Notes under the pieces: generated by a model | Told to the model about the DNA's origin: nothing | Databases searched by the model: none | What the model saw: only the letters and a program-made list of their open reading frames with translations | NCBI GenBank assembly: GCA_903831455.1 | Contig: CAIKXV010000027.1 | Span: forward strand, 39,208-103,207 | Source of the DNA: an uncultured Pseudomonadota bacterium | Lineage (GTDB): Bacteria; Pseudomonadota; Gammaproteobacteria; Burkholderiales; CAIKXV01 | Direction of reading: 5' to 3' | Length of the DNA: 64,000 nucleotides | Made by a program: the position numbers and the translations under genes | Shown here: positions 1 through 64,000 of the stretch, piece after piece | Layout: each line of letters begins with the position of its first letter | How positions within the stretch are numbered: the first letter of the stretch is position 1

Positions 1-1
1 G

Positions 2-484
2 ACCGGCATCGCCGACCCCACGGGCCGCGTGTTCCGCTGGCGCGCCAACGGCGCGCTCGACCGGCTGTGCACCAACGTGCCCAGCCCCAACGGCATCACC
101 CTCTCGACGGTCGAGAAGCACTGCTACGTCGGGGTGACGCGATCGAACTCGGTGTGGCGCCTGCCGCTGATGCACGACGGCTCGATCTCCAAGACCGGCG
201 TCTGCATCCAGCTCTCCGGCGGCGTCGGTGGCCCCGACGGCATCGAGATGGACGGCGAGAACGGCCTGCTCGTCTGCCAGCTGGGCATCGGCGTGTGGCG
301 CTTCGACTCGAACATGCTGCCCACCCACCTGATCCACTCGGACAACCCGCACCATCACCACCTCGCCAACATCGCCTTCGGCGGGCCCGACCTGAAGACG
401 CTCTACATCACCGAGTCGCTCTCCGGCGACATCCTGATGGCCAAGCTGCCGGTGGCCGGCAAGCGCATCTACGGCCTGAGCTGA
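2..484 (+). CDS. SMP-30/gluconolactonase/LRE-like beta-propeller protein, C-terminal part (5' end lies outside the window)
   Basis: The frame is open from the window edge. The translation ([29 protein letters not shown] ... [16 protein letters not shown]) resembles the last blades of SMP-30/gluconolactonase family proteins. Stop at 482-484. Confidence 0.7.
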
Positions 485-564
485 TACGCGCCACCCCTCC
501 AACCCACCAGCCGTCACGCGGCACCGGCGCCCGACGCCGGGCCGCGCTCGACCGGAGTACTTCC

Positions 565-1485
565 ATGAAGAAGATCCAGAGCGTGCTCATCTACGGCTAC
601 GGCGTGATGGGCCGCGGTGTCGCCCGTACCTTCGCCGCGAACGGGTTCGACACCACGGTGCGCTCGGCCCGCGCCGCCTCGCTGACCGACCTGCCCGCGG
701 GCGTGAAGGCCGTGTCCGAACTCCCGGCACGGGCCGCCGACCTCGTCATCGAGCTGGTGCCGGAGGACGTGCCCACCAAGCAGAAGGTCTTCGCCGAGAT
801 CGAGGCGGCGTGGCGCGGCCAGGACTACCTGATCGGCACCGGCACCTCGGGCCTCGACCTGGTCGAACTTGCCCGCACGCTGGAGGCGCCGGAGAAGTTC
901 CTCGGCGTGCACTACTTCATGCCCGCGGATACCGCGCCGGTGGTCGAGGTGATGGGCGGACCGGCCTCCTCGCACGAGTCGGTCGACAGCGTCGCCGATG
1001 CGCTGCGTCGCTCGGGCAAGGAAACCGTGGTGCTGTATCGACCGATCGTCGGTTTCCTGGTCAATCGGCTCCAGCACGCGATCCTCAACGAAGCCTACTA
1101 CCTGATCGAGAACGGCGTGGCGGATGCAGCCGCGATCGACCATGCGGCTCGCCGGCTGCTGGCGCCGCGCATGTGCCTGAACGGCCTGATCCAGCAGAAG
1201 GACATCAGCGGCCTGAAGATCCACGCCGAGGCGCAGGCCTCCATCGTGCCCGAGCTGTTCCACTCCGGGGTTCCCAACCCGATGCTGCAGTCGATGGTCG
1301 CGCGCGGCGAGACCGGACTGGGGGCCGGTCGCGGCTTCTACGACTGGGCCGGCTGCGACGTCGATGCGGTCCGCCGCCAGGCCTCGGCGCAACTCTCCGC
1401 GCTGCTCGAGTTCATCGACCGCGGCCTGCCCGCCGCGCTGCCTGGAACCTCGCCGCGCCCGCGCGACCCGCGAGAGCCGTCCTGA
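565..1485 (+). CDS. 3-hydroxyacyl-CoA / 3-hydroxybutyryl-CoA dehydrogenase family protein
   Basis: ATG at 565. Rossmann motif [14 protein letters not shown], plus [15 protein letters not shown] and GxGRGFYDW motifs typical of the HBD family. The Arg/Pro-rich upstream extension of ORF 67..1485 is rejected. Confidence 0.85.
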
Positions 1486-3341
1486 GCGGGCCCTCGCGGC
1501 CCGCTGCGGGCGCCGGAGGCGCCGCCCGCAGCGCCGCATCCCGGGCAGCGCTCGAAGTTCTTCGCACGACGTTCGGCCACCGCGACTTCCGCGGCCACCA
1601 GGCGGAGGTGGTCGAGCACCTGACCGCTGGCGGGGATGCACTCGTGCTGATGCCCACGGGCGGCGGCAAGTCGCTCTGCTACCAGATCCCGGCGCTGATC
1701 CGGCAGGGCACCGGCATCGTGGTGTCCCCCCTGATTGCGCTCATGCAGGATCAGGTCGACGCGATGCGGGTGGCCGGCGTGCGTGCCGCATGCCTCAACT
1801 CCGCGCTGCCCGCCGAGGAGGCGCAGCAGGTGGAGCGCGACTTCGAGCGCGGCGAACTCGACCTGCTCTACGTGGCCCCGGAGCGGCTGCTCACCGGCCG
1901 CTTCCTCGAGCGCCTCTCCCGCGCGCGCATCGCGCTGTTCGCGATCGACGAGGCGCACTGCGTATCGCAGTGGGGACACGACTTCCGCCCCGAATACCTC
2001 GGGCTCGGGGTGCTTCACGAGCGGTACCCGGGCGTTCCCCGGATCGCGCTCACCGCGACGGCCGATGCGGTCACGCGCGCGGAGATCGTCGAGCGGCTCG
2101 CGCTGCAGGACGCGCGGGTCTTCATCTCCAGCTTCGATCGACCCAACATCCGCTACGAAGTGGTCGAGAAGGACGGCGCGCGCGAACAACTCGCCGGCTT
2201 CCTGCGTGCCGGGCATCGGGGCGAGGCGGGCATCGTGTACTGCCAGTCGCGGCGGCGCGTGGAGGACACGGCGCAGTGGCTGGTCGGGCTGGGCGTGAAG
2301 GCGCTGCCCTATCACGCGGGACTGGAGGCCGATGTGCGTCGACGCCACCAGGAGCGCTTCCAGCGCGAGGACGGGCTGGTGATGGTGGCCACCGTGGCCT
2401 TCGGGATGGGCATCGACAAGCCCGACGTGCGCTTCGTCGCACACCTCGACCTTCCGCAGAGCCTCGAGGGGTACTACCAGGAGACCGGCCGGGCCGGTCG
2501 TGACGGGGACCCCGCTCAGGCCTGGCTGGCCTACGGCCTGTCCGACGTCGTGATGCTGGCCGGGCGCATCGATGCCTCGTCGGCCCCGGACGAGGTCAAG
2601 CGGATCGAGCGCCAGCGGCTCGACGCGATGCTCGGCTACTGCGAGACCACGCAGTGCCGACGACAGGTGCTGCTCGCCTTCTTCGGGGAACAGGCGGGGC
2701 CCTGCGGCAACTGCGACAACTGCCTGCAGCCGCCCGCGACCGTCGACGCCACCATTCCCGCCCGAAAGCTGCTCTCCGCCGCGCTGCGCACCGGCCAGCG
2801 CTTCGGGGCGGGACACCTGATCGACGTGCTGCGTGGCCGAGCGACCGAACGGGCCCAGCGGCTGGGCCACGATACCCTGCCCACCTTCGGCGTCGGCCAC
2901 GAGTTCGACGACACCGGCTGGCGCGCGCTCGTGCGCCAGCTGCTGGCCTCGGGCCATCTGCGGGCCGATCCCGATCGCCACGGCGCGCTCGAACTCACCG
3001 CGGCCGCCCGGCCGCTGCTGCGAGGCGAGATCACCCTGCAACTGAGGCAACCGGCCCGCCGGGCGCCGTCGGCTCGCGCACGCGGCGGCACGCGCAAGCC
3101 GCTGCCCGCCGACGCCGACCCGGCGCTCTTCGAGGCGCTGCGCGAGTGCCGGCGCCGGCTGGCATCGGCCCAGGGCGTTCCGCCCTACGTGATCTTCCAC
3201 GATGCCACGCTGATCGAGATCGCACGCGAACGTCCCGCGACGCTCGAGCAACTGCGGCAGGTCGGCGGCGTGGGCGAAGCGCGGCTCGCCCGCTACGGGG
3301 AGGCCTTCCTCGCGGTGATCGCCGGGCACGCTCCCGGCTGA
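1482..3341 (+). CDS. recQ: ATP-dependent DNA helicase RecQ
   Basis: [10 protein letters not shown] (motif 0), [15 protein letters not shown] (Walker A), [17 protein letters not shown], zinc-binding CRRQ...CGNCDNC, and a C-terminal HRDC-like [16 protein letters not shown]. The start is uncertain because there is no in-frame ATG/GTG/TTG. CTG 1482 overlaps the upstream TGA. Confidence 0.9.
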
Positions 3342-3489
3342 GCCTGGGCGCGGCCTCGCGCGCGCCATCGGTGCACGCCGCCCCGACCCGGGAGCGGATC
3401 GCAGGCGAGGCGCGGCGAACGCGGCTCGCGTAGACTCCTGCCCACGGGTCGCGGCACGCTCCCGCGGCCGGCGCGTGGGGAGGAGTCAC

Positions 3490-4371
3490 ATGCAGACACG
3501 GATGCTGGGCCCGGGCTTCGGCGCCGAGGTGCTCGGGGTGGGACTGGCCGACGTCGTGGACAGCGACGCGGCGCGCGATGCGGTGCGCGAGGCGTTCGAC
3601 GCCTACTCCGTGCTGCTCTTTCGCGGACAGCAGGTCACCGACGAGCTGCAGGCGGCGTTCTCGCGGCGCTTCGGTCCGCTCGAGACGGGCAAGGTCGCCT
3701 CGCTGGGCGAGGGCACGCCGTTCTCGATCCTCACCAATGTCGATCGTGCGACCGGCGCGCTGGTCGCGCCCGACCACAAGGAGTCGCTGCGCGCGCGCGC
3801 CAACCAGTTGTGGCACACGGACAGCTCGTACAAGCGCGAGCCCGCGGTCGCCTCGGTGCTGTCGGCCCGGGTCATTCCTCCCGCGGGCGGCGAGACCGAA
3901 TTCGCCTCGCAGCGCCTCGCCTGGGACCGGTTGCCCGCCGAGGTGCGCGAGCGCCTGCACGACGCGTTTGCCTGGCACAGTTACTCGCACTCGCGCGACC
4001 AGATCGCGCCCCACCTGGCCTCGGCCCGCGAGCGCGAAGCGATGCCCCCGGTGTGCTGGCGCATCCGCTGGCGGAATCCGGCCAACGGGCGCGACTCGCT
4101 GTACATCGCCTCCCACACCAGTGCGATCGAAGGGCTCGCGCCGGCCGAGGGCACCCGGCTGCTGGCCGAACTGATGGACCACATCACCGCCGAGGGCCAT
4201 ACCTGGCTGCATCGCTGGCAACCCGGCGACGTGGTCATGTGGGACAACCGCTCGACCCTGCACCGGGGACGCCCCTGGCCCGCCACCGACCATGCGCGGC
4301 TGATGGTCCGCACCACGATCACCGCGACCGCGGCCGACGGTGTCGACGCACTGCGTCCGCTGAGGCACTGA
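3490..4371 (+). CDS. TauD/TfdA-family Fe(II)/2-oxoglutarate dioxygenase
   Basis: ATG 3490 lies 4 nt after GGGGAGGAG. WHTDSSY (HxD iron ligands) and a C-terminal WDNRSTLHRG motif are characteristic of TauD/TfdA. Confidence 0.85.
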   Translation: MQTRMLGPGFGAEVLGVGLADVVDSDAARDAVREAFDAYSVLLFRGQQVTDELQAAFSRRFGPLETGKVASLGEGTPFSILTNVDRATGALVAPDHKESLRARANQLWHTDSSYKREPAVASVLSARVIPPAGGETEFASQRLAWDRLPAEVRERLHDAFAWHSYSHSRDQIAPHLASAREREAMPPVCWRIRWRNPANGRDSLYIASHTSAIEGLAPAEGTRLLAELMDHITAEGHTWLHRWQPGDVVMWDNRSTLHRGRPWPATDHARLMVRTTITATAADGVDALRPLRH

Positions 4372-4560
4372 GTCCGGCGCGGCCGCCCCCCCCCGGCGGC
4401 GCGCGCGACGCCAGCCGCCGCCTGCGCCCCGGGGGCCTCGAACGCCCGGGCGAGTCGCGCGCGGCTCGCAGCGCATGCGCTGTCCGACACGATACGGGCG
4501 CGGCGGCCGAGCACGCGTGACCACGCGCGCGATCGTCCGCGCCTGCCCTACCATCGCACC

Positions 4561-5886
4561 ATGGCCCGCCCCTTGCCGCTCGAGCCCCGCGTTCCCGCCG
4601 CCGGCCACCGCGTCGCCTCGTCGCGACCGCGGCGCGGCGGCCTGCTCGTGCTCGCGCTGTGCACCCTCCTGTCCGCCTGCGGGATGCGCGAGGCGGCCGA
4701 GCCTGCCCGGCCCTCGGGGGCCCCGCGACTGCCGGGCAGCGCGGACACGCCGCTCGCCCAGCCGCCGACCGAACTGGCGTCGCTCGGGCGCGCGCTGTTC
4801 TTCGACACCCGCCTCTCGGAGCCGCCGGGACAGTCCTGCGCCAGCTGCCATGACCCGCGCTGGGCGTTCGCCACCCCGCGCGATCGCACGCAGGCGGGCG
4901 TCACCCCGGGCGCCGTACCCGGGCGGTTCGGGGCCCGCAACGCGCCGTCCCTGATGTACGCGGCGCTGGTGCCTCCGCCTCGCTACGACATCGAGCGCGG
5001 GACCGTCGTCGGCGGACTGCTGCTCGACCAGCGCGCCGAATCCCTGGAGGCGCAGGCCGCGCACCCGCTGTTCAATCCCCTGGAGATGGCCAACACCTCG
5101 CCCGCGGCGCTGGCGGAGCGGTTGCGCAGGGCGCCGTACGCGGCCGAGTTCCGGCGCATCTTCGGGCCCGGCGCACTCGACGACCCGGGACGCCTGGTCG
5201 GCTACGCCACCCGCGCGCTCGCGGCGTTCCAGCGAACCGCCGACTTCATGCCGTTCAGCTCCAAGTACGATGCGGTGGTGGCTGGCCTCGCCGCCTTCAG
5301 CCCCGCCGAGGCCCGCGGCTTCGAGGTGTTCAGGGATCCGGCGCGAGGCGACTGCGTGCAGTGCCATGCGATCGACCAAGGCCCCGGCGGACGCTCGCTG
5401 TTCACCGACTTCAGCAGCCACAACCTCGGGCTGCCACGCAACCCGGCCAACCCCCACTACGGGCTGCCGCCGTCGCTGAACCCGCAGGGCGCGCAGTTCG
5501 TCGATCGCGGCGTCGGGGCCGATCCGCGCCGCCCCGGACTGGACGGCCGGTTTCGCGTGCCCACGCTGCGCAACATCGCGATCACCTCGCCGTACATGCA
5601 TCACGGCGGGTTCTCCTCGCTGGGCGAGGTCGTGCGCTTCTACGCGACGGCCTGCCTGCCGGGCAACCCGGCAGGATGGGACCCGCCGGAGGTCGACGGG
5701 CGCGACTGCCGGCGCTTCGCCCGTCCGGCCCTGAGCCCGCGCGACAGCGCGGACCTGGTCGCCTTCATGTACGCGCTGACCGACGGATGGTTCGATCCCC
5801 TCACGGGCGCGCCCGGGTACATCCAGCAGAGCGCCGCGACAGAGGCGCAGATCGATGCGCCACCCCGTCCACGAAGCGGGCGCTGA
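4561..5886 (+). CDS. di-haem cytochrome c peroxidase (CCP/MauG family), probable lipoprotein
   Basis: Two CxxCH haem motifs (CASCH, CVQCH). Lipobox-like LLSAC after a hydrophobic N-terminus. Conserved FRVPTLRNIAITSPYMHHG near the C-terminus. Confidence 0.8.
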   Translation: MARPLPLEPRVPAAGHRVASSRPRRGGLLVLALCTLLSACGMREAAEPARPSGAPRLPGSADTPLAQPPTELASLGRALFFDTRLSEPPGQSCASCHDPRWAFATPRDRTQAGVTPGAVPGRFGARNAPSLMYAALVPPPRYDIERGTVVGGLLLDQRAESLEAQAAHPLFNPLEMANTSPAALAERLRRAPYAAEFRRIFGPGALDDPGRLVGYATRALAAFQRTADFMPFSSKYDAVVAGLAAFSPAEARGFEVFRDPARGDCVQCHAIDQGPGGRSLFTDFSSHNLGLPRNPANPHYGLPPSLNPQGAQFVDRGVGADPRRPGLDGRFRVPTLRNIAITSPYMHHGGFSSLGEVVRFYATACLPGNPAGWDPPEVDGRDCRRFARPALSPRDSADLVAFMYALTDGWFDPLTGAPGYIQQSAATEAQIDAPPRPRSGR

Positions 5887-5896
5887 CGCTTCCCGC

Positions 5897-6403
5897 TCAG
5901 CGGCTGCCCACGGCCCTGCGCACCACCACTTCCTCGAACTCGAGCGCCGCGCCCAGCCCGCCCGCGGCCGACAGCTCGGCGCGCAGCACCGTCACCGGTC
6001 GCGGCAGCCCCTCGCGCACGATGCGATCGGGCACCTGGATCACCAGCCTGAGCGTCGGCCCGGTGGTGCCCTGCTCGAGGTAGTCGATCGTGCGCACGCC
6101 CGCGCAGTCGGCCGTACCCTTCGCCGGCTCCCAGTAGCGCCGATCGACGAGCTGGCTGCCCTCGATGCGGTTCAGGACCAGCGTGGCCTTCTCGAGCGAG
6201 GACTCGACCAGCAACCGGAGCATGCGGTCGCCGGCCAGCGCCACGTAGGTCCCCTCGGGCACCGGTTGCACCGCGGCGCACGCGGCGGTGCCCTGCGCTC
6301 GCGGCGACGACGCCGGGAGCAGCAGCACCGCGCCCAGGCCGACGAGCAGGCGACGCCTCGCGCGGACGGCATCGGCGAGCCGATGCGGGACAGCCGTGCT
6401 CAT
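5897..6403 (-). CDS. hypothetical exported protein (168 aa)
   Basis: N-terminal RARRRLLVGLGAVLLLPASSPRAQG looks like a Sec/Tat signal. High third-position GC. The start overlaps the upstream gene stop (ATGA at 6400-6403). I recognise no family. Confidence 0.55.
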   Translation of the reverse strand: MSTAVPHRLADAVRARRRLLVGLGAVLLLPASSPRAQGTAACAAVQPVPEGTYVALAGDRMLRLLVESSLEKATLVLNRIEGSQLVDRRYWEPAKGTADCAGVRTIDYLEQGTTGPTLRLVIQVPDRIVREGLPRPVTVLRAELSAAGGLGAALEFEEVVVRRAVGSR

Positions 6404-7293
6404 CGCAGCCGGGTGATCAGGCTGGAGGTGTCCCAGCGACCACCGCCCGCCTGCTGGACATCGAAGTAGAACTGGTCGACCAGCGCCGTCACCGGCAGCA
6501 GCGCGCCGTTGCGGCGCGCCTCGGCCAGCACCAGCCCGAGATCCTTGCGCATCCAGTCGACCGCGAATCCGAAGTCGAACTCGCGGCGCACCATCGTGCG
6601 GCCGCGATTGTCCATCTGCCAGCTCTGTGCCGCGCCCTTGCCGATCACGCCCAGCACCGTGTCCATGTCCAGGCCGGCCCGCTGGCCGAAGGCGACCGCC
6701 TCGGAGAGTCCCTGCAGCAAGCCCGCGATCGCGATCTGGTTCACCATCTTCGCGAGCTGTCCGCTGCCCGTCGCACCCAGCAGCGTCACGGCCTGCGCGT
6801 AGGCCCCGATCACCGGGGCCACCCGGTCGAAGACCGCGCTATCGCCACCGCACATCACGGTGAGCTTGCCGTTCTGCGCGCCGGCCTGTCCGCCGGAGAC
6901 CGGCGCGTCGATGAACGCGAGGCCGCGCGCCTGCGCGATGCCCGCCAGCTCGCGCGCCACGTCGGCCGACGCGGTGGTGTGGTCGACGAAGACCGCGCCA
7001 TCCTTCATGCCCGCGAAGGCGCCCTGCTCGCCCAGTACGACGGCGCGCAGATCGTCGTCGTTGCCCACGCAGGCGAAGACGATGTCGGCGCCCTCGGCCG
7101 CCTCGCGCGGCGTGGCGGCCGCGCGTCCGGCGTGCTGCTCGACCCAGCGCCCGGCCTTGGCCGCGGTCCGGTTGTAGACGGCAACGGCATGGCCCGCGGT
7201 GGCGAGATGGCCGGCCATCGGGTAGCCCATCACCCCCAGGCCGAGGAAGGCAACCCGCTGCGCGGGCACCGGTGCATCGCTGTTCGCTGTCAT
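6400..7293 (-). CDS. NAD(P)-dependent beta-hydroxyacid dehydrogenase (3-hydroxyisobutyrate dehydrogenase family)
   Basis: VAFLGLGVMGYPMAGHL Rossmann motif, DAPVSGG, and GxGxxxKMVNQ typical of the HIBADH/tartronate semialdehyde reductase family. ATG 7293 is preferred because GGGGAG lies 7 nt upstream. The alternative start is 7332. Confidence 0.85.
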   Translation of the reverse strand: MTANSDAPVPAQRVAFLGLGVMGYPMAGHLATAGHAVAVYNRTAAKAGRWVEQHAGRAAATPREAAEGADIVFACVGNDDDLRAVVLGEQGAFAGMKDGAVFVDHTTASADVARELAGIAQARGLAFIDAPVSGGQAGAQNGKLTVMCGGDSAVFDRVAPVIGAYAQAVTLLGATGSGQLAKMVNQIAIAGLLQGLSEAVAFGQRAGLDMDTVLGVIGKGAAQSWQMDNRGRTMVRREFDFGFAVDWMRKDLGLVLAEARRNGALLPVTALVDQFYFDVQQAGGGRWDTSSLITRLR

Positions 7294-7421
7294 CGCATCA
7301 CTCCCCAGGGCCCCGGAGACCGGCGGAGCCACCCGTCATGCCTGTCGACCACGCCCGAGGCGGTACGCATCCCGGGCGACCCGTCCGTCGTTCGCGCTCG
7401 CCCGCGCGGCGGGCCGGCGGA

Positions 7422-8528
7422 CTACAGCGCGCGCCGATAGCGCTCGACCTTCGCCTCGTCGACCTCGACGCCGAGCCCTGCCCCCTGCGGTACCTCGGCA
7501 TGCCCGTCGACCACCCGGACCGGGCGCGCGACGATATCGTCGGCGAGGTACTGGTTGGTGATCGACAGCCCCCAGTCGAGGTTGGGCAGTGCCGCGGCCA
7601 GGTGCAGCACGCCCGAGATGCCGATGCTCGACTCGGCCACCTTGTTCGCGAGGTTCACCCGCATGCCGAGGCGATCGCACAGGCGCCCCGCCTCCCAGAC
7701 GGCGCGCATGCCGCCGAGCTTGATCGTCTTCAGGCTCACGCCGCTCGCGGCCTTGAGCCGATGGTGGCGTTCGATGTCGTCGAGATCGTGGAGGCCCTCG
7801 TCGGCGCCGATCAGCAGCGCACCTGCCGCCGCCACGCGCGCCATCCCGGCCAGGTCGCGCGAGCGGACCGGCTGCTCGAAGAAATCCAGCCGCGACCCGG
7901 ACATCGCGCGCACGTAGTCGAGCGCCTGCTCCACGCTGTAGCCCTGGTTGGCATCGGCCGAGATCAGGTGGCCCTCGCCCAGAGCGTCGCAGATCGCCCG
8001 CGAGCGCCGGGCCTCCTCGAGCGGGTCGCCGGTGCCGACCTTGATCTTCCAGGCGACGAATCCCGCCGCCTTGCGCGCCTCGACCTCGGCCACGTCCCCG
8101 GCCTGCGAGCCGGTGCCGATCAGCCAGAGCACGGCCATCCGGTTGCGCCGCTGCTCGCCGAACAGCCGCCAGGCCGGCACGCCGGCCGCCTTGCCGGCGA
8201 GATCCCGCAGGGCCATCTCGATGGCGGACTTCGCCGCGTGGTTGCCGTACAGCGCGAAGTCCCAGTGCGCCTCGATCGCATCGATGTCGGCGGCCTCGCG
8301 CCCCTCGATCGCAGGGGCGAGGTAGCGGGCGGCCGCGACCATGCTCTCGACGGTCTCGCCGGTCATGTGCGGGGCCGAGGCGGCCTCGCCCCAGCCCACG
8401 GCGCCGTCGACCGTCTCCACGCGCACCAGCAGGTTGTCGGCGGAGCGGATCTCCACGCCCGCCATCTTCATCGGCTTGGCCATCGGCAGCGCGACGGCGA
8501 TCGCCTCGACCTTCCTGATCGTTGCCAT
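7422..8528 (-). CDS. mandelate racemase / muconate lactonizing enzyme family (enolase superfamily) protein
   Basis: MATIRKVEAIAV... start at 8528. KIKVG, the DANQGY ... FFEQP ... GADE metal-ligand pattern, and the capping-domain N-terminus are typical of the MR/MLE subgroup. Confidence 0.85.
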   Translation of the reverse strand: MATIRKVEAIAVALPMAKPMKMAGVEIRSADNLLVRVETVDGAVGWGEAASAPHMTGETVESMVAAARYLAPAIEGREAADIDAIEAHWDFALYGNHAAKSAIEMALRDLAGKAAGVPAWRLFGEQRRNRMAVLWLIGTGSQAGDVAEVEARKAAGFVAWKIKVGTGDPLEEARRSRAICDALGEGHLISADANQGYSVEQALDYVRAMSGSRLDFFEQPVRSRDLAGMARVAAAGALLIGADEGLHDLDDIERHHRLKAASGVSLKTIKLGGMRAVWEAGRLCDRLGMRVNLANKVAESSIGISGVLHLAAALPNLDWGLSITNQYLADDIVARPVRVVDGHAEVPQGAGLGVEVDEAKVERYRRAL

Positions 8529-8578
8529 TGCGGTTTCCCTGTCGTCGTGAACCGGGCGACCGATCGTCGCCCGCGCGC

Positions 8579-9367
8579 TCAGCCGCGAAGCGGCTCGCGC
8601 TGGAACTCCATCGAGAAGGTGAAGCGGCGCTCGGGGTGCACCGTCACCGAATTTTCGAAATTCTCCCCGTCCCCGCCATAGTAGCGGCGCACGAAGGTCA
8701 GCGCCGGGGACCCAGCCGCCACGTCGAGCGCACGCGACAGTCGCGCCGGCACGCGCGTGGCCGCCACTTCGAACCGGGCTCGCGCGGTGCGCACGCCGAA
8801 CAGGCGCTCGATCTGCTGGTGGACGTGCGTCTGCGCATGGTCGGGAGCGTCGACCACCTGCCGGTAGCGCGGCTGCACGTAGATGTCCGTCCATCCAAGG
8901 GGCTCCGGCGAGGAGGGGGTCCGGCGCAAGGCGCTGATGCGAAACCACGGCGCACCCGGGGGGCAGTCGAGCAATCGGGCGAGCGCCTTGTCGGCGCATA
9001 CGAGTCGGTGCCCGACATTGACCCTGAACGTATCGGCCGGATAGTTCATGAGTTCCTCGACCGAACTCACGCTCTGCGTGAACGCGGTGGGAGGCTCGGA
9101 GGCAACGACCACCGAGCCGGCCCCGGGTCGCCGTACGACCAGCCCGCGCTCGGTGATCGTGCGCAACGCCTCGCGCACGGTGTGGCGGCTGGCGTCGAAA
9201 CGCCTGCACAGTTCCAGTTCGGGGGGCAGCAGCCCGCCGACCGGCAACACCCCGGTGCGGATCTCCTCGGCGAGCTGGTGCGTGATCGCCTGGTACAGGG
9301 GGGTCGCGCCGCGGCTGCGCGAGCGTCCCGTCACCGCCTGATCGTCATCCGACTGCGTCGCATCCAC
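8579..9367 (-). CDS. GntR-family (HutC/UTRA-type) transcriptional regulator
   Basis: Winged-HTH LPPELELCRRFDASRHTVREALRTITERGLVVRRPGAGSVV followed by a roughly 170-aa effector domain. The start is ambiguous between GTG 9367 and GTG 9334. Confidence 0.8.
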   Translation of the reverse strand: MDATQSDDDQAVTGRSRSRGATPLYQAITHQLAEEIRTGVLPVGGLLPPELELCRRFDASRHTVREALRTITERGLVVRRPGAGSVVVASEPPTAFTQSVSSVEELMNYPADTFRVNVGHRLVCADKALARLLDCPPGAPWFRISALRRTPSSPEPLGWTDIYVQPRYRQVVDAPDHAQTHVHQQIERLFGVRTARARFEVAATRVPARLSRALDVAAGSPALTFVRRYYGGDGENFENSVTVHPERRFTFSMEFQREPLRG

Positions 9368-9434
9368 TGCACGCTGCCCCGGCCGCCGCCACCCTCGGCC
9401 GCGGCATGGTCGAGCACACCGCGGTATCGCTTCG

Positions 9435-9455
9435 ATGGTACCATTTGTCCGTACA
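9435..9455. promoter_or_regulatory. candidate GntR operator / promoter core in a divergent intergenic region
   Basis: An AT-richer island in a GC-rich spacer. It holds the perfect palindrome ATGGTACCAT (9435-9444) directly followed by TGTCCGTACA (9446-9455, 8/10 palindromic, GT..AC type). Confidence 0.35.
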
Positions 9456-9511
9456 TTTGCAGCAGCGCGCGCCGACGCGGCGCGCACCATCACCACGAGG
9501 AGCGAAGCACG

Positions 9512-10471
9512 ATGGCGAAGGCAAAGGCGACCGCGAAGGCGGCAGGCAGAAAGGTTGCGAGCCGCAAGGCCCGCGGTGCGTCGGCAACCACGATCCGCCC
9601 GCGCAAGTACACCGACATCCTGTTCGAGGTCCGCGACCAGGTGGCCTGGGTCACCATCAACCGGCCTCGCGTTCTCAATGCCTTCCGCGAGCAGACGCTC
9701 GACGAGATGATCGACGCGCTCAAGTCCACCCGCGAGGATCCCTCGATCGTCTGCGCGGTGGTCACGGGCACCGGTGATCGCGCCTTCTCCGCGGGCGGCG
9801 ACTTCTTCGCGATGAAGCGGCTCAATTTCACCAATGCCTACATGTGGAACGACCGCATGCTCGGGCTGGCGATGACCATCCGCGGCCTGCCCATCCCGGT
9901 CATCGCGATGGTCAATGGCTGGTGCATGGGCGGCGGCCACGAGCTCGCGCTGTGGTGCGACCTGGTCATCGCCTCCGAGAACGCAGTGCTCGGCCAGACC
10001 GGGGCGAAGGTCGGCGCCTGCCCCACCGTGGGGGCCACGCAGTACATCCCGCGCATCATCGGCGAGCGGCTCGCGCGCGAGATGATCTTCTGCGCCCGCC
10101 GCTTCACGGCGAAGGAGGCCGTCGAGGTGGGCCTGATCAACAAGTGCGTGCCGCAGAAGGACCTGATGGCCGAGACGCTGAAGTGGTGCGAGACGATGAA
10201 GGGCCACAGCGCGCTCACCATCCGCATGACCAAGCGTTCGCTCAACTTCGAGTCGGACAACCTGTACTCGTCCTGGCAGCACGGCATGGAGCTGCTCGCG
10301 CACGTGTGGGGCTCGGAGGAAGCCAACGAAGGGATGGCCGCGTTCCTCGAGGGTCGCAAGCCGAACTTCCAGCAGTTCCGGCTCAAGGCCAAGCGCGAAC
10401 TGGCCGGCTACCTGGACGGCTGCGAGCGCAACCTCAACGAGCCTCCGGAGATGCGCAAGCTGCACCGCTGA
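9512..10471 (+). CDS. enoyl-CoA hydratase/isomerase (crotonase) superfamily protein, MenB/BadI-like, with a basic N-terminal tail
   Basis: ATG 9512 lies 9 nt after GAGGAG. Crotonase core: ITINRPxxLNAF, FSAGGD, MVNGWCMGGGHELALWCD. The 32-aa N-terminus MAKAKATAKAAGRKVASRKARG precedes the core. Confidence 0.85.
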   Translation: MAKAKATAKAAGRKVASRKARGASATTIRPRKYTDILFEVRDQVAWVTINRPRVLNAFREQTLDEMIDALKSTREDPSIVCAVVTGTGDRAFSAGGDFFAMKRLNFTNAYMWNDRMLGLAMTIRGLPIPVIAMVNGWCMGGGHELALWCDLVIASENAVLGQTGAKVGACPTVGATQYIPRIIGERLAREMIFCARRFTAKEAVEVGLINKCVPQKDLMAETLKWCETMKGHSALTIRMTKRSLNFESDNLYSSWQHGMELLAHVWGSEEANEGMAAFLEGRKPNFQQFRLKAKRELAGYLDGCERNLNEPPEMRKLHR

Positions 10472-10481
10472 GGGTCACGCC

Positions 10482-11711
10482 ATGTCCGACGTCTCCGGGC
10501 AGCAAGGAGCACTGGCTGGCCTCCGGGTACTGGATCTCACCCGGGTGCTGGCCGGTCCGCTGGCCGCGCAGTTCCTGGGCGACATGGGCGCCGAGGTGAC
10601 CAAGGTCGAGCCGCCGGGCAATGGCGACGATACCCGCACCTGGGGACCGCCCTGGGTGGGCGACGATGCCGATGCTCGCGAGGCCGCCTACTACCTCGGG
10701 GCCAACCGGAACAAGCGCTCGATCTGCCTCGACCTGTCCGGTGCGGAGGGTCGGGCGCTGCTCGGCCGCCTGATCGAGCGGTCGGACGTGGTGCTGGACA
10801 ACTACAAGCTGGGCACGCTCGCGCGCTGGGGCTTCGACGACGCGTGGTTCGACGCCCACGCCCCGCGCGCGATCCGCGCCAGCGTCACCGGTTACGGCAC
10901 CAGCGGCCCGCGCGCCGCGTTGCCGGGCTACGATTTCATCGCCCAGGCCGAATCGGGCCTGATGAGCATCTGCGGCGAACCCGACGGCGACCCCATGAAG
11001 TACGGGGTGGCGATCGTCGACATCGCCACCGGGCTGGTCACCGCGAACGGCGTACTCGCCGCGCTGGCCGCGCGCACCCGGACCGGACGCGGCCAGAAGG
11101 TGGAGGCGTCGCTCTACGAGACCGGGCTCTACCTGCTCGCGAACGTGGCGATGAACCATCTGGCGAGCGGGCGCGACGCACGGCGCTTCGGAAACGGCCA
11201 CCCGAACATCGTGCCCTACACCACCTACCCCGCCGCCGACTCGATGATCGCGGTGGCCGTCGGCAACGACGGGCAGTTCGCCAAGTTCGCCGAACTGCTC
11301 GGCCAGCCTCGGTGGGCGAGCGACCCCGACTTCGCCACGAATGCGGCGCGCATCGCCTCGCGCGAGCGGCTCGACGCGGCGATCGGCGAACACACCCGTA
11401 CCCGCCCCGCCGCCGAGTGGATCGACCGCCTGCGCAGCTCCGGCATCCCCTGCGCACGCATCAACACGGTGGCGCAGGCGCTGGCCGATCCGCAGACGGC
11501 GGCACGCGAGATGGTGGTGACGATGAACCACCCCGCGTACGGCGACTTCCGCACCCTGGGCTGCCCGGTGAAGCTGTCCGATACGCCCGCGCAGTACCAC
11601 CTGCCGCCGCCCCGCCTGGGCGAGCATGGCAACCGCGTGCTGCGCGAGGCGCTGGGCCTGAGCGACGAACAGATCGACGATCTGCGCGCGCGTGGCGTGG
11701 TCGGGGGCTGA
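10482..11711 (+). CDS. family III CoA-transferase (CaiB/BaiF/Frc-like)
   Basis: N-terminal GLRVLDLTRVLAGPLAAQFLGDMGAEVTKVE and the NRNKRS motif are hallmarks of family III CoA-transferases. Confidence 0.9.
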   Translation: MSDVSGQQGALAGLRVLDLTRVLAGPLAAQFLGDMGAEVTKVEPPGNGDDTRTWGPPWVGDDADAREAAYYLGANRNKRSICLDLSGAEGRALLGRLIERSDVVLDNYKLGTLARWGFDDAWFDAHAPRAIRASVTGYGTSGPRAALPGYDFIAQAESGLMSICGEPDGDPMKYGVAIVDIATGLVTANGVLAALAARTRTGRGQKVEASLYETGLYLLANVAMNHLASGRDARRFGNGHPNIVPYTTYPAADSMIAVAVGNDGQFAKFAELLGQPRWASDPDFATNAARIASRERLDAAIGEHTRTRPAAEWIDRLRSSGIPCARINTVAQALADPQTAAREMVVTMNHPAYGDFRTLGCPVKLSDTPAQYHLPPPRLGEHGNRVLREALGLSDEQIDDLRARGVVGG

Positions 11712-11714
11712 CGC

Positions 11715-12131
11715 ATGTTCACCACGCTCGCCCACGTCTCGATCGCGGTGCCCGATCTCGACGAGGCCATCGCGCAACTGCAGCAGCGCTACGGGCTTGC
11801 CGCAGGCCCGGTGCAGGAGAACGTGCAGCAGGGCGTGCGCATGGCCTACGTGGAACTGGCCAATGCCCGCATCGAACTGATGTCGCCCACCTCCGCGTCC
11901 TCCCCCATCGCCCGGTTCCTGGAACGCAATCCACGGGGCGGCATCCATCACCTGTCGCTGGGTACCCCCGAGGTCGTCGCCACCGCCGACCGGTTGGCGG
12001 CGGACGGCGCGCAGGTACTGGGGGACCCTCGCACCCAGCGCAACGTGCACGGCGAGCCGATTGCCTTCCTCCACCCGCGCGACTTCCTCGGGGCGCTGGT
12101 CGAAATCGAGCCCGACGGCCGCCACGACTGA
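11715..12131 (+). CDS. methylmalonyl-CoA epimerase-like VOC-family protein
   Basis: HVSIAVPDLDEAI ... IELMSP ... GGIHHLSL ... FLHPRDFLGALVEIE follows the methylmalonyl-CoA epimerase pattern. It starts 3 nt after the CoA-transferase stop. Confidence 0.8.
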   Translation: MFTTLAHVSIAVPDLDEAIAQLQQRYGLAAGPVQENVQQGVRMAYVELANARIELMSPTSASSPIARFLERNPRGGIHHLSLGTPEVVATADRLAADGAQVLGDPRTQRNVHGEPIAFLHPRDFLGALVEIEPDGRHD

Positions 12132-12278
12132 TCCGTGTGCTAGCCTGTCCGCGACACGGCAGGGTCTCGCCCGTTCGCCGGTGCGGCGACCCGGGCAGGA
12201 TCGCCGATGCCTCGGGCACGCACGGCTCGACACGCGCCGCCCGGGCCGATGATCCGGACACGACCTGACCCGCCCCTC

Positions 12279-13604
12279 ATGACCGTTGCCTCGTTCCCGA
12301 CGCTCCAATCAGTGCTCGACGCGCTGCTCACGGGCGTGCATGCCGGAGCGCTGGCCTGGCAGGCCGGCGCCCTCCTCGGGACACTGCTGCTCGCCTGGTT
12401 CGCAACCCAGGCGCTGCGCAGGCACTTCGGCGCCCGTGGCGACGATGGCAGGCACGCACTGGCCGCGCCGACCCTCGATCGCATCCTGTTTCCGCTCTGC
12501 GGTATCGGCCTGCTGCTCATCGCGCAGTCGGCACTGGGACACTTCCACTCCACGAGCCTGCTGCGGCTGGCGGTCACCCTGCTCGCGGCGCTGGCCGGCG
12601 TGCGCTTTCTCGTGTACCTGCTGCGCGCGATCCTGCCCGCCGGCTCGCAGGTCGCCCTCTGGGAGCGGGCCATCGCGTGGACCGTCTGGACGTGGATCGC
12701 GCTGCACCTCTCCGGCCTGCTCCCGGGCATCAACGCCTTTCTCGACTCGCTGCGCGTCCCGTTCGGACGCCATCCGGTCTCGCTGCTGCTGATCCTCCAG
12801 GCAGCCCTCTCGCTGGCGGCGACGCTGCTGGTGGCGCTCTGGCTCGCGCGCGTGGCCGAGAAGCGACTGATGGGCGCCGACACGCTCGACGTCAACCTGC
12901 GCGTGATTCTCGCGAAGGTCGCCAAGGCGCTGCTGCTGCTGCTCGGCCTCCTGTTCGCCCTCGACGTGGTCGGCGTCGACCTCACGCTGCTGTCCGTGTT
13001 CGGCGGCGCGCTGGGCGTGGGCCTCGCCTTCGGCCTGCAGAAGATCGCCAGCAACTACGTGAGCGGCTTCATCATCCTGGCCGACCGGTCCCTCTCGATC
13101 GGCAACACGGTGACGATCGACAACCGCGAGGGGGTGGTCACGCGCATGACGGCACGCTACATCGTCGTGCGCAACAACGACGGCACGGAAGCGCTGATCC
13201 CGAACGAGACGGTCATCACCAGCACGGTGGTGAACCAGTCCTACAGCGATCCGCGGGTGCGCGTGGCCATCCCGGTGCAGGTCAGCTACGACAGCGACCT
13301 CGACCTGGCGATGGACCTCATGCGCAGGATCGCAACCGCGCAGCCCAGGGTGCTGGCCCAGCCCGCGCCAAACGTGGTTGTTCAGCGGCTGGCCGACAAC
13401 GGGATCGACCTGGAACTCGGCGTCTGGATCCGCGACCCCGAGGCGGCGAGGGGGCCGCTGCGCACCCAGATCTACCGCGAGTTGCTGCGCAGCTTCCGCG
13501 AGCACGGGATCGGCATCCCCTACCCGCAGCGCGAGATCCGGCTGCTCGACGGTGCCGGCGCGGCGCGCCCCCCGGCGGCAGACACGCAAGCCCCTGTCCC
13601 GTAA
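12279..13604 (+). CDS. mechanosensitive ion channel (MscS) family protein
   Basis: Multiple N-terminal TM helices. The conserved MscS core is GALGVGLAFGLQKIASNYVSGFIILADRSLSIGNTVTID. The start is uncertain: ATG 12279, or 12207/12249. Confidence 0.8.
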   Translation: MTVASFPTLQSVLDALLTGVHAGALAWQAGALLGTLLLAWFATQALRRHFGARGDDGRHALAAPTLDRILFPLCGIGLLLIAQSALGHFHSTSLLRLAVTLLAALAGVRFLVYLLRAILPAGSQVALWERAIAWTVWTWIALHLSGLLPGINAFLDSLRVPFGRHPVSLLLILQAALSLAATLLVALWLARVAEKRLMGADTLDVNLRVILAKVAKALLLLLGLLFALDVVGVDLTLLSVFGGALGVGLAFGLQKIASNYVSGFIILADRSLSIGNTVTIDNREGVVTRMTARYIVVRNNDGTEALIPNETVITSTVVNQSYSDPRVRVAIPVQVSYDSDLDLAMDLMRRIATAQPRVLAQPAPNVVVQRLADNGIDLELGVWIRDPEAARGPLRTQIYRELLRSFREHGIGIPYPQREIRLLDGAGAARPPAADTQAPVP

Positions 13605-13621
13605 GGGTTTTCCTGGGGGTT

Positions 13622-13664
13622 CGTGTTCGCGTAGCGGCTATCCCCCAAGCCCGTGTTCCGGTAG
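13622..13664 (+). promoter_or_regulatory. imperfect direct repeat upstream of the desaturase gene
   Basis: CGTGTTCGCGTAG (13622-13634) and CGTGTTCCGGTAG (13652-13664) match at 11/13 positions and are 30 bp apart. They sit in the lower-GC spacer 40-80 nt upstream of ATG 13703. Confidence 0.25.
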
Positions 13665-13702
13665 ACTCCACGGGATATCACTGACTGCGAGGAAAGCACT
13701 GC

Positions 13703-14881
13703 ATGTCGCTCACGACAGGCCTGTTCGACCTTCCGTGGTGGGGTTACGTCGTCTACGTGCTCGCCATGACGCACGTGACCATCGCCGCCGTCACGATCTA
13801 CCTGCATCGGCACCAGGCGCATCGCGGCCTGGAACTCCACCCGGTCGTCTCGCACTTCTTCCGTTTCTGGCTGTGGCTCACCACGGGCATGGTCACGCGC
13901 GAATGGGTCGCCGTGCACCGCAAGCACCATGCGCGCTGCGAGACCCCCGAGGACCCGCACAGCCCGCAGGTCCTGGGCATCCGCAAGCTGCTGCTCGAAG
14001 GCACCGAGCTCTACCGCCGCGAGTCCGCCAACCGCGAGACCATCGAGAAGTTCAGCCGCGGCACGCCCGATGACTGGATCGAGCGGAACCTCTATTCGCG
14101 CAGCTCGGTCGCGGGTCCGTACACGATGCTGGCCATCGACATCCTCCTGTTCGGCCCGATCGGCATCACGCTGTTCGCGATCCAGATGCTCTGGATCCCG
14201 GTGCTCGCCGCAGGCGTCATCAACGGCATCGGACACTACTGGGGCTACCGGAACTTCTCCGCCGAGGACGCCAGCCGCAACATCCTGCCCTGGGGCATCC
14301 TGATCGGCGGCGAGGAGTTGCACAACAACCACCATGCGTATCCCAGTTCGGCCCGCCTCTCCTCGCGCTGGTACGAGTTCGACATCGGGTGGTTCTACAT
14401 CCGCACGATGGAAATGCTCGGTCTCGCGCGCGTGAAGAAGATCGCCGCGCAGGTGCGCCTCGACGACGCCAAGACCGTCGCCGACGGCGGCACGCTCGAC
14501 GCGGTCATCGCCCATCGCTACGACGTGCTCCGGCGCTACGGCCAGTTGATGCGCGAGACCTACGGCCGCGAGTTGCCGAAGCTCGGTGCACTGCGCGCCT
14601 CGATGCCCAACCTCGACCTGCGCGCGCTGCGCAAGTGGCTCGATCGCAGTGCGGCCGACGTACCCGAGTCCGTGCGTCCCGCGCTCAGTACCGTGCTCGA
14701 GCACAGCCAGCCGCTGCAGACTGCGTACCGGATGCGCGAGGAACTCGCCTCCCTGTGGCAACGATCGACACTCTCGCGCGAGCAGCTGCTGCAGCAACTG
14801 CAGGACTGGTGCCGCCGCGCCGAGCAGAGTGGTATCGCGCCGCTGCAGGAGTTCTCCCTGCGCCTGCGCCGCTACGCGTAA
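13703..14881 (+). CDS. membrane acyl-CoA/acyl-lipid fatty acid desaturase (DesA-like)
   Basis: Three histidine boxes (HRHQAH, HRKHH, HNNHH) and N-terminal TM helices. GAGGAAA lies 8 nt upstream of the ATG. Confidence 0.85.
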   Translation: MSLTTGLFDLPWWGYVVYVLAMTHVTIAAVTIYLHRHQAHRGLELHPVVSHFFRFWLWLTTGMVTREWVAVHRKHHARCETPEDPHSPQVLGIRKLLLEGTELYRRESANRETIEKFSRGTPDDWIERNLYSRSSVAGPYTMLAIDILLFGPIGITLFAIQMLWIPVLAAGVINGIGHYWGYRNFSAEDASRNILPWGILIGGEELHNNHHAYPSSARLSSRWYEFDIGWFYIRTMEMLGLARVKKIAAQVRLDDAKTVADGGTLDAVIAHRYDVLRRYGQLMRETYGRELPKLGALRASMPNLDLRALRKWLDRSAADVPESVRPALSTVLEHSQPLQTAYRMREELASLWQRSTLSREQLLQQLQDWCRRAEQSGIAPLQEFSLRLRRYA

Positions 14882-15068
14882 CGGATCACGGCTGTCGCAT
14901 CAGCCCCGGCTCCCGTCCCACCGACGGGGCCGTGGACGGCGGTACGTACGGCCGGCGTCCGCGCGTCCGGCGGACGTGCCGTCGGCGCGGGCGGAACGGC
15001 GACTTGCAGGAGATGCCGGCCGTGGGCGCAACCGACGGCCCTCCCCGTCGGCTCCGGGTTACCGCCGC

Positions 15069-15686
15069 TCAGGCACGTGGCGCGGTATCGATCATCGACG
15101 GGCGCTGGCTGAACCCTGCGAACCAGCGGGTGAGGTGCGGGCGCCCGCCCCGCCAGTCCTCGCCCGGGTAGCGGAAGTCCAGCCATCCCAGGGTCGCGGC
15201 CGCCGCGAGGCTGCCGATCGTGGGGCCGCCGTCGAGGGCCCCGGTTGCAGCCTCGGCCTCGAGGAAATCGAGCCCCTGCCGCCACTTCACCGACTGGCCG
15301 TCGATCCACGCCGGCCAGCGACGCTCGGACGGACACAACACCTGCTGGTAGCGCACCAGGATGGCCGCATCGAGGATGCCGTCGGCCGCGGCCTGCAGTC
15401 GCAGCGCCCGCCAGCGCGCGGTCCCTTCGCGCGGGAACAGCGGAAGTCCCGTGTTCAGGCTGTCGAGGTACTCGCAGATGACCGGCGAGTCGAACAGCGC
15501 GAATCCCTCGTCGGTGACCAGCGTCGGCAACTTGGCGAGCGGATTGTCCCGGCCCAGCGCGGCGTTGGGCTCGATCGGGCTCACCACCGTGGGTACTTCC
15601 TCGACGCGGGCGGACAGGCCGGCCTCGCGCACCATCAACCTTACCTTGCGCACGAATGGCGAGGCCAGGCTCATGTAGAGCTTCAT
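15069..15686 (-). CDS. glutathione S-transferase
   Basis: MKLYMSLASPFVRKVR... with a thioredoxin-like N-domain (catalytic SPF). LPTLV..FALFDSPVICEYL is the GST G-site. GGAGGAG lies just upstream. The alternative start is 15689. Confidence 0.85.
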   Translation of the reverse strand: MKLYMSLASPFVRKVRLMVREAGLSARVEEVPTVVSPIEPNAALGRDNPLAKLPTLVTDEGFALFDSPVICEYLDSLNTGLPLFPREGTARWRALRLQAAADGILDAAILVRYQQVLCPSERRWPAWIDGQSVKWRQGLDFLEAEAATGALDGGPTIGSLAAAATLGWLDFRYPGEDWRGGRPHLTRWFAGFSQRPSMIDTAPRA

Positions 15687-15825
15687 CATGCTCCTCCGGT
15701 CGGAGGGTCGCTGGCCGTCTGCGCGGCGCTGGCGACCCGATGCCGATGACACCCGGGACGCGGACGCTGGCGGACCGCGTTCGGGTGAAGGCCGGCGACT
15801 TGCGCCGCCGGCCGGTGGATCGCGC

Positions 15826-16407
15826 TCAGGCGAAGTTCTTCTCGGCGAACGCCCAGTTCACCAGGCCGTTCAGGAAGGTCTCGACGAACTTCGGGCGGGC
15901 ATTGCGGAAATCGATGTAGTAGGCGTGTTCCCACACGTCGATCGTCAGCAGCGGCTTGTCCCCGCCGGTGAGCGGGGTGCCGGCGTTGCTGGTGTTCACG
16001 ATGTCCAACGAGCCGTCGGCCTTCTTCACGAGCCAGGTCCAGCCGGAGCCGAAGTTGCCGACCGCGGACTTGGTGAAGGCGTCCTTGAAGCCATCGTAGG
16101 ACCCGAACTTCGCATCGATCGCCGCGGCGAGCGCGCCCGACGGCTTGCCGCCGCCGGCCGGCTTCATCGAGTTCCAGAAGAAGGTGTGGTTCCACACCTG
16201 CGCCGCGTTGTTGAACACGCCGCCGCTCGACTTGCGGATGATGTCCTCGAGACCGAGGTTCTCGAACTCGGTGCCCTTGATGAGGTTGTTGAGGTTGGTG
16301 ACGTAGGCAGCGTGGTGCTTGCCGTAGTGGAACTCGAAGGTCTCCTTCGAGATGTGGGGCGCGAGCGCATCCATCGCGTAGGGCAGCGCGGGCAGGCTGT
16401 GTTCCAT
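15826..16407 (-). CDS. sodB: Fe superoxide dismutase
   Basis: [39 protein letters not shown] and [13 protein letters not shown] are canonical Fe/Mn-SOD motifs of the Fe-type pattern. AAGGAGA SD. Confidence 0.95.
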
Positions 16408-16430
16408 CGTCGTCTCCTTGGTGGGGGTGC

Positions 16431-16452
16431 GGGCTGCGCGGCCGCGCAGCCC
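16431..16452 (-). promoter_or_regulatory. perfect 22-nt GC palindrome in the sodB leader
   Basis: GGGCTGCGCGGCCGCGCAGCCC is its own reverse complement. It lies 24-45 nt upstream of the sodB ATG, downstream of the only A/T-rich patch (CGCTTTTTATCG, about 16486-16499). Confidence 0.3.
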
Positions 16453-16559
16453 TGATCAGGACCGGCCGGGCCGCCCCGACGGCAGCCCGATAAAAAGCGG
16501 TGGTCACCACCCCGGATCATGCCCGAAGCCGCGCCACCGCCCTCAGCGTCGTTGACCAC

Positions 16560-16584
16560 CCGGGCAGGCCGCGAGCCCGCCCGG
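16560..16584 (-). terminator. candidate stem-loop terminator after rpmG
   Basis: On the minus strand CCGGGCGGG-CUCGCGG-CCUGCCCGG forms 9 bp including one G-U pair. It starts 6 nt after the rpmG stop. There is no U tract. Confidence 0.4.
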
Positions 16585-16589
16585 CGGGA

Positions 16590-16745
16590 TCACTTCAGCT
16601 TGGTTTCCTTGTAGATCACGTGCTTGCGCGCGACCGGATCGAACTTCTTCATTTCGATCTTTTCGGTGGTCGTGCGCTTGTTCTTGGTGGTCGTGTAGAA
16701 GTGGCCGGTTCCGGCCGTCGACTCGAGCTTGATCTTCTCGCGCAT
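16590..16745 (-). CDS. rpmG: 50S ribosomal protein L33
   Basis: Absent from the ORF track (51 aa). My own translation is [51 protein letters not shown], a textbook L33. GGAG lies 9 nt upstream. Confidence 0.95.
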
Positions 16746-16764
16746 GGGATCGGCTCCGGGGCGT

Positions 16765-17001
16765 TCAGGCGATCTCGCCGCGGGCGCGCAGATCCGCGAG
16801 CACGGTGTCGATGCCGTTCTTGTCGATGGTACGAAGGCCCGCCTGGCTCACGCGCAGGCGCACCCAGCGGTTCTCGCTCTCGACCCAGAACCGGCGGTAC
16901 TGCAGGTTGGGCAGGAAGCGGCGCTTGGTCTTGTTGTTGGCGTGGGAAACATGGTTCCCGCCGATCGGCTTCTTGCCGGTGACCTGACAGACGCGTGACA
17001 T
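16765..17001 (-). CDS. rpmB: 50S ribosomal protein L28
   Basis: [40 protein letters not shown]... is canonical L28 (78 aa). The internal ATG 17001 of ORF 16765..17028 is used. Confidence 0.95.
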
Positions 17002-17036
17002 GGTGGTAGACCTCGAATTGGCCTGCAAAGCCCGGC

Positions 17037-17066
17037 TTTATAGCACAGTCGCCGGCCTGCGGACAA
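17037..17066 (-). promoter_or_regulatory. candidate sigma70 promoter of rpmB-rpmG
   Basis: On the minus strand: TTGTCC (17066-17061), an 18-nt spacer ending in TGC (extended -10), then TATAAA (17042-17037). It lies about 35 nt upstream of the rpmB ATG. Confidence 0.5.
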
Positions 17067-17149
17067 GGCTTCCCGCTGTACGCCCACCGATGTCCGCCCC
17101 TCCCCCGCGGCCGCCGAGGGCGGACGGCGCCAGGCCCGCTCGGGGCGTT

Positions 17150-17941
17150 TCAGAGCAGCCCGCGCTCGGCGAAGGACACCACCGCCTCGCGCGCGACCAC
17201 GAAGTGGTCGAGCACCCGCACGTCGACCAGCGCCAGCGCATCGCGCAGGATGGTGGTGAGCTGCTCGTCGGCCCGGCTGGGCTCGGCAACGCCCGAGGGG
17301 TGGTTGTGCGCGAGGATCACCCCGGCTGCATTCGCCCCCAGCGCCGCCTTGACCACCTCGCGCGGATAGACGCTGGTCTGGGTAAGGGTGCCGCGAAACA
17401 GCTCCCGTTCCCCGAGCAGCCGATGACGCGCATCGAGGAACAGCACGACGAACACCTCGTGCTCCCGTCCCGCGAGCCACAGCGCCAGCCAGTCGCGCAC
17501 CCGCTGGGGACTGTCGAGCACGCTGACCGCGCGCAGCGGCGCACGCAGCACGCGCGCGGCAATGGCCAGCGAGGCCTGCGCCCGGGCGTGGCCCAACGCG
17601 TCGGCGCGCGGCGCCCCCCGCCACTCGGCCTCGCAGGAGGTGAACAGGCCGTGCAGGCTGCCGAAGCGTGCGAGCAGCCCGTTCGCGCGGCGCAGCGCCG
17701 CTGCGTCATCGCCCCGGCCGTACAGCCACAGCGCCAGCAGTTCGGCGTCGGACAGCGCGCTCGCACCGTGGTCGCGCAACCGGTCGCGCAACCCGAGGGG
17801 CGCGCACGGCTGCGCCGGCTCCGCGCATGCGCGGGCCGCCAGCGCGCCGGTCGCGCGAGGCGGGGTGTCCGGGCGCCGGGGCGTGGCGGCGTCCAGGCGC
17901 GGGCCGGGTACAGCAGCGGCGGACGGGGAGACGACGGGCAT
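17150..17941 (-). CDS. radC: RadC-family (JAB/MPN domain) protein
   Basis: LSDAELLALWL ... FGSLHGL helix-hairpin-helix region, and the C-terminal JAMM-like ILAHNHPSGVAEPSRAD motif. The Ala/Pro-rich N-terminus makes the start uncertain. Confidence 0.85.
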   Translation of the reverse strand: MPVVSPSAAAVPGPRLDAATPRRPDTPPRATGALAARACAEPAQPCAPLGLRDRLRDHGASALSDAELLALWLYGRGDDAAALRRANGLLARFGSLHGLFTSCEAEWRGAPRADALGHARAQASLAIAARVLRAPLRAVSVLDSPQRVRDWLALWLAGREHEVFVVLFLDARHRLLGERELFRGTLTQTSVYPREVVKAALGANAAGVILAHNHPSGVAEPSRADEQLTTILRDALALVDVRVLDHFVVAREAVVSFAERGLL

Positions 17942-18133
17942 CGGGAAGGTCGACGGCCGATGGCAGGAGTGGGGACGCGCGCGGGAGGGTCCACGGGCCC
18001 GCGAGCCGTCGGTCGAGGCTCGCGGGCCGGGGATCGCCGCTGGGCTACACTACGGCTCGCGCGCCTGCCGCGCGCGAGCGCGGTCGCCCGCCTGTGCGGC
18101 CATTCTCCCCGGCGCCCCGCGCCCGACCTCGCG

Positions 18134-19324
18134 ATGAGTGCTCCCGAGAACACGCGCATCCTGCTCGGCATCACGGGCGGCATCGCGGCCTACAAGTCGG
18201 CCGAACTGGTGCGGCGGCTCGTTGCCGATGGTTGCGAGGTCGAGGTCGCGATGACCGAGGCGGCCTGCTCCTTCATCACGCCCGTCACCCTGCAGGCGTT
18301 GTCCGGCCGCCCGGTGTGGACCGACCTCTGGGATGACCGCGCCCGCGGCGCGATGGCGCACATCGAACTCGTGCGCGGGCGCTCGCTGATGCTGGTGGCC
18401 CCCGCGACCGCCGACTTCATCGCCCGGCTCGCGACCGGGCAGGCCGACGACCTGCTCTCGACGGCCGCCCTCGCCCGCGACTGTCCGCTGGCCGTGGCCC
18501 CGGCGATGAACCGACAGATGTGGGAGCACCCGGCCACCCGGCGCAACGTCGAGCGACTGCGCGGCGACGGCGTCGAGATCTGGGGGCCGGACGAAGGCGA
18601 CCAGGCCTGCGGGGAGACCGGCATGGGTCGGATGCTCGAGCCCGAGCGCCTCGCCGAATTCGTCGCGCGCGCGCTGCGCCCGCGCCTGCTCAATGGCCTT
18701 CGCGTGCTGGTCACCGCCGGGCCGACCTTCGAGCGCATCGATGCGGTGCGCGGCATCACCAACCAGAGCAGCGGCAAGATGGGCTATGCGGTCGCCCGCG
18801 CGGCCTGGGAGGCCGGCGCGGAGGTCACGCTGGTGAGCGGCCCCACCGCGCTGGTCCCCCCGCCGGTGGCGCGAGTGGTCCAGGTCGAGAGCGCGCAGCA
18901 GATGGCCTCGGCCGTGAACGCGTTCGTCCCCGACATCGACATCTTCGTGAGCGTGGCCGCGGTCGCCGACTACCACGTGCTCAACCCGAGCGAGCAGAAG
19001 ATCAAGAAGGACGCACACATCCTCACGCTGGAGCTCGCGCCCAATACGGACATCCTCGCAGCCGTCGCAGCGCTCGCCGACCCGCCCTACTGCGTGGGCT
19101 TCGCAGCCGAGAGCGAGAACCTCGACGAGTTTGCCGAGGCCAAGCGGCGGCGCAAGCGCCTGCCCCTGCTCGCAGCCAACCTCGTGCAGGAGGCGTTCGG
19201 CGTGGACGACAACGCGCTGGTGCTGTTCGACGACGAAGGGCGCCATCCGCTGCCGAGGGCGAGCAAGCTCGAACAGGCCCGCCAGCTGATCGCCCATATC
19301 GCCCGCCGCTACCAGCCCGCCTGA
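18134..19324 (+). CDS. coaBC: bifunctional phosphopantothenoylcysteine decarboxylase / phosphopantothenate-cysteine ligase
   Basis: [21 protein letters not shown] (flavoprotein CoaC domain), PAMNRQMW, and [14 protein letters not shown] (CoaB domain). The ATG 18134 is internal to the long ORF 17000..19324. Confidence 0.95.
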
Positions 19325-19332
19325 GGTCCCCC

Positions 19333-19782
19333 ATGAAGACGATCGACGTGCGCGTGCTCGACGCGCGCCTGCGCGACCAGCTGCCCGCCTACGCGACGCC
19401 CGGCGCGGCCGGCCTCGACCTGCGTGCCTGCGTGGAGGCGACGACCCTGCTGCGGCCGGGCGAGACGCTCCTGGTGCCCACCGGCATCGCGATCCACCTG
19501 GCCGACCCCGGACTGGCCGCGGTCGTGCTGCCTCGCTCGGGCCTGGGCCACCGCAACGGTATCGTGCTCGGCAACCTGGTCGGCCTGATCGACTCCGACT
19601 ACCAGGGACAGGTATTCGTGTCGCTGTGGAACCGGGGCAGCGAGCCCTTCGAACTGAAGCCGATGGAACGCATCGCGCAACTGGTCGTCGTGCCGGTCGT
19701 GCAGGTCGGCTTCAACGTGGTCGACGGCTTCGAGGAGAGCCACCGCGGCGCGGGCGGCTTCGGCAGCACGGGGCGCGGCTGA
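19333..19782 (+). CDS. dut: dUTP diphosphatase
   Basis: All dUTPase motifs are present: [33 protein letters not shown], and [10 protein letters not shown] at the C-terminus. It starts 8 nt after coaBC. Confidence 0.95.
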
Positions 19783-19927
19783 GGCGCGCCGTTCGAGGTC
19801 GGCGAGGCATCGGTCGGGCGGGCACCGCGACCGACGGCGGCACGACCCACGCGGGCCGGCGCCGATGCACGCCTGCCGCCTCGGGTACGTCCCTGCCGCC
19901 CGCGCGGGTCCCGGACACGCGCCGACG

Positions 19928-19959
19928 CGACCCGGCTCGCCGCGGGCGAGCCCGGGTCG
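19928..19959. terminator. strong GC hairpin between convergent dut and the cupin gene
   Basis: CGACCCGGCTCGCC-GCG-GGCGAGCCCGGGTCG forms 14 bp with one bulged C. It lies 16 nt beyond the cupin-gene stop and 146 nt beyond the dut stop. There is no U tract. Confidence 0.45.
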
Positions 19960-19974
19960 TGCGCCCGGGGTGGC

Positions 19975-20484
19975 TCAGGCCTCCTGGTACTTGAGCCTGC
20001 GCACCTTCTCCATGTTGATCCCCTCGATGCGGATCAGCCGCGTGGAGTCGGTGCGGTGGGGCGAATGCAGGTCGCCCTCGTTGTACACGTAGGCAACGCC
20101 CGGGGTCAGCCGGTAGCTTCGCGTCCGGCGGACCTTGCCCGGCTTGTCCTCGGTGGCCTTCTCGAGCAGTTCGTAGTCGTTCATCATCGTCTCGCCGACC
20201 GCCTGCCCGTAGATCGCCCACGACGGGCCGTGGTCGTGCGGGGGGCTGTCCTTCGCGCCCCGGTAGTGGTGGGCAAGGATGCAGAAGCCCAGTTGCGGAT
20301 CCTCGTAGAGCACCTCCCGCTCCCGGGTGTCGTCGCGCAGGTAGCGCGCCACGAACTGCGGATCCAGCAGCACCTCGCGCAGGCGGTCGCGTACCTTCTC
20401 GCGGCCCGCAGGCCCCGGTTGCGCCATCAGCATCGACTGGAACTCGGCGCCCAGCGACTCCGCGGTGATGGTCTGTCCAGCCAT
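19975..20484 (-). CDS. cupin-fold metalloprotein of unknown function (cysteine-dioxygenase-like / COG5553-like)
   Basis: ATG 20484 is preceded by GGAGGAG. PPHDHGPSWAIYGQAVGE ... GDLHSPH suggests a His-ligated double-stranded beta-helix. The family assignment is tentative. Confidence 0.6.
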   Translation of the reverse strand: MAGQTITAESLGAEFQSMLMAQPGPAGREKVRDRLREVLLDPQFVARYLRDDTREREVLYEDPQLGFCILAHHYRGAKDSPPHDHGPSWAIYGQAVGETMMNDYELLEKATEDKPGKVRRTRSYRLTPGVAYVYNEGDLHSPHRTDSTRLIRIEGINMEKVRRLKYQEA

Positions 20485-20591
20485 GTGCTCCTCCCTGTTT
20501 TCGACGATCTGCCCGACCCGTCGGGCAAGACGTACCCGACCGACCGATCCTCGCGCGCCGGGCGAGTGCGCCTCGCCCGATGCGCAACGCT

Positions 20592-21614
20592 TCAGGCGAG
20601 CGTCACCTCGAGTTCGCCCAGTTTCTCGACCACCGTCTTCACGCGGTCGCCGGCCTTGAGCCAGACCCGCTTGTCCTTCGGGTAGCCGAGGATCACGCCC
20701 TGCGGCGTGCCGGTGTAGATGACATCGCCCGGCTTCAGCGTGAGGTGCCGGGAGCAGTAGCTGATGATCTGCCGGCAGTTGAACACCATGTCCGAGGTGT
20801 TGAGGTCCTGGCGCAGTTCCCCGTTGACCCAGGTCTGGATCGCCAGGTTGTTCGGATCCGGGATCTGGTCGGCGCTGACCACCCAGGGACCCAGCGGCGC
20901 GAAGCCATCGGGAATCTTGCCCAGCATGAACTGGCTCGTGCGCATCTGCAGGCCGCGGGCGGAGAGATCGTTGCCATTGGCATAGCCGAACACGTACTTG
21001 AGCGCGTCGGCCTCGCTCACGTCGCGGGCGGTGCGTCCGATCACGATCACCAGTTCCACCTCGTAGTCGAACTGGTCGTCGACCTTGGTCGGTAGTTTCA
21101 CCCTGGAGCGGTGGCCGGTGAGCGCGTTGTTGTACTTGTTGAAGAGGATCGGCGTCTGCGGGATCGGCATCCCGGTCTCGGCCGCGTGCTGCCGGTAGTT
21201 GAGCCCCACGCACAGGATCTTCTCGGGGTTGGGCACGGCGGGCGCGAACTTCGCCCGTGACTCGGCGACGAGCACGCCCCGGCCACGCGGATCGCCCAGG
21301 GCCCGCTCGACCAGCCGGGCGAGCGGGGCGCAGTCCGCGCCCGCGATCACTTCGTGGATCGAGGTCGGCGCCTTCACGCGGAACAGCGCGGAGGCCTTCG
21401 CGACATCGAGGATGCCGCGCTCGGTGCGAACGCCGAGCGTGGGCCCGTCGCGGCCGGCCAGCGAGCAGAAGGTCATGCCCCGCGCGGACAGCTTGCGCGG
21501 GGCCGGCTTCGCGGCGGTCGCGCGGGATGCCGGGGTGCGGCTCGCCTTGCTGCCGGCGGAGGCCGTCTTCTTCCCTGCGGTGGTGGTCTTCTTGGTGGTT
21601 GCGGTACGTGCCAT
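20592..21614 (-). CDS. fumarylacetoacetate hydrolase (FAH) family protein with a Lys/Thr/Ala-rich N-terminal tail
   Basis: FAH core: ILCVGLNYRQHA, FDYEVELVIVIG, GDVIYTGTPQGV. ATG 21614 has GGGAGA 5 nt upstream. The internal ATG 21476 lacks an SD. The tail is MARTATTKKTTTAGKKTASAGSKAS... Confidence 0.85.
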   Translation of the reverse strand: MARTATTKKTTTAGKKTASAGSKASRTPASRATAAKPAPRKLSARGMTFCSLAGRDGPTLGVRTERGILDVAKASALFRVKAPTSIHEVIAGADCAPLARLVERALGDPRGRGVLVAESRAKFAPAVPNPEKILCVGLNYRQHAAETGMPIPQTPILFNKYNNALTGHRSRVKLPTKVDDQFDYEVELVIVIGRTARDVSEADALKYVFGYANGNDLSARGLQMRTSQFMLGKIPDGFAPLGPWVVSADQIPDPNNLAIQTWVNGELRQDLNTSDMVFNCRQIISYCSRHLTLKPGDVIYTGTPQGVILGYPKDKRVWLKAGDRVKTVVEKLGELEVTLA

Positions 21615-21789
21615 TGGAATCTCCCAGCGAGAATGTCGGAATGCTAGCAGGCTGCCGGCATGCGGGTGGCGGGGGCAACGGTACGCCGACCCGGTTTGCG
21701 TCGCGGGCAGGCGAGGCCGCGCGCCAGCGCGCCGCGCAGGGCCCGGGCGAGCCGGATGGCCCTCGCGCCCCCGCCGGGACGCCTGCGGG

Positions 21790-22818
21790 TCAGTCGGCCT
21801 TGGTGCCGGATACCTGGATCACCTTCGCCCAGCGCGCGATGTCGTTGCGGATCAGGGCCGTGAATTCCGCGGGCGAGTTCGGCGCAGGCTCCGCGCCCTG
21901 CTGCAGCATCCGCTCGCGGACGTCGGCCTGCTGGAGCATGCGAACGACCTCGGTGTTGAGCCGGGTGACGATCGTGGACGGCGTACCCGCCGGTGCGAAC
22001 AGGCCGAACCAGGAGCCGGAGTCGAAGCCCGGCAACGCCTGCTCGGCGATGGTCGCCATCTCCGGCAGCGCCACCGAGCGCCTGGCCGTCGTGACGGCGA
22101 TCGCGCGCACCTTGCCCGCCTTGATCATCGGCAGCGCGGAGTTCATGTTGTCGGCCATCAGCTGGACCTGTCCGCCCACGAGTGCGGCAAGGCCTGGCGC
22201 ACCGCCGGAGAACGGCACGTGCACCATGCGGGTCGAACTCATCATCTGGAAAAGTTCGAGCCCCAGGTGTCCGGGGGTCCCGGTGCCCGCCGAGCTGTAG
22301 TTGAGCGCTCCGGGCCGCGCCTTGGCGTACGCGATGAGTTCCTTCACGTCCTTCACCGGCAGCGACGGGTGCACCATCAGCGCCTGCGGCACGTTGGCCA
22401 CCAGCGTGATCGGCGCGAAGTCCTTCAGCGGATCGTACGCAAGGTTGCGATACAGGCCCGGGGCAATCGCGTGCGAGGCGTTGGTGCCCATCACCAGCGT
22501 GTAGCCATCGGGCGTCGCGCGTGCCGCGATGCCTGCGCCGACCGTGCCACCCGCGCCCGGGCGGTTGTCGATCACCACGGTCTGGCCCCACACCTCGTTG
22601 AGGCGCTGCCCGGTGATGCGCGCCAGGATGTCCGTCGCGCCGCCGGGCGGAAACGGCACGAGCATGCGAATCGGGCGGTTCGGGTAGTCGCCGGCCTGCG
22701 CCGGGCGAGCGGTCTGGGCGTGGGCGGCCCACAGCGGGCAGAGCAGCGCCGCTCCGAGCGCGAGCGACGCCGCGGACGGACCCCCGCGACCCGGGCGGAA
22801 GTGGACTGAAGCAGGCAT
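21790..22818 (-). CDS. Bug-family (tripartite tricarboxylate transporter) periplasmic solute-binding protein
   Basis: Signal peptide, then YPNRPIRMLVPFPPGGATD, DNRPGAGG, and HVPF.GGAP motifs typical of Bug/TctC proteins. ATG 22818 lies after GGAGG. Confidence 0.9.
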   Translation of the reverse strand: MPASVHFRPGRGGPSAASLALGAALLCPLWAAHAQTARPAQAGDYPNRPIRMLVPFPPGGATDILARITGQRLNEVWGQTVVIDNRPGAGGTVGAGIAARATPDGYTLVMGTNASHAIAPGLYRNLAYDPLKDFAPITLVANVPQALMVHPSLPVKDVKELIAYAKARPGALNYSSAGTGTPGHLGLELFQMMSSTRMVHVPFSGGAPGLAALVGGQVQLMADNMNSALPMIKAGKVRAIAVTTARRSVALPEMATIAEQALPGFDSGSWFGLFAPAGTPSTIVTRLNTEVVRMLQQADVRERMLQQGAEPAPNSPAEFTALIRNDIARWAKVIQVSGTKAD

Positions 22819-23124
22819 CGAGGAACCTCCGGCAGGCTGAACGATCGGACATGCACCTGCGGATGATGCCGCATCGAGCCGACCTCGGCATCGCCGCCCG
22901 CGTCCGCGCGCGGCATCCGCCTGCTCGTGCGTCCGGCCAGGCGGCCCCCGCAGGCTTGCCTGCTCCGGCCGGGAGCGAAGGTCGCGCGCCGCGGTTCGGC
23001 GGATCCCCGGCCCGCCGCGCGCGCTCGGGGCCGATGGACAGCCTGCGCGAGGTTGGCATGCGGATTGCTGCATCGCACCATGCCAGTCGGCTCGCCTTCG
23101 CCCAACCCCACCGGAACCCACGCC

Positions 23125-23289
23125 ATGGACCTCCTCGCCCCCCTCGTCGACCTGCTGTATTCGTGCGGCCAGCTCGCCAGCCTCGCCGGCCTGCTCGCCG
23201 GTGCGCGCTACTGCGTGGGCGTGCCCCGGATCGACCGCGCCCACGTGCGGCCATGGCCGGCCAAGGCGGCGCGCCTGCTCACCGCCTGA
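23125..23289 (+). CDS. tentative small hydrophobic ORF (54 aa)
   Basis: MDLLAPLVDLLYSCGQLASLAGLLAGARYCVGV... has about 94% G/C at third codon positions (my count). It lies in an otherwise unassigned 549-bp gap. There is no SD and no recognisable family. Confidence 0.3.
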   Translation: MDLLAPLVDLLYSCGQLASLAGLLAGARYCVGVPRIDRAHVRPWPAKAARLLTA

Positions 23290-23366
23290 GGCACGCACGA
23301 CGGGCGGCGGGTCGCCCCGGTTCGCTTATGATCGGGGGCGAACCCGCCGCGTGAACGGAGTGCCCG

Positions 23367-23813
23367 ATGCGTGTCCAGCGACTCGACCACTACTCGATCC
23401 GAACCACGGACCTGGAGGCCACGCGCCGTTTCTACACCGAGGTGGTCGGCCTTCGGGCCGGCCCGCGCCCCGAGTTTCCCTTCCCCGGCCTGTGGCTCTA
23501 CACCTCGGAGGAGGAGATGCGGGCGAACCACGCGGTCGTGCACGTGGTGGGCATCGACCCGAACGATCCTGCGGGGCTGGTCCAGTACCTCGGCGACCGC
23601 GACGTGGCGTCTCTCGAGGGCGGTGGGGCGGTCGACCATGTCGCCTTCTGGTGCAGCGACCTCCCGGCCCTTCGCGAACGGCTCGGTCGCGTGGGCATCG
23701 CGTTTCGCGAACGCACGGTCCCCACGCTGGACCTGCACCAGGTCTTCCTCGAGGACCCCAGCGGCGTCACGCTCGAGCTGAACTTCAGCGCGGGCGAACT
23801 CGTGGCCGCGTGA
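23367..23813 (+). CDS. VOC-family (glyoxalase/bleomycin resistance/extradiol dioxygenase) protein
   Basis: RLDHYSIRTTDLEATRRFYTEVVGLRAG ... VDHVAFWCSD ... FLEDPSGVTLEL is a paired beta-alpha-beta-beta-beta VOC pattern. Confidence 0.8.
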   Translation: MRVQRLDHYSIRTTDLEATRRFYTEVVGLRAGPRPEFPFPGLWLYTSEEEMRANHAVVHVVGIDPNDPAGLVQYLGDRDVASLEGGGAVDHVAFWCSDLPALRERLGRVGIAFRERTVPTLDLHQVFLEDPSGVTLELNFSAGELVAA

Positions 23814-23844
23814 GCGCTCGGGCGTCGGATCGGGGGGGCTGCCG

Positions 23845-25071
23845 TTGAGCGCCGGCCCGCGCACCGCGATCGTGGTCGGAGGGTCGCTGGGCGGCCTGTT
23901 CGCCGCCAACCTGCTGCTGCGCGCCGGCTGGGATGTCCACGTGTACGAGCGCGCCGGCGAGCCCCTGTCAGGGCGCGGCGCGGGCATCGTCACCCACGAC
24001 AGCCTGTTCCGCGCCCTCGAACGCTGCGGCGTGGCGATCGACGCGAGCCTGGGATGCGAGGTGGTGGGCCGCATCGCGCTCGCGCCCGACGGCTCGGTGG
24101 TCGAACGCCTGGCGCTGCCCCAGGTGCTGACCGCCTGGGGACGGCTGTACCACGCACTCGACTCGGTCTTCCCGACGGCACGACACCACCGCGGCCGCAC
24201 GCTCGCCACCGTGCAGTCGGAGGACGACCGCGTGATCGCGCGCTTCTCCGACGGCTCGGCGAGCGAAGCCGACCTGCTCGTCGCGGCCGACGGCATCCGC
24301 TCGACGGTACGCGCACGCTGGTTGCCCGAAGTCCAGCCCGAGTACGCCGGCTACGTCGCCTGGCGGGGGCTCGCCGACGAGCGAGACCTGTCCGCCCCCA
24401 CGCACGCCACGCTGTTCGATCGCTTCGGCTTCTGCCTGAGCGGGGCCGAGCACATGCTGGGCTATCCGGTCGCCGGGCCAGGCAACAGCACCACGCCGGG
24501 CGAGCGCTGCTACAACTTCGTCTGGTATCGCCCCGTCGACGAGCAGCGTGAACTCGAATCGATCTGCACCGACGCGACCGGTCGCCACCATCCGATGTCC
24601 ATCCCGCCCCCGCTCATCCGCGCGGAGGTGATCGCGCGCATGCGCGCCGATGCCCGTCGGCTGCTCGCCCCGCAGTTCGCCGAGATCGTCGAGGCCACGC
24701 GACAGCCGTTCTTCCAGCCGATCTGCGACGTGCAGTCGCCACGGACGGTGTTCGGCCGGGTGGCGCTGCTCGGCGATGCCGCCTTCGTGGCCCGCCCTCA
24801 CTGCGGGGCCGGGGTGGCCAAGGCCGCCGAGGACGCGATGGCACTGGTCGACGCACTGGCGGTCGCCGGCCGCGACGTGGCGCGCGGCCTCGCCGCCTAC
24901 CAGGCCCTGCGCGTGCCGGCGAGCGTAGCGCTGGTCGAGCGGGCGCGCACCCTGGGCAACGCCCTGGAGTCGGTCACGCGTCCGCATCGGCGCCGGGCCG
25001 AGGCCCGGCTCCACCACACTCCCCAGGCCGCGCTGCGCGAGGTCGCGATCCCGCTGTCGATGATCGACTGA
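23845..25071 (+). CDS. FAD-dependent aromatic-ring monooxygenase (2,6-dihydroxypyridine 3-hydroxylase-like)
   Basis: TTG start. AIVVGGSLGGLFAANLL (GxGxxG), ADGIRSTVR, YAGYVAWRG, and LLGDAAFVARPHCGAGVAKAAEDA. The overall pattern recalls Arthrobacter DHPH, from memory. Confidence 0.8.
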   Translation: MSAGPRTAIVVGGSLGGLFAANLLLRAGWDVHVYERAGEPLSGRGAGIVTHDSLFRALERCGVAIDASLGCEVVGRIALAPDGSVVERLALPQVLTAWGRLYHALDSVFPTARHHRGRTLATVQSEDDRVIARFSDGSASEADLLVAADGIRSTVRARWLPEVQPEYAGYVAWRGLADERDLSAPTHATLFDRFGFCLSGAEHMLGYPVAGPGNSTTPGERCYNFVWYRPVDEQRELESICTDATGRHHPMSIPPPLIRAEVIARMRADARRLLAPQFAEIVEATRQPFFQPICDVQSPRTVFGRVALLGDAAFVARPHCGAGVAKAAEDAMALVDALAVAGRDVARGLAAYQALRVPASVALVERARTLGNALESVTRPHRRRAEARLHHTPQAALREVAIPLSMID

Positions 25072-25110
25072 TTCCGGACCCTGTTCCCGCCGGAGCAGGA
25101 GACCCGGCCC

Positions 25111-25656
25111 ATGCGACAATGCAGGCCGGTCACCTTGCCCCGAGCCTCGCGCCATCCTGGATCCGCGATGAGAGCGTCCGCACAGCCCCTGCACCGTCTT
25201 GCCGCCCTGGCCCTCACCCTCTGCCTGATGTGGCTGTCGGCCGCCGGAGAGGCGTGGACGCAGGGCCAGGCGCAACCCAGGCTGCCCGCCATCCCGCTCG
25301 CCATCGGCAAGCACAAGGTGATGGCGGAGGTCGCCTCCGACCCGCAGAGCCGCGAGCGCGGGCTGATGTTCCGCTTCGACCTGCGCGACGAGGACGGGAT
25401 GCTGTTCGTGTTCCCCGAACCGCAGCGACTCACCTTCTGGATGAAGAACACCCCGCTGCCGCTGTCGATCGCGTTCATCGACGCGCGCGGGGTCATCCTC
25501 AACATCCGCGACATGATGCCCTACACGCTGGACGGACACCCCTCGGAAGGCGAGGCGCTGTATGCGCTGGAAGTCAATCGAGGCTGGTTCGCCGCCCGCG
25601 GCATCCGCCCCGGCGATCGGGTCCTGGGGCTCGACAAGGCCGGGCGCGGCCGCTGA
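25111..25656 (+). CDS. DUF192-domain exported protein
   Basis: Signal-like LAALALTLCLMWLSAAGEA, then AEVASDPQSRERGLMFR ... GMLFVF ... FWMKNTPLPLSIAFID, typical of DUF192 (COG1430). ATG 25111 has GGAGCAGGAGA upstream. The alternative start is 25168. Confidence 0.7.
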   Translation: MRQCRPVTLPRASRHPGSAMRASAQPLHRLAALALTLCLMWLSAAGEAWTQGQAQPRLPAIPLAIGKHKVMAEVASDPQSRERGLMFRFDLRDEDGMLFVFPEPQRLTFWMKNTPLPLSIAFIDARGVILNIRDMMPYTLDGHPSEGEALYALEVNRGWFAARGIRPGDRVLGLDKAGRGR

Positions 25657-25747
25657 GGCGCGAGGGTGGCCGCGCGCCCCTCGGCGGTCGCGGTCCGGTC
25701 GCGGCACCCCGTGCGCGAGGGGTCCCGCGGGACCGGCCGCCGGATCG

Positions 25748-26968
25748 TCAGGCCGCCGTGTACCGAAGCGCGCGCTGGTCGATGCCGAAGCGATCGGCCA
25801 GCCAGTCGAGCATCAGTTCCTGCCCGATCGTGGGGTTGTCGTGCTGGCAGTGCTCGGCCCCGGTCTCCTCGGCCGTCACCAGTCGCAGCGTGACGTCCAC
25901 GCCCTTCGCGCGCGCGTAGTCGTACACGGTGCGGGCGTTCTCCACGCCCAGCACATCGTGGCCGCCGTGGACGATCAGGTAGGGACAGCGCATCGAGTCG
26001 AGCACGCCCTCGAGCACGAAGTCGCGCACGTACTCGGTGGCTTCGGCCATCGATCGCGTGCCGGTGATCCACTTCATGTGGCCCGCGAGACCGTGATCCT
26101 CGCCGCGCTCGCCGAAGCGCTGATGCACGCTCCAGATCGCGTTGTGCGAGATCGCGGCGGCCAGCCGTGGCTCCCGCGCCCCGGCCCGCGCGGCGTAGTA
26201 GCCGCCGAGGCTCGAACCGCTCACGGCGATGCGCGAGGCATCGACATCGGCCCGCGTCTCCAGCCAGTCGATGCAGCGACCGACCGGGACCTCGTAGTCG
26301 TGGCGCGTGCGGATGCCGTACCGGCGGAGCGCCCCTCCCTGCCCCGGGCCGTCGACGAGCAGCACCGACAGGCCGCGCTGCAGGGCGCCGTGCCCGGTCA
26401 TGAAGTACAGCTCGTCCTTGAAGGAGTCGATCCCGCCGAAGGAGACCAGCACCGGCTGGCGCGGACCGCCGTGCGGCGACCGGATGAAATACGCCGGTAG
26501 CGGACGCCCGGGCTCGTAGGGGATCTCCACCACCTCGCCCGGCGGGTCGAGGTGACGCAGGAACGCGTGCGAGCAACGCTCGCATTCGGTGAAGGTGGCG
26601 AGTCGCCGCGGGTCGTCACCGTCGAGCCAGAACTCCGCCTGGCGGTAGTAGTCGGCCGCGCGCAGCCAGCAATTCATCGCGGTGCGGACGTGGCCGGCGG
26701 CGGCAGCCTCGTCGCCGCGGCGGTGGTTGCGCTGCGCGGTCACCGTCCATTCCCGGTACCAGCTCTCGCGGTCGTTGGGCCGGATCCGGCTGGCGGTCTG
26801 GAAACACTCGCTGACCGTGCCGCCGCCCTCCTGGGTCTCGCCGAGTCCTCGCCGGAACTGGTAGGAAAACCAGAAATCCTCGGGCCAGTGGTGCCAGCCG
26901 AAAGGTTCGTAGTGGGGCCCCGGAGTCCCCTCCCCGAGGGCGGGGCGCCCGCTGCTCTGATCGCTCAT
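25748..26968 (-). CDS. alpha/beta-fold hydrolase (FrsA / 2,6-dihydroxypseudooxynicotine-hydrolase-like)
   Basis: Helical N-terminal domain followed by an alpha/beta core with the nucleophile elbow VSGSSLGGYYA and a late H (HGGHD). The family guess is from architecture, from memory. Confidence 0.75.
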   Translation of the reverse strand: MSDQSSGRPALGEGTPGPHYEPFGWHHWPEDFWFSYQFRRGLGETQEGGGTVSECFQTASRIRPNDRESWYREWTVTAQRNHRRGDEAAAAGHVRTAMNCWLRAADYYRQAEFWLDGDDPRRLATFTECERCSHAFLRHLDPPGEVVEIPYEPGRPLPAYFIRSPHGGPRQPVLVSFGGIDSFKDELYFMTGHGALQRGLSVLLVDGPGQGGALRRYGIRTRHDYEVPVGRCIDWLETRADVDASRIAVSGSSLGGYYAARAGAREPRLAAAISHNAIWSVHQRFGERGEDHGLAGHMKWITGTRSMAEATEYVRDFVLEGVLDSMRCPYLIVHGGHDVLGVENARTVYDYARAKGVDVTLRLVTAEETGAEHCQHDNPTIGQELMLDWLADRFGIDQRALRYTAA

Positions 26969-27089
26969 GCCGAACTGCCTCCTGGAATCGAGTGCCGCGC
27001 GCTCGGCGCGGGGCTCGCCCCCTGCCGCTCACGGCGAGCGCGCAGCGTAGCATCGACCGGCCGGCGACGGCCGGCCGGCACCGCGCCGC

Positions 27090-28064
27090 TCACGCCGCGG
27101 GGACACCCGAGCCCACGGCAACCAGGGCCTTGGCTTCATGCAGGCTGCCCGCGGCACCGCTGCCGTACAGGCAGCAGGCCAGCTGGTGGACCAGCGGACC
27201 CGGCAAGGGCGCCTGCCCGGCCAGCGCAGCGCGGGTCCAGGCCGCGGCCGCCTGCGGCTCGCGCCCGGCCGCCAGCGGGGATGCCGCTCGCGGGGACTCG
27301 ACCTCGGCTTCGAACAGCACCGAGCACAGGCCCCCATCGAACAGTTCCATGCGCGGCCGACGCCGCGCACTCGCGCAGGCCTCCACCGCCGTCGCGTCGA
27401 GCAGGAGCGCTCGTTCGGCGGAACTCTGCAGGTGCTGACGCAGGCTGGCGTGGTCCGAGCGGTCGACGGCCCCGACGACCCGCAGGCTGTCCGGTTCGAA
27501 CGGCGAGAGCAGTCGCGCCACCGAATGCGCGACATTGCGCACACCCAGCCGCGCGGAGAGCGCCATCAATCCGGCCAGTCCGGGCGCGATCGCCCCTACC
27601 GGGACGAAGGCAAGGCCGGTCTCGGCCAGCCGCGCCGTCGCCTGCTCGGCCGACACGCACGGCATGACGCCGAGTTCGCGGAACACGTAGGCGCAGGAGC
27701 CGTCCCGGTCGAGCGTGCCGTGGATGAGTACCGGCACCTGGAAGCGTTGCAGCAGCAGCGCCAGCAGCGGGAGGAGATCGGGCTCGTCGCGTGCCGAGCC
27801 GTAACTGGGAAACACCACCGGTAGCGCCTTGCCCTCCGGCGCGCCCACCGGGGCCACTCGCGCAGCCAACGCGCGGGCAAAACCGAGCCGCTCGGACACC
27901 GACTCGCCCTTCTGCTGGAGGAGCGCGAGGGTTGCGCCCAGTTCCAGTTCGGGCAGGCCGCCGTCGAGCATCGTTGCGAACAGGACCTCGGCCTCCCATT
28001 CCGCGAGGTCGCGAGGTTGCGGACCGTCGCCCGCCAGTTGCCTGAGTATCGATGCGTGAGTCAT
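27090..28064 (-). CDS. ybiB: YbiB/TrpD2-family DNA-binding protein (anthranilate phosphoribosyltransferase-like fold)
   Basis: It aligns by eye with E. coli YbiB: LPELELGATLALLQQKGES, VFPSYGSARD, LGVRNVAHSVARL, ACCLYGSG. ATG 28064 lies after GGAGAGGA. Confidence 0.85.
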   Translation of the reverse strand: MTHASILRQLAGDGPQPRDLAEWEAEVLFATMLDGGLPELELGATLALLQQKGESVSERLGFARALAARVAPVGAPEGKALPVVFPSYGSARDEPDLLPLLALLLQRFQVPVLIHGTLDRDGSCAYVFRELGVMPCVSAEQATARLAETGLAFVPVGAIAPGLAGLMALSARLGVRNVAHSVARLLSPFEPDSLRVVGAVDRSDHASLRQHLQSSAERALLLDATAVEACASARRRPRMELFDGGLCSVLFEAEVESPRAASPLAAGREPQAAAAWTRAALAGQAPLPGPLVHQLACCLYGSGAAGSLHEAKALVAVGSGVPAA

Positions 28065-28202
28065 GAATCGTCCTCTCCGTGCGGAGCCTGCCGTGCCTCT
28101 GGATCCCGGGCACGTTCGTCCCCATCGCGGCCGCGCCCTGCCCTCGCGCGCCGCCACTCGTGCCGCGCGGTGGGAAGCCTCGACACTCCACCCGCGCGTG
28201 CA

Positions 28203-28252
28203 TGGACAGACCGTGCAATCGGCGTGCCAGCCCTGCTTCTGTTCTGGACAGA
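28203..28252 (-). promoter_or_regulatory. repeated TCTGTCCA elements / inverted repeat upstream of ybiB
   Basis: On the plus strand TGGACAGA occurs at 28203-28210 and 28245-28252. The second copy is part of TCTGT-N5-ACAGA (28238-28252). These sites lie 139-188 nt upstream of the ybiB ATG. Confidence 0.25.
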
Positions 28253-28387
28253 TCGTCGCCGCGCCGGAACCTGTGTCCGCATCGCTCCCTGGATGACAGT
28301 GGCGCCCACGAACAGTGCGCAACACTCGCACCCGCGCCCGTTTTGGGTGCGCTGCAGCAGGCATCGACCCGCGATCGGGACGCGCGT

Positions 28388-29644
28388 TCAGCGAGCGAGC
28401 ATCCGGAAGCGGGTCGGGCGATACGGCTCCGGGTCGATGAACGGCGTCCGGCCTGCGACCAGATCGGCGATCAGGCGCGCGGTGGGTGCCGCCCCGCAAA
28501 GACCGGTGTGGCCGTGACCGAACGCGAGGAACACGTCCGGACAGCCGGTCGCGCGGCCGATCACCGGCAGCGAGTCGGGCGTGCAGGGGCGGTGCCCCAT
28601 CCACTCGCGCATGCCGTCCATGTTCACCCGCGGATACATGCGGCGCGTATGCCGGACCAGGGCTTCGATCCGGGCCGCCGTGGGCGGTGCGTCGAGCCCG
28701 GCGATTTCCACCGTCCCGGCGTTGCGCAGGCCGTCGGCCATCGGCGTGACGAAGAACTTGAACTCGCCGGACATGACCGGCATCCGCGGGGCGATCCCGG
28801 GCTCGGGAAAGTGCACGTGGTAGCCGCGCTGGGACTCGAGCGGAACCGATGTCCCCAGCCGAGCCGCGAGGCGCGCGGAGTGCACGCCCGCCGCCAGCAC
28901 CAGGGTCTCCGCGGGTAATCGGCGACCGGACCCGAGCAGCGCTCGGGGGCCGCGCGGGCCGGGTTCGAAGTCCTCCACCTGCAGACGCTCGAAGCGCCCG
29001 CCCGAGGCCATGAAGTGGGCGAACAGCCGGCGCGTCAGCCACAGGGGGTTGGCGACATGGCCCTGCTCGGGCAGCAGCACGCCGCGGGGGTAGATGGGCG
29101 CGAGGTCGGGGTCGAGTTCGCGGATGGCCGCGGCGTCGAGCGGCTCGAGGCGCACGCCCCGCTCGCGGCGCAGCGACCACGCCAGGGCGTCGGACTGCCA
29201 GGCCGCTTCGCTCTCGTAGACGGCCATGTAGCCGGACGGATTGATCAGGTCGCTGCAACCGGCCGCGCGTGCGAGGCGCCCCCACGCCTCGAAGGTGCCC
29301 CCGAGCAGCGGGCGCAGCGCATCGGCGATACGCTCGACCCGGGAGCGCCGGCTCGCCAGCAGGAAGCGCAGCAGCCAGGGCGCCGCCTGCGGCAGGTACT
29401 GCCAGCGCAACGACAGCGGGGCCGCCGGATCCATCAGCCAGCCGGGCACCTTGGCGAGCAGCCCGGGCATCGCCACCGGCACCACCGAGCCCGGACTGAG
29501 GATTCCGGCGTTCCCGCTGGAGGTGGCCTCGCCGGGCTCCGCCCGGTCGACCAGCGTGACGCGGTGGCCGTCGGACTGCAGCCAGCAGGCCGAGGCCACG
29601 CCGACGACCCCCGCACCGAGAACGGTGACCTCGCGCGCGCCCAT
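28388..29644 (-). CDS. FAD-dependent oxidoreductase (D-amino acid dehydrogenase DadA-like)
   Basis: VTVLGAGVVGVASACWL dinucleotide-binding motif. SGNAGILSPG, and the C-terminal GHGHTGLCGAPTARLIADLV, are typical of DadA/DAO-family enzymes. ATG 29644 lies 7 nt after the upstream stop. Confidence 0.8.
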   Translation of the reverse strand: MGAREVTVLGAGVVGVASACWLQSDGHRVTLVDRAEPGEATSSGNAGILSPGSVVPVAMPGLLAKVPGWLMDPAAPLSLRWQYLPQAAPWLLRFLLASRRSRVERIADALRPLLGGTFEAWGRLARAAGCSDLINPSGYMAVYESEAAWQSDALAWSLRRERGVRLEPLDAAAIRELDPDLAPIYPRGVLLPEQGHVANPLWLTRRLFAHFMASGGRFERLQVEDFEPGPRGPRALLGSGRRLPAETLVLAAGVHSARLAARLGTSVPLESQRGYHVHFPEPGIAPRMPVMSGEFKFFVTPMADGLRNAGTVEIAGLDAPPTAARIEALVRHTRRMYPRVNMDGMREWMGHRPCTPDSLPVIGRATGCPDVFLAFGHGHTGLCGAAPTARLIADLVAGRTPFIDPEPYRPTRFRMLAR

Positions 29645-29651
29645 CGCGGGG

Positions 29652-29975
29652 TCAGGCGGACTCGGCAGGTTCGACCCAGCCGCCGCACTGCCAGCAACTG
29701 GCGAAACTCGCCGGGTTCGGCTCGCCGCAACTCGCGCACCGCCGATCCGGGGCACTGGGGCCGCGCCGATCGTGCGCGGCCACGACCGGCTCGGCGCGCG
29801 CAACATCCCGCGGCTCGCTCACCCAGACCTCGGGGCGCACGTCGATGAAGGACAGTTCCCCGAGCGCGCCCGCCGCATGTGCGTTCAGGATGCGGGCCGC
29901 GATCCCGTGGCCGTGCAGCACGTCGGCGAGCAGTTGCGCATCGACGAGATCAGAGGCCACGTACACACGCGGCAT
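29652..29975 (-). CDS. DUF2007-like (putative signal-transducing) domain protein with a C-terminal zinc ribbon
   Basis: MPRVYVASDLVDAQLLADVLHGHGIAARILN... matches the DUF2007 pattern. The C-terminus is CASCGEPNPASFASCWQCG (CxxC-x10-CxxC). The start overlaps the LLM stop by 1 nt (TGATG). Confidence 0.6.
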   Translation of the reverse strand: MPRVYVASDLVDAQLLADVLHGHGIAARILNAHAAGALGELSFIDVRPEVWVSEPRDVARAEPVVAAHDRRGPSAPDRRCASCGEPNPASFASCWQCGGWVEPAESA

Positions 29976-31006
29976 CAGGCGAGCGCGGTGTCGCGGGCGG
30001 AAGTCGCCCCCGAGAGGCCGAAGGCGTCGGCCAGCCGCTCGTACGAACGACGTCGCGTCGCGTAGTCCCCGGTGATGGTGAGCACCATCATCTCGTCGGC
30101 GGCGAACTCCTCGGCCATCCCGAGCAGCCGATCGCGCAGGCGGTCGGCCGTTCCGATCAGCGTGCGCGCGCGATTGCGCTGCACGACCGCGCGCTCGATC
30201 GCACTGTACGCGTAGGCCTCGGCGTCGGCCTGTGTCGGTACCGGGAGGTTGATGCCCTTCTCCTGCCGCAGGCGCCGAAGGTCGATCGCGGCGGCGAGTC
30301 GCTCGGCCTCGGCATCGCTGTCGCCGCAGACGCAGAAGACGGTGAGCATCGAGTACGGCGTGGCCTCCCGCGCCGACGCCTGCCAGTGTTCGCGATAGGC
30401 ACGCATCACGCCGTCGCCACCGTGGCCGCTGATGAAGTGCGCGAAGGAGAACCGCAGGCCCAGGTGGGCGGCCAGCGCCCCGCTGTAGCCTGAGGAGCCG
30501 AGCAGCCAGACCTGCGGCGCGCCCTCCCCGGCGGGCTGCGCAACGACCCGGGCATAGGGATGGTCGGCAGGCAGCGTGCCATCGAGGAAGCCCACGAGAT
30601 CGACCACCTGCTGCGGGAACTCCTCGGCCGTCGGATAGCGGCCACCACCGACCGCATGGGCGGTTCGCTGGTCGCTACCCGGGGCACGCCCGATGCCCAG
30701 GTCGATGCGACCGGGGAACAGCGTCTCGAGCATCCGGAACTGCTCGGCCACCTTGAGCGCGCTGTAGTAGGGCAGGAGCACGCCGCCGGTGCCGATGCGC
30801 ATCCGCTCGGTGGCGGCCGCCACCCTGCCCACGAGGATTTCGGGACAGGGATCGGCCAGCGCGCGCGTGGAATGGTGCTCGGCGAGCCAGTAGCGGTGGT
30901 AGCCCATCTGCTCGCAGGCCCGGGCGAGCGCGAGCGTCTCGGCCACGGCTCGCGCCGGCGAGCAGCCGTCGATGATCGGGGATTGATCGAGGACCGAAAG
31001 TTTCAT
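29975..31006 (-). CDS. LLM-class flavin-dependent oxidoreductase (YhbW-like luciferase-like monooxygenase)
   Basis: MKLSVLDQSPI ... GYHRYWLAEHH ... LFPGRIDLGIGRAPGSDQRT ... VWLLGSS aligns closely by eye with E. coli YhbW. Confidence 0.9.
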   Translation of the reverse strand: MKLSVLDQSPIIDGCSPARAVAETLALARACEQMGYHRYWLAEHHSTRALADPCPEILVGRVAAATERMRIGTGGVLLPYYSALKVAEQFRMLETLFPGRIDLGIGRAPGSDQRTAHAVGGGRYPTAEEFPQQVVDLVGFLDGTLPADHPYARVVAQPAGEGAPQVWLLGSSGYSGALAAHLGLRFSFAHFISGHGGDGVMRAYREHWQASAREATPYSMLTVFCVCGDSDAEAERLAAAIDLRRLRQEKGINLPVPTQADAEAYAYSAIERAVVQRNRARTLIGTADRLRDRLLGMAEEFAADEMMVLTITGDYATRRRSYERLADAFGLSGATSARDTALA

Positions 31007-31012
31007 GCGTGC

Positions 31013-31018
31013 ATTCTA
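31013..31018 (-). promoter_or_regulatory. candidate -10 hexamer placed for a leaderless LLM transcript
   Basis: On the minus strand the sequence reads TAGAAT-GCACGC-ATG. No SD lies between the hexamer and the start. There is no convincing -35. Confidence 0.2.
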
Positions 31019-31260
31019 GCCAACAGCCCACACCGCGGCGAGGGGGAGATGGGCCGCCTGCGGCGACGACGGGGCGCCGCCCCCTCGGCTGACCGCCCGG
31101 GGCCGCATCCCCGCCAGCGGCCGGCGGGATACGGGCCCGCTCCGGCGACCGCCAGCAGCAGGGGCTGCCCCCGGGGCGCAACCTCGGAGCCCGATTTCCC
31201 GCCACGACGACCGGGAATCGACCGGCAAGGTTCGCGGCGTCCGCCGGCCGCGTGCGGCGA

Positions 31261-33726
31261 TTACTGCTGGCCCAGGTAGATGTAGATCGCACGATTGCCG
31301 TCGCGCGCCGCACCGTAGGCCAGGTAGAACGGCCCCAGCGGCGTGTCGATCGCGAGGAACACGCTCCCGGAGACCAGCGTGCCGCGCGGCGAGGCCGCGA
31401 ACAGCGGATCGCGAACCTCGGCCAGTTCGAGCGAGGCGCCGAGATAGCTGCCCTCGAACAGCCCGCGGCGCTGCCACTGGTTGAGGTAGGTCATCCGTCC
31501 GTACAGCAGCGACTGACCCAGCAACTGATTCGGCGCGTAGCCGGACTGGCGATGGAAGCCTCCCCACTGCACCAGGTCGTACCCGGGCAGTCGGTCGTCT
31601 CCGATCGCGCCCGCGGCGCGCACGGCCGTCTGCAGCGTATGGATACCCCAGGAGCGTGCGGCCAGCCCGTCGACGTCGTAGCGCTGGAAACGATCGCTCG
31701 CCCCCAGCGACGGGGTGGACGCATAGAGGTGGCCGAGCCCGCGATATCCGGCGCGCGGGATGCGCGCGCTATCGAGTCGGTCGACGGCCACACGGGCGAC
31801 GAAGCCGCCCTCGTCGTAGGTCTGGCGGGTACGTCCGAAGAGCACCGGACCGGTGTCGAGTTCGATCAGGTTGCGACCGACCCGCACCCCGGCGCGCAGC
31901 TCGCCGTACTGCTCGATCTGCGCTCCGAGATCGACGCCGATCCGGGCGACCGTCTGCTGGTACTGGCCGACGCGGATGTTCCCCTCGTACACCGGGATCG
32001 GCCGGCGGAACATGTCGAGACGGGGCGCGACGAACACCGACTGGTTGACCGCCAGCGGCTGGTAGAACTCCGACAGCAGCCGGCTCTCGCGCCCGACCTG
32101 CAGGTCGTTCCGCCACTCCGCACCCAGAGCGTTCATCCACGTCCGCCGGTAGCTCGCCAGAAGCGAGTAGTAGGACTCGCCTCCGAACTCGCTCGCGAGG
32201 CTCAGGCCGAGCCGCAGGTAGTCCGGTCCCCAGGCCTTCTCGGGCGCCTTGACCGACAGCACCTGGCGCCCCGACTCCTCGAGCAGTTCGTAGCTCACGT
32301 GCTCGAAATCGCCGCGCCCGTAGATGCGGCGCAGGTCGGCATCCAGCGTCGGCTGGTCGAGCGGCTGCCCGACCCGCGTCTGCATGCTGCCGACCACCAC
32401 GGCCGGATTGACGCGCTCGAGCCCGGTCACCCTGATCTCGTCGACGGTGCGCGTGGGCGCCTCGCGGACGCGGGAACGGGCCTGCTGCCAGTCCCGGTAT
32501 CCATCGGGGTCCATCGACAGGCGGGCGAGTCGGTTCCCGACAGACCGGGCGGCCGCCTCTCCGACGGGCACGGCGGTGGGCATCCGGTTGAAGTCGGCCG
32601 AAGACAAGTCGCCGAGCGCGGGCTCGATCAGGATGTCTCGCGGGCCGAGGCTCGCCACGGAGGCGCGGACGTTGCTCTCGGTGAGGAGGCCGATCACCTG
32701 CACGCTCACCGCGAGCAGCGAGTCGATCTGCGCGCGCTTGAGCAGCGGCGTGCCGACGTTGACCGCGATCACCACGTCCGCGCCCATCGCCCGCGCCTCC
32801 TCGACCGGCAGGTTGCGCACGAGCCCGCCGTCGACGAGCAGGCGCCCGTCGATCTCGATCGGGGCGATCGCGCCGGGCACCGCCATGCTCGCGCGCATCG
32901 CCGAGGCCAGGCTGCCGCGCGCCAGCCGCACCGCGTCCCCGTTCTCCACGTCGGTCGCCATGGCCATGAACGGGATGGGCAGCTTCGAGAAGTCGGTCTC
33001 GCCCGATACGGTCAGCAGCCGCCGCAATACCGCCTCGAGCGCCACACCCGACACGGCGCCTCGCGGCGCCTGGATCCGTCCGCCGCGAAAGCCGAACTCC
33101 GGCCCGAGGAAAGGCAGGTAGTCGTCGGCTCTCCGGCGCAACGGCAGGTCGACCCGCGCCGGACGATCGTCGAGCAGCGTGGGCGTATCGAGTTCGGGCA
33201 GCAGCCGTTCCAGTTCCGCGACCGTCGTGCCCGACGCATAGGCTGCGCCGACGATCGCGCCCATGCTCGTCCCGGTGATGATGTCGATCGGAATGCGCAT
33301 CTGCTCGAGCGCCTTGAGTACGCCCAGGTGTGCGGCGCCCCGCGCGCCACCGCCCGAGAGCACCAGCGCGATCCGCGGGCGGCGCGCGTTCGCCGCGCCC
33401 GCCTCGCCCTGCCCCACGGTCGCCGACCCCATCGACTGCCCGGGCCGGGCAGCCGGGTCCGCGTGAGGACCGCTCGACGGATCGGCGGCGCGGGCGGGCG
33501 TGGCTGCGCGGTGCGTCGGGTCGGACGTCGCGACGACGGCAGCCGCCGGGGCGCGAGTCGCGGTGGCGGCCGATGGACCCCCGGCCGATCCCACGCCCGG
33601 CGGCAGGCCCAGCCCGATGACCGCCAGGATCCGCAGGGCGAGGCCGAGGTGGCGAGCACCACCGCCGACCGACTTGCGGACTCCGCACCCGTTGCCCGCC
33701 GAGCCGCCCCCCGGATACCGATTCAT
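31261..33726 (-). CDS. PlpD-like patatin phospholipase with POTRA and Omp85-type beta-barrel (type Vd secretion architecture)
   Basis: Signal-like N-terminus. Patatin motifs LSGGGARGAAHLG, GTSMG (GxSxG) and DGG. Then a POTRA-like IRVTGLERVNPAVVVGSMQTRVGQPL and a long beta-strand-rich C-terminus ending in aromatic-rich YIYLGQQ. ATG 33726 overlaps the hslR stop (ATGA). Confidence 0.85.
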   Translation of the reverse strand: MNRYPGGGSAGNGCGVRKSVGGGARHLGLALRILAVIGLGLPPGVGSAGGPSAATATRAPAAAVVATSDPTHRAATPARAADPSSGPHADPAARPGQSMGSATVGQGEAGAANARRPRIALVLSGGGARGAAHLGVLKALEQMRIPIDIITGTSMGAIVGAAYASGTTVAELERLLPELDTPTLLDDRPARVDLPLRRRADDYLPFLGPEFGFRGGRIQAPRGAVSGVALEAVLRRLLTVSGETDFSKLPIPFMAMATDVENGDAVRLARGSLASAMRASMAVPGAIAPIEIDGRLLVDGGLVRNLPVEEARAMGADVVIAVNVGTPLLKRAQIDSLLAVSVQVIGLLTESNVRASVASLGPRDILIEPALGDLSSADFNRMPTAVPVGEAAARSVGNRLARLSMDPDGYRDWQQARSRVREAPTRTVDEIRVTGLERVNPAVVVGSMQTRVGQPLDQPTLDADLRRIYGRGDFEHVSYELLEESGRQVLSVKAPEKAWGPDYLRLGLSLASEFGGESYYSLLASYRRTWMNALGAEWRNDLQVGRESRLLSEFYQPLAVNQSVFVAPRLDMFRRPIPVYEGNIRVGQYQQTVARIGVDLGAQIEQYGELRAGVRVGRNLIELDTGPVLFGRTRQTYDEGGFVARVAVDRLDSARIPRAGYRGLGHLYASTPSLGASDRFQRYDVDGLAARSWGIHTLQTAVRAAGAIGDDRLPGYDLVQWGGFHRQSGYAPNQLLGQSLLYGRMTYLNQWQRRGLFEGSYLGASLELAEVRDPLFAASPRGTLVSGSVFLAIDTPLGPFYLAYGAARDGNRAIYIYLGQQ

Positions 33727-34100
33727 GTCCCCCCCCGCCATCGTTCGAGGTCGCGTCGCTCGCGCTTGGTCGGGCGCCCGGTCCGCTCGCCCCAGGACCC
33801 CGCCTCGCGAGCCGCTGCCTCGGCTTGCCGCCGCGCCGCACTGGCGACCGTCTCCTCGTACAGCGCCCGCGCCTGCTGCGCGCCGCCGCGCCGCTCGATC
33901 ACGCCGAGCACCCTCACCTCCCATGCCTGGCCGCCGGCCCGAACCTCGACCGTGTCGCCCGCGGCCACCTCGCGCGAGGGCCGTGCCCGCTCGCCGTTCA
34001 CCCGCACATGGCCTGCGCTCACCGCACCCTGCGCGAGCGTGCGGGTCCGGAAGAACCGTGCCACGTGCAGCCAGCGATCGACGCGCAAGGAATCGCTCAC
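33723..34100 (-). CDS. hslR: ribosome-associated heat shock protein Hsp15 (S4 RNA-binding domain)
   Basis: LRVDRWLHVARFFRTRTLAQGAVSAGHVRVNGERARPSREVAAGDTVEV is an S4-domain/Hsp15 pattern with a basic C-tail. GTG 34100 overlaps the upstream stop (GTGA). Confidence 0.8.
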   Translation of the reverse strand: MSDSLRVDRWLHVARFFRTRTLAQGAVSAGHVRVNGERARPSREVAAGDTVEVRAGGQAWEVRVLGVIERRGGAQQARALYEETVASAARRQAEAAAREAGSWGERTGRPTKRERRDLERWRGGT

Positions 34101-35365
34101 AGCGGCCTCTGCCGGGTGGACGGACGCCGCAACTTCGCGCGCACCCACTGCGCGAAACGGTGGCAGTCGAACTCCTGCGGCACGTAGACGCCGTGGCTGA
34201 AGCCACGTGCCGTCACGCCCCGCTGCTGCCATTCGCAGTTGCGTGCATCCTGCGCATTGGTGACGCGCCACACCGACAGGTAATGCTCGAGGTCGAAGCC
34301 GGGGCGCGACACGGCCTCGGGCTCGAACAGCCAGTCGTAGACGATGCGCACCCGCCCCGGCCCGACCGGAAACACGAGGTGCGCGTTCACGTAGTCCGGA
34401 TGCAGGTTGAGGAACAGGTTCGGCGGCAGCAGCGCCGGCTGGTAGGGCAATCGACGCTCCGCCTCGCCGAGCCCGCGGAAGGGCGGCACGCGCGAGCGAC
34501 CGTCCGGCGTGAGCGTCTCGGTTCCCGGCCGGAACTGGGGCGTGGGCTCGATCCGCGGCGCTGCGTCGCGGCCGCGGCGCAGGCCCCACGCGCCGCCCTC
34601 GCGGTAGGCCGGCACCAGCCGGCACAGTTCGGGGTGCACCGGCGGGCAGTGGAAGCACTCGCAGAAGTTCTCGCAGACGAGTTTCCAGTCGGCGGCCACC
34701 TCGACCTCCAGCCGGTGGCCGACCACCAGTCCCTCGAGGCCGTAGCCCGCGAGGCGCTCCGGCATCCAGCCCAGGCTCTCGCGCAGCGGGGCGACCGTGC
34801 CCGTACCCAGGTTCACGAACACGAAACCGCCCCACAGGTCGGCCCGGACCGCCAGCAGGCCCAGGCGATCGGCATCGAAATCCGGCGTGGGCATGCGCCG
34901 CGGGGTCGATTGCAGCCGACCGTCGAGCCGGTAGCTCCACGCGTGGTAGGGACAGGTGATGCGCCCCCCGCGCAAGCGACCGGAGGCCTCGGTACACAGG
35001 ATCGATCCGCGGTGCCGGCAGGTGTTGTGGTAGGCCCGGACCGTGCCCGCGTCGTCGCGCACGAGCAGCAGGGACTGCCCGGCGAGATCGACCACGCGAT
35101 AGTCGCCGGGCGCGGCCAGCTCGTCGGCCCGGGCCACCGCGATCCAGCTGCCGAACCAGATCCGGTCGACCTCTCGTCGGTGGTGGTCCGCGTCGTGGTA
35201 CCAGTGCCCCGGCAACCCCTGCGCCAGGCGACCGAGCGGCTCGCGGATCGGACCGCGCGACTGCGTGGCCGCCGGCGCGCGAGCGACCGCGGGCTGCCCG
35301 GCCGCAGCGGCAGCCGGACCCTTGCGCGCGAGGCGGGTGCCGCGGGACGGTGTGCGATTGGCCAT
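34097..35365 (-). CDS. Rieske [2Fe-2S] aromatic-ring-hydroxylating oxygenase alpha subunit (GbcA/CntA/choline-monooxygenase-like)
   Basis: Rieske motif CRHRG-x17-CPYHAW. Mononuclear iron motif ENFCECFHCPPVHPE. ATG 35365 has no good SD. The N-terminal 40 aa are Arg/Ala-rich. Confidence 0.85.
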   Translation of the reverse strand: MANRTPSRGTRLARKGPAAAAAGQPAVARAPAATQSRGPIREPLGRLAQGLPGHWYHDADHHRREVDRIWFGSWIAVARADELAAPGDYRVVDLAGQSLLLVRDDAGTVRAYHNTCRHRGSILCTEASGRLRGGRITCPYHAWSYRLDGRLQSTPRRMPTPDFDADRLGLLAVRADLWGGFVFVNLGTGTVAPLRESLGWMPERLAGYGLEGLVVGHRLEVEVAADWKLVCENFCECFHCPPVHPELCRLVPAYREGGAWGLRRGRDAAPRIEPTPQFRPGTETLTPDGRSRVPPFRGLGEAERRLPYQPALLPPNLFLNLHPDYVNAHLVFPVGPGRVRIVYDWLFEPEAVSRPGFDLEHYLSVWRVTNAQDARNCEWQQRGVTARGFSHGVYVPQEFDCHRFAQWVRAKLRRPSTRQRPL

Positions 35366-35427
35366 GGGCGGGAGTCTATCGCCACTGGCCACGACGCCGA
35401 CGACTCCCCATCGCGTCGCGCGCGCGC

Positions 35428-35433
35428 TATAGT
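35428..35433 (+). promoter_or_regulatory. candidate -10 hexamer positioned for a leaderless transcript of the nitrile-hydratase-family operon
   Basis: The sequence reads TATAGT-TTTCACC-ATG(35441). There is no SD. The hexamer sits in a 75-bp divergent spacer. The -35 is poor (TCCCCA). Confidence 0.3.
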
Positions 35434-35440
35434 TTTCACC

Positions 35441-35821
35441 ATGAAGACCACGTCCACCCCCCCTGTACACGAGTCGGCGGCCCCGGTCGGTCGCTGCGGC
35501 TACCACGACATCGGCGGACTCACCGCCGGAGCGATCGACCCTGCCGAAGAGCCGGTGGAGTTCTGGCACAAGCAGAACGAGGCCCTCCGCGGGCTGCTGG
35601 GCGACCCGCTGCGGCGCATGGTGTCGGTCGATGAAGTCCGGCGCGCCTTCGAGTCGTTCGGCGAGGACAAGTACAACCGCCTCTCCTTCTACGAGCGTCG
35701 ACTCGAGGCCATGCTCGACATCCTCGTCGAGAAGGGACTCATCGACCGCGAGACCTTCATGCGCAGGGTCGAGGCCGAACTCGCCGCGCGAGGCGCGGCG
35801 GCACCGGTGGCGTCGCGATGA
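35441..35821 (+). CDS. nitrile hydratase beta subunit, N-terminal-half polypeptide (thiocyanate hydrolase beta-like)
   Basis: 126 aa. GYHDIGGL ... EEPVEFWHKQNEALRGLL ... LSFYERRLEAMLDILVEKGLI matches the N-terminal domain of NHase beta subunits. It ends where the SH3-like domain would begin. Confidence 0.8.
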   Translation: MKTTSTPPVHESAAPVGRCGYHDIGGLTAGAIDPAEEPVEFWHKQNEALRGLLGDPLRRMVSVDEVRRAFESFGEDKYNRLSFYERRLEAMLDILVEKGLIDRETFMRRVEAELAARGAAAPVASR

Positions 35822-36138
35822 ATCCGCTGGCGGCCGCACCGCGGCCCGCGTGCGGCGAGCCGCGCTTCGTGCCCGGGGACCGGGTCCGGGTGCTGGACCT
35901 GCCTCGCCCCGGCCATGTACGCACCCCGCACTATGTCCGCCACAAGGTGGGGACGGTCGTCGAATACACCGGCCTGTTCCTCAACCCCGAGGACCTCGCC
36001 TACGGACGCTGCAGTGGCCCGGCCGTCAATGGCTACCGGGTCGTCTTCGACCAGTCGCACCTGTGGCGCGACTACCGGGGCAGCGGCAGCGATCGCCTGT
36101 TCATCGAACTGTACGAGCACTGGCTGGAGAGGGCCTGA
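35818..36138 (+). CDS. nitrile hydratase beta subunit, C-terminal SH3-like-half polypeptide (thiocyanate hydrolase alpha-like)
   Basis: 106 aa. FVPGDRVRVLDLPRPGHVRTPHYVRHKVGTVVEY ... YRVVFDQSHLW ... IELYEHWLE matches the C-terminal domain of NHase beta. ATG 35818 overlaps the upstream TGA (ATGA). Confidence 0.8.
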   Translation: MNPLAAAPRPACGEPRFVPGDRVRVLDLPRPGHVRTPHYVRHKVGTVVEYTGLFLNPEDLAYGRCSGPAVNGYRVVFDQSHLWRDYRGSGSDRLFIELYEHWLERA

Positions 36139-36142
36139 CCCG

Positions 36143-36808
36143 ATGCCGCACGACGCGCCCCACGGACACGATCACGACCACGACCACGACCCGCACGCGC
36201 CTGCCGCCGACCTCGGCGACGCACGCTCCCGTTGGTACGAGGTGGCCTCCGACGTGATGCGCGACATGCTGGTCGAGCGCCAGGTGCTCACCGCCCGCGA
36301 AGTGAGCCGCCAGATCGAGCTGATGGAGAGCAAGTCGATCCAGCTCGGGGGACGCCTCGTCGCCCGGGCGTGGACCGATCCCGACTTCCGCACCCGCCTG
36401 CTCGAGGACGGCAAGGCGGCCGCGGCCTCCATCGGCATCCCGATGACCGAGGCCGCGCTCAAGGTGGTCGAGGACACGCCTGCCGTGCACAACGTGATCG
36501 TCTGCACGCTGTGTTCCTGCTACCCGCGTTCGCTGCTCGGCCAGCCGCCCGCCTGGTACCGCAACAAGGCCTACCGCTCGCGCGTGGTGCGCGAGCCGCG
36601 CCAGGTCCTCGCCGAATTCGGCACCCGCGTGCCCGACGACGTCGAGATCCACGTGCACGACTCCAACGCCGACCTGCGCTTCATCGTGCTGCCGATGCGC
36701 CCGGCCGGCACCGAGCGGCTCGACGAGGCCGCCCTCGCCGCGCTCGTCACCCGCGACTGCCTGATCGGCGTGGCTCCGCCCCGGCTCCCCGACGTCGCGG
36801 CCGCCTAG
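36143..36808 (+). CDS. nitrile hydratase alpha subunit, cobalt-type (thiocyanate hydrolase gamma-like) with a His/Asp-rich N-terminus
   Basis: Metal-binding VCTLCSCYPR (CTLCSC is the Co-type signature). RQVLAEFG ... LRFIVLPMRPAGTE ... VTRDCLIGV. The N-terminus is MPHDAPHGHDHDHDHDPH. GGAGAGG lies upstream. Confidence 0.9.
   Translation: MPHDAPHGHDHDHDHDPHAPAADLGDARSRWYEVASDVMRDMLVERQVLTAREVSRQIELMESKSIQLGGRLVARAWTDPDFRTRLLEDGKAAAASIGIPMTEAALKVVEDTPAVHNVIVCTLCSCYPRSLLGQPPAWYRNKAYRSRVVREPRQVLAEFGTRVPDDVEIHVHDSNADLRFIVLPMRPAGTERLDEAALAALVTRDCLIGVAPPRLPDVAAA
36167..36190 (+). repeat. hexanucleotide repeat (CACGAY)x4 encoding (His-Asp)4
   Basis: cacgatcacgaccacgaccacgac, read directly. It lies inside the 5' end of the alpha-subunit gene. 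Confidence 0.9.
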
Positions 36809-36927
36809 CACGCCTGCGGGCTGCGGCCGCGATCGGTCGCGGCCCGCAGTGGCACGGCTCTTGCGTCGCCCCGGGGCGTCCGCGTCGGGTCCACCCGGAC
36901 CACCGGCGGATCGCCCGGAGGGTCGCC

Positions 36928-37923
36928 ATGCCGAAGTCCCGTATTGTCGTCGCGAGCGCGCCGCACGCGCTCGCCTGCGCCTTGGCCGTCGGCCTCGCGG
37001 GGTCGGGCCTGCTGCTCGCCCAGGACTTCCCGACGCGGCCGATACGGCTGGTGGTGCCCTTCGCGGCGGGTGGAGTGTCGGACATCATCGGGCGCGTGCT
37101 GGCTGCACGCTTGCAGGAGCCGTTCGGCCAACCGGTGATCGTCGACAACCGCGGCGGCGCCGGCGGCTCGATCGGCAGCGATCTGGTCGCCCGTGCCCAA
37201 CCGGACGGGCACACCTTCCTCCTGGGCAGCAACGGCACGCACGCGATCGTGCCCCACCTCTACAAGCGCCTGCCCTACGACCCGATCCGGGACTTCACGC
37301 CCATCGGCATGGTGGCGATCACCCCGACCGTGCTCGCGGTCAACCCGGATCTGCCGGCGCGCACGGTGCGCGAACTGATCGCCCTCGCCCGCGCCCGGCC
37401 CGGACAGCTGGCCTTCGGATCGTCCGGGATCGGCAGCACCTCCCACCTCGCCGGCGAGATGCTGGCCGCGCTGGGCGCCGTCAGCATCAACCATGTCCCG
37501 TACAAGAGCGCGTCGGCCGCCTACCCGGACGTGTTCGGCGGGCGGATACCGCTGATCTTCGACAGCGTGCTGTCGATGACGCCCTACCTCAAGGCGGGAA
37601 AGCTGCGGGCGCTCGCCGTCACCACGCCGCGCCGCGTCGCGACCCTTCCCGACGTGCCGACGATGGCCGAGGCCGGGCTCGCCGGCTACTCGGTCACCCT
37701 GTGGATCGCGACCTTCGGTCCCGCGGGACTGCCGCCCGCGATCGCCATGCGCCACGTGAAGGCGCAGCAGGCGGTACTCTCCGCGCCCGAGGTGCGCGAG
37801 CAGCTCGGCGCGCAGGGTGCGGAGATCGCCGCCGGCACGCCGGCCGAACTCGCTGCGGCGGTCGTCTCCGATCTCAAGCGCATGGGCGAACTCGTGCGCG
37901 CTGCGAAGATCGAGCCGCAATGA
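36928..37923 (+). CDS. Bug-family (TTT) periplasmic solute-binding protein
   Basis: Signal peptide ...GLLLAQDFPTRPIRLVVPFAAGGVSD, DNRGGAGG, HVPYKSASAA. ATG 36928 lies 5 nt after GGAGGG. Confidence 0.9.
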   Translation: MPKSRIVVASAPHALACALAVGLAGSGLLLAQDFPTRPIRLVVPFAAGGVSDIIGRVLAARLQEPFGQPVIVDNRGGAGGSIGSDLVARAQPDGHTFLLGSNGTHAIVPHLYKRLPYDPIRDFTPIGMVAITPTVLAVNPDLPARTVRELIALARARPGQLAFGSSGIGSTSHLAGEMLAALGAVSINHVPYKSASAAYPDVFGGRIPLIFDSVLSMTPYLKAGKLRALAVTTPRRVATLPDVPTMAEAGLAGYSVTLWIATFGPAGLPPAIAMRHVKAQQAVLSAPEVREQLGAQGAEIAAGTPAELAAAVVSDLKRMGELVRAAKIEPQ

Positions 37924-39044
37924 TCGCCCCCGGCCCACTGGCGAACACCCGCGCCCCCCGGCCTGCACGGCGCGATCCGGCATCGACGCAGCCGCCAGGA
38001 CACGCATCCGGACACATCCGTGCCCTTGCCCTCACCCGGGCCGGTCCATCCGCCCCGGCGGCCCTTGCCGGTACCGGCACGGCACGACGCGCACTGGCCG
38101 TGGCCTCGCTCGGTGCCGCGTCGCTGATCGCTGGCCCGGCCGCGGCCGCCGACTACCCCAGCCGACCGATCCGCTTCGTCATTCCGTTCGCCGCCGCCGG
38201 AGTCTCCGACATCGTGGCTCGAACGCTCGGCGCCCGCCTCCAGGACTCGCTCGGCCAGCCGGTCATCTACGACAACCGCGGAGGCGCGGGCGGCACGATC
38301 GGCACCGACCTGGTGGCGCGTGCATCGCCCGACGGACACACGCTGGGCATCGGCAATCTCTCCACGCACACGATCGCACCGAGCGTGTACCGCAAGCTGC
38401 CCTACGATCCACTCCGCGACTTCGCGCCCCTCAGCCTGGTGGCCACTGCGCCCAACGTGATGGCGGTCAGTGCCGCCCTTCCGGCGAAGACGCTCAAGGA
38501 CGTGATCGCCCTGTCGCGGACCCGGTCGCTCTCCTTCGCGTCCTCGGGCACCGGCACGGTGTTCCACCTGGCCGGCGAGATGGTCAACGTCTCGGCCGGG
38601 ATCTCCCTGGTCCACGTCCCGTACAAGGGCGTCGCGGCCGCCTATCCGGAGGTCATCGCCGGCAGCGTGCCGCTGATCTTCGACAGCCTGATCTCCGCGA
38701 CGGGCCATATCCGCGCCGGACGCATCCGTCCGATCGCGCAGACCGGTGCCCGGCGCTCGCCCGTGCTGCCCGACGTGCCGACGATGGCCGAGGCCGGGCT
38801 GCCCGGGGTCGTCCTCGATTTCTGGCTGGGCTTCTTCGCGCCGGCGGGCACGCCCGCTCCCGTGGTGGGTCGCCTCAATGGCGACATCCTGAAGGCCCTT
38901 GCGATCCCCGAGGTCCGGCAGCAGTTGGCCGCCCAGGGCGCCGATGTGGTCGGCAGCAGCCCGGAGGCGCTGCGCGAGCAGATCCGCACGGGCATACCCC
39001 GGATGGCCGCGCTCGTGAAGGCCGCGCGGATCGACCCGGAATGA
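37920..39044 (+). CDS. Bug-family (TTT) periplasmic solute-binding protein
   Basis: ARRALAVASLGAASLIAGPAAAADYPSRPIRFVIPFAAAGVSD, DNRGGAGG, HVPYKGVAAA. The only in-frame ATG (37920) overlaps the upstream stop (ATGA). It gives an unusually long roughly 55-aa pre-signal region, so the start is uncertain. Confidence 0.85.
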   Translation: MIAPGPLANTRAPRPARRDPASTQPPGHASGHIRALALTRAGPSAPAALAGTGTARRALAVASLGAASLIAGPAAAADYPSRPIRFVIPFAAAGVSDIVARTLGARLQDSLGQPVIYDNRGGAGGTIGTDLVARASPDGHTLGIGNLSTHTIAPSVYRKLPYDPLRDFAPLSLVATAPNVMAVSAALPAKTLKDVIALSRTRSLSFASSGTGTVFHLAGEMVNVSAGISLVHVPYKGVAAAYPEVIAGSVPLIFDSLISATGHIRAGRIRPIAQTGARRSPVLPDVPTMAEAGLPGVVLDFWLGFFAPAGTPAPVVGRLNGDILKALAIPEVRQQLAAQGADVVGSSPEALREQIRTGIPRMAALVKAARIDPE

Positions 39045-39264
39045 GTGCGAGGCCACCGCGCGCGAAAGCCGCCCCCCCCGCGAGGTGACGGCTCCCCGGC
39101 CGCGCGACGCACGCGGGGCTGGCGGCCGGATGGCGGCTGGCGCCGATCGATCGCGGTGGGGCGGCGAGGCGTGATCGCCGCGGCCGGCACCTTCGGTCGC
39201 ACCGCGCCCGGGAAACCGGTCGGGCGAGCGAGGCTCTCGCCGCGTGCGCTTCGGCCGTCGGGGT

Positions 39265-39903
39265 TCAGATCGGCCGAGGCTCGATCGCGATGCGAAGGGC
39301 GAGTGCGAACAGCACCGCGCCCAGCACCCAGCGTTGCGCAGCCAGCCACCCGGGATGCTCGGCAAACGTGCGCGCGATCGCGCCCGCGGTGAGCACCAGC
39401 CACAGGTCGAAGACGACGCTCACCGCCATCTGGACCGCGCCCAGCAGCATCGACTGCGCGAACACGCTGCCGCGCGCCGGATCGACGAACTGCGGGAACA
39501 GCGCGAGGTAGAACATCGCGACCTTCGGGTTGAGCACGTTGGTGAGCATCCCCTTCGTGAACAGGACGGTCGTCCGCTCCGGCGCCAGCGGTCGCGGCGC
39601 AAACGGAGAGGCGCCCCCGGGTCGAACCGCGTCCCACGCCATCCAGGCCAGCCATCCGGCACCGGCATACTTGACCAGGTCGAAGGCCGGCGGCCACCAG
39701 CGGAACACCACCGACAGACCGGCAGCCGCCGCGACCCCATGCACGGCGAAGCCCGCAAGCACGCCCGCCAGCGAGACCACGCCGGCACGACTGCCCTGGC
39801 AGATCGCGCGCGACAGCAGGTAGGCCATGTTCGGACCGGGCGTGACCACCAGTACCACGCAGGCAGCCCCGAAGAGCGCGAGTTCGTCGAACGGGATCAG
39901 CAT
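39265..39903 (-). CDS. LysE/RhtB-family amino acid exporter
   Basis: 212 aa and about 6 TM segments. The N-terminal VVTPGPNMAYLLSRA and the mid-protein NVLNPKVAMFYLALFPQF are signatures of the LysE superfamily. Confidence 0.85.
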   Translation of the reverse strand: MLIPFDELALFGAACVVLVVTPGPNMAYLLSRAICQGSRAGVVSLAGVLAGFAVHGVAAAAGLSVVFRWWPPAFDLVKYAGAGWLAWMAWDAVRPGGASPFAPRPLAPERTTVLFTKGMLTNVLNPKVAMFYLALFPQFVDPARGSVFAQSMLLGAVQMAVSVVFDLWLVLTAGAIARTFAEHPGWLAAQRWVLGAVLFALALRIAIEPRPI

Positions 39904-39990
39904 CGGACGGTCCGCGGCCCGAAGGTCGGCCGCCGCACCCGCCTCGCCGGGGGACGCTCGCGCACGGACGACCCGTCCACCCGAGCAGGC

Positions 39991-40746
39991 TCAGGCGTGC
40001 AACCGGTAGAGCGTGGTCTGCTCGAGATCGTCGCCGTACCAGGCGCGGATCGACGCCTCGCGCGTCCCGAGGTAGGTGGTGCTCCCCTCGCGCTGGGTCA
40101 TCGGCAGGTCGTGGCCCGGCACCAGCACGCTGCCGTCCCGCGCCTGCCAGTGGCGCCAGATCATCGCGATCGACTCGGCGGAAGCCCTTGCATCGAAGGT
40201 CATGTCGGTCGCGCGGGACACCATCTCCGCCCGGTTCTTCGCCGCGTCGCCGGTGAACACGATGTCGCGCTCGCGCCCATGCAGCACGTAGACGAGGCAA
40301 CCGGGCGTGTGCCCGGGCGCGAGGTGGGCGGTCATGCCCGGGAAGACCTCCGCTCCATCCTCGGCGGCCGCCAGCGTCGGCCAGCGCGCCAGTTCGCGCA
40401 CGTACAGTTCCGGTACCGGGGTCTCGCCCCAGGGCGCGCTGGCACCCCATTCGAGTTCGCGCGAACCGATCACGATGCGGGCGTTCGGGAACATCGTGAA
40501 GTTCACGCTGTGATCGTAGTGGCAGTGGGTCAGGATCACGTCGGTGACCTGCGCGGGCGACACGCCGCGCTCGGCGAGTCGCTCCTTCAGCATCCGGCGC
40601 ATGCCGAACGAGCCGGTATCGACGAGCGCGACTCGACCGTCGCCGCGCAGCAGCGCGACCGTACTCCAGCCCAGTCCGCCGTGGCAGACCGATTTGCCGG
40701 GATAGCCCTGCACCACGATGTCGATGTCGAAATTGTCCAGCTTCAT
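39991..40746 (-). CDS. MBL-fold metallo-hydrolase
   Basis: THCHYDH (HxHxDH) zinc motif, with a later PGHTPG and GD. 251 aa. ATG 40746 is internal to ORF 39991..41022. Confidence 0.8.
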   Translation of the reverse strand: MKLDNFDIDIVVQGYPGKSVCHGGLGWSTVALLRGDGRVALVDTGSFGMRRMLKERLAERGVSPAQVTDVILTHCHYDHSVNFTMFPNARIVIGSRELEWGASAPWGETPVPELYVRELARWPTLAAAEDGAEVFPGMTAHLAPGHTPGCLVYVLHGRERDIVFTGDAAKNRAEMVSRATDMTFDARASAESIAMIWRHWQARDGSVLVPGHDLPMTQREGSTTYLGTREASIRAWYGDDLEQTTLYRLHA

Positions 40747-40960
40747 GTGCACGCTCCGGAGGACGACGGTCGCCGGCGGGCGACCCGGTGTCGACCGATT
40801 GTCTCGCAAGTGCGGGGCGGCTTCCCGTCCGACCCGGCCGCGGGCGGGCGCGATGCAACCGAGCCGCGCATCGGCCCCATAATCCGGGTCGGAGTCCGGC
40901 GCGGCGACCCGGAAGGTCCCGGGCGAACCGGTGCGGACAGGCACACAGGAGGAGTGGAAC

Positions 40961-41863
40961 GTGGCGGACGCGAGGGTCGGCGTGGTGGGGCTGGGCAACA
41001 TGGGCGGCGGAGTGGCGCGCAACTATGCGCGCAAGGGCGTGCCGCTGGCGGTTTGGGATGTGTCCGAGTCGGCGTGCGCGCCGTTCCGGTCCCAGCCGGG
41101 CGTACGGGTCATGGCCCCGGGCGAGATGGCCTCGCGCTGCGAGATGATCATCTTCGTGGTGCCCGCAACGCCCGAGATCGCCGCGAGCCTCGAGGGTCCC
41201 GACGGCGTGCTCGCGCATGCGCGACCGGGCCTGGTGGTCTACGACTTCACCACCTCGGACCCTCGGGATTCGCGCGCGCTCGCCGCGAAAGCCGCGGCCC
41301 GCGGCGTGCACTACCTCGACGCGGGCATGAGCGGCGGGGCCACCGGCGCGGACGCCGGCACGCTCACGCTGATGATCGGCGGCGACGCGCAGGCCTTCGA
41401 GCGCACGCGGGAACTGCTCGGCCACGTGGCCGAGCGGCTGTTCCATCTCGGCGCAAGCGGAGCCGGTCACACCATGAAGCTGATCCACAACATGGTGTGC
41501 CATACGATCTTCCTGTCCACCTGCGAGGGTGGTCGGATGGCCGAGGCGGCGGGGATCCGTCTCGAGGACATGATCGCGGTGTTCAACGTCTCCAACGCGC
41601 GCAGCTACGCGAGCGAGATGCGGTTCCCGAAGCACATCCTGTCGGGCAAGTGGGACGCACGCTCCCGGGTCTACAACCTGCGGAAGGACCTGTCGATGGC
41701 GGTGGACCTGGCCGGCTCCATCCCGGCCGAGGTACCCCTGGGGACCTTCACCCGGGACTTCCTCGACGCCGCCATGGACCAGGGCATGAGCGAGATCGAC
41801 TACTCGCGCCTGTACGAACGATTCGACCCGATCATGGCCGAAGTGCGTCAGCGCAAGGCCTGA
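40961..41863 (+). CDS. NAD(P)-dependent beta-hydroxyacid dehydrogenase (HIBADH family)
   Basis: GTG 40961 lies 6 nt after AGGAGGAG. VGVVGLGNMGGGVARN, DAGMSGG, and GAGHTMKLIHN motifs. Confidence 0.85.
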   Translation: MADARVGVVGLGNMGGGVARNYARKGVPLAVWDVSESACAPFRSQPGVRVMAPGEMASRCEMIIFVVPATPEIAASLEGPDGVLAHARPGLVVYDFTTSDPRDSRALAAKAAARGVHYLDAGMSGGATGADAGTLTLMIGGDAQAFERTRELLGHVAERLFHLGASGAGHTMKLIHNMVCHTIFLSTCEGGRMAEAAGIRLEDMIAVFNVSNARSYASEMRFPKHILSGKWDARSRVYNLRKDLSMAVDLAGSIPAEVPLGTFTRDFLDAAMDQGMSEIDYSRLYERFDPIMAEVRQRKA

Positions 41864-42028
41864 GCCGGGGACTGACGCCGCCCCCGGCCGGACGGGCCGG
41901 CACGCCTGCAGCCCTCGCGGCGGAAACACCCTCGCCGCGGGGGCTCGCCGCGCCTGCCGCGCGCCGGCGACGCGTCGACACGGCTTGCACGCCGGCCGCC
42001 CGTACCGCGCGCGGACGGCATGCCCTCC

Positions 42029-42054
42029 CCCGCAGCCGGGTCGAAGGCTGCGGG
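42029..42054. terminator. candidate hairpin between convergent genes
   Basis: CCCGCAGCC-GGGTCGAA-GGCTGCGGG (9-bp stem, 8-nt loop) lies in the 246-bp convergent spacer. There is no U tract. Confidence 0.35.
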
Positions 42055-42108
42055 CCTGGGGCGTGCGGTCGACGGGCCGCCACGAGTCGTGCGGGGGCCA
42101 ACCCGCGG

Positions 42109-43329
42109 TCAGATGACCCCGTCGGCCCGCAGCGCCTCGAACTCCGCCTCGTCCATGCCCAGCCGCTCGAGATAGATCTCGCGGTTGTGCACGCCCATCG
42201 GGAGGCCCGCGTGCGCGATGCGCCCCGGCGTCTCGGACAACCGCGGCTGCACCCGCGGCATGCGCAGCCGCCCGAGCTCGGGGTCGTCGATCTCGGTGAG
42301 CGCCTCGCGGGCGATCATGTGCGGATCCTCGGCCAGGTCGCGAAAGTCGGCGATGGGCGCTGCAGCCACCTCCGCCGCGAGCAGCCGCTGCATGCAGTCG
42401 CGCTGGTCGAGGGAGGCCACCCACTCCCCGACGATGGCATCGAGTGCGTCGACGTTGGCGAGCCGGGCCTGGTTGGTGGCGAAGCGCTCGTCCTCGAGCA
42501 GGTCGGCGCGCCCCATCTCCCGGAACAGCCGCTCGGTGATCGCCTGCGTCGAACCGGCAATCGCGATCCAGCGTTCGTCGCGCGTGCGATAGGTGTTGCG
42601 CGGCGCCGAGCCTGTCGTGCGGTTGCCTGCGCGCCGCCCGGGAAGACCCAGCTGGTCCCACGAGACGGCATGGCCGGTCAGCACCGTGTACAGGGACTCC
42701 ACCAGGCTGGTGTCGATCGACTGGCCACGCCCCGTTGCACGGGCATCGCGGCGGTAGAGCGCGAGCATCACCCCGATCGTGGAATACAGCGCGGCGGTGG
42801 TGTCGGCCAGCGGGAAAGGCGGCAGCGTCGGCGGCCCGTCGGGCTGGCCGGTGATGTGGGCGAAGCCGCTCATCGCCTCGGCCAGCGTGCCGAAGCCCGG
42901 ACGGTCGCGATAGGGCCCCGTCTGCCCGAAACCCGACACGCGCACCATCACCAGCCCGGGGCTCAACTCGCGCAGCGACTCGTAGCCCAGGTTCCATCGT
43001 TCGAAGGTACCGGCGCGAAAGCTCTCGATCAGCACGTCGGCCTTCAGGCGCTGCACCAGTCGCCTGAACAGCGCCTGTCCACCGGGCTTGCTGAGCGAGA
43101 GCGTGATGGTCTTCTTGTTGCGGGAGAGCTGCTTCCAGACGAGCGGAACGCCCCCCTTGTTGCGCCCGAAGTAGCGCCCCTGATCGCCACCCTGCGGGTT
43201 CTCGACCTTGATCACCTCGGCACCGAAGTCGCCCAGGATCATCGCGATCGTCGGCCCGGCCACCACCTGCCCGCAATCGATCACCGTGATGCCGGAGAGC
43301 GGCAGTTCGCCCGACGTCTGCTCACTCAT
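42109..43329 (-). CDS. family III CoA-transferase (CaiB/BaiF/Frc-like)
   Basis: GITVIDCGQVVAGPTIAMILGDFGAEVIKVE and SRNKKT motifs. 406 aa. Confidence 0.9.
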   Translation of the reverse strand: MSEQTSGELPLSGITVIDCGQVVAGPTIAMILGDFGAEVIKVENPQGGDQGRYFGRNKGGVPLVWKQLSRNKKTITLSLSKPGGQALFRRLVQRLKADVLIESFRAGTFERWNLGYESLRELSPGLVMVRVSGFGQTGPYRDRPGFGTLAEAMSGFAHITGQPDGPPTLPPFPLADTTAALYSTIGVMLALYRRDARATGRGQSIDTSLVESLYTVLTGHAVSWDQLGLPGRRAGNRTTGSAPRNTYRTRDERWIAIAGSTQAITERLFREMGRADLLEDERFATNQARLANVDALDAIVGEWVASLDQRDCMQRLLAAEVAAAPIADFRDLAEDPHMIAREALTEIDDPELGRLRMPRVQPRLSETPGRIAHAGLPMGVHNREIYLERLGMDEAEFEALRADGVI

Positions 43330-44218
43330 GCCCGCGCCCTCCGCGCGCCGCCGACTCGGCCCAGGCCATCACGCGCCGGGCGGTATCGACCATCGCGTAG
43401 TCGACCATGGTGCCGTCGACCGTGGTGGCCGCGGAGCCCCGCGCCACCGCGGCATCGAAGGCCTCGATCACCCGCCGGTAGTAGTCGAGCTCGCGGGCAG
43501 TCGGCATGAAGATTCCGTTGACCACCGGCACCTGCGCCGGGTGGATGCACGACTTGCCACGATAGCCGAGCCGGCGCACCGTCTCGCAGCACTGGCGCAG
43601 TCCGTCCTCGTCGCGAATGCGCGCGTAGGTGCCGTCGAGCACGTGCGCGACACCGGCTGCCTTGGCCGCCAGCAGCACCCGCGATCGCACGTAGAGCACC
43701 TCGGTGCCCTCGGGCGACCACTGGTAGCCGAGGTCGGCCTGCAGGTCCCCGTCCTGCGCGGTGCCGCAACTCACCGCATTGACCCTCGGCGAGGCCGCGC
43801 AGATCTCGTGGGCGTTCCAGACGCCGCGCGCGGTCTCGAGGCTGGGGCAGATGCGCACCGAGCCTGGCGGCATCCCCGCGCGCGCCTCGCGCTCGCCGAT
43901 CAGCCGGTCCACTTCGCGCACCGTCGCAGCCGAGTCGGTCATCGCCAGGCGGACCGCCGCGAGCCCGGGGCGCACGATCGCCTCCAGATCCGCCTCGAGC
44001 CATCCGGTGGAGATCGCGTTCACCCGAACGTAGAGCACGTGGCGCGAACCGTTGAGCCCGATGTAGTCGTGGGCGATGTCCCGCGCCCGCGCCTTCTCGG
44101 CTACGGGTACCGAGTCCTCGAGGTCGAGGATGAGCGCGTCGGCACCGCTGCGCGGCGCCTTGCCCAGCATGTCCTCGCGATTGCCCGGCACGAACAGCAG
44201 GCTGCGGGGACCGCTCAC
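43322..44218 (-). CDS. HpcH/HpaI aldolase / citrate lyase beta (CitE)-like acyl-CoA lyase
   Basis: SLLFVPGNREDMLGKAPRSGADALILDLEDSV and ETARGV / IHPAQV motifs are typical of CitE/malyl- or citramalyl-CoA lyases. There is an 8-nt overlap with the CoA-transferase gene. Confidence 0.85.
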   Translation of the reverse strand: MSGPRSLLFVPGNREDMLGKAPRSGADALILDLEDSVPVAEKARARDIAHDYIGLNGSRHVLYVRVNAISTGWLEADLEAIVRPGLAAVRLAMTDSAATVREVDRLIGEREARAGMPPGSVRICPSLETARGVWNAHEICAASPRVNAVSCGTAQDGDLQADLGYQWSPEGTEVLYVRSRVLLAAKAAGVAHVLDGTYARIRDEDGLRQCCETVRRLGYRGKSCIHPAQVPVVNGIFMPTARELDYYRRVIEAFDAAVARGSAATTVDGTMVDYAMVDTARRVMAWAESAARGGRGHE

Positions 44219-44258
44219 GACGGTCCCCGGAAACCGTGGCCGGCCCGATACCCCTGCC

Positions 44259-45235
44259 TCACTGGGCCGTCAATCCCGCTGCCTGCACGACCTTGCGCCA
44301 CTTCTCCACCTCCGAGCGAATGAACTGCGCGAAAGGCGCTGGGCCATCGCCGTTGATCGAATAGCCGATCTCCACCAGCCGCCGCGACGTCTCCTCGCGC
44401 CGCAGCGCGTCGGACACGGCGGCGTGGAACGCGGACACGACCTCGGCCGGCGTGCCGGCAGGCACCATCGTGCCGTGCCAGAAGCCCGACTCAGCCCCCG
44501 GGAACCCGGCTTCCCCCACGGTCGGCACGTCCGGCAGCACGGGAATGCGCCGGCCGTCCATCGCCGCGATCGCGCGCAGGCGACCCGACCGCACATGCGG
44601 CAGCGCAGAGGCCAGCGGCGCGAAGTAGACTGCGCTCTCGCCCGCGACCATCGCGTTGATCGCCTCGCCTCCCCGCGGTACGGCACATGCAGCATGTCGA
44701 CGCGTGCGACCAGGCGGAACAGCTCGCCACCGATGAAGGTGGGCGAGCCGGCACCGGCCGATGCGTAGTTGATCGCGCCCGGGCGCGACCGCGCCAGCGC
44801 CACCAGCTGTTTCACGGTCTTCACCGGCAGCGACGGATGCACCACCAGCAGCGCCGGCGAGGCGCCGATATTCGTCACCGCGGTGAAGTCCCGCAGCAGG
44901 TCGTAGCCCAGTTTCGGGTACAGCGTGGCATTCACGCTGTGGCTGAAGTTGACCTGCAGCACCGTGTAGCCGTCGCGCGGCGCCTTGGCCACGAACTCGG
45001 CGGCGATGTTGCCTGCGGCGCCCGCACGGTTCTCCACGACGATCGGCTGCCCGGTCGACTGGGACACACCGTTGGCGAGGATTCGACCCACGGTGTCGGC
45101 GCCCGACCCGGCTGAATTGGGCATGATCCATCGCACCGGCTTGGCTGGCCAGCCCTGCGCCAGTGCCGGGCCTGCCACGCTGACGGCCAGCAGCGCCGCA
45201 ACCGGCGCGAGGGTACGCGCGCGTCGACGGTTCAT
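44259..45235 (-). pseudogene. Bug-family solute-binding protein gene interrupted by a frameshift
   Basis: The N-terminal two-thirds (MNRRRARTLAP...MLHVPYRG) read in the frame of ORF 44270..45373. The C-terminal third (GEAINAMVAGE...KWRKVVQAAGLTAQ) reads in the frame of ORF 44259..45350. The switch is at the G4 run (plus-strand cccc at 44671-44674). One extra G would restore HVPYRGGGEAI. Confidence 0.75.
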
Positions 45236-45311
45236 GGTCTCTCCTCCCGTCGGGTCGTGGGCGACGCCCGTCCGCGTCTCGTCCGCCAGGCCCGATCTTC
45301 CGTGGAGTCGC

Positions 45312-45340
45312 GTTATTGCACGCGTCCCGGGAGGCGTCAA
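45312..45340 (-). promoter_or_regulatory. candidate sigma70 promoter for the Bug(pseudo)-CitE-CaiB operon
   Basis: On the minus strand: TTGACG (45340-45335), a 17-nt spacer ending in TGC, then AATAAC (45317-45312). It lies about 75 nt upstream of ATG 45235. Confidence 0.4.
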
Positions 45341-45369
45341 GTCCGCGCACCGCGCAGGGGCGATGCGTA

Positions 45370-45391
45370 CCACCGTCCGCGCCGACGGTGG
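45370..45391 (-). terminator. candidate hairpin terminator after the amidohydrolase gene
   Basis: CCACCGTC-N6-GACGGTGG (8-bp stem) lies 26 nt downstream of the stop at 45417. There is no U tract. Confidence 0.4.
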
Positions 45392-45416
45392 AGGTCCATC
45401 GGCGCGGGAGCCCGCT

Positions 45417-46409
45417 TCAGCGTGTCTCGCCGAGCAGCGTCATCGCGGTGCCGCAGCAGATCTGATCGCGCTCGGCGGGCGTGAGCCGCGGCACGCGGTC
45501 CAGGTTGTCCACCGGGGCCTCGTCGCCCATGTCGAACGGGGAGTCGGTACCCAGCACGCAGTGGTCGGCGCCGACGCTGTCGATCAGGTGGCGGGTGGAC
45601 TGCGGGTTGTGCGTGAGGCAGTCGTAGTAGAAGCGCTGGAAGTGGTCGATCGGCGAGGTGGTGGACAGCGTGCGCGCCTCGGGGCGCACCGCATGCCCGT
45701 GCCGGAAACGGCCGATCTGGTAGGGCACGTAGCCGCCCCCGTGGGCGAGCAGGAAACGCAGCTTGGGCACCTCGTCGAGCGCGCCGCTGAACATCATGTT
45801 GGCGGTGAAGATGGTCGTCTCGAGCGGATTGCCGATCATGTTGATCAGGTAGTACTTGTCCAGGCCCATGTCCGTGCACCACCAGTTCGGGTGGATGAAC
45901 ATGAACACGCCGAGCTTCTCGGCCGCCCGCAGCAGCGGCCGGTAATAGAGATCGGCAATCTGGCGATCGTTGACCGCCGCCTGGATCTCGACCGCGCGGA
46001 AGCCGTGCTCGCGCACCGCGCGCTCGAGCTCCTCGATCGAGGCTTCGACGTCCTGCATGGGGAGTGTCGCCATGCCGCGCAGGCGGTCCGGACGCTTCGC
46101 CACCATGGCGGCGATCCCGTCGTTGGCGAGCCGCGCCATCCGGCGCCCGATCTCGGGCTTCGTCCAGTAGTAGAAGGTCGGCGGGGCGGCCGAGATCACG
46201 GAGATGTCGATGCCCTTGCGCTCCATCGCCTCGACCTTGGCGTCGGCGTCGTAGTACTCGGGCACCAGCGGGAAGCTGTTCTCCTTGCGCACCACCCGGC
46301 GGTTGTCGCCCTCGCCCTCGATGCGGGTGTTGAAGTTCTCGGGGTCGGCCAGCACCGCGTCGATCACGCCCTGCGGGATCACGTGGTTGTGAAGGTCGTA
46401 GCGCTTCAT
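45417..46409 (-). CDS. amidohydrolase-2 family protein (ACMSD-like metal-dependent decarboxylase/hydrolase)
   Basis: MKRYDLHNHVIP (HxH), FMFIHP, LAHGGG and GTDSPFD metal-ligand pattern are typical of Amidohydro_2 / ACMSD-type enzymes. Confidence 0.8.
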   Translation of the reverse strand: MKRYDLHNHVIPQGVIDAVLADPENFNTRIEGEGDNRRVVRKENSFPLVPEYYDADAKVEAMERKGIDISVISAAPPTFYYWTKPEIGRRMARLANDGIAAMVAKRPDRLRGMATLPMQDVEASIEELERAVREHGFRAVEIQAAVNDRQIADLYYRPLLRAAEKLGVFMFIHPNWWCTDMGLDKYYLINMIGNPLETTIFTANMMFSGALDEVPKLRFLLAHGGGYVPYQIGRFRHGHAVRPEARTLSTTSPIDHFQRFYYDCLTHNPQSTRHLIDSVGADHCVLGTDSPFDMGDEAPVDNLDRVPRLTPAERDQICCGTAMTLLGETR

Positions 46410-46513
46410 CTCGGGGCTCCGTGGCGGTCGGGATGCCGGCCGCGCGGGGGCGCGCAGGCATCGGCGGGGAAACGGCGCCCGCTCATCGGGCAGGCGGGGG
46501 CCGCGGCCGCGAG

Positions 46514-46521
46514 ATTATACT
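46514..46521. promoter_or_regulatory. isolated AT-rich -10-like element in a divergent spacer
   Basis: gagATTATACTgg reads TATACT on the plus strand (46516-46521) and a perfect TATAAT on the minus strand (46519-46514). I found no good -35 on either strand. Confidence 0.3.
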
Positions 46522-46574
46522 GGCGCCCCTGCCGCGCATGCCCGCGGCGGACTCGCACAACCCGGGAGACTTCG

Positions 46575-47501
46575 ATGCAGCAGACGGTGCTGGTGGTCGG
46601 CGGCGGAATCATGGGCGGCGACATCGCCACCTCCTTCGTGGCTGCCGGGTGGACGGTGCATGTGTCCAGCCCGTCGCAGAAAACCCGCGAGGCGATCCCG
46701 GGTCGACTGCGCGCAGGCCTGGCGAAGCTCGGCCGGGACGAGGCCGCCGCAGCCGGCGTCGGCGTACACGCCGACCTGGCCACCGTGCCCTGGGGCTCGC
46801 TGTCGCTGGTGGTCGAATCGGTGACCGAGGACCTCGCGCTCAAGCGGCGGCTGTTCCCCGACCTGGCCGCCCGCACGTCGCCGCAGACCCTGCTGGTCAC
46901 GAACACCTCGAGCTTTCCGATCGGCGAGATCGCCTCCAGCCTGCCCGAGGCCGACCGCGCCCGCATGGCGGGGCTGCACTACTTCATGCCCGCCCACATG
47001 GTGCCGCTGGTGGAGATCGTCCGCTCCCAGTGGACCGCCGATGCCACCGTCGATCGGCTGGAGAACTGGATGCGCGAGGCGCGCAAGGCGCCCATCCGCG
47101 TGAACCGCGACATCACCGGCTTCATCGGCAACCGGCTGCAGCACGCCCTGCTGCGCGAGGCGCTCTACCTGATCGAGCAGGGCGTCACCGATGCGCAGGG
47201 CATCGATGACGCCGTCCGGTTCGGCTTCGGGTTCCGCTTCCTCGCCTGCGGCCCGATCAAGCAGAAGGAATTCTCCGGCTGGGACACCAACTTCTTCTCG
47301 GGCAACACCATCTATCCGACGCTCTGCAACGGGCAGCAGCACGGCGAGATGCTCACCGGCATGGTGAACGGGGGTCGGCTGGGCATGAAGACCGGTGCGG
47401 GGTTCTGGGACTACACACCGGAGCGAATCGCCCAGGAGAAGGCGGACTACGAACGCCGGCTGCGCGCGGCGTTCGACATCCTTCAGTCGGAACTGGGCTG
47501 A
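46575..47501 (+). CDS. 3-hydroxyacyl-CoA dehydrogenase family protein
   Basis: VLVVGGGIMGGDIA Rossmann motif. HYFMPAHMVPLVEIV, ITGFIGNRLQHALLREA, and GxKTGAGFWDY. It is a paralogue of the gene at 565. Confidence 0.85.
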   Translation: MQQTVLVVGGGIMGGDIATSFVAAGWTVHVSSPSQKTREAIPGRLRAGLAKLGRDEAAAAGVGVHADLATVPWGSLSLVVESVTEDLALKRRLFPDLAARTSPQTLLVTNTSSFPIGEIASSLPEADRARMAGLHYFMPAHMVPLVEIVRSQWTADATVDRLENWMREARKAPIRVNRDITGFIGNRLQHALLREALYLIEQGVTDAQGIDDAVRFGFGFRFLACGPIKQKEFSGWDTNFFSGNTIYPTLCNGQQHGEMLTGMVNGGRLGMKTGAGFWDYTPERIAQEKADYERRLRAAFDILQSELG

Positions 47502-48649
47502 CCCGGCGCGGGGCGCCGCCGCGCGTCCCGCGCGATGACCGCCGCACCACTGGCGAGGAACACGCCCATGGCGACCGCCAGCGGAAGCACCCCGGCCACG
47601 CCGGCGATCGCGCCGAAACCGATCGGCACCGCGACCTCGATCGACTTGTTCACGGTCTGGCGCAGGCCGATCGCCTCGGCGACCCGCCCCTGGGGCGCTC
47701 GCGCGTAGGTCAGCGCCATGGTGAGCGGCATGCCGCAGCCGAGCGTGAGTCCGTAGGCCGCCGACAGCGCCATCAGCGCCCCCGGGTTGCCGGTGGCGAT
47801 CATCGCCGTGCCCGTGGCGGCTGCGCCGAACAGCGCGGCGCACAGCACCCGCTCCTCGCCGAACCGCGATACCAGCGCGGGCAAGCCGATCCGGACCGCG
47901 AAGGACGCGGCGGCATAGGCGGCCAGCACGAAGCCGATCGCGGTGGCCGACAGCCCGAGCTGCGTACCGTAGAGGGGTACGAAGAGCGCGAACAGTTCGT
48001 TACCCGACTCGATGACCGCTGCGGCGATCAACGCCCGCCGCAGCGCGGGGATGCGCCAGAGGTCCGCGACCGAAGTCGAGGCGCGCGCGGCATGGGCGGG
48101 AGGCGCGGCCGGCATCCGCCGGCGCAGCCACAGCACCAGGGCAAACGCCGCCAGGGGCGCGGCCGCGAGCATCAGCGCCGCGGCTCGATGACCTGCGAGA
48201 TCGATCGCCACGCCGGTACTGGCTCGAGCGAATACCCCGCCCATCGACACCGCGAGCGCGTAGTAGCTGAAGTTGCGCGTGCGGGTCGTCGGATCGCTCA
48301 CCGCGCCCACGAGGCTCTGCCCGGCGATCGCGTAGAGCAGGAAGCCGACGCCGATGACCACCGCCGCCGGATACAGGGCCCAGAGGCCCGGCGTGAGCCA
48401 CAACGCACCGATCGAGACCGCCACCGTGCCGCAGCCGATGGTGAGCGGCGCCCGCACCCCGACCCGATCCACCCAGCGGCCGGCGGTGAGCGCCAGCACC
48501 GCGGGCAGCAGCGAGAACAGCGCGTACACGCATCCGACCTCGAGCGGGCTTGCCCCGAGGTCGAGGGCGAACAGCGCGACCAGCAGCTTGGCGCCGACCA
48601 CGCCGAAGTGGGTCAGCAGGACCACGGCGACCGCATGGACCATCGTCAT
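47483..48649 (-). CDS. MFS transporter
   Basis: 388 aa, about 12 hydrophobic segments. The loop 2-3 motif is GRWVDRVGVR. It is a tandem paralogue of the upstream gene, and the start overlaps its stop (ATGA). Confidence 0.8.
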   Translation of the reverse strand: MTMVHAVAVVLLTHFGVVGAKLLVALFALDLGASPLEVGCVYALFSLLPAVLALTAGRWVDRVGVRAPLTIGCGTVAVSIGALWLTPGLWALYPAAVVIGVGFLLYAIAGQSLVGAVSDPTTRTRNFSYYALAVSMGGVFARASTGVAIDLAGHRAAALMLAAAPLAAFALVLWLRRRMPAAPPAHAARASTSVADLWRIPALRRALIAAAVIESGNELFALFVPLYGTQLGLSATAIGFVLAAYAAASFAVRIGLPALVSRFGEERVLCAALFGAAATGTAMIATGNPGALMALSAAYGLTLGCGMPLTMALTYARAPQGRVAEAIGLRQTVNKSIEVAVPIGFGAIAGVAGVLPLAVAMGVFLASGAAVIARDARRRPAPGQPSSD

Positions 48650-49827
48650 GGCGATGGTCCCTCGACGCGCCGCTCGAGCACGTCACCCAGCACGCCCCCG
48701 GCGGCGAGCAGCGATCCGTTCGCCCAGAACACCGCGGCGAGTCCCACCGCCGCGCCGACCGCGCCGAAGATGACCGGTATCCCGAGGTGGGTGAGGTTGA
48801 CGATCGTGAAGCGCACGCCCAGCGCCTCGCCCGAGCGTCCCGGGGGCGAGCGGTCGTAGCACATCATCATCGTCAGCGGCTGCCCGCAGCCCAGCGCGAG
48901 GCCCAGCACCGCCGACACCAGCGCGAGCAGGAAGGGGTCGGTGACCAGCGGGAACACGAGGTAGGCCGCTCCGGCCACCCACAGGGAGCGTGCAAGCAGC
49001 CGCCGCTCGCCCATGGCGCGGACCAGCGAGGGCATCAGCGCGCGCACGACGAAGGCGGCGGCGGCGAACGTGCCCAGCACCAGGCCGATGCCCGACGCGC
49101 TGAGTCCGATGGAATGCCCGTAGATCGGCATGAAGAAGCTGTAGAGGTCGAACGCCGCGACGGCGACCGCGCTGGTGGCGAACACCGGCCGCAGCGCGGG
49201 CAGGGCCAGCATCGCCAGCACGCCGGGACGAACGCCGTTGGCGTCCTGGCGGACGGCGTCCGCCCCCCGCAACCGCGAGGCCGCAACCGGGAGTTCGCGA
49301 CGCCGCCAGACGAGCAGCGCCAGCGTCCCGACCGGGAGCAGCGCGAGCAGCAGATAGGTGTGGCGATGGCCGAGCAGGTCGATCGCGAACCCGGCCATCA
49401 CCGGCCCGGCGAACTGGGCGATCGAGATCGCCAGCGCGAAGTTCGAGACGTTGCGGGCGCGCGCGCCATCGCCGCCCACCCGATTGACGAGGCTCTGCAT
49501 GGCCACCGTGAAGAACACGTTGGACAGGCCGAGCAGGATCGCCGAGGCGACGAGTCCGGAGAGCGTGGGCCAGCTCCAGGCGACCAGCAGCCCCGCGCTG
49601 AAGCCCAGCGCGCCCCCTGCAAGGGGAACGCGGTAGCCGCGGCGATCGACCAGCCGCCCGGCGGTCACCGACAGCAGGGCCGGGAACACCGCGTAGAGCC
49701 CGACCAGGATCCCGATGGTGGCCGCCCCGGCGCCCAGTTCGAGCGCATAGAGGGACAGCACTACCGTGCTGCCCTTCATCGCCACGTTGGACAGCACGGG
49801 CACGCCGATCGTGAGCAACCACACCAT
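48646..49827 (-). CDS. MFS transporter
   Basis: 393 aa. GRLVDRRGYR motif, about 12 hydrophobic segments. Confidence 0.8.
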   Translation of the reverse strand: MVWLLTIGVPVLSNVAMKGSTVVLSLYALELGAGAATIGILVGLYAVFPALLSVTAGRLVDRRGYRVPLAGGALGFSAGLLVAWSWPTLSGLVASAILLGLSNVFFTVAMQSLVNRVGGDGARARNVSNFALAISIAQFAGPVMAGFAIDLLGHRHTYLLLALLPVGTLALLVWRRRELPVAASRLRGADAVRQDANGVRPGVLAMLALPALRPVFATSAVAVAAFDLYSFFMPIYGHSIGLSASGIGLVLGTFAAAAFVVRALMPSLVRAMGERRLLARSLWVAGAAYLVFPLVTDPFLLALVSAVLGLALGCGQPLTMMMCYDRSPPGRSGEALGVRFTIVNLTHLGIPVIFGAVGAAVGLAAVFWANGSLLAAGGVLGDVLERRVEGPSP

Positions 49828-50048
49828 CCGGGACGATGCCTCCCTGGCACCGGCCGCTGCGCCTCGTGCCGCTGCGCGCGGACTCTTTTTCGAGTCCCGA
49901 TTCTACCCGAGGCCCGTGCTCCTACCCGCCGGCAATCGCGCCGCCGGGTCGCGCGACCGCCGGGCCGCGTGGACGCAGGTCCGGACGCGGGGTGCCGCGA
50001 TCCGCCGGGGGCCGCGCGTCCGCACGGCCCCGCGCACGATCGGCATGC

Positions 50049-50840
50049 CTACTTGCGCGCGGCCCCGGTAGCCGGGCTCTGGGCCGCGGTCTCCGCGAGC
50101 AGCTTCTCGATCTGCGCCGCGGGGATGCGACCGGTCAGCACGGCCCCGTCGCCGAAGATGAGGGTCGGCGTCGCCTGGAAACCCAGCTTCTCCGACAGCT
50201 TGAGCAGCGGATCGATCGGGTTGCGACAGGCAGGCTTGGCCCGCGGTGGCACCTGCTTGACCATCCACGCCTCCCAGGCCGCCGCGCGATCGGTCGAGCA
50301 CCAGATCTCCAGCGCGCGCGCACGGGAGCCCGGTCGCATCTGCTCGACCGGCACGAGGAAGGTGTAGATCGTGACGTCGTCGATCTTCTGCAGTTCCTGC
50401 TCGAGCTGCGCGCAGAACGGGCAGAGTGGATCGGAGAACACGTAGAGGGTGCGGCGTCCCTTGCCGCGCACCGTGCGGATGGCCGAATCCAGCGGCAGCT
50501 GCCGGATGTCGATCGCATTGAGCTGGCGCAGCCGCACGTCGGTGAGGTTGCGGTTGCTGGCCGCCTCGATGAGGGTGCCCACCAGCAGGTGGGAGAGCGC
50601 CTCGTCGGTGTAGAACAGCCGATTGCCGATCGCCACCTCGTACAGCCCCGGCAGCGGCGTGCGACGGATCTCCCGCACTTTCTCGCCGGGCATCTTCGCC
50701 TCGACGATCCGGCGCAGGTTGTCTTCGGGTGTCTGGCCCCGTGCGGGCGCGACGGTACCGGCGATCGCCAGCAGCGCGCAGAGCGCGGCGCGGGTGAACG
50801 CCACGGGAAGGGCCCAGCGGACTCGGACGGTGGGGATCAT
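50049..50840 (-). CDS. periplasmic thiol:disulfide interchange protein (DsbC/DsbG family)
   Basis: Signal peptide, N-terminal dimerisation-like region, and a thioredoxin fold with the active site FSDPLCPFCAQLE. A cis-Pro region TPTLIF is present. Confidence 0.8.
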   Translation of the reverse strand: MIPTVRVRWALPVAFTRAALCALLAIAGTVAPARGQTPEDNLRRIVEAKMPGEKVREIRRTPLPGLYEVAIGNRLFYTDEALSHLLVGTLIEAASNRNLTDVRLRQLNAIDIRQLPLDSAIRTVRGKGRRTLYVFSDPLCPFCAQLEQELQKIDDVTIYTFLVPVEQMRPGSRARALEIWCSTDRAAAWEAWMVKQVPPRAKPACRNPIDPLLKLSEKLGFQATPTLIFGDGAVLTGRIPAAQIEKLLAETAAQSPATGAARK

Positions 50841-50888
50841 GGCGACTCCTTCGATGGATGTCCTGCGGTACGGCGATCGCCGCGACGA

Positions 50889-51635
50889 TCAGCCCGCGGA
50901 CCGATAGGCCGCGATACGCGCGTGCAGCCCCGGCCGCGCCACGGATCGCACGAGATCCGCCAGATCGGCATCGGCCGTGGACGGCTGGGTATTGCGCAGG
51001 GCGATGGCCACCGCCGACGGCTCGAGCGTGGTGTAGCGCGCCTCGATCGCCTCGAGCGCCGCGTCCACGCCGGACTCCGCGAGTTGCGCGGTGAACAGGC
51101 CCAGCGCGCAGGCCCGATCGGTGTCGAGCACCTCGCCCGAGAGCAGGATCTCGCGCGCCGCCTGCTGTCCGACCAGTGCCGCCAGCGCGCGCGTGCCCAG
51201 CGCAAGACCGAAGCGAAAGCCGGGGAAGCGCATGCGCGCGCCGGGCACGGCAAGCCGGAAGGTGCAGGCCGCCACCAGGTCGGCCCCAGCCCCGAATGCG
51301 CCACCGCGCACGACCGCCACGGTCGGACAGGGCAGCGAGCGCACGCGCGCGAGCATCTGCTCGATCGCGACGAACCGCCACAGCAGATCGCCCTCGCTCG
51401 CAGCCTCGAACCCGGTGAAATCGAACCCGGCGCAGAAGTTGCGTCCGCTGCCCTCGACGACCAGCAGGGCGGGAGGGTCGGCCGCGACCGCCTCCAGGGC
51501 GTCGACCATGGCGCCGACCATGTCGGCGTCCAGGGCGTTGGCCTTCCCGGGCCGGGCGAGCAGCAGGCGCCTGCGCCGAGGGTGCAGGGGATCGGCCAGC
51601 AGTTGCACGCGCCCGGCGTCGGGCTGTTCGGCCAT
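50889..51635 (-). CDS. enoyl-CoA hydratase/isomerase (crotonase) family protein
   Basis: GKANALDADMV, GRNFCAGFDF, and VVRGGAFGAGADLVAAC crotonase motifs. ATG 51635 lies 2 nt after the upstream stop. Confidence 0.8.
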   Translation of the reverse strand: MAEQPDAGRVQLLADPLHPRRRRLLLARPGKANALDADMVGAMVDALEAVAADPPALLVVEGSGRNFCAGFDFTGFEAASEGDLLWRFVAIEQMLARVRSLPCPTVAVVRGGAFGAGADLVAACTFRLAVPGARMRFPGFRFGLALGTRALAALVGQQAAREILLSGEVLDTDRACALGLFTAQLAESGVDAALEAIEARYTTLEPSAVAIALRNTQPSTADADLADLVRSVARPGLHARIAAYRSAG

Positions 51636-51637
51636 GC

Positions 51638-52843
51638 TCACGCCCCCAGCCATTCGTCCATCACCTCCGCCCCGTGGGCACCCAGGGCGGGGGGCTGCCG
51701 GTAGACGCGGAAGTCGAAGCCCCCGATCAGCACCGGGAAGCCGACGGTGCGTGTCTCCCGCCCATTGGGCAGGCTCATCGAATGCACCAGGCCGAGGTGC
51801 TCGACCTGCGGGTCGGCGAGCGCCTGCTCGTAGTTGTTGATCGGCGCGAAGGGCACGCCCCGGCGCTCGAACTCCGCGAGCCAGTGCGCGGCAGGGCGGG
51901 TCGCGAACACCGGTTGCAGGAGATCGAACAGCCCGTCCTGGTTGCGGGCGCGCAGCTCCTGGGTCACGAAACGAGGGTCTGCAGCCAGTTCGGGCCGGCC
52001 GACCGCTTCGCAGACCTCGCGCCATAGCCTGTCGTTGCCGGCGGCGATGACGAAGGGCTCGTCGCTGCCCCGGAACCCACGGTAGGGCGCGTTGCGCGGA
52101 TGCGCCGACCCCAACGGCTGCGGGATGCGTCCCGTGCCGAAGAACTCGCTCGTCTGCAGCTGCGCGATGCCCAGCAGCGCGCCCATCATCGCGCAGTCGA
52201 CGTGCGCGCCCTGCCCGGTCGCCCGCGCGGTCATCACGGCGGCGAGCGTGGCGTAGGCCGCGTACAGACCCGCGACGAAGTCACCGACGGGTACCCCCGC
52301 CTTCACGGCTTCGCGTCCCGGCTCGCCGGTCACGCTCATCAGGCCGCTGACCGCCTGGATCGTGACATCGAACGCGCCGCGTCCGGCGGCCGGGCCGGTC
52401 TGGCCATAACCGGTCACCGAGGTGTAGACCAGCCGCGGGTTGCGTGCGCGCAGGGTCTCGGCACCCAGCCCCAACCGTGCGAGCACGCCTGGCCGGAAGT
52501 TCTCGACGATGACATCGGCCACCTCCGCCAGGCGCTGCAGTCGCCCGACCGCTGCCGCATCCTTGAGATCCGCGACCAGGCTGCGCTTGTTGCGGTTCAC
52601 CGAGGCGAAGTTCTCGGAGTAACGCTCCCCCGACGGCCCATCGACCAGTGGCGGCCAGCGCCTCATGTCGTCGCCGCCGTCGGGCTTCTCCACCTTCACC
52701 ACGTCGGCGCCGAGGTCGGCGAGCAGCATGGCGCAGAAGGGGCCTGCCGCAATCTGGCCGAATTCGAGCACGCGCAGCCCGGCGAGCGGCCCGGCGGGGA
52801 GATCCGCGTCGGATGAAGGGTTCAAGGCAGACTCGCGCAACAC
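51638..52843 (-). CDS. family III CoA-transferase (CaiB/BaiF/Frc-like)
   Basis: GLRVLEFGQIAAGPFCAMLLADLGADVVKVE and NRNKRS motifs. There is no in-frame ATG. Candidate starts are GTG 52843, TTG 52840 or TTG 52825. Confidence 0.85.
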   Translation of the reverse strand: MLRESALNPSSDADLPAGPLAGLRVLEFGQIAAGPFCAMLLADLGADVVKVEKPDGGDDMRRWPPLVDGPSGERYSENFASVNRNKRSLVADLKDAAAVGRLQRLAEVADVIVENFRPGVLARLGLGAETLRARNPRLVYTSVTGYGQTGPAAGRGAFDVTIQAVSGLMSVTGEPGREAVKAGVPVGDFVAGLYAAYATLAAVMTARATGQGAHVDCAMMGALLGIAQLQTSEFFGTGRIPQPLGSAHPRNAPYRGFRGSDEPFVIAAGNDRLWREVCEAVGRPELAADPRFVTQELRARNQDGLFDLLQPVFATRPAAHWLAEFERRGVPFAPINNYEQALADPQVEHLGLVHSMSLPNGRETRTVGFPVLIGGFDFRVYRQPPALGAHGAEVMDEWLGA

Positions 52844-52983
52844 GGGTTCGGGAAGCCATCGAGTGTAGTGGAAAGCGGCGGCCGGTCGCCCCTGCCAGCG
52901 ATACCAGCCGACGATCGGCACCGGTGGTAACGTAGGCGGCGCGCGCGGAGGTCCGGGATCGGCGGCCTGCGCGTCCCGCGCAG

Positions 52984-53011
52984 GGACGATCCGCGCCTGG
53001 CCGGATCGTCC
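52984..53011. promoter_or_regulatory. perfect 10-bp inverted repeat in a divergent promoter region
   Basis: GGACGATCCG-N8-CGGATCGTCC lies between the CoA-transferase (minus) and ornithine-cyclodeaminase-like (plus) genes, 120 nt upstream of ATG 53131. Confidence 0.3.
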
Positions 53012-53130
53012 TCCCCCGGGTCGACGACGCTTCGAAGCCTGCCGGCGTACGCGGGACCCGGCCGCGCGATCCCGCCTCGATCGAGCAGCCCCCCGGTCGC
53101 GTCGCCCCTCTGTCCCACGGAGCACCCAAG

Positions 53131-54093
53131 ATGGTTCGATACCTGAACGAGTCGGAGATCCGTTCGCTGCTCACCATGCCGGCGACGATCGACTGCGTCG
53201 AGCGCGCGTTCGTCGATCGCGCGCGCGGCCTCGCCGTGGACGTGCCGCGCCGACGCACGCGCCAGCCGGGCGGCCACCTGCACATCGTGCAGGGTGCCGC
53301 CCCCGAGCTCGGACTGATCGGCTACAAGGCCTACTACAGCCGCGCGGGCGGCGGCCGCTCGTTCCTGGTGCACCTGCTCGATCACGCCACTGCGGCACCC
53401 GTCGCCATCCTCGAGGCCGAATGGATGGGTCAGATGCGCACGGGCGCGGCCACCGGGGTCGCCGCGCGTCACCTGTCGCGCGCCGACAGTGCAGTCGTCG
53501 GCCTGTTCGGCACCGGACGCCATGCGATGACCCAGCTCGAGGCGACCTGCGCGGTTCGCCACGTGCGGGAAGTCAAGGTGCACGGCCGCGACGCCGGTCG
53601 CGTACAGCGCTTCTGCGACGAGATGGCCGCACGCGTGAACGCCCGGCTGCGCCCGGCCACCGATGCCGCCGACGCGGTCCGCGACTCCGACATCGTGGTC
53701 GCGATGACCCGGGCCGACGCTCCGCTGTTCGACGGACGACTGCTCGAACCCGGGCAGTTCATCTCGGCCGCCGGTGCCAACGCGCTCAACCGGCGCGAGC
53801 TGGATCTCGCCGCCGTGCGCCGCGCCGAGGTGATCGTCGTCGATTCGGTGCAGGTGGCCGAAGGCGAATGCGGAGACCTGCTGCAGGCGTTCGAAGCCGG
53901 CCTGCTGCAGTGGGAGAACGTGCCCACGCTGGGCGATGTGATCGTCGGACGGCACCCCGGGCGGGAAAGCGCCGGGCAGGTCGTGCTCTACGAATCGCAC
54001 GGCATGGCACTGCAGGACCTCTACACCGCCGCCCACGTGCTCGCGCTCGCGCGCGAGCGTGGGGTCGGCATCGACCTGCCGATCGGCGCCTGA
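53131..54093 (+). CDS. ornithine cyclodeaminase / mu-crystallin family protein
   Basis: MVRYLNESEIRSLL..., MRTGAATGVAARHL, and GLFGTGRHAMTQL (NAD Rossmann) are typical of the OCD/mu-crystallin family. Confidence 0.85.
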   Translation: MVRYLNESEIRSLLTMPATIDCVERAFVDRARGLAVDVPRRRTRQPGGHLHIVQGAAPELGLIGYKAYYSRAGGGRSFLVHLLDHATAAPVAILEAEWMGQMRTGAATGVAARHLSRADSAVVGLFGTGRHAMTQLEATCAVRHVREVKVHGRDAGRVQRFCDEMAARVNARLRPATDAADAVRDSDIVVAMTRADAPLFDGRLLEPGQFISAAGANALNRRELDLAAVRRAEVIVVDSVQVAEGECGDLLQAFEAGLLQWENVPTLGDVIVGRHPGRESAGQVVLYESHGMALQDLYTAAHVLALARERGVGIDLPIGA

Positions 54094-54123
54094 ACCGCGC
54101 CCGGCCTTCGCAGGAGCTTTCGC

Positions 54124-55074
54124 ATGACCACAGCACAGCCGTCCCCCACCGCATCCTCGCCGCCCACCATCGGCGTGGTGGGCCTGGGCAACATGGGCCA
54201 GCCGATGAGCGCGCGACTCGCGGACGCGGGGTTCCGGCTGGTGGTGCATGACCTGGACGCAGCGCGCGTTCGCGCGGTGGTCGAGCGCACCGGCGCGCAG
54301 GCGGCGAGCAGTCTTGCGCAACTGGGTACGGCCTGCGATGTCGTGATCACGCTGCTGCCCGACGGGGCCATCGTGCGCAAGGTCCTGGTGGGCGAACGCG
54401 GAGACGGCCGTGGCGAGTGCGTGGCCGCCGGACTGCGCGCGGGCGCGGTAGCGATCGACATGAGCTCCTCCTCGCCGGTGGGCACTCGCACCCTCGAGCC
54501 GCTGCTGGCCGCTCGCGGCATCCGCATGCTCGACGCCCCGGTATCGGGCGGCGTCCGCCGGGCCGGCGACGGCACGCTGGCCATCATGGTCGGGGGCGAT
54601 GCCGACCTGCTCGCCACGATGGCCCCGGTGTTCGCACCGCTGGGCAAGACGATCCGGGCCGGCGGGATCGGCGCCGGGCACGCGATCAAGGCGCTCAACA
54701 ACTACGTGTCGGCCGCGGGCCTGCTGGCCGCCTGCGAAGCGGTGCGCGCGGGCGCTCGCTTCGGACTCGAGCCGTCGACGATCGTCGACGTGCTCAATGC
54801 GTCGACCGGGGTCAACAACAGCACGCAGAACAAGCTCAAGCCGTTCGTGCTCTCGGGCACCTATGCCGACGGCTTCGGGCTGGCCCTGATGGCCAAGGAC
54901 CTGCGCACCGCCCTCGAAGTGGCCGAGGTCAGCGGTACCCCGACCGCGCTCGCCGCAACCGTGGTCCAGGTCTGGAACGACGCCGAACAGCGGCTGGGCG
55001 CACGCGCGGACCCGGCGATCAACCACACCGCGATCGATCGCTATCTCGACCTGCTGGGGGATGCGGGCGACTGA
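54124..55074 (+). CDS. NAD(P)-dependent beta-hydroxyacid dehydrogenase (HIBADH family)
   Basis: IGVVGLGNMGQPMSARL, DAPVSGG, and GAGHAIKALNN motifs. Confidence 0.85.
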   Translation: MTTAQPSPTASSPPTIGVVGLGNMGQPMSARLADAGFRLVVHDLDAARVRAVVERTGAQAASSLAQLGTACDVVITLLPDGAIVRKVLVGERGDGRGECVAAGLRAGAVAIDMSSSSPVGTRTLEPLLAARGIRMLDAPVSGGVRRAGDGTLAIMVGGDADLLATMAPVFAPLGKTIRAGGIGAGHAIKALNNYVSAAGLLAACEAVRAGARFGLEPSTIVDVLNASTGVNNSTQNKLKPFVLSGTYADGFGLALMAKDLRTALEVAEVSGTPTALAATVVQVWNDAEQRLGARADPAINHTAIDRYLDLLGDAGD

Positions 55075-55313
55075 ACCCAGGGGTCGATCGGTCCGTATGC
55101 ATGCGTCGGCCTGCGCGGCCGGGCCGACCTCCCGGTTGCTGCAACACGCCCCGAAGCCCTGAACCCGGGCCGCGATGACCCGGCTTGCCGCCGAGGGCGC
55201 GCCTCGGGGTCGCGGGGGATGTTCCCGCGCGCCCCGCCCGGAGCGTCCGCGCAAGGGCCGGGCCAGTGTCCGAGGGGCGCGCGGCGCCCGCGTCGCCGCC
55301 CGCAGCCGCGGCC

Positions 55314-56477
55314 TCAGGCCATCTGCTTCATGATCGCGTACAGGGCGTTCTGGCCCTCGAAGCCGATGCCCGGCCGGTCGGGAAGGCGCAGCCATCCGTC
55401 CTCGACCCGGGCGTCGTCGGCGAATCCGGCGAACGGCCCGAACACGCCGGGATAGGCCTCGCAGCCGCCCAGTCCGAACCCGCCCACGATGTGCAGCGTC
55501 ATCTGGTTGCCGCCGTGCGGGAACACCCGGTCGCGGGTCCAGCCAAGCTCGGCCATCGCCGCCAGCGTGCGCGAGAACTGAACGATGCCGTAGCTCTGGG
55601 GCACGTCGGTCTGGAGGTAGTCGCGATCGGCGCGCAATCCGCCAAAGCGCAGCAGGTTCACCACGTCCTGCGTCGAGAACAGGTTCTCGCCGGTGCCCAC
55701 CGCCGCCCCGTACTCGGCGCAGAACTGCGAGAGCAGCGCGTAGTCGAGCGGATCGGTCGGCTCCTCGAACCAGCGCAGGCCGTAGCGACCGAAGCGTCGC
55801 GCATAGGCGAGCGACCGGTCGCGGTCGAAACCGGCATTGGCGTCCACGGCCAGGCGCGAGGCGTCGCCCACGAATGCCAGCGCGGCCTCCACGCGGCGGA
55901 CATCCTCGTCGACGGAGGCACCTCCGACCTTGATCTTCATCACGTCGTAGCCCTGCGCGAACTTCTCGCGGATCTCGTCGATCAGCTGCGGGATGCCCTT
56001 GCCCGGTTCGTACCAGCCGCCCCCGACGTAGCAGCGCACGCGATCCTGCGTGCGGCCCTGCGAGTACCGGGCGGCGAGCGCCGCATGCAGCGGACGCTGC
56101 TCGATCTTCGCCACCGCGTCCCACACGGCGACCTCGATGGTCCCGATCGCCACCGAGCGCTCGGTATGTCCTCCGGGCTTCTCGCGTTGCATCATGCAGG
56201 CGAGCACCCGTGCGGGGTCGAGGTTGGTACCCGCGTCGTCGACCAGCGACTGCGGATCGGCGGCCAGCACCCTCGGGATGAAGCGCGCGCGCATCTGGGC
56301 GCCGCAGGCGTAGCGACCGGTGGAATTGAAGGCGTAGCCGACGACCGGGCGACCGTCGCGCACCACGTCGGTGACCACGGCCACGATGGAGGTGGTCATC
56401 TCGCTGAAATCGAAGACCGCGTTGCGCAGGCTGGACTTCAGGGGGACGGCGGTCTCGCGGATATCGACGATGCGCAT
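55314..56477 (-). CDS. enolase-superfamily dehydratase (D-tartrate dehydratase TarD-like)
   Basis: MRIVDIRETAVPLKSSLRNAVFDFSEMTTSIVAVVTDVVRDGRPVVGYAFNSTGRY ... EKPGGHTERSVAIGTIEVAVWDAVAKI strongly recalls Bradyrhizobium TarD, from memory. KIKVGG and the DAN...EEP ligand pattern are present. Confidence 0.8.
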   Translation of the reverse strand: MRIVDIRETAVPLKSSLRNAVFDFSEMTTSIVAVVTDVVRDGRPVVGYAFNSTGRYACGAQMRARFIPRVLAADPQSLVDDAGTNLDPARVLACMMQREKPGGHTERSVAIGTIEVAVWDAVAKIEQRPLHAALAARYSQGRTQDRVRCYVGGGWYEPGKGIPQLIDEIREKFAQGYDVMKIKVGGASVDEDVRRVEAALAFVGDASRLAVDANAGFDRDRSLAYARRFGRYGLRWFEEPTDPLDYALLSQFCAEYGAAVGTGENLFSTQDVVNLLRFGGLRADRDYLQTDVPQSYGIVQFSRTLAAMAELGWTRDRVFPHGGNQMTLHIVGGFGLGGCEAYPGVFGPFAGFADDARVEDGWLRLPDRPGIGFEGQNALYAIMKQMA

Positions 56478-56553
56478 GGCGCGGGCTCCAGACACGATGG
56501 CGCCCAGTCTAGCAGCCGCTGGCCCTCGCCTCCGGGCGCCTCCACGCCGGCAC

Positions 56554-57366
56554 TCAGACGCTTCGACTCCGCTGCCGGCGCTGCTCGAACAGGCAGACCG
56601 CCGCGGCGGCGGCGACATTGAGCGACTCGACCCCCGGCTCCTGGTCGATGGCCACCCGGGTATCGAGCATGGCGTCCACCTCGGCGGACAATCCCCGGCC
56701 TTCGGCGCCGAACACCCAGACGCAGGGTTCCCGCAGGTTCGCCTCGTGCAGTCCCGCGGACGCACGCACCGCCGCACCCACGCAGGGCATCCCCGACTCG
56801 CGCAGCGCACGGGCGAGATCATCGACCTCCACCACGTTCATCACCGCGTGCGCGCCCATTGCCGCGCGCAGCACCCGGGGCGACCAGGCCGAGGCCGTGC
56901 CTGGCCCGACCAGCGCGTGGAACACCCCGGCCGCCGCCGCGGTGCGCAGCAGCGTGCCTGCGTTCCCCGGGTCCTGGATGCCGTCGAGCGCGACCGCATC
57001 CTGCCCGCGCAGCGCATCGGGTCGCCCCTGCGGAATCGCGACCTCGGCGACGATCCGAACCGCGGTGTCGAGTCCGCCGATCGCGGCCATCAGGTCGCGG
57101 GAGAACCTCGCCACCGGCACGCCGTCGGCCTCGGCGTGCGCGAGCAGCGCGTGCACCTCGTCGGACTCCTCGATCGAAGGCCCCTGCACGGCGACCGACA
57201 CCAGCGGACGGCCGTGATCCAGCCAGGCCCTGACCAGGTGTGCGCCCACCAGCAGCGTGCGCCGCTGCCGGGCACGCTCTCGCGCGTCCTCGTTCAACCG
57301 TCGCAGGTGCTGGAAGCGGGGGTTGGCTCGCGAGCGGATGGGCTCGGGGCCGGCCGGAGAGGTCAT
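56554..57366 (-). CDS. TrmH/SpoU-family RNA 2'-O-methyltransferase
   Basis: LDGIQDPGNAGTLLRTAAAAG, VFGAEGRGLS, and ESLNVAAAAAVCLFE are the three SpoU motifs. Confidence 0.85.
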   Translation of the reverse strand: MTSPAGPEPIRSRANPRFQHLRRLNEDARERARQRRTLLVGAHLVRAWLDHGRPLVSVAVQGPSIEESDEVHALLAHAEADGVPVARFSRDLMAAIGGLDTAVRIVAEVAIPQGRPDALRGQDAVALDGIQDPGNAGTLLRTAAAAGVFHALVGPGTASAWSPRVLRAAMGAHAVMNVVEVDDLARALRESGMPCVGAAVRASAGLHEANLREPCVWVFGAEGRGLSAEVDAMLDTRVAIDQEPGVESLNVAAAAAVCLFEQRRQRSRSV

Positions 57367-57635
57367 GGCCCGATCATAGTCGCTCGTGCGATGCGTCGAC
57401 GGCCCGCCTGTACGGGGCGCCGCGATGGTCTCCCGTGACCGGTCCGGACGTGTTCGATGGGATCGCGTCCCGCGTCCGCCCCCGGGCCGCCCTCGCCCCC
57501 CAGGCGTCCCCGACGGGCCGTCGATGCATCGCCCGAGCCTTTCGCCGACCGGCTGCGCACCGGCTTCTCCCGCTGCGGTACGCTCGTGTCGGTCCTCGGC
57601 CACCCGCCACCGTCATTCGTCCCCGGAGTCCTCCC

Positions 57636-58142
57636 ATGAGCCTGTCGATGTACGCCGCGTCCGTACCCGTGTTCCGCCGCCACCTGGCCAACCTGGCCGC
57701 CGTGCTCGCCAAGGCCGCGGCCTGGTGCGCCGAGCGCTCGATCGACGAGCAGGCGCTGCTGCAGTCGCGGCTGTATCCGGACATGTTCACCCTGCTCAAG
57801 CAGGTGCAGGTGGCCACCGACTTCGCGCGCGGCGGCGGCGCCCGGCTGGCCGGGCAGGAGCCGCCCAGGGAGGCCGGCGGGGAGCAGAGTTTCGCGGACC
57901 TGGTCGCCCGCGTGGAGCGCTCGATCGCCTACCTCGAGACGCTGTCGGCCGCAGACATCGACGGCTCCGAGGACCGGCAGATCAGCTACCAGCTCGGCCG
58001 CTTTCCGATCGACATGAAGGGCCAGCCCTACCTGCTGGACTTCGTGCTGCCCAACTTCTTCTTCCACTGGACCACGGCCTACGACCTGCTGCGCCACAAC
58101 GGGCTGGCGATCGGCAAGGGCGACTTCATCGGCCGCGGCTGA
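57636..58142 (+). CDS. DUF1993-domain protein
   Basis: MSLSMYAASVPVFRRHLANLAAVLAKA ... LPNFFFHWTTAYDLLRHNGLAIGKGDFIG matches the DUF1993 family pattern. GGAG lies 7 nt upstream. Confidence 0.7.
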   Translation: MSLSMYAASVPVFRRHLANLAAVLAKAAAWCAERSIDEQALLQSRLYPDMFTLLKQVQVATDFARGGGARLAGQEPPREAGGEQSFADLVARVERSIAYLETLSAADIDGSEDRQISYQLGRFPIDMKGQPYLLDFVLPNFFFHWTTAYDLLRHNGLAIGKGDFIGRG

Positions 58143-58168
58143 TCACCACGCGGCAGCTCCGCGCCGCG

Positions 58169-58195
58169 CTCGCCCCTCGCCCCTCGCCCCTCGCC
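58169..58195. repeat. heptanucleotide tandem repeat (CTCGCCC) x3.9
   Basis: ctcgccc ctcgccc ctcgccc ctcgcc, read directly. It lies 27 nt downstream of the DUF1993 stop, in a convergent spacer. Confidence 0.9.
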
Positions 58196-58380
58196 ACGGG
58201 CTAGCCCCGCGCGCCGTTCGAATCACGGCGGCCGATCACGCGCAGCGCGTCGCCCGCAACCCGCCACGGGCTCCCCCCGGGCCGCGCCTGACTCCGAGGC
58301 ACGCCCCGCGGGCGAAGCGCGCGCGCAGCCGCTGCTGCAGCGCGGTCCGCGCCCGCGGGGCGCACGGCGACACATCGGGG

Positions 58381-58401
58381 GGCGGCGTGCCGCACGCCGC
58401 C
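58381..58401 (-). terminator. candidate hairpin terminator immediately after the Gfo/Idh/MocA gene
   Basis: GGCGGCGTG-CCG-CACGCCGCC (9-bp stem) begins 4 nt beyond the stop codon (58405-58407). Confidence 0.5.
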
Positions 58402-58404
58402 TCT

Positions 58405-59508
58405 TCAGGTGGCCAGCGGCACCCTCACCGCCTGCCGGAAGCTCGCGGAGGCTTCGATGGCCAGCGTAGCCTCGAGCGTCGCACGCGCGGTCGAGGCCTC
58501 GGGCAGCACGCAGGGGCTGCCCAGCACGAGGTGGTCGATCCAGGCCCGGGTTTCATTGGCGATCGGCCCCCAGAACTCGCCCAGCGCCCAGTCGCCCGGG
58601 GTTCCGCTCTGCAGGAACACCATGTTCACCCGATGGTCGGGCAGGTACACATGCGGCATGCCCGACTCGGAGTACATCAGCTGGTCGGTATGGTCGTCAT
58701 CGAGGATCATCACCCCGGCGTCGCCGACGATTTCCACGCGCGCCGCGTGTCCCAGAGCCGGGTACTTCTCGGGCAGCGCGTAGCACACCGCCAGGTTCGC
58801 CACGGCTCCCGATGCGTAGGTCAGCACCGCGAAATCGATGTCGTCGGTGTCGTGCCCGGCAGCCGCCAGCACGCCGCGGTTGCCCCGCGCATACACCTCG
58901 CACAGCGGATCGCCGTCGAGAAACCAGCCCAGGAGATCCACGTAGTAGGTCAGCGCATCGACCACCGGCGTGGCGTGCGGGTTGCGCTGGAGCATCGCCA
59001 GCGCCTGCGAGCGCGAGTTGTACACCCGCGCCGAGACGCCCAGCACGCGCCCGATGCGCCCCTGCAGGATCTGCTCGCGGGCGATCAGGTAGCGATCCTT
59101 GTAGCGCCGGCTGTAGCCCACGCGCAGGTCGACAGCCGCCGCGGTTGCCGCCGCGACCACCCGATCGGCATCGGCGAGCGTCAGCGCGATCGGCTTCTCG
59201 ACCAGCACCGGCTTGCCGCAGCCAATCGCCGCGAGAACCGCAGCGACATGTTCGCCCTCGGGTGTGGCGACGATCACCGCGTCGACCTCCGGATGCTCGA
59301 TGACCCGAGCCACGTCGGTGGTGTGCAGCGAGGCGCCCGCCACGCGTGCGGTGCGCTCGGCGGCGACCGGGTCGGTATCGGCGATCGCGATGAAGCGCAC
59401 GCCCGCGTGCTTCGCCGCCAGGCGCGCCCGCAGCGTCCCGATGCGCCCCGCGCCGATGATGCCGATACCGATCGGCCGCGCAGCGGCGCGGGGAGTCACG
59501 ACGCTCAT
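58405..59508 (-). CDS. Gfo/Idh/MocA-family NAD(P)-dependent oxidoreductase
   Basis: IGIGIIGAGRIGTLRARLAA Rossmann motif and the VLVEKPIALTLADADR (EKP) motif. ATG 59508 overlaps the upstream stop (ATGA). Confidence 0.85.
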   Translation of the reverse strand: MSVVTPRAAARPIGIGIIGAGRIGTLRARLAAKHAGVRFIAIADTDPVAAERTARVAGASLHTTDVARVIEHPEVDAVIVATPEGEHVAAVLAAIGCGKPVLVEKPIALTLADADRVVAAATAAAVDLRVGYSRRYKDRYLIAREQILQGRIGRVLGVSARVYNSRSQALAMLQRNPHATPVVDALTYYVDLLGWFLDGDPLCEVYARGNRGVLAAAGHDTDDIDFAVLTYASGAVANLAVCYALPEKYPALGHAARVEIVGDAGVMILDDDHTDQLMYSESGMPHVYLPDHRVNMVFLQSGTPGDWALGEFWGPIANETRAWIDHLVLGSPCVLPEASTARATLEATLAIEASASFRQAVRVPLAT

Positions 59509-60527
59509 GGCTCCACCTGGATGCCGGCGTCCTTGACGACTTTCGCCCACTGACCGATCTGCTGCCTGACGTAGGCTGCGAACGCCTCGGGCGTGTTGCC
59601 CACGGGCTCCAGGCCCGAACTGGCCAGCCGCTCGCGGACTTCGGGCATCTGCAGCACGCGCACGACGTCCGCATGCAGTCTCCGCACCAGCGCCGCGGAC
59701 GCGCCGGCGGGAAGGAACACGGCATTCATGTTGTCGGTGACGAAACCGGCGAACCCCTGCTCGATCATCGTCGGCACGTCCGGCAGGCTGGGTGCCCGCT
59801 GCGCGCTGGTCACGGCCAGTCCGCGCAACTTGCCCGCCTGGACGTGCGGCACGGCCGGGGGCTGCGCCATGCAGCCCAGCGGGGTCTGGTTGGCGAGCAC
59901 CGCGGTGGTCGCCGGACCCGCGCCCCCGTAGGGCACGTGCTGCAGGTCGATGCCGGTGGCCAGGCGCAACATCTCGCACGACAGCTGCGGCGAGGTGCCC
60001 ACGCCGGCCGACGCGTAGCTGAACTTGCCCGGCTGCGCCTTCACCAGCGCGATGAGCTCGCGCACGTTGCGGGCCGGCACCGAGGGGTGGGCCACGATCA
60101 GGTTGGGAGAGGTGGCGATATTGGTGACCGGGATGAAGCTGCGGAAAGGATCCCAGCGCAGCTTGGCGTACAGCGCGGGATTCACCAGGTAGCTGGAACT
60201 GGTGACCAGCAGCGTGTAGCCATCGGGCGCGGCGCGCGAGGCGATCTCGACGCCGAGGTTGCCGCTGGCTCCCGCGCGATTGTCCACCAGCACCGACTGG
60301 CCCCACAGTTCCGCCAGCCGCTGCGCGGTGATCCGCGCCACGAGATCGGTGGGGCCTCCGGGCGCGAAGGGCACGATCATGCGCACCGGACGCGCGGGCC
60401 AGCCCTCGACGGCCAGCGCTGGCGCCAGCGGGATGCCCGCGAACGACGCGCCGGCGATCAGGGTGATCAGCGTCGCCCGCCGCGCGAGCCGCCCGCGGGA
60501 TCCGATCGAATGGTCATTCAGGCTCAT
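59505..60527 (-). CDS. Bug-family (TTT) periplasmic solute-binding protein
   Basis: RLARRATLITLIAGASFAG... signal. WPARPVRMIVPFAPGGPTD, DNRAGASG, HVPYGGAGPA. GAGGAGGAA lies 6 nt upstream of ATG 60527. Confidence 0.9.
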   Translation of the reverse strand: MSLNDHSIGSRGRLARRATLITLIAGASFAGIPLAPALAVEGWPARPVRMIVPFAPGGPTDLVARITAQRLAELWGQSVLVDNRAGASGNLGVEIASRAAPDGYTLLVTSSSYLVNPALYAKLRWDPFRSFIPVTNIATSPNLIVAHPSVPARNVRELIALVKAQPGKFSYASAGVGTSPQLSCEMLRLATGIDLQHVPYGGAGPATTAVLANQTPLGCMAQPPAVPHVQAGKLRGLAVTSAQRAPSLPDVPTMIEQGFAGFVTDNMNAVFLPAGASAALVRRLHADVVRVLQMPEVRERLASSGLEPVGNTPEAFAAYVRQQIGQWAKVVKDAGIQVEP

Positions 60528-60753
60528 CAGCCGTTCCTCCTCGAGATCAGGGACCTGCCACGCCGCCGTCGGGGGCGGCGCCACGCGTGGTGCCGGCGGG
60601 ATCGGCACCCGCGGGCCAGAAGCTTTCATCGCCGCCCCCCGGGAGCGCCGCTGCGCGGTGGCACGCCGCGCCGTGCGGGGCGATCCCCGGGCAGGGTCCC
60701 CTGCCGCCCTCGACCCGGTTCGACCTGCGTTCGCGGCAGCATCACGGGCGGAG

Positions 60754-61773
60754 TCACTCGGCACGGATTCCGGCGGCCTTGACCACCTCGGCCCAGCGCT
60801 GGAATTCGGTGCGCATGAAGGCGGTGAGCTCCGCCGGGCTGCTCTTCATCGGCTCGGCCCCGATCGTCGACAGACGCTCGCGCACGTCGGGCTCGAACAT
60901 GATGCGCGACAGTTCGTGGTTGAGTCGGCTCACGATCGACCCCGGCGTCTTCGCCGGCCCGAGGATCGCATACCAGGTGAGCACCTCCATCCCGGGGAAC
61001 CCTGCCTCGGCGATCGTGGGGATCTCGGGTGCATTGGCCACCCGACCGGGAGTCAGGGTCGCCAGCGCGCGCAACTTGCCCGCGCGAATCTGCGCGAGCG
61101 CGGCTCCGGTGCCGATGGTGATCAGCTGGAGATTGCCGGCCACCGTGTCCATCATCGCCGTCGCCGCACCCTTGTAGGGAACGTGCACGAGCTTGAGTCC
61201 GTTGCGCACCGCGATGAGTTCGGTACCCAGGTGGTTGGAAGTCCCCACCCCGCCCGATCCGTAGTTGATGCGCCCCGGATTGGCGCGCGCGTAGGCCACC
61301 AGTTCCTTCACGCTGTGCACCGGCACGGAGGGATGCACCACCAGCAGGTTCGGGATCACCGCCACGAGCGACACCGGCGTGAAATCGCGGAAGGGATCGA
61401 AGCCGAGCTTCGGATACAGGCTGGGGCTGATGACCAGGCCGGGCGCGACGAGCACGAACGTGTAGCCATCCGGCGCGCTGCGCGCGACGATTTCCGCGCC
61501 CAGGTTTCCACCCGCGCCCGGTCGGTTGTCGGTCAGCACCGGCTGGCCCAGCGCGTCGGACAGCCGCTGGCCGATCGTGCGGCCGAGGATGTCGGTACCC
61601 CCTCCCGGGGGAAACGGCAGCACGAGGCGTACCGGCTTGGCCGGCCATGCCGGCTGCGCGAGAACCGGGGGGCTCGCCAGCGCGCCGAGCATCACCAGGC
61701 CCGCCACCCCACGCATCACGGCGGTCGGGGCGCGCCCGGCGACACACGCGAACGATCTCACCTGGATCGACAT
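60754..61773 (-). CDS. Bug-family (TTT) periplasmic solute-binding protein
   Basis: Signal peptide. WPAKPVRLVLPFPPGGGTD, DNRPGAGG, HVPYKGAATA. AGGAGGAG lies 5 nt upstream of ATG 61773. Confidence 0.9.
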   Translation of the reverse strand: MSIQVRSFACVAGRAPTAVMRGVAGLVMLGALASPPVLAQPAWPAKPVRLVLPFPPGGGTDILGRTIGQRLSDALGQPVLTDNRPGAGGNLGAEIVARSAPDGYTFVLVAPGLVISPSLYPKLGFDPFRDFTPVSLVAVIPNLLVVHPSVPVHSVKELVAYARANPGRINYGSGGVGTSNHLGTELIAVRNGLKLVHVPYKGAATAMMDTVAGNLQLITIGTGAALAQIRAGKLRALATLTPGRVANAPEIPTIAEAGFPGMEVLTWYAILGPAKTPGSIVSRLNHELSRIMFEPDVRERLSTIGAEPMKSSPAELTAFMRTEFQRWAEVVKAAGIRAE

Positions 61774-61837
61774 CGAATCTCCTCCTGCATGATCGCGCGC
61801 ATGCCGCCTCATCCGGCCGATGCGCGTCTTCCGATCA

Positions 61838-61854
61838 GGGGGCCTGCGGCCCCC
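61838..61854 (-). terminator. candidate hairpin between the Mo-hydroxylase gene and the Bug gene
   Basis: GGGGGCC-TGC-GGCCCCC (7-bp stem) lies about 120 nt downstream of the stop at 61977. Confidence 0.3.
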
Positions 61855-61976
61855 ATCGAGATTTCCGCACCAGTCGGCACGGGTGCCACCACGCCCGGGG
61901 CCTGCGGGAAGCGGCCCGCACGATTGCAGCCATCGGACGCACGCACGGGTTGCCCCTGGCCGCGGCGCCTTGACCC

Positions 61977-64000
61977 TCAGCGGGCATCGTCGGCATTCTG
62001 CCGCGACCGGACCCGGCCCGGAAGGGAGCCCGCCTCGGCGTCGAGTACGCCCGCCGCGCGCAGGATACGCTCAGGCGTGACCGGCAGCACGTCCATCTCC
62101 ACGCCCAGCGGCGCCAAGGCGTCATCGATCGCATTGACCACGGCGGCGATCGCGCCGGTCACGCCGGCTTCGGCCACGCCCTTCGCGCCCAGGCGGGAGG
62201 TACCGGTCGGCGATCCGACGTGGCCGACGACGATATCCGGCATCTCCACGGCCATCGGCACCAGGTAGTCGGCCAGGGTCGCGTTGCGCAGTTCGCCCTG
62301 TGATCCATAAAGGCACCCCTCGAACAGCGCCTGGCCGATGCCCTGCACCGCGGCGCCCCGAAGCTGCTCGTCGGCCAGCAACGGATTGATCACCGTCCCG
62401 CAGTCATCGACGATCCAGTGTCCGAGCAGCCTCACCTGCCCGGTGCGCAGGTCCACCTCGACCCGGCTGGCGGACGCGCCGTTGGTGTAGACGCCGTCCA
62501 GGTCGCGCTGGGCGAAATGGGCGCTGGCCGCAGGCTCCGGCAGCACGCCCGCCGGGAAGCGGTCCGGTCGCAGGTAGATCGCGCGGGCGAGCTCCGCGAG
62601 CGTGCACAGCGCAGCCCCGGATGAATCGACCACCGCGCCGGCCCGCAGGTCGAGCGCCGCGGCCTCGCGTCCGAACAGCGCGCCGGCCGCCTCCAGCAGT
62701 CGCGAGCGCAGCAGGCACCCCGCGCGCCAGAGCGCCTCGCCGGCGATGCCGATGCCGCGCGAACCCCAGTTGCCACCGCTCACCGGCGTGTGGTCGGTGT
62801 CGCCCACCGTCATCTGGATCGCCGCAACCGGCACGCCGACCGCATCGGCTGCGATCTGCGCGAGCGCCGTGCGCGTGCCCTGGCCGGTGTCGGTCAGCCC
62901 GACCGCGCACGCAACGCCGCCACCCTGCGTGAGTCGAACCAGCGCGCCGTCGTCACTGGCGATCGCAGCTCCCCCGCGCCCGTAGTTGGCCGACGAGTGG
63001 TTCGAGTTCTCGACGAAGCAGGCCAGGCCGATGCCTCGCAGGCGCCATGGGTCGCCCGACTCGCGCCACCTGCGCTGATCCTCGCGCAGCGCCGGATAGT
63101 CCATCAGCCGCGCGCACTCGCGCAGCGACGCGCGAAGCGACAGGCGCTCGAACGTCGCGCCCGCCGGCGCACGCCGCGGCCACGGACCGGCGTCGTCGAG
63201 CAGATTGTCGAGGCGCCACGCCAGCGGGTCGACCTGCAGCCGCCTCGCGAGTGAATCGACCGCCGTCTCGGTGAAGAGGCAGGCCAGCGGGTGCCCGACC
63301 CCGCGGTACTGGCCGTACAGGCCGAGGTTCGTCATCGCCACCCGGATCCGCGCCTGGTACTCCGGGACCGAGTAGCACGCCCCGGTGAGTCCGAGCACGT
63401 GCCGGGACTCGTTGACGCTGCCTCGCGGATGCACCGACCACGGGCCGGCCGCGCACAGGTCGTCGACCGCGAAGGCCGCGAGACGACCGTCGGCATGCAC
63501 CGCAGCACGCACCGTCGCGCGATGGCCCCGGGCGTGGACATCGGAGACGAAGGACTCGAGCCGATCGGCGATGAAGCGCACTGGGTGGCCGCACAACCGT
63601 GCGGCCACCGCGACCGCAGCCTCGTCGGCGTAGCCGTGGATCTTCGAGCCGAACGATCCCCCCGTGTCGGCTGCGACCACGCTCACCCGGTCCCATTCGA
63701 TCCCGAGCACGTCGGCGAGGACCGCCTGCATCATCCACGGCACCTGGGTCCCCATGCGCACCCGCAGTCGACCCTCATGCCGATCCCACTGCGCGACGAT
63801 GCCGCGCGGCTCGAGCGCCACCGCGGTCACGCGTGCGGTCTCCCAGCGACGTTCGACCACCGCGCCCGCCCCGGCGAACGCGGACTCGACTCCGGGCGTC
63901 GCCACCGTCGCCTCGAACATCGTGTTGTCGCCCAGCGCCTCGTGCAGCGGCGCGACACCCGGTGCGAGCGCGGCCTCGGGCTCGGCCAGGACCGGCAGGG
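61977..64000 (-). CDS. xanthine dehydrogenase / aldehyde oxidase family molybdopterin-binding large subunit (5' end outside the window)
   Basis: The frame stays open past ATG 63920 to the window edge (PVLAEPEAALAPGVAPLHEALGDNT precedes it). GGSFGSK, GQGTRTALAQIAADAVGV, GSRG, and the C-terminal GAKGVAEAG motifs are typical of CoxL/XdhB-type Mo-hydroxylases. Confidence 0.85.
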   Translation of the reverse strand, partial: LPVLAEPEAALAPGVAPLHEALGDNTMFEATVATPGVESAFAGAGAVVERRWETARVTAVALEPRGIVAQWDRHEGRLRVRMGTQVPWMMQAVLADVLGIEWDRVSVVAADTGGSFGSKIHGYADEAAVAVAARLCGHPVRFIADRLESFVSDVHARGHRATVRAAVHADGRLAAFAVDDLCAAGPWSVHPRGSVNESRHVLGLTGACYSVPEYQARIRVAMTNLGLYGQYRGVGHPLACLFTETAVDSLARRLQVDPLAWRLDNLLDDAGPWPRRAPAGATFERLSLRASLRECARLMDYPALREDQRRWRESGDPWRLRGIGLACFVENSNHSSANYGRGGAAIASDDGALVRLTQGGGVACAVGLTDTGQGTRTALAQIAADAVGVPVAAIQMTVGDTDHTPVSGGNWGSRGIGIAGEALWRAGCLLRSRLLEAAGALFGREAAALDLRAGAVVDSSGAALCTLAELARAIYLRPDRFPAGVLPEPAASAHFAQRDLDGVYTNGASASRVEVDLRTGQVRLLGHWIVDDCGTVINPLLADEQLRGAAVQGIGQALFEGCLYGSQGELRNATLADYLVPMAVEMPDIVVGHVGSPTGTSRLGAKGVAEAGVTGAIAAVVNAIDDALAPLGVEMDVLPVTPERILRAAGVLDAEAGSLPGRVRSRQNADDAR

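Follow-up and report, generated by a model that had tools for sequence, protein, structure and literature searches.

Three overlapping genes and their products

The window, the whole 64,000-nucleotide stretch that was analysed, holds three genes of unrelated, well-known families arranged head-to-tail on the minus strand with overlapping stop and start codons (Table 1). The stop codon of the Rieske oxygenase gene (TGA, 34099-34097) and the GTG start of hslR (34100-34098) form the tetranucleotide GTGA (34100-34097), and the hslR stop (TGA, 33725-33723) and the ATG of the patatin gene (33726-33724) form ATGA (33726-33723). Both overlaps lie exactly where the original prediction had placed them, and genes called independently on metagenome contigs of identical sequence encode proteins of 422, 125 and 821 aa and overlap by the same 4 nt. 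The gene identities it had proposed were likewise borne out, with Rieske and Ring_hydroxyl_A domains in the first product, S4 and HSP15_C in the second, and Patatin, POTRA and Omp85 in the third.

Table 1. Positions of the three genes, their junctions and the adjoining nitrile-hydratase genes in the window.
Feature	Position	Strand	Basis
PlpD-family patatin-Omp85 (PL-Omp85) gene, 821 aa + stop	31261..33726	-	Pfam, PDB, AF2, Foldseek
16-stranded Omp85 beta-barrel, residues ~503-821	31264..32220	-	DSSP, Foldseek, Pfam
Single POTRA, residues ~427-493	32248..32448	-	NCBIfam BamA 427-481; PDB 2x8x 400-481; model
Patatin domain, residues 116-417	32476..33381	-	Alignment columns, PlpD alignment, AF2 model
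N-terminal region, residues 1-115: signal-like segment, disordered Ala/Pro-rich linker	33382..33726	-	AF2, GC3
ATGA overlap, hslR stop/PL-Omp85 start	33723..33726	-	Sequence
hslR, Hsp15-family S4-domain protein, 125 aa	33723..34100	-	Pfam, HSP15_C, 1dm9 alignment
GTGA overlap, Rieske stop/hslR start	34097..34100	-	Sequence
Rieske non-haem-iron oxygenase alpha subunit, 422 aa, Stc2/GbcA/CntA-like N-demethylase group	34097..35365	-	Pfam, NCBIfam, PDB
Divergent intergenic region, Rieske/nitrile-hydratase operon, 75 bp	35366..35440	.	Sequence
Three-piece nitrile hydratase: beta-N 35441-35821, beta-C 35818-36138, alpha 36143-36808	35441..36808	+	Gene calls, Pfam

The geometry of both junctions is that of ordinary ATGA/GTGA stop-start overlaps of co-directional bacterial genes, from which they differ solely in joining functionally unrelated genes. 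In the gene list covering ~16 kb, 4 of the 12 co-directional adjacent pairs overlap by 4 nt and 6 overlap to some extent; outside the trio, 4-nt overlaps occur in 2 of 10 pairs (nitrile hydratase beta-N/beta-C and TctC/TctC), and the luciferase/DUF2007 pair in the same region overlaps by 1 nt. Overlaps of 4 nt are thus no more than chance for this genome. The intergenic space within the array is zero, and a scan found no terminator-like site inside it. Base composition is flat across the region, with no sign of an island.

The Rieske protein matches the Pfam families Rieske (1.1e-20) and Ring_hydroxyl_A (1.7e-38), and its best PDB matches by sequence are 3n0q, 3vca, 4qup and 6y8j, of which 3vca is Stc2 (stachydrine), 6y8j is CntA (carnitine) and 4qup is NdmA/B-like. 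With the GbcA (glycine betaine), Stc2, CntA and NdmA/B-like monooxygenases it shares the CxH...CxxH Rieske cluster and a catalytic domain with an iron site of the ExxxExxHxxxxH type. GbcA is its best NCBIfam model, but with an equivalog score of 190 bits against a cut-off of 670, so that the designation 'GbcA/CntA-type' holds at the level of the subfamily and not of the equivalog. The gene calls contain no GbcB/CntB-like reductase gene within ~10 kb of the Rieske gene; its conserved partner is a nitrile hydratase together with TctC binding proteins.

The hslR product matches Pfam S4 (3.5e-12) and the precomputed HSP15_C model, and residues 5-124 of its 125 align to E. coli Hsp15 (1dm9, E 1.5e-21) over the S4 domain and the C-terminal RPxKxERRDL tail; its score with the NCBIfam Hsp15 equivalog, 82.9 bits, is under the cut-off of 148. 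E. coli Hsp15 belongs to the heat-shock proteins (PMC9757039).

PlpD (PA3339 of Pseudomonas aeruginosa) and FplA of Fusobacterium nucleatum belong to the PL-Omp85 family, formerly termed 'type Vd secretion'. The phospholipase of the window shares their architecture of an N-terminal patatin domain (GGGxRG, GxSxG, DGG), one POTRA and a 16-strand barrel. It matches Pfam Patatin (1.8e-36) and Omp85 (1.1e-05), and its patatin domain, with SGGGARG, GTSMG and DGG in invariant alignment columns, aligns by sequence to the PlpD crystal structure 5fqu (E 1.4e-76). In the AF2 model of the 821-aa protein (pLDDT 76), residues 430-493 adopt the beta-alpha-alpha-beta-beta order of a POTRA and DSSP assigns 16 strands to the barrel; Foldseek retrieved PlpD (TM 0.93 for the patatin domain), then BamA and TamA (E ~1e-16 for the barrel). 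Two features set it apart from the family. With 821 aa it is longer than its relatives (740-770 aa), the excess being ~60 disordered residues of Ala/Pro-rich linker that follow the signal-like segment, and its gene comes directly after hslR, a position seen only in the window's small clade. The patatin domain of PlpD has been reported to be periplasmic, and PlpD is proposed to act in outer-membrane lipid homeostasis (Hanson et al. 2024, PMC11116518); the earlier description of the phospholipase as autotransporter-like and surface exposed is therefore dated.

Distribution and variants of the gene order

Among 80 GTDB species representatives that carry a PL-Omp85 orthologue (38-56% identity), 1 has a gene for Hsp15 or the Rieske protein within 7 kb of it and 79 have neither, as judged by tblastn and by profile HMMs on ORFs within ~4.5 kb of the match. 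The 80 are the best-matching of at least 330 genomic relatives of PL-Omp85; farther afield the same pairing might have arisen independently and gone unseen. PL-Omp85 has no dominant neighbour elsewhere, the commonest being an Lnb_N protein (15 of 80 loci). Around Hsp15, of which 80 loci were fetched, 64 with at least 700 nt downstream, neither PL-Omp85 nor the Rieske gene was found near the gene in any of 79 metagenomic relatives; Hsp33 adjoins it in ~9 of the 79, and again there is no dominant neighbour. With linkage lacking at 79 of 80 PL-Omp85 and 79 of 79 Hsp15 loci, the three-gene order is not a conserved module, which is the finding that the original prediction had named as its own refutation.

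The nearest clade has, in order, nitrile hydratase (-), Rieske (+), TctC (-), and hslR (+) overlapping the phospholipase gene (+); Rieske, opposite-strand TctC and the hslR-patatin pair follow one another in this way in L083, L086/L087 and L003. The hslR/PL-Omp85 overlap is ATGA in L083, L086/L087 and L088 and TGATG in L003. An overlapped Rieske-hslR junction is confined to the window, L088 and L173, whose Rieske proteins are 76-80% identical; in the latter two it reads ATGA, and the patatin gene after hslR is confirmed only in L088, since the contig of L173 stops within hslR. At this junction the other relatives carry ~1.1-1.2 kb, made up of the TctC gene and two intergenic regions. No shared transcript is possible there, because TctC is on the opposite strand. 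In the nearest clade the Rieske gene forms a unit of its own and is the divergent partner of the nitrile-hydratase/TctC cluster; it stands divergent beside the nitrile-hydratase genes, which are 66-93% identical, in every clade member and in L169. More distant Rieske homologues occur in other catabolic contexts, with a sulfatase and a GMC oxidoreductase or with adenosine deaminase.

Orthologues of the junction TctC, 76-85% identical, are present in L003, L086, L174/L175 and L169, and the TctC genes of the window are only paralogues, with at most 45% identity to it. In five relatives the Rieske C-terminus shows conservation up to the final amino acid, and the TctC region thus appears to have been lost cleanly. 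L169, which has Rieske followed by TctC (-), falls outside both sub-clades in a neighbour-joining tree of the Rieske proteins and thus points to a loss of TctC in the window's lineage; a gain in the sister lineages would be less parsimonious, with the root taken from this unbootstrapped tree.

The hslR-patatin pair itself is restricted to a single small clade. In L174/L175 it is broken: these keep hslR and the whole flanking block but have only a ~50-codon stub of the phospholipase gene (signal plus 'RPMIGLVLS'), which is joined to a HAMP fragment, with a kinase and a radical-SAM gene coming next; in L169 hslR stands alone. Across the clade a block of ~15 kb is collinear, with 73-84% identity among the flanking enzymes, hence the retention of the pair is no stronger than that of its surroundings.

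Origin of the array and alternative explanations

The array most probably consists of three functionally independent genes packed by a lineage-specific change of gene order. It is real but ordinary; comparison with relatives shows the packing to be recent, local and dispensable, which indicates gene-order drift. The ancestral layout in this uncultured Burkholderiales group would have been nitrile hydratase and TctC genes (minus), Rieske (+), TctC (-), hslR (+) overlapping PL-Omp85 (+), a luciferase-like monooxygenase, DUF2007 and DAO. The Rieske gene would thereby belong to the divergently transcribed nitrile-hydratase/TctC catabolic cluster, and hslR and PL-Omp85 would have been a two-gene unit apart from it, preceded by an intergenic region of its own. 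With hslR first, this inferred unit would resemble the hslR-hslO heat-shock operon of E. coli, in which the partner is Hsp33 instead of a PL-Omp85 phospholipase. In the window's sub-lineage ~1.1-1.2 kb would then have gone missing, namely TctC on the opposite strand and the intergenic regions on either side of it, so that the hslR start now lies on the Rieske stop codon.

Co-transcription of the three genes in this strain is plausible. Non-coding DNA that could drive the array from upstream is presumably limited to the 75-bp divergent region; a consensus scan found no sigma-70 match in it, and its role as a promoter is thus putative. The hslR and phospholipase genes would probably be read through from there, or else be driven by a promoter within the Rieske gene that escaped recognition; their translation would probably proceed by termination-reinitiation at the two overlaps, GTGA and ATGA. 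The expected products are an N-demethylase-type monooxygenase, an Hsp15 that would recycle 50S subunits carrying peptidyl-tRNA, and a dimeric outer-membrane phospholipase with a periplasmic lipase domain acting in lipid homeostasis, presumably without a shared function.

It is unlikely, though the least so of the alternatives, that hslR and PL-Omp85 form a real stress module, in which a ribosome-rescue factor and an enzyme that remodels outer-membrane lipids are co-expressed in stoichiometric amounts through a heat- or stress-responsive promoter and translational coupling, with the Rieske gene joined by accident. Their overlap is conserved in the window, L088, L083, L086/L087 and L003, and persists at identities of 56-84% for the phospholipase and 52-82% for Hsp15 (tblastn). 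A shared regulon is conceivable given the lipid homeostasis role of PlpD (PMC11116518) and the heat-shock nature of Hsp15 (PMC9757039). However, the pair occurs in a single small clade whose ~15-kb block is collinear throughout, is absent from the sampled PL-Omp85 (79 of the best 80 of at least 330) and Hsp15 loci (79 of 79), and has lost its phospholipase in L174/L175 and stands as hslR alone in L169. The loss of the pair's upstream region in the window's lineage also argues against a finely tuned dedicated promoter, and patatin and Hsp15/hslR were not found together in the literature among the matches listed.

The hslR-patatin overlap depends on the start codon chosen for the patatin gene. 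The NCBI call for a near-identical MAG protein of the same 90% cluster has 723 aa and would start ~290 nt downstream. The coupling could accordingly be an annotation artefact, with the true start at the internal Met ~98 codons downstream, at ~33432, and ~290 nt of non-coding DNA carrying a separate promoter, which we consider improbable. Residues 1-113 are predicted to be disordered (AF2 pLDDT <50, with a helix at 28-36) and are unconserved in sequence among homologues, 740-770 aa long, whose alignment begins only near residue 110. An Omp85-type outer-membrane protein, however, needs a signal peptide; the 723-aa product would have none, and the hydrophobic segment at residues ~26-41 appears signal-peptide-like. 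Over the first 100 codons of the 821-aa frame, GC content is greatest at the third position (GC3), and in L083, L086, L088 and L003 an ATG lies on or beside the hslR stop, followed by signal-peptide-like sequence. The remaining callers predict 821 or 835 aa. These observations favour the 821-aa start.

That the full trio is a functional operon, serving one pathway or response with its coupling selected, is very improbable and appears already largely refuted by the comparative data: both junctions overlap with zero intergenic DNA and the Rieske-hslR overlap is common to the window, L088 and L173, but TctC splits Rieske from hslR in all other relatives, the Rieske gene keeps the nitrile-hydratase genes as its constant divergent partner, its distant homologues lie in other catabolic contexts, and we know of no biochemical link among the three products. 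From the operon linking three parts that had been proposed, the identities and overlaps remain, whereas a meaningful link does not, with TctC in between, the pair broken in relatives and the arrangement absent from 79 of the 80 PL-Omp85 and all 79 Hsp15 loci sampled elsewhere.

One observation weighs against a merely incidental packing: the hslR/PL-Omp85 overlap has been kept in four sampled lineages with phospholipases at 56-84% identity, which could reflect selection for co-expression.

Identity and packing of the three genes

In agreement with the original prediction, the sequence at both junctions contains the exact 4-nt stop/start overlaps. The Rieske gene ends with ...CCG CTG TGA and hslR starts with GTG AGC..., while hslR ends with ...GGG ACA TGA and the patatin gene starts with ATG AAT.... 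Independent gene calls on identical metagenome contigs agree on the three products and on the overlaps. These overlaps are not special for the region: among 12 co-directional neighbouring gene pairs in the same ~16-kb stretch, four have a 4-nt overlap and six overlap in some way, for example the nitrile hydratase (NHase) genes beta-N and beta-C or two genes for TctC binding proteins. The genome has a GC content of ~72%, and compact, high-GC genomes readily yield 4-nt stop/start overlaps between unrelated genes; such an overlap alone is not evidence of a shared function, and a conservation test is needed. The composition profile gave no sign of a horizontally acquired island (GC flat at 70-79%), and neither Rfam at gathering thresholds nor a tRNA scan of the whole window returned a match.

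Coordinates of the features discussed in the window and in comparison loci
Sequence	Feature	Coordinates	Strand	Content
Window	Luciferase-like monooxygenase gene	29975-31006	minus	
Window	Upstream of luciferase-like gene	31007-31030	minus	TTGGCTAGAATGCACGC-ATG
Window	PL-Omp85 phospholipase gene	31261-33726	minus	Patatin + Omp85 protein, 821 aa
Window	Ala/Pro/Gly-rich linker	33382-33580	minus	Residues ~50-113
Window	hslR/patatin overlap	33726-33723		ATGA
Window	hslR	33723-34100	minus	S4-domain protein, 125 aa
Window	Rieske/hslR overlap	34100-34097		GTGA
Window	Rieske oxygenase gene	34097-35365	minus	Rieske + Ring_hydroxyl_A protein, 422 aa
Window	Rieske/NHase divergent region	35366-35440		75 bp
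Window	Terminator scan site	35412-35426		
Window	Three-piece NHase	35441-36808	plus	beta-N 126 aa, beta-C 106 aa, alpha 221 aa
Window	TctC-like match	44271-45220	minus	Two tblastn segments, query 19-204 and 206-338
L170	Rieske homologue and neighbours	7001-15221		
L171	Rieske homologue and upstream gene	5997-8203		
L174	PL-Omp85 stub	10765-11000		~50 codons
L175	PL-Omp85 stub	8686-8920		~50 codons

PlpD-family proteins are recognized by the patatin Ser-Asp dyad (GxSxG and DGG/DGA) together with a GGGxR/KG oxyanion motif. The 821-aa protein is a member of this PL-Omp85 family; its motifs SGGGARG (124-130), GTSMG (152-156) and DGG (299-301) are invariant in the aligned homologues, and its patatin domain matches Pfam Patatin (1.8e-36) and the PlpD crystal structure 5fqu (E 1.4e-76). 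In the AlphaFold2 model (pLDDT 76), residues 1-113 are disordered and are followed by a patatin fold (119-417), a single POTRA domain as a beta-alpha-alpha-beta-beta unit (430-493), and an Omp85 barrel of 16 beta-strands (503-818). The POTRA assignment is supported by matches to a BamA model (427-481) and to the POTRA of 2x8x, and the barrel by BamA/TamA structure matches (E ~1e-16) and Pfam Omp85 (25.5 bits, cut-off 24); in a Foldseek search, PlpD is the top match of the model (TM 0.93), and BamA and TamA come next. The patatin, POTRA and Omp85-barrel architecture proposed from the sequence is thus confirmed, in the N- to C-terminal order and with the single POTRA and 16-strand barrel known from PlpD. 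By family likeness, the protein would have phospholipase A1 activity and a periplasmic lipase domain and would form a homodimer in the outer membrane. Its earlier description as autotransporter-like and surface exposed is dated, since PlpD, a homodimer, is reported to have a periplasmic patatin domain; phospholipid levels are altered in a plpD mutant, and the authors argue that the protein serves lipid homeostasis of the outer membrane and not secretion (Hanson et al. 2024, PMC11116518). An unusually long, disordered Ala/Pro/Gly-rich linker with a local GC of up to 79% connects the signal-like segment to the patatin domain; most of this linker is missing in the homologues of 740-770 aa.

For a near-identical protein from the same 90% cluster the NCBI call is 723 aa, which would move the start from 33726 to about 33432, so that the hslR-patatin overlap depends on which start codon is taken. 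There is more evidence for the 821-aa start: it alone supplies a signal-like hydrophobic segment (residues ~26-41, with R/K before it and GSA after it; its Sec-signal-like character hinges on this start), GC is highest at the third codon position (GC3) over the first 100 codons, and in all the relatives an ATG lies at the hslR stop and leads into signal-peptide-like sequences.

Hsp15 proteins are induced by heat shock and bind 50S·peptidyl-tRNA; within ~130 aa they combine an S4 (alpha-L) RNA-binding domain with an Hsp15-specific C-terminal extension. The 125-aa protein carries Pfam S4 and a precomputed PF28601 HSP15_C domain, and its residues 5-124 align with residues 9-130 of E. coli Hsp15 (1dm9), including the RPxKxERRDL tail. 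On this sequence evidence it is a member of the Hsp15 family, as was proposed. A different, non-Hsp15 S4 protein is ruled out by the near-full alignment including the specific tail. With the NCBIfam equivalog NF007673 it scores 82.9 bits, under the cut-off of 148, covering model positions 6-130 of 133. A search for a sigma-32-like site upstream of hslR (33601-35500) gave one weak match only, located inside the Rieske gene.

The Rieske protein contains the [2Fe-2S] and the catalytic non-haem-iron domains (Pfam Rieske and Ring_hydroxyl_A), and the motifs CRHRG...CPYHAW and ENFCECFHCPPVHPE are kept in the alignment with its relatives. Its top PDB relatives, 3n0q, Stc2 (3vca), 4qup and CntA (6y8j), place it by similarity in an N-demethylase-like group. 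Of the GbcA/CntA type suggested before, the domain composition and the relationship to CntA hold, but not equivalence to GbcA, as the equivalog model gives 190.1 bits where 670 are required; nor did the called genes within ~10 kb upstream and ~6 kb downstream include a GbcB/CntB-type reductase (FNR-type or ferredoxin-reductase domain). What consistently accompanies the Rieske gene is instead a divergent three-piece NHase with TctC binding proteins, and the gene belongs to this NHase/TctC catabolic cluster. More distant Rieske homologues, 58-62% identical by tblastn, stand in other catabolic contexts, and both hslR and the phospholipase gene are absent from the two. One lies beside a sulfatase, a GMC oxidoreductase and an ABC transporter, resembling choline-sulfate use (L170); the other shares a 4-nt overlap with an adenosine-deaminase gene upstream of it (L171). 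From these contexts, the substrates of the family may be small nitrogenous compounds.

Distribution of the gene order

Conservation of the gene order, which had been named as a test, was not observed across divergent taxa in the loci sampled, and neither was a repeated origin. With an alignment of 16 PL-Omp85 homologues, the best 80 loci were collected from one-genome-per-species GTDB contigs (38-56% identity, 7-kb flanks). Hsp15 and Rieske genes lie nearby (tblastn) only in the closest locus, L003, and the order is absent from the other 79. A repeat with an Hsp15 profile HMM on ORFs of at least 90 aa, within ~4.5 kb around the phospholipase match in the 80 loci, again found L003 alone. Conversely, an Hsp15 alignment was used to collect the best 80 metagenomic loci, of which one is the window's own organism and 64 extend at least 700 nt downstream of Hsp15; PL-Omp85 and Rieske genes are both missing from the flanks of all 79 others (40-57% identity). 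Clustering of the neighbouring ORFs in the best 80 loci of each search gave no dominant neighbour for PL-Omp85 or Hsp15; Hsp15 adjoins Hsp33 in ca. 9 of the 79. A literature search for Hsp15/hslR and patatin returned no paper with both among the matches listed.

The commonest neighbour of PL-Omp85, upstream and on the same strand in 15 of the 80 loci, is a gene for an Lnb_N (DUF4105) membrane protein with a periplasmic domain (Pfam 5.8e-37), found in hosts that include Pseudomonas, Rubrivivax and Roseateles MAGs (L004, L011, L013, L015, L017, L018, L019, L023, L026, L027, L028, L030, L044, L051 and L069). A role in envelope lipids agrees better with this neighbour than with Hsp15.

Origin of the three-gene overlap

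Around the nearest homologues of the phospholipase and of the Rieske protein, the gene contexts fall mainly into two groups. Sub-lineage A comprises the window, L088 (phospholipase 84% identical) and L173 (Rieske 77-80% identical), and has the order NHase on the opposite strand, Rieske, hslR, PL-Omp85. The overlap of the Rieske stop with the hslR start is confined to these three; the ATGA is present in L088 and L173, the contig of the latter stopping inside hslR, with the gene downstream outside the data. Sub-lineage B (L083, L086/L087 and L003; phospholipase 56-61% identical to that of the window) has the order NHase on the opposite strand, Rieske, an opposite-strand TctC gene, 130-190 bp, hslR-PL-Omp85, luciferase-like gene, DUF2007, DAO, and here, too, hslR overlaps PL-Omp85. 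L169, which is outside both groups in the Rieske neighbour-joining tree, shows opposite-strand NHase, Rieske, opposite-strand TctC, a HAMP protein, a kinase, hslR alone and opposite-strand ABC genes, and is without a phospholipase gene.

The intervening TctC genes of L003, L086, L174/L175 and L169 are orthologous (76-85% identical to the L083 copy), while the window matches this copy with paralogues only (at most 45% identity). As the Rieske C-terminus is kept to the last residue in both sub-lineages, the TctC gene and both intergenic regions are cleanly absent from sub-lineage A. The flanking luciferase-like, DUF2007, DAO and NHase genes occur in none of 159 outgroup loci, and the polarity of the event was hence drawn from the contexts of the Rieske homologues. 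With L169 as outgroup, loss of TctC in sub-lineage A is the most parsimonious reading of the unbootstrapped tree. In one small clade, hslR and PL-Omp85 would thus have been a two-gene unit of their own, and a deletion of TctC with the intergenic regions in the window lineage would have put the hslR start on the Rieske stop. The three-gene overlap in the window is best explained as a probable by-product of this deletion.

L174 and L175, which are inside sub-lineage B by the Rieske tree, have the B-type block, but the phospholipase gene is reduced. Directly after hslR they carry a PL-Omp85 stub that starts at a TTG on the hslR stop, continues with a signal-like segment and a linker, and then reads RPMIGLVLS. 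The latter corresponds to the first patatin strand, in which R116, P117, I119, V122, L123 and S124 are invariant in the homologue alignment. The stub is not in frame with the terminal piece of a HAMP domain to which it is fused, and genes for a Ser/Thr kinase and a radical-SAM protein come next, ahead of the luciferase-like gene; a HAMP protein and a kinase also sit upstream of hslR in L169. The stub looks like a rearrangement scar, which would mean that the phospholipase gene was destroyed while hslR survived. The hslR-PL-Omp85 pair has hence been broken at least once.

A functional link of a heat-shock ribosome-rescue factor to an outer-membrane lipid enzyme is conceivable, the sole argument for it being the local conservation of the pair. 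As a lineage-specific stress module, the pair would connect translation stress to outer-membrane lipid remodelling, translational coupling tying Hsp15 output to that of a periplasm-facing phospholipase, and the deletion would have rewired it under the Rieske/NHase control region. This would provide the first regulatory handle on the physiological role of a PlpD-type PL-Omp85. We consider it very unlikely, as the flanking enzymes within the clade are 73-84% identical and fully collinear, so that the persistence of the pair is no stronger than background synteny. Compared with the window, the phospholipase and Hsp15 of L083, L086 and L003 (56-61% and 52-54% identity) have diverged far more than the flanking enzymes of the same block (luciferase-like 79%, DAO 73-74%, NHase alpha 82-84%).

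Of the proposed operon, the protein identities and the tight packing hold, but not its meaning as a trio, given the lineage-restricted distribution and the TctC gene separating Rieske and hslR in sub-lineage B. The three genes are ordinary members of described families, and their arrangement is incidental and restricted to the lineage. The packing is best accounted for by a local deletion in a synteny block specific to the clade, and it carries little weight as a discovery.

Expression signals and flanking genes

Between 28000 and 36500, a sigma-70 consensus scan found no promoter-like site, and a terminator scan found one site, outside the trio, with 1.1 expected by chance; both scans are uninformative at 72% GC. 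The motifs GGTGCTGGCTAC and TTTGYTATCCTCCGC recur in L003, L083 and L086 between TctC and hslR, and no credible copies were found in the window between 33601 and 35500. No promoter or terminator consensus was found within the trio. The likely result is that hslR and the phospholipase gene are expressed by read-through from the Rieske/NHase divergent region, which would involve co-transcription of the trio and reinitiation at GTGA and ATGA.

The NHase genes are followed by two to three TctC genes and are divergent from the Rieske gene throughout the clade and in L169. NHase beta-N and beta-C overlap by 4 nt, and the alpha subunit combines a VCTLCSC motif of the cobalt type with an N-terminus rich in His and Asp, MPHDAPHGHDHDHDHDPH; the gene calls near the cluster include no separate NHase activator. 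Besides at least six other TctC paralogues, the window contains a TctC-like match in two abutting segments, which may be a frameshifted or interrupted paralogue. The 254 nt that follow the phospholipase gene contain no terminator-like structure. A -10-like hexamer, TAGAAT, lies 7 nt from the start codon of the luciferase-like gene, which suggests that this gene is transcribed from a promoter of its own, with a leader that is very short or lacking.

Follow-up and report, generated by a model that had tools for sequence, protein, structure and literature searches.

Does a nitrile hydratase (NHase)-family locus whose beta subunit is divided between two genes encode a thiocyanate hydrolase (SCNase) or an enzyme acting on nitriles and, if the latter, on which kind? 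We addressed this question for three adjacent open reading frames in a 64-kb stretch of DNA (64,000 nt, hereafter the window) from an uncultured Burkholderiales bacterium. The initial annotation had likened them to SCNase and proposed thiocyanate or an anionic nitrile as substrate. Its subunit assignments and coordinates agree with the Pfam match of each ORF:

35441..35821, + strand: betaN (ORF1), 126 aa, N-terminal half of the NHase beta subunit (Pfam NHase_beta_N, E 5.9e-11)
35818..36138, + strand: betaC (ORF2), 106 aa, SH3-like C-terminal half of the NHase beta subunit (Pfam NHase_beta_C, E 1.7e-19)
36143..36808, + strand: alpha (ORF3), 221 aa, catalytic metal-binding subunit (Pfam NHase_alpha, E 6.2e-76)

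Both beta halves (PF21006 in ORF1, PF02211 in ORF2) score above the Pfam gathering scores. On the 226-position NCBIfam beta model nitrile_beta, ORF1 occupies positions 3-100 and ORF2 positions 129-226; the break is therefore a clean domain split, and the split beta claimed at the outset stands. The ORF2 ATG overlaps the ORF1 TGA as ATGA, through which betaN and betaC are predicted to be translationally coupled, and the ORF3 start follows the ORF2 stop at 5 nt. Compared with PDB entries, alpha matched cobalt-type NHase alphas (E 1e-52 to 1e-63), and the best match of betaC was the cobalt-type NHase beta 3qxe_B (residues 119-218, E 7e-15). Scans of the whole window for Rfam families and tRNA genes gave no matches. 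Between positions 35200 and 39400, a promoter scan found no promoter-like site, and a terminator scan returned one terminator-like match in the divergent intergenic region, about the level seen in shuffled sequence.

If these genes were decaying remnants, or if the alpha-like ORF were a precursor of a ribosomally synthesized and post-translationally modified peptide (RiPP) with an NHLP-type leader, the locus would encode no enzyme. Such a reading could draw on the scores of all three proteins, which lie under the NHase equivalog cut-offs: alpha just below that of nitrile_alph (TIGR01323; 240.3 versus 249.85), and betaN (36.2) and betaC (71.8) below that of the beta model TIGR03888 (152.2), as expected because each is a half-protein. 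It could also draw on NCBIfam NHLP-leader and TOMM models that match parts of alpha. NHLP leader peptides are homologous to NHase alpha, and we rejected these matches as domain homology. Against this reading, the alpha domain is full-length with its metal motif intact, no RiPP maturation genes lie nearby and the split architecture is kept in 72 of 80 sampled genomes. Across the three ORFs, dN/dS against four relatives was 0.09-0.36 (betaN, 0.17-0.36), showing purifying selection on all of them, and proteins identical to those of the window occur on at least 20 metagenome or metagenome-assembled genome contigs. These two results together are far beyond chance, and the probability that we leave to a locus without an enzyme is negligible.

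The catalytic subunit carries two features that had drawn attention initially:

36503..36529, + strand: metal-binding motif C121-T-L-C124-S125-C126-Y-P-R129, cobalt-type, with Arg129 at the position of the classical Trp
36146..36196, + strand: His/Asp-rich alpha N-terminal tail (PHDAPHGHDHDHDHDPH), seen in the translation

The translated ORF3 contains V120-C-T-L-C-S-C-Y-P-R129 and, at its N-terminus, MPHDAPHGHDHDHDHDPH. The assignment of VCTLCSCYPR as cobalt-type was confirmed, the mark being the Thr in C-(T/S)-L-C-S-C plus the following Tyr, within an alpha domain recognized by PF02979. In alignment A1, the residues from C121 to P128 do not vary, and R129 hardly does. Among the best 120 alpha homologues, 119 have CYPR and one has CYPK, while the His-rich N-terminal tail occurs in 120 of 120. 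Arg129 is thus clade-wide and carries no information specific to the window enzyme. The tail is likely a metal-handling one. On the beta side, the arginines expected around the metal centre are retained:

35639..35641, + strand: betaN Arg67, aligning with P. putida 3qxe_B Arg52

This residue is invariant in the alignment (76/76 wider-clade and 59/59 subclade sequences), and we take it to correspond to betaArg52 of classical NHases, a residue that forms hydrogen bonds to the oxidised cysteine ligands. BetaC Arg35 aligns with 3qxe_B Arg149; equivalents of Arg149/157 are conserved, and betaC keeps the motif G32-H-V-R35-T-P-H-Y39.

The most specific earlier proposal was an SCNase in a heterotroph, catalysing SCN- + 2 H2O -> COS + NH3 + OH-. 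The initial annotation gave the SCNase gene order as scnB-scnA-scnC (beta-alpha-gamma), and the alpha, beta and gamma subunits of the Thiobacillus thioparus enzyme (PDB 2dd4) are homologous to betaC, betaN and alpha of the window, respectively. This SCNase has a cobalt centre, matching the cobalt-type motif of the window, and its gamma subunit shares CTLCSCYPR, a following LGQ and a His/Asp-rich N-terminus with alpha; CYPR and this N-terminus were verified on 2dd4_C. Arginines in the substrate pocket, described below, would suit an anion, and NitT/TauT ABC transporters occur both at true SCNase loci (PMC5328954) and beside many subclade relatives of the window genes. The likeness that had been noted in split beta, CYPR and His-rich tail is therefore real, but none of these features is specific to SCNase, as they are common to the whole clade: CYPR and the tail do not discriminate, and split beta, initially taken as an SCNase hallmark, is also found in an ordinary three-subunit NHase locus on a Streptomyces plasmid. 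A fused 283-aa beta is present at two loci with PGAP-named scnC genes, so even among SCNases the beta is not always split.

The discriminating characters point away from SCNase. Alpha scored 209.8 against the thiocyan_alph equivalog model (TIGR03887; cut-off 291.45) and higher against nitrile_alph. Its core is 46% identical to SCNase gamma versus 51% to classical cobalt NHases, and a 12-residue gap in alpha lies opposite the SCNase gamma insertion (around residues 93-115). Overall, alpha is 43-46% identical to its T. thioparus counterpart and betaC 36%; betaN, at 28%, is hardly related to SCNase beta and has no PDB match at E<=1. BetaC has the NHase-type GHxRxPxY (GHVRTPHY) versus FYTRTMTY in SCNase, and SCNase beta has 47 residues before HDVGG, whereas betaN has 19 before GYHDIGG and lacks the long N-terminal extension. 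In an alpha tree (neighbour-joining in numpy, 200 bootstrap replicates, 177 columns), in which deep nodes are unresolved, the scnC products of T. thioparus, Roseomonas and Azospirillum form a clade with 100% bootstrap support that excludes the window. SCNase loci include an activator, in the order alpha-beta-gamma-activator according to a review (PMC7193024), and have NitT/TauT ABC transporter, sulfur-oxidation and cobalt-uptake genes (PMC5328954). The window has no activator, and none of these three gene types lies within ~20 kb on either side of its locus, nor is there a cyanase gene nearby; a tblastn search of the window for NitT/TauT was also negative. Judged by sequence, all discriminating tests for SCNase thus failed, from model cut-off, clade, insertion and beta-subunit motifs to gene context, and we consider SCNase activity very unlikely.

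What, then, is the family to which the locus belongs? The initial annotation had allowed that close orthologues with a fused beta might make the split a local mutation. Among the 80 sampled genomes, a fused single beta was found in none, and the genomes with split beta show the orders betaN-betaC-alpha (68) and betaC-alpha-betaN (4). The split is conserved and ancestral to the clade, and the objection raised at the outset fails. Many of 150 family representatives are betaN-betaC-alpha fusion proteins of 420-610 aa, and the NCBI annotation pipeline names the beta halves of this clade just 'SH3-like domain-containing protein'. In the 64-kb window, we found no match to an accessory-protein model and no second beta-like ORF that would indicate an activator. 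No cobalt transporter was found in the window; Ni/Co transporters adjoin several homologues, namely HupE/UreJ (locus L092), CbtAB (Rhizobium) and HoxN (Streptomyces and Burkholderia).

These features place the window enzyme among the known cobalt NHases with three subunits and no activator, which include Streptomyces canus AnhDEA and ToyJKL. AnhD-AnhE-AnhA of S. canus CGMCC 13662 has the same betaN, betaC, alpha order, is cobalt-type and lacks an activator; its subunits of 10.4, 11.4 and 21.3 kDa are of the same order of size as the 126-, 106- and 221-aa window proteins (PMC7329996). Its maturation is activator-independent, with the betaN-like subunit acting in subunit swapping and as metal chaperone (PMC7329996). 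Membership in one clade with AnhDEA is shown only through a homologue on a Streptomyces sp. NBC_01176 plasmid, which has the three-subunit layout, CTLCSCYPRP, a His-rich alpha N-terminus and an alpha 55.7% identical to that of the window. The two differ in betaN, with the clade-typical TYYERW in Streptomyces versus FYERR and extra arginines in the window, and in context, with aquaporin and HoxN genes in the former versus TctC and Rieske genes in the latter. Another possible stand-in for the S. canus enzyme, locus L009 ('uncultured Streptomyces'), was dropped as its sequence looks proteobacterial in type and may be mis-binned. The split-beta, three-subunit layout is also familiar from ToyJKL, which we liken to the window by description of its architecture. 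The passage of PMC7329996 that cites ToyJKL, the toyocamycin NHase of Streptomyces rimosus, presents it in this way. Near the window locus, we saw no deazapurine biosynthesis genes (GTP cyclohydrolase, QueC/D/E-like). A His-rich stretch presumably also precedes the alpha domain of the fused eukaryotic NHase of Monosiga brevicollis, which has its domains in one chain where the window has three separate chains. The Monosiga enzyme likewise lacks an activator; the His-rich stretch was not found in the text describing it (PMC2603476).

Alpha and betaC have their best PDB matches among the classical two-subunit cobalt NHases (Pseudonocardia thermophila 1ire/4ob1, Bacillus 1v29/2dpp, Pseudomonas putida 3qxe), with which the window shares the CTLCSCYP motif and the conserved beta arginines. 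These classical enzymes differ by a single beta of ~220-230 aa, a downstream activator and a Trp after CYP, and their pocket is hydrophobic at beta37, beta48, beta51, Tyr68 and Trp72, whereas the window has Arg50, Phe83 and Arg87. The departure is concentrated in one betaN segment:

35687..35701, + strand: betaN F83-Y84-E85-R86-R87, in alignments a signature of the subclade, standing in place of YYERW (Tyr68-Tyr69-x-His71-Trp72 in classical NHases)

In the subclade of the window enzyme, the betaN motif is FY[E/R]RR instead of the usual YYERW, combined with CTLCSCYPRS in alpha. The beta68 position is Phe in 58/59 subclade sequences versus Tyr in 72/76 of the wider clade, and the beta72 position is Arg in 56/59 versus Trp in 61/76. 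By sequence alignment only, beta37 corresponds to Arg50, betaTrp72 to Arg87, betaTyr68 (P. thermophila numbering) to Phe83 and the alpha Trp to Arg129, with Tyr84, the Tyr69 equivalent, retained beside Phe83. BetaTyr68 is considered catalytically important in classical NHases, and its replacement by Phe could mean altered chemistry. Beta37 is a substrate-tunnel residue (PMC7193024). What is new within this family is this sub-branch, whose active-site pocket is, by alignment, unusually rich in arginine; our literature searches found no paper describing it or its link, discussed below, to BiuH.

The genes around the NHase genes provide a second line of evidence on the substrate:

36928..37923, + strand: TctC/Bug-family solute-binding protein 1 (TctC-1; Pfam TctC), 120 nt downstream of alpha
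37920..39044, + strand: TctC/Bug-family solute-binding protein 2 (TctC-2; Pfam TctC), overlapping TctC-1 by 4 nt
34097..35365, - strand: Rieske oxygenase alpha subunit of the GbcA/Stc2/CntA/Ndm type (Pfam Rieske and Ring_hydroxyl_A), divergent from the NHase genes

The tripartite tricarboxylate transporter (TTT)-type binding proteins noted initially are thus two TctC genes 3' of alpha. The PDB relatives of TctC-1 are all carboxylate binders, for example a terephthalate-binding protein (E 4e-68), and those of TctC-2 likewise. Orthologues of TctC-1 with 66-81% identity lie 3' of the NHase genes in loci L086, L087 and L090; TctC-2 has orthologues with 72-88% identity in the same three loci and with 58% in L088, which is not syntenic with the window. 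By comparison, TctC-2 is only ~40% identical to unrelated TctC paralogues (window positions 44259-45236 and an upstream copy in L087). The two proteins are copies of a subfamily co-inherited with the NHase lineage, including L088. Vertical inheritance could explain much of this linkage, as synteny holds for four of the five loci with linked TctC genes. The Rieske gene adjoins NHase genes also in L087 and L095, and L147 has a Rieske homologue running in the same direction as a distant betaN-alpha NHase. The protein scored 190 bits against NCBIfam GbcA, far under the cut-off of 670, and its best PDB matches were 3n0q, 3vca, 4qup and 6y8j. It is a possible partner of the NHase. The window contains no amidase gene and no TctA/TctB membrane component; with a cobalt transporter lacking as well, no complete pathway can be drawn.

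These neighbours might be coincidental, with the enzyme being an ordinary broad-range NHase for neutral aliphatic or aromatic nitriles, similar to that of S. canus. That characterised three-subunit enzyme hydrates the neutral N-cyanoimine insecticides acetamiprid and thiacloprid (PMC7329996). TctC genes are very abundant in Burkholderiales, and three further, unrelated ones lie near the locus. Moreover, when neighbours were clustered across 80 genome loci of the wider clade, the three NHase genes alone proved to be conserved; after them, ABC ATPases came up most often (16 loci), followed by DUF1223 (11) and aconitase (10), and TctC was present at just 8. Set against this reading are the two hydrophobic beta pocket or tunnel residues changed to Arg, almost invariant in the subclade, besides the clade-wide Arg129, and the specific TctC subfamily that tracks the NHase even at a non-syntenic locus. 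In addition, a NitT/TauT ABC importer, of a type for anions, flanks the NHase in 44 of 62 subclade loci; a dedicated importer implies a substrate that does not diffuse through membranes. Overall, an ordinary broad-range NHase of this kind seems rather improbable to us.

Amide-hydrolysing enzymes, namely BiuH, allophanate hydrolase and formamidase, also flank subclade relatives. A BiuH-like gene lies 3' of alpha in 16 subclade loci, with scores of 402.8 and 428.4 against the NCBIfam BiuH equivalog cut-off of 370, and an allophanate hydrolase gene (745 versus a cut-off of 511) is present in six. In L088, the closest non-syntenic relative, genes for allophanate hydrolase, an HpxZ/AtzH-like protein, the NHase and TctC all lie on the same strand, and L147 combines its betaN-alpha NHase and Rieske homologue with isochorismatase-family and AtzD/TrzD-family genes. 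One explanation is hydration of an N-cyano anion (for example, N-cyanourea, dicyanamide or an N-cyano-carboxylate) to a ureido product that would enter the biuret/allophanate pathway. NHase is known to hydrate the dicyanamide anion in vitro (PMC4133019). Most relatives have the NHase genes placed between the NitT/TauT ABC importer and a biuret or allophanate hydrolase gene. In the lineage of the window itself, however, the TctC subfamily follows the NHase instead, and BiuH, allophanate hydrolase, AtzD and NitT/TauT transporter genes are absent from the entire 64 kb. A natural source of cyanourea-type compounds is not established, the step from cyanourea to biuret is a chemical inference only, and literature searches found no paper linking NHase with BiuH. 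As an account of the window enzyme, this N-cyano route into the biuret/allophanate pathway is unlikely.

The best explanation, which we hold to be probable, is a functional three-polypeptide cobalt NHase-family enzyme, the substrate of which is most likely a nitrile that is small and either polar or negatively charged. Based on the conserved residues and established family knowledge, alpha would bind non-corrin Co(III) through Cys121, Cys124, Cys126 and the backbone amides of Ser125 and Cys126. Cys124 would be oxidised to the sulfinate and Cys126 to the sulfenate, both hydrogen-bonded by betaN Arg67 and betaC Arg35. Attack on the carbon of the metal-bound nitrile would then yield an amide for release. 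Maturation would probably be activator-independent, by analogy to S. canus AnhDEA, with cobalt capture perhaps aided by the His/Asp-rich tail of alpha. The Arg129/Arg50/Arg87 pocket and the linked TctC subfamily make a polar or negatively charged nitrile likely, either carboxylate-bearing or of the N-cyano type, while thiocyanate or a hydrophobic nitrile is unlikely. Of the two substrates put forward initially, the anionic nitrile therefore gains some support from the extra pocket arginines and the linked solute-binding proteins, whereas the thiocyanate alternative is unsupported.

More tentatively, the enzyme may represent an uncharacterised, environmentally widespread split-beta subfamily that hydrates anionic N-cyano compounds or cyano-carboxylates and passes ureido products to biuret/allophanate hydrolases; this is conceivable rather than likely. 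Candidate substrates would be N-cyanourea, dicyanamide and N-cyano-carbamate or -oxamate, and in the Burkholderiales lineage dedicated TTT-type binding proteins would deliver them in place of the NitT/TauT ABC importer. If true, nitriles would enter the biuret/allophanate nitrogen-scavenging pathway by a route not described before.

For annotation, the lesson is that CYPR combined with a split beta must not be taken for SCNase. The literature treats three-subunit NHases as curiosities, represented by ToyJKL, one Streptomyces enzyme and SCNase, yet a split beta, no activator and a His-rich tail are the standard in a very large clade that spans many phyla. Identifying the substrate would provide activator-free NHases for charged substrates, useful in biocatalysis, and would give hundreds of proteins annotated as 'nitrile hydratase' a physiological role. 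It might also show how bacteria obtain nitrogen from cyanamide-type or other charged nitriles.

The nitrile hydratase (NHase) cluster of the window comprises three consecutive genes, designated betaN, betaC and alpha:

35441-35821, forward strand: betaN, 126 aa, Pfam NHase_beta_N (E 5.9e-11)
35818-36138, forward strand: betaC, 106 aa, Pfam NHase_beta_C (E 1.7e-19)
36143-36808, forward strand: alpha, 221 aa, Pfam NHase_alpha (E 6.2e-76)

All three Pfam scores exceeded the gathering scores. In the 226-position NCBIfam beta model, betaN covers positions 3-100 and betaC 129-226, so that the break in the classical beta subunit falls cleanly at its domain boundary. These data confirm the initial annotation of the ORFs as an NHase beta N-terminal half, an SH3-like C-terminal half and an alpha subunit, as well as the ATGA coupling of the first two, in which the betaC ATG overlaps the betaN TGA (35818-35821). 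Alpha starts 5 nt past the betaC stop. Its N-terminus reads MPHDAPHGHDHDHDHDPH, and the previously noted VCTLCSCYPR motif is present as V-C121-T-L-C124-S-C126-Y-P-R129, in which the metal-site residues, three Cys and one Ser, are conserved. Also conserved are betaN Arg67 and betaC Arg35, the equivalents of Arg52 and Arg149 (P. putida numbering). The trio recurs, with the same neighbors, on 20 or more contigs from metagenomes or MAGs, dN/dS was 0.09-0.36 for each gene in comparison to four relatives, and the genes look functional. The whole 64-kb window contained no tRNA genes and no Rfam matches at the gathering threshold.

Close orthologues with one fused beta gene would make the split a local mutation. 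We surveyed gene architecture by scanning one genome per species, which yielded 80 loci spanning, among others, Alpha-, Beta- and Gammaproteobacteria, Rubrobacter, Chloroflexota, Binatia, Nitrospinota and Latescibacterota. Separate, adjacent betaN, betaC and alpha ORFs occurred in 68 loci, the order betaC, alpha, betaN in four and an in-frame betaN-alpha fusion with no betaC found nearby in another four, while four loci were cut by a contig end. Because separate adjacent ORFs prevail and a single fused beta was present in 0/80 loci, we infer that the split is ancestral to a very large clade and not a local mutation. Among family representatives, an all-against-library HMMER search revealed betaN-alpha, betaC-alpha and full betaN-betaC-alpha fusions. 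The betaN-alpha in-frame fusions measure ~310-340 aa (loci L023, L044, L073 and L082; representatives P0123, P0124, P0126, P0129 and others), and no betaC gene was detected near those of the four loci and the listed representatives; in these enzymes, betaC is either dispensable or encoded elsewhere. In two further relatives (L150 6579-6911 and L154 6578-6910), betaN carries the RefSeq label ‘SH3-like domain-containing protein’, identical to that of betaC. Both betaN proteins match the NHase beta N-terminal domain, and this mislabeling therefore indicates that split-beta NHases are poorly recognized by the annotation pipeline.

The split beta, the CYPR motif and the His/Asp-rich alpha N-terminus had initially been read as marks of thiocyanate hydrolase (SCNase). 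As references, we used sequences full-length identical to the Thiobacillus thioparus PDB chains 2dd4_C (gamma), 2dd4_B (beta) and 2dd4_A (alpha). SCNase gamma indeed possesses CYPR and a His/Asp-rich N-terminus (MSADHDHDHDHDHDH; internal stretch, VVCTLCSCYPRPILGQ). Among the best 120 homologues of the window alpha (55-96% identity), CTLCSCYP is followed by Arg in 119 and by Lys in one, and the N-terminus is His/Asp-rich in all 120; since they are common to these homologues, both features are non-discriminating and, like the split beta, are clade-wide traits. In a comparison of SCNase and NHase models, the window alpha scored 209.8 against an SCNase gamma equivalog cut-off of 291.45 and reached a higher 240.3 with nitrile_alph. 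It is 43% identical to SCNase gamma, with a 12-residue gap facing an SCNase insertion, and its core domain shares 46% identity with SCNase and 51% with classical Co-NHases. In the SH3-like subunit, the window betaC contains the NHase-type motif GHVRTPHY, whereas the SCNase alpha subunit has FYTRTMTY. Searched against PDB, betaN did not match SCNase beta at E<=1. In a neighbor-joining tree of alpha (200 bootstraps; deep nodes unresolved), the window lies outside an SCNase clade (100% bootstrap) formed by T. thioparus and PGAP-named scnC genes and groups with relatives L086, L087 and L095 at 100% and with L088 at 90%.

These scnC genes, located on plasmids of Roseomonas marmotae (L152 5020-6669) and Azospirillum ramasamyi (L153 5027-6669), match 2dd4_C at E 1e-110. 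Upstream of each lies one 283-aa protein comprising the SCNase beta and alpha subunits in fused form, and a split beta is thus not universal in SCNases. The surroundings contain IS elements as well as genes for cobalt transport (CbtAB or HupE) and sulfite export (TauE/SafE). Genuine SCNase loci feature NitT/TauT ABC transporter, sulfur-oxidation and cobalt-uptake genes (PMC5328954) and, according to a review, an activator (PMC7193024), none of which was present within ~20 kb of the window NHase. Every specific test (score, clade, insertion, betaC motif, betaN and gene context) fails, and the window enzyme is not an SCNase by any test applied here.

The gene order of the window equals that of Streptomyces canus AnhD-AnhE-AnhA, which hydrates acetamiprid and thiacloprid and matures without an activator, the betaN-like AnhD acting as a metal and subunit-swapping chaperone (PMC7329996). 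ToyJKL is cited in the same work as a second three-subunit, activator-less cobalt NHase. A plasmid of the isolate Streptomyces sp. NBC_01176 encodes betaN (111 aa), betaC (102 aa) and NthA (226 aa) with CTLCSCYPRP and a His-rich N-terminus, and a HoxN-type Ni/Co transporter gene lies three genes downstream of nthA. Plasmids of Rhizobium leguminosarum and Burkholderia carry the betaC-alpha-betaN variant next to a cobalt transporter, CbtAB or HoxN, and a HupE/UreJ permease follows one alpha closely related to that of the window. These findings support cobalt dependence. They place the window cluster among the known three-subunit, activator-less cobalt NHases. On the plasmid of Burkholderia sp. 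PAMC 26561 (L154 5454-5924), a 156-aa betaC with cyanase and ABC transporter genes nearby carries a twin-arginine-signal-like N-terminal extension, SRRSWLKALAASGAAVA, which hints at export of the folded NHase complex.

Within this wider clade of split-beta, CYPR-type Co-NHases, the subclade containing the window is distinguished by the betaN motif F83-Y84-(E/R)-R86-R87, together with CTLCSCYPRS in alpha. Classical NHases have YYEHW at the betaN site, and the wider clade, the Streptomyces, Rhizobium and Burkholderia isolates and SCNase have YY(E/G)(R/K)W. Position 129 of alpha is Arg clade-wide, in contrast to Trp in classical NHases, and beta37 is a substrate-tunnel residue (PMC7193024).

Residues at beta pocket positions, mapped purely by alignment (classical P. 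putida; wider clade; subclade)
beta37: Leu; mixed (Met 23, Arg 16, Leu 12); Arg 59/59
beta68: Tyr; Tyr 72/76; Phe 58/59
beta72: Trp; Trp 61/76; Arg 56/59

The subclade pocket is predicted to have three additional arginines and three fewer hydrophobic or aromatic residues, alpha Arg129 included.

A metagenome scan with the betaN alignment provided 55 further loci, and 62 were analyzed together with earlier ones. NitT/TauT-type ABC components were encoded in 44/62, mostly directly upstream on the same strand, an isochorismatase-family gene in 16, mostly directly after alpha, formamidase or an FmdA-type amidase in seven and allophanate hydrolase in six (score 745; cut-off 511). Two isochorismatase-family representatives tested, from L089 and L138, exceeded the NCBIfam cut-off for the biuret amidohydrolase BiuH (402.8 and 428.4 versus 370). 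A recurrent operon consists of a NitT/TauT-type ABC importer, betaN-betaC-alpha and the isochorismatase-family gene, sometimes with allophanate hydrolase (L053, L089, L111, L112, L121, L122, L125, L131, L134, L135, L137 and L138). Judging from these neighbors, most subclade members appear to belong to modules that combine an importer, a hydratase and an amide hydrolase and act on nitrogen-rich compounds. By chemical reasoning, N-cyanourea is the sole nitrile whose hydration gives biuret. NHase hydrates the dicyanamide anion in vitro (PMC4133019). Our literature search found no paper linking NHase and BiuH, and we regard this connection as no more than a lead.

The ABC importer and BiuH are absent from the window and from L086, L087, L090 and L095, and tblastn across the whole 64 kb detected no BiuH, allophanate hydrolase, NitT/TauT component, formamidase, HupE or extra beta-like gene. 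Instead, two to four TctC genes follow alpha in these five loci, in agreement with the solute-binding proteins initially reported beside the cluster:

36928-37923, forward strand: TctC-1
37920-39044, forward strand: TctC-2

NHase-linked TctCs share 50-88% identity with each other but only 25-46% with the other paralogues compared (window 44259-45236 and an upstream copy in L087); solved TctC relatives are carboxylate binders. A divergent GbcA/Stc2/CntA-like Rieske oxygenase gene 75 bp upstream of betaN is kept in L087 and L095. In the window, it overlaps a downstream S4/HSP15-like gene by 4 nt (the two genes together span 33723-35365, reverse strand), suggesting that it may be co-transcribed with this heat-shock-type RNA-binding protein gene, outside any catabolic operon. 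Vertical inheritance could account for much of the TctC/Rieske-NHase linkage. Two relatives argue for some functional coupling. In the non-syntenic L088, allophanate hydrolase and an HpxZ/AtzH-like gene lie ahead of the NHase on its strand, and the same TctC subfamily (58-63% identity) follows it. In L147 (6096-10911; also L146 and L148), a 350-aa betaN-alpha fusion lies between a GbcA-like Rieske gene homologous to that of the window, an isochorismatase-family gene and an AtzD/TrzD-family ring-opening amidohydrolase, accompanied by a HIBADH-like dehydrogenase and ABC genes; a non-adjacent betaC-like ORF was noted ~4.5 kb downstream in L147. Window positions 42109-46410 (reverse strand) encode a family III CoA-transferase, a CitE/HpcH-like lyase with a weaker match to the itaconate-degradation lyase RipC, a further TctC and an Amidohydro_2 protein. 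This region resembles an independent cluster for organic-acid catabolism, and L086 and L095 retain part of it.

Taken together, we are confident that the enzyme encoded by these window genes is a genuine member of the NHase family, split-beta, activator-less and of the cobalt type; it is very probably active. Of the two substrates initially proposed, thiocyanate is made unlikely by the failed SCNase tests, while an anionic nitrile is retained: the arginine-rich pocket and the transport-linked operons of the subfamily point to polar or anionic nitriles, to which we give about an even chance. No downstream amidase is visible at the window locus. Three-subunit, activator-less Co-NHases were known already; new are the re-modeled, arginine-rich pocket predicted for this subfamily and its transport-linked operons.
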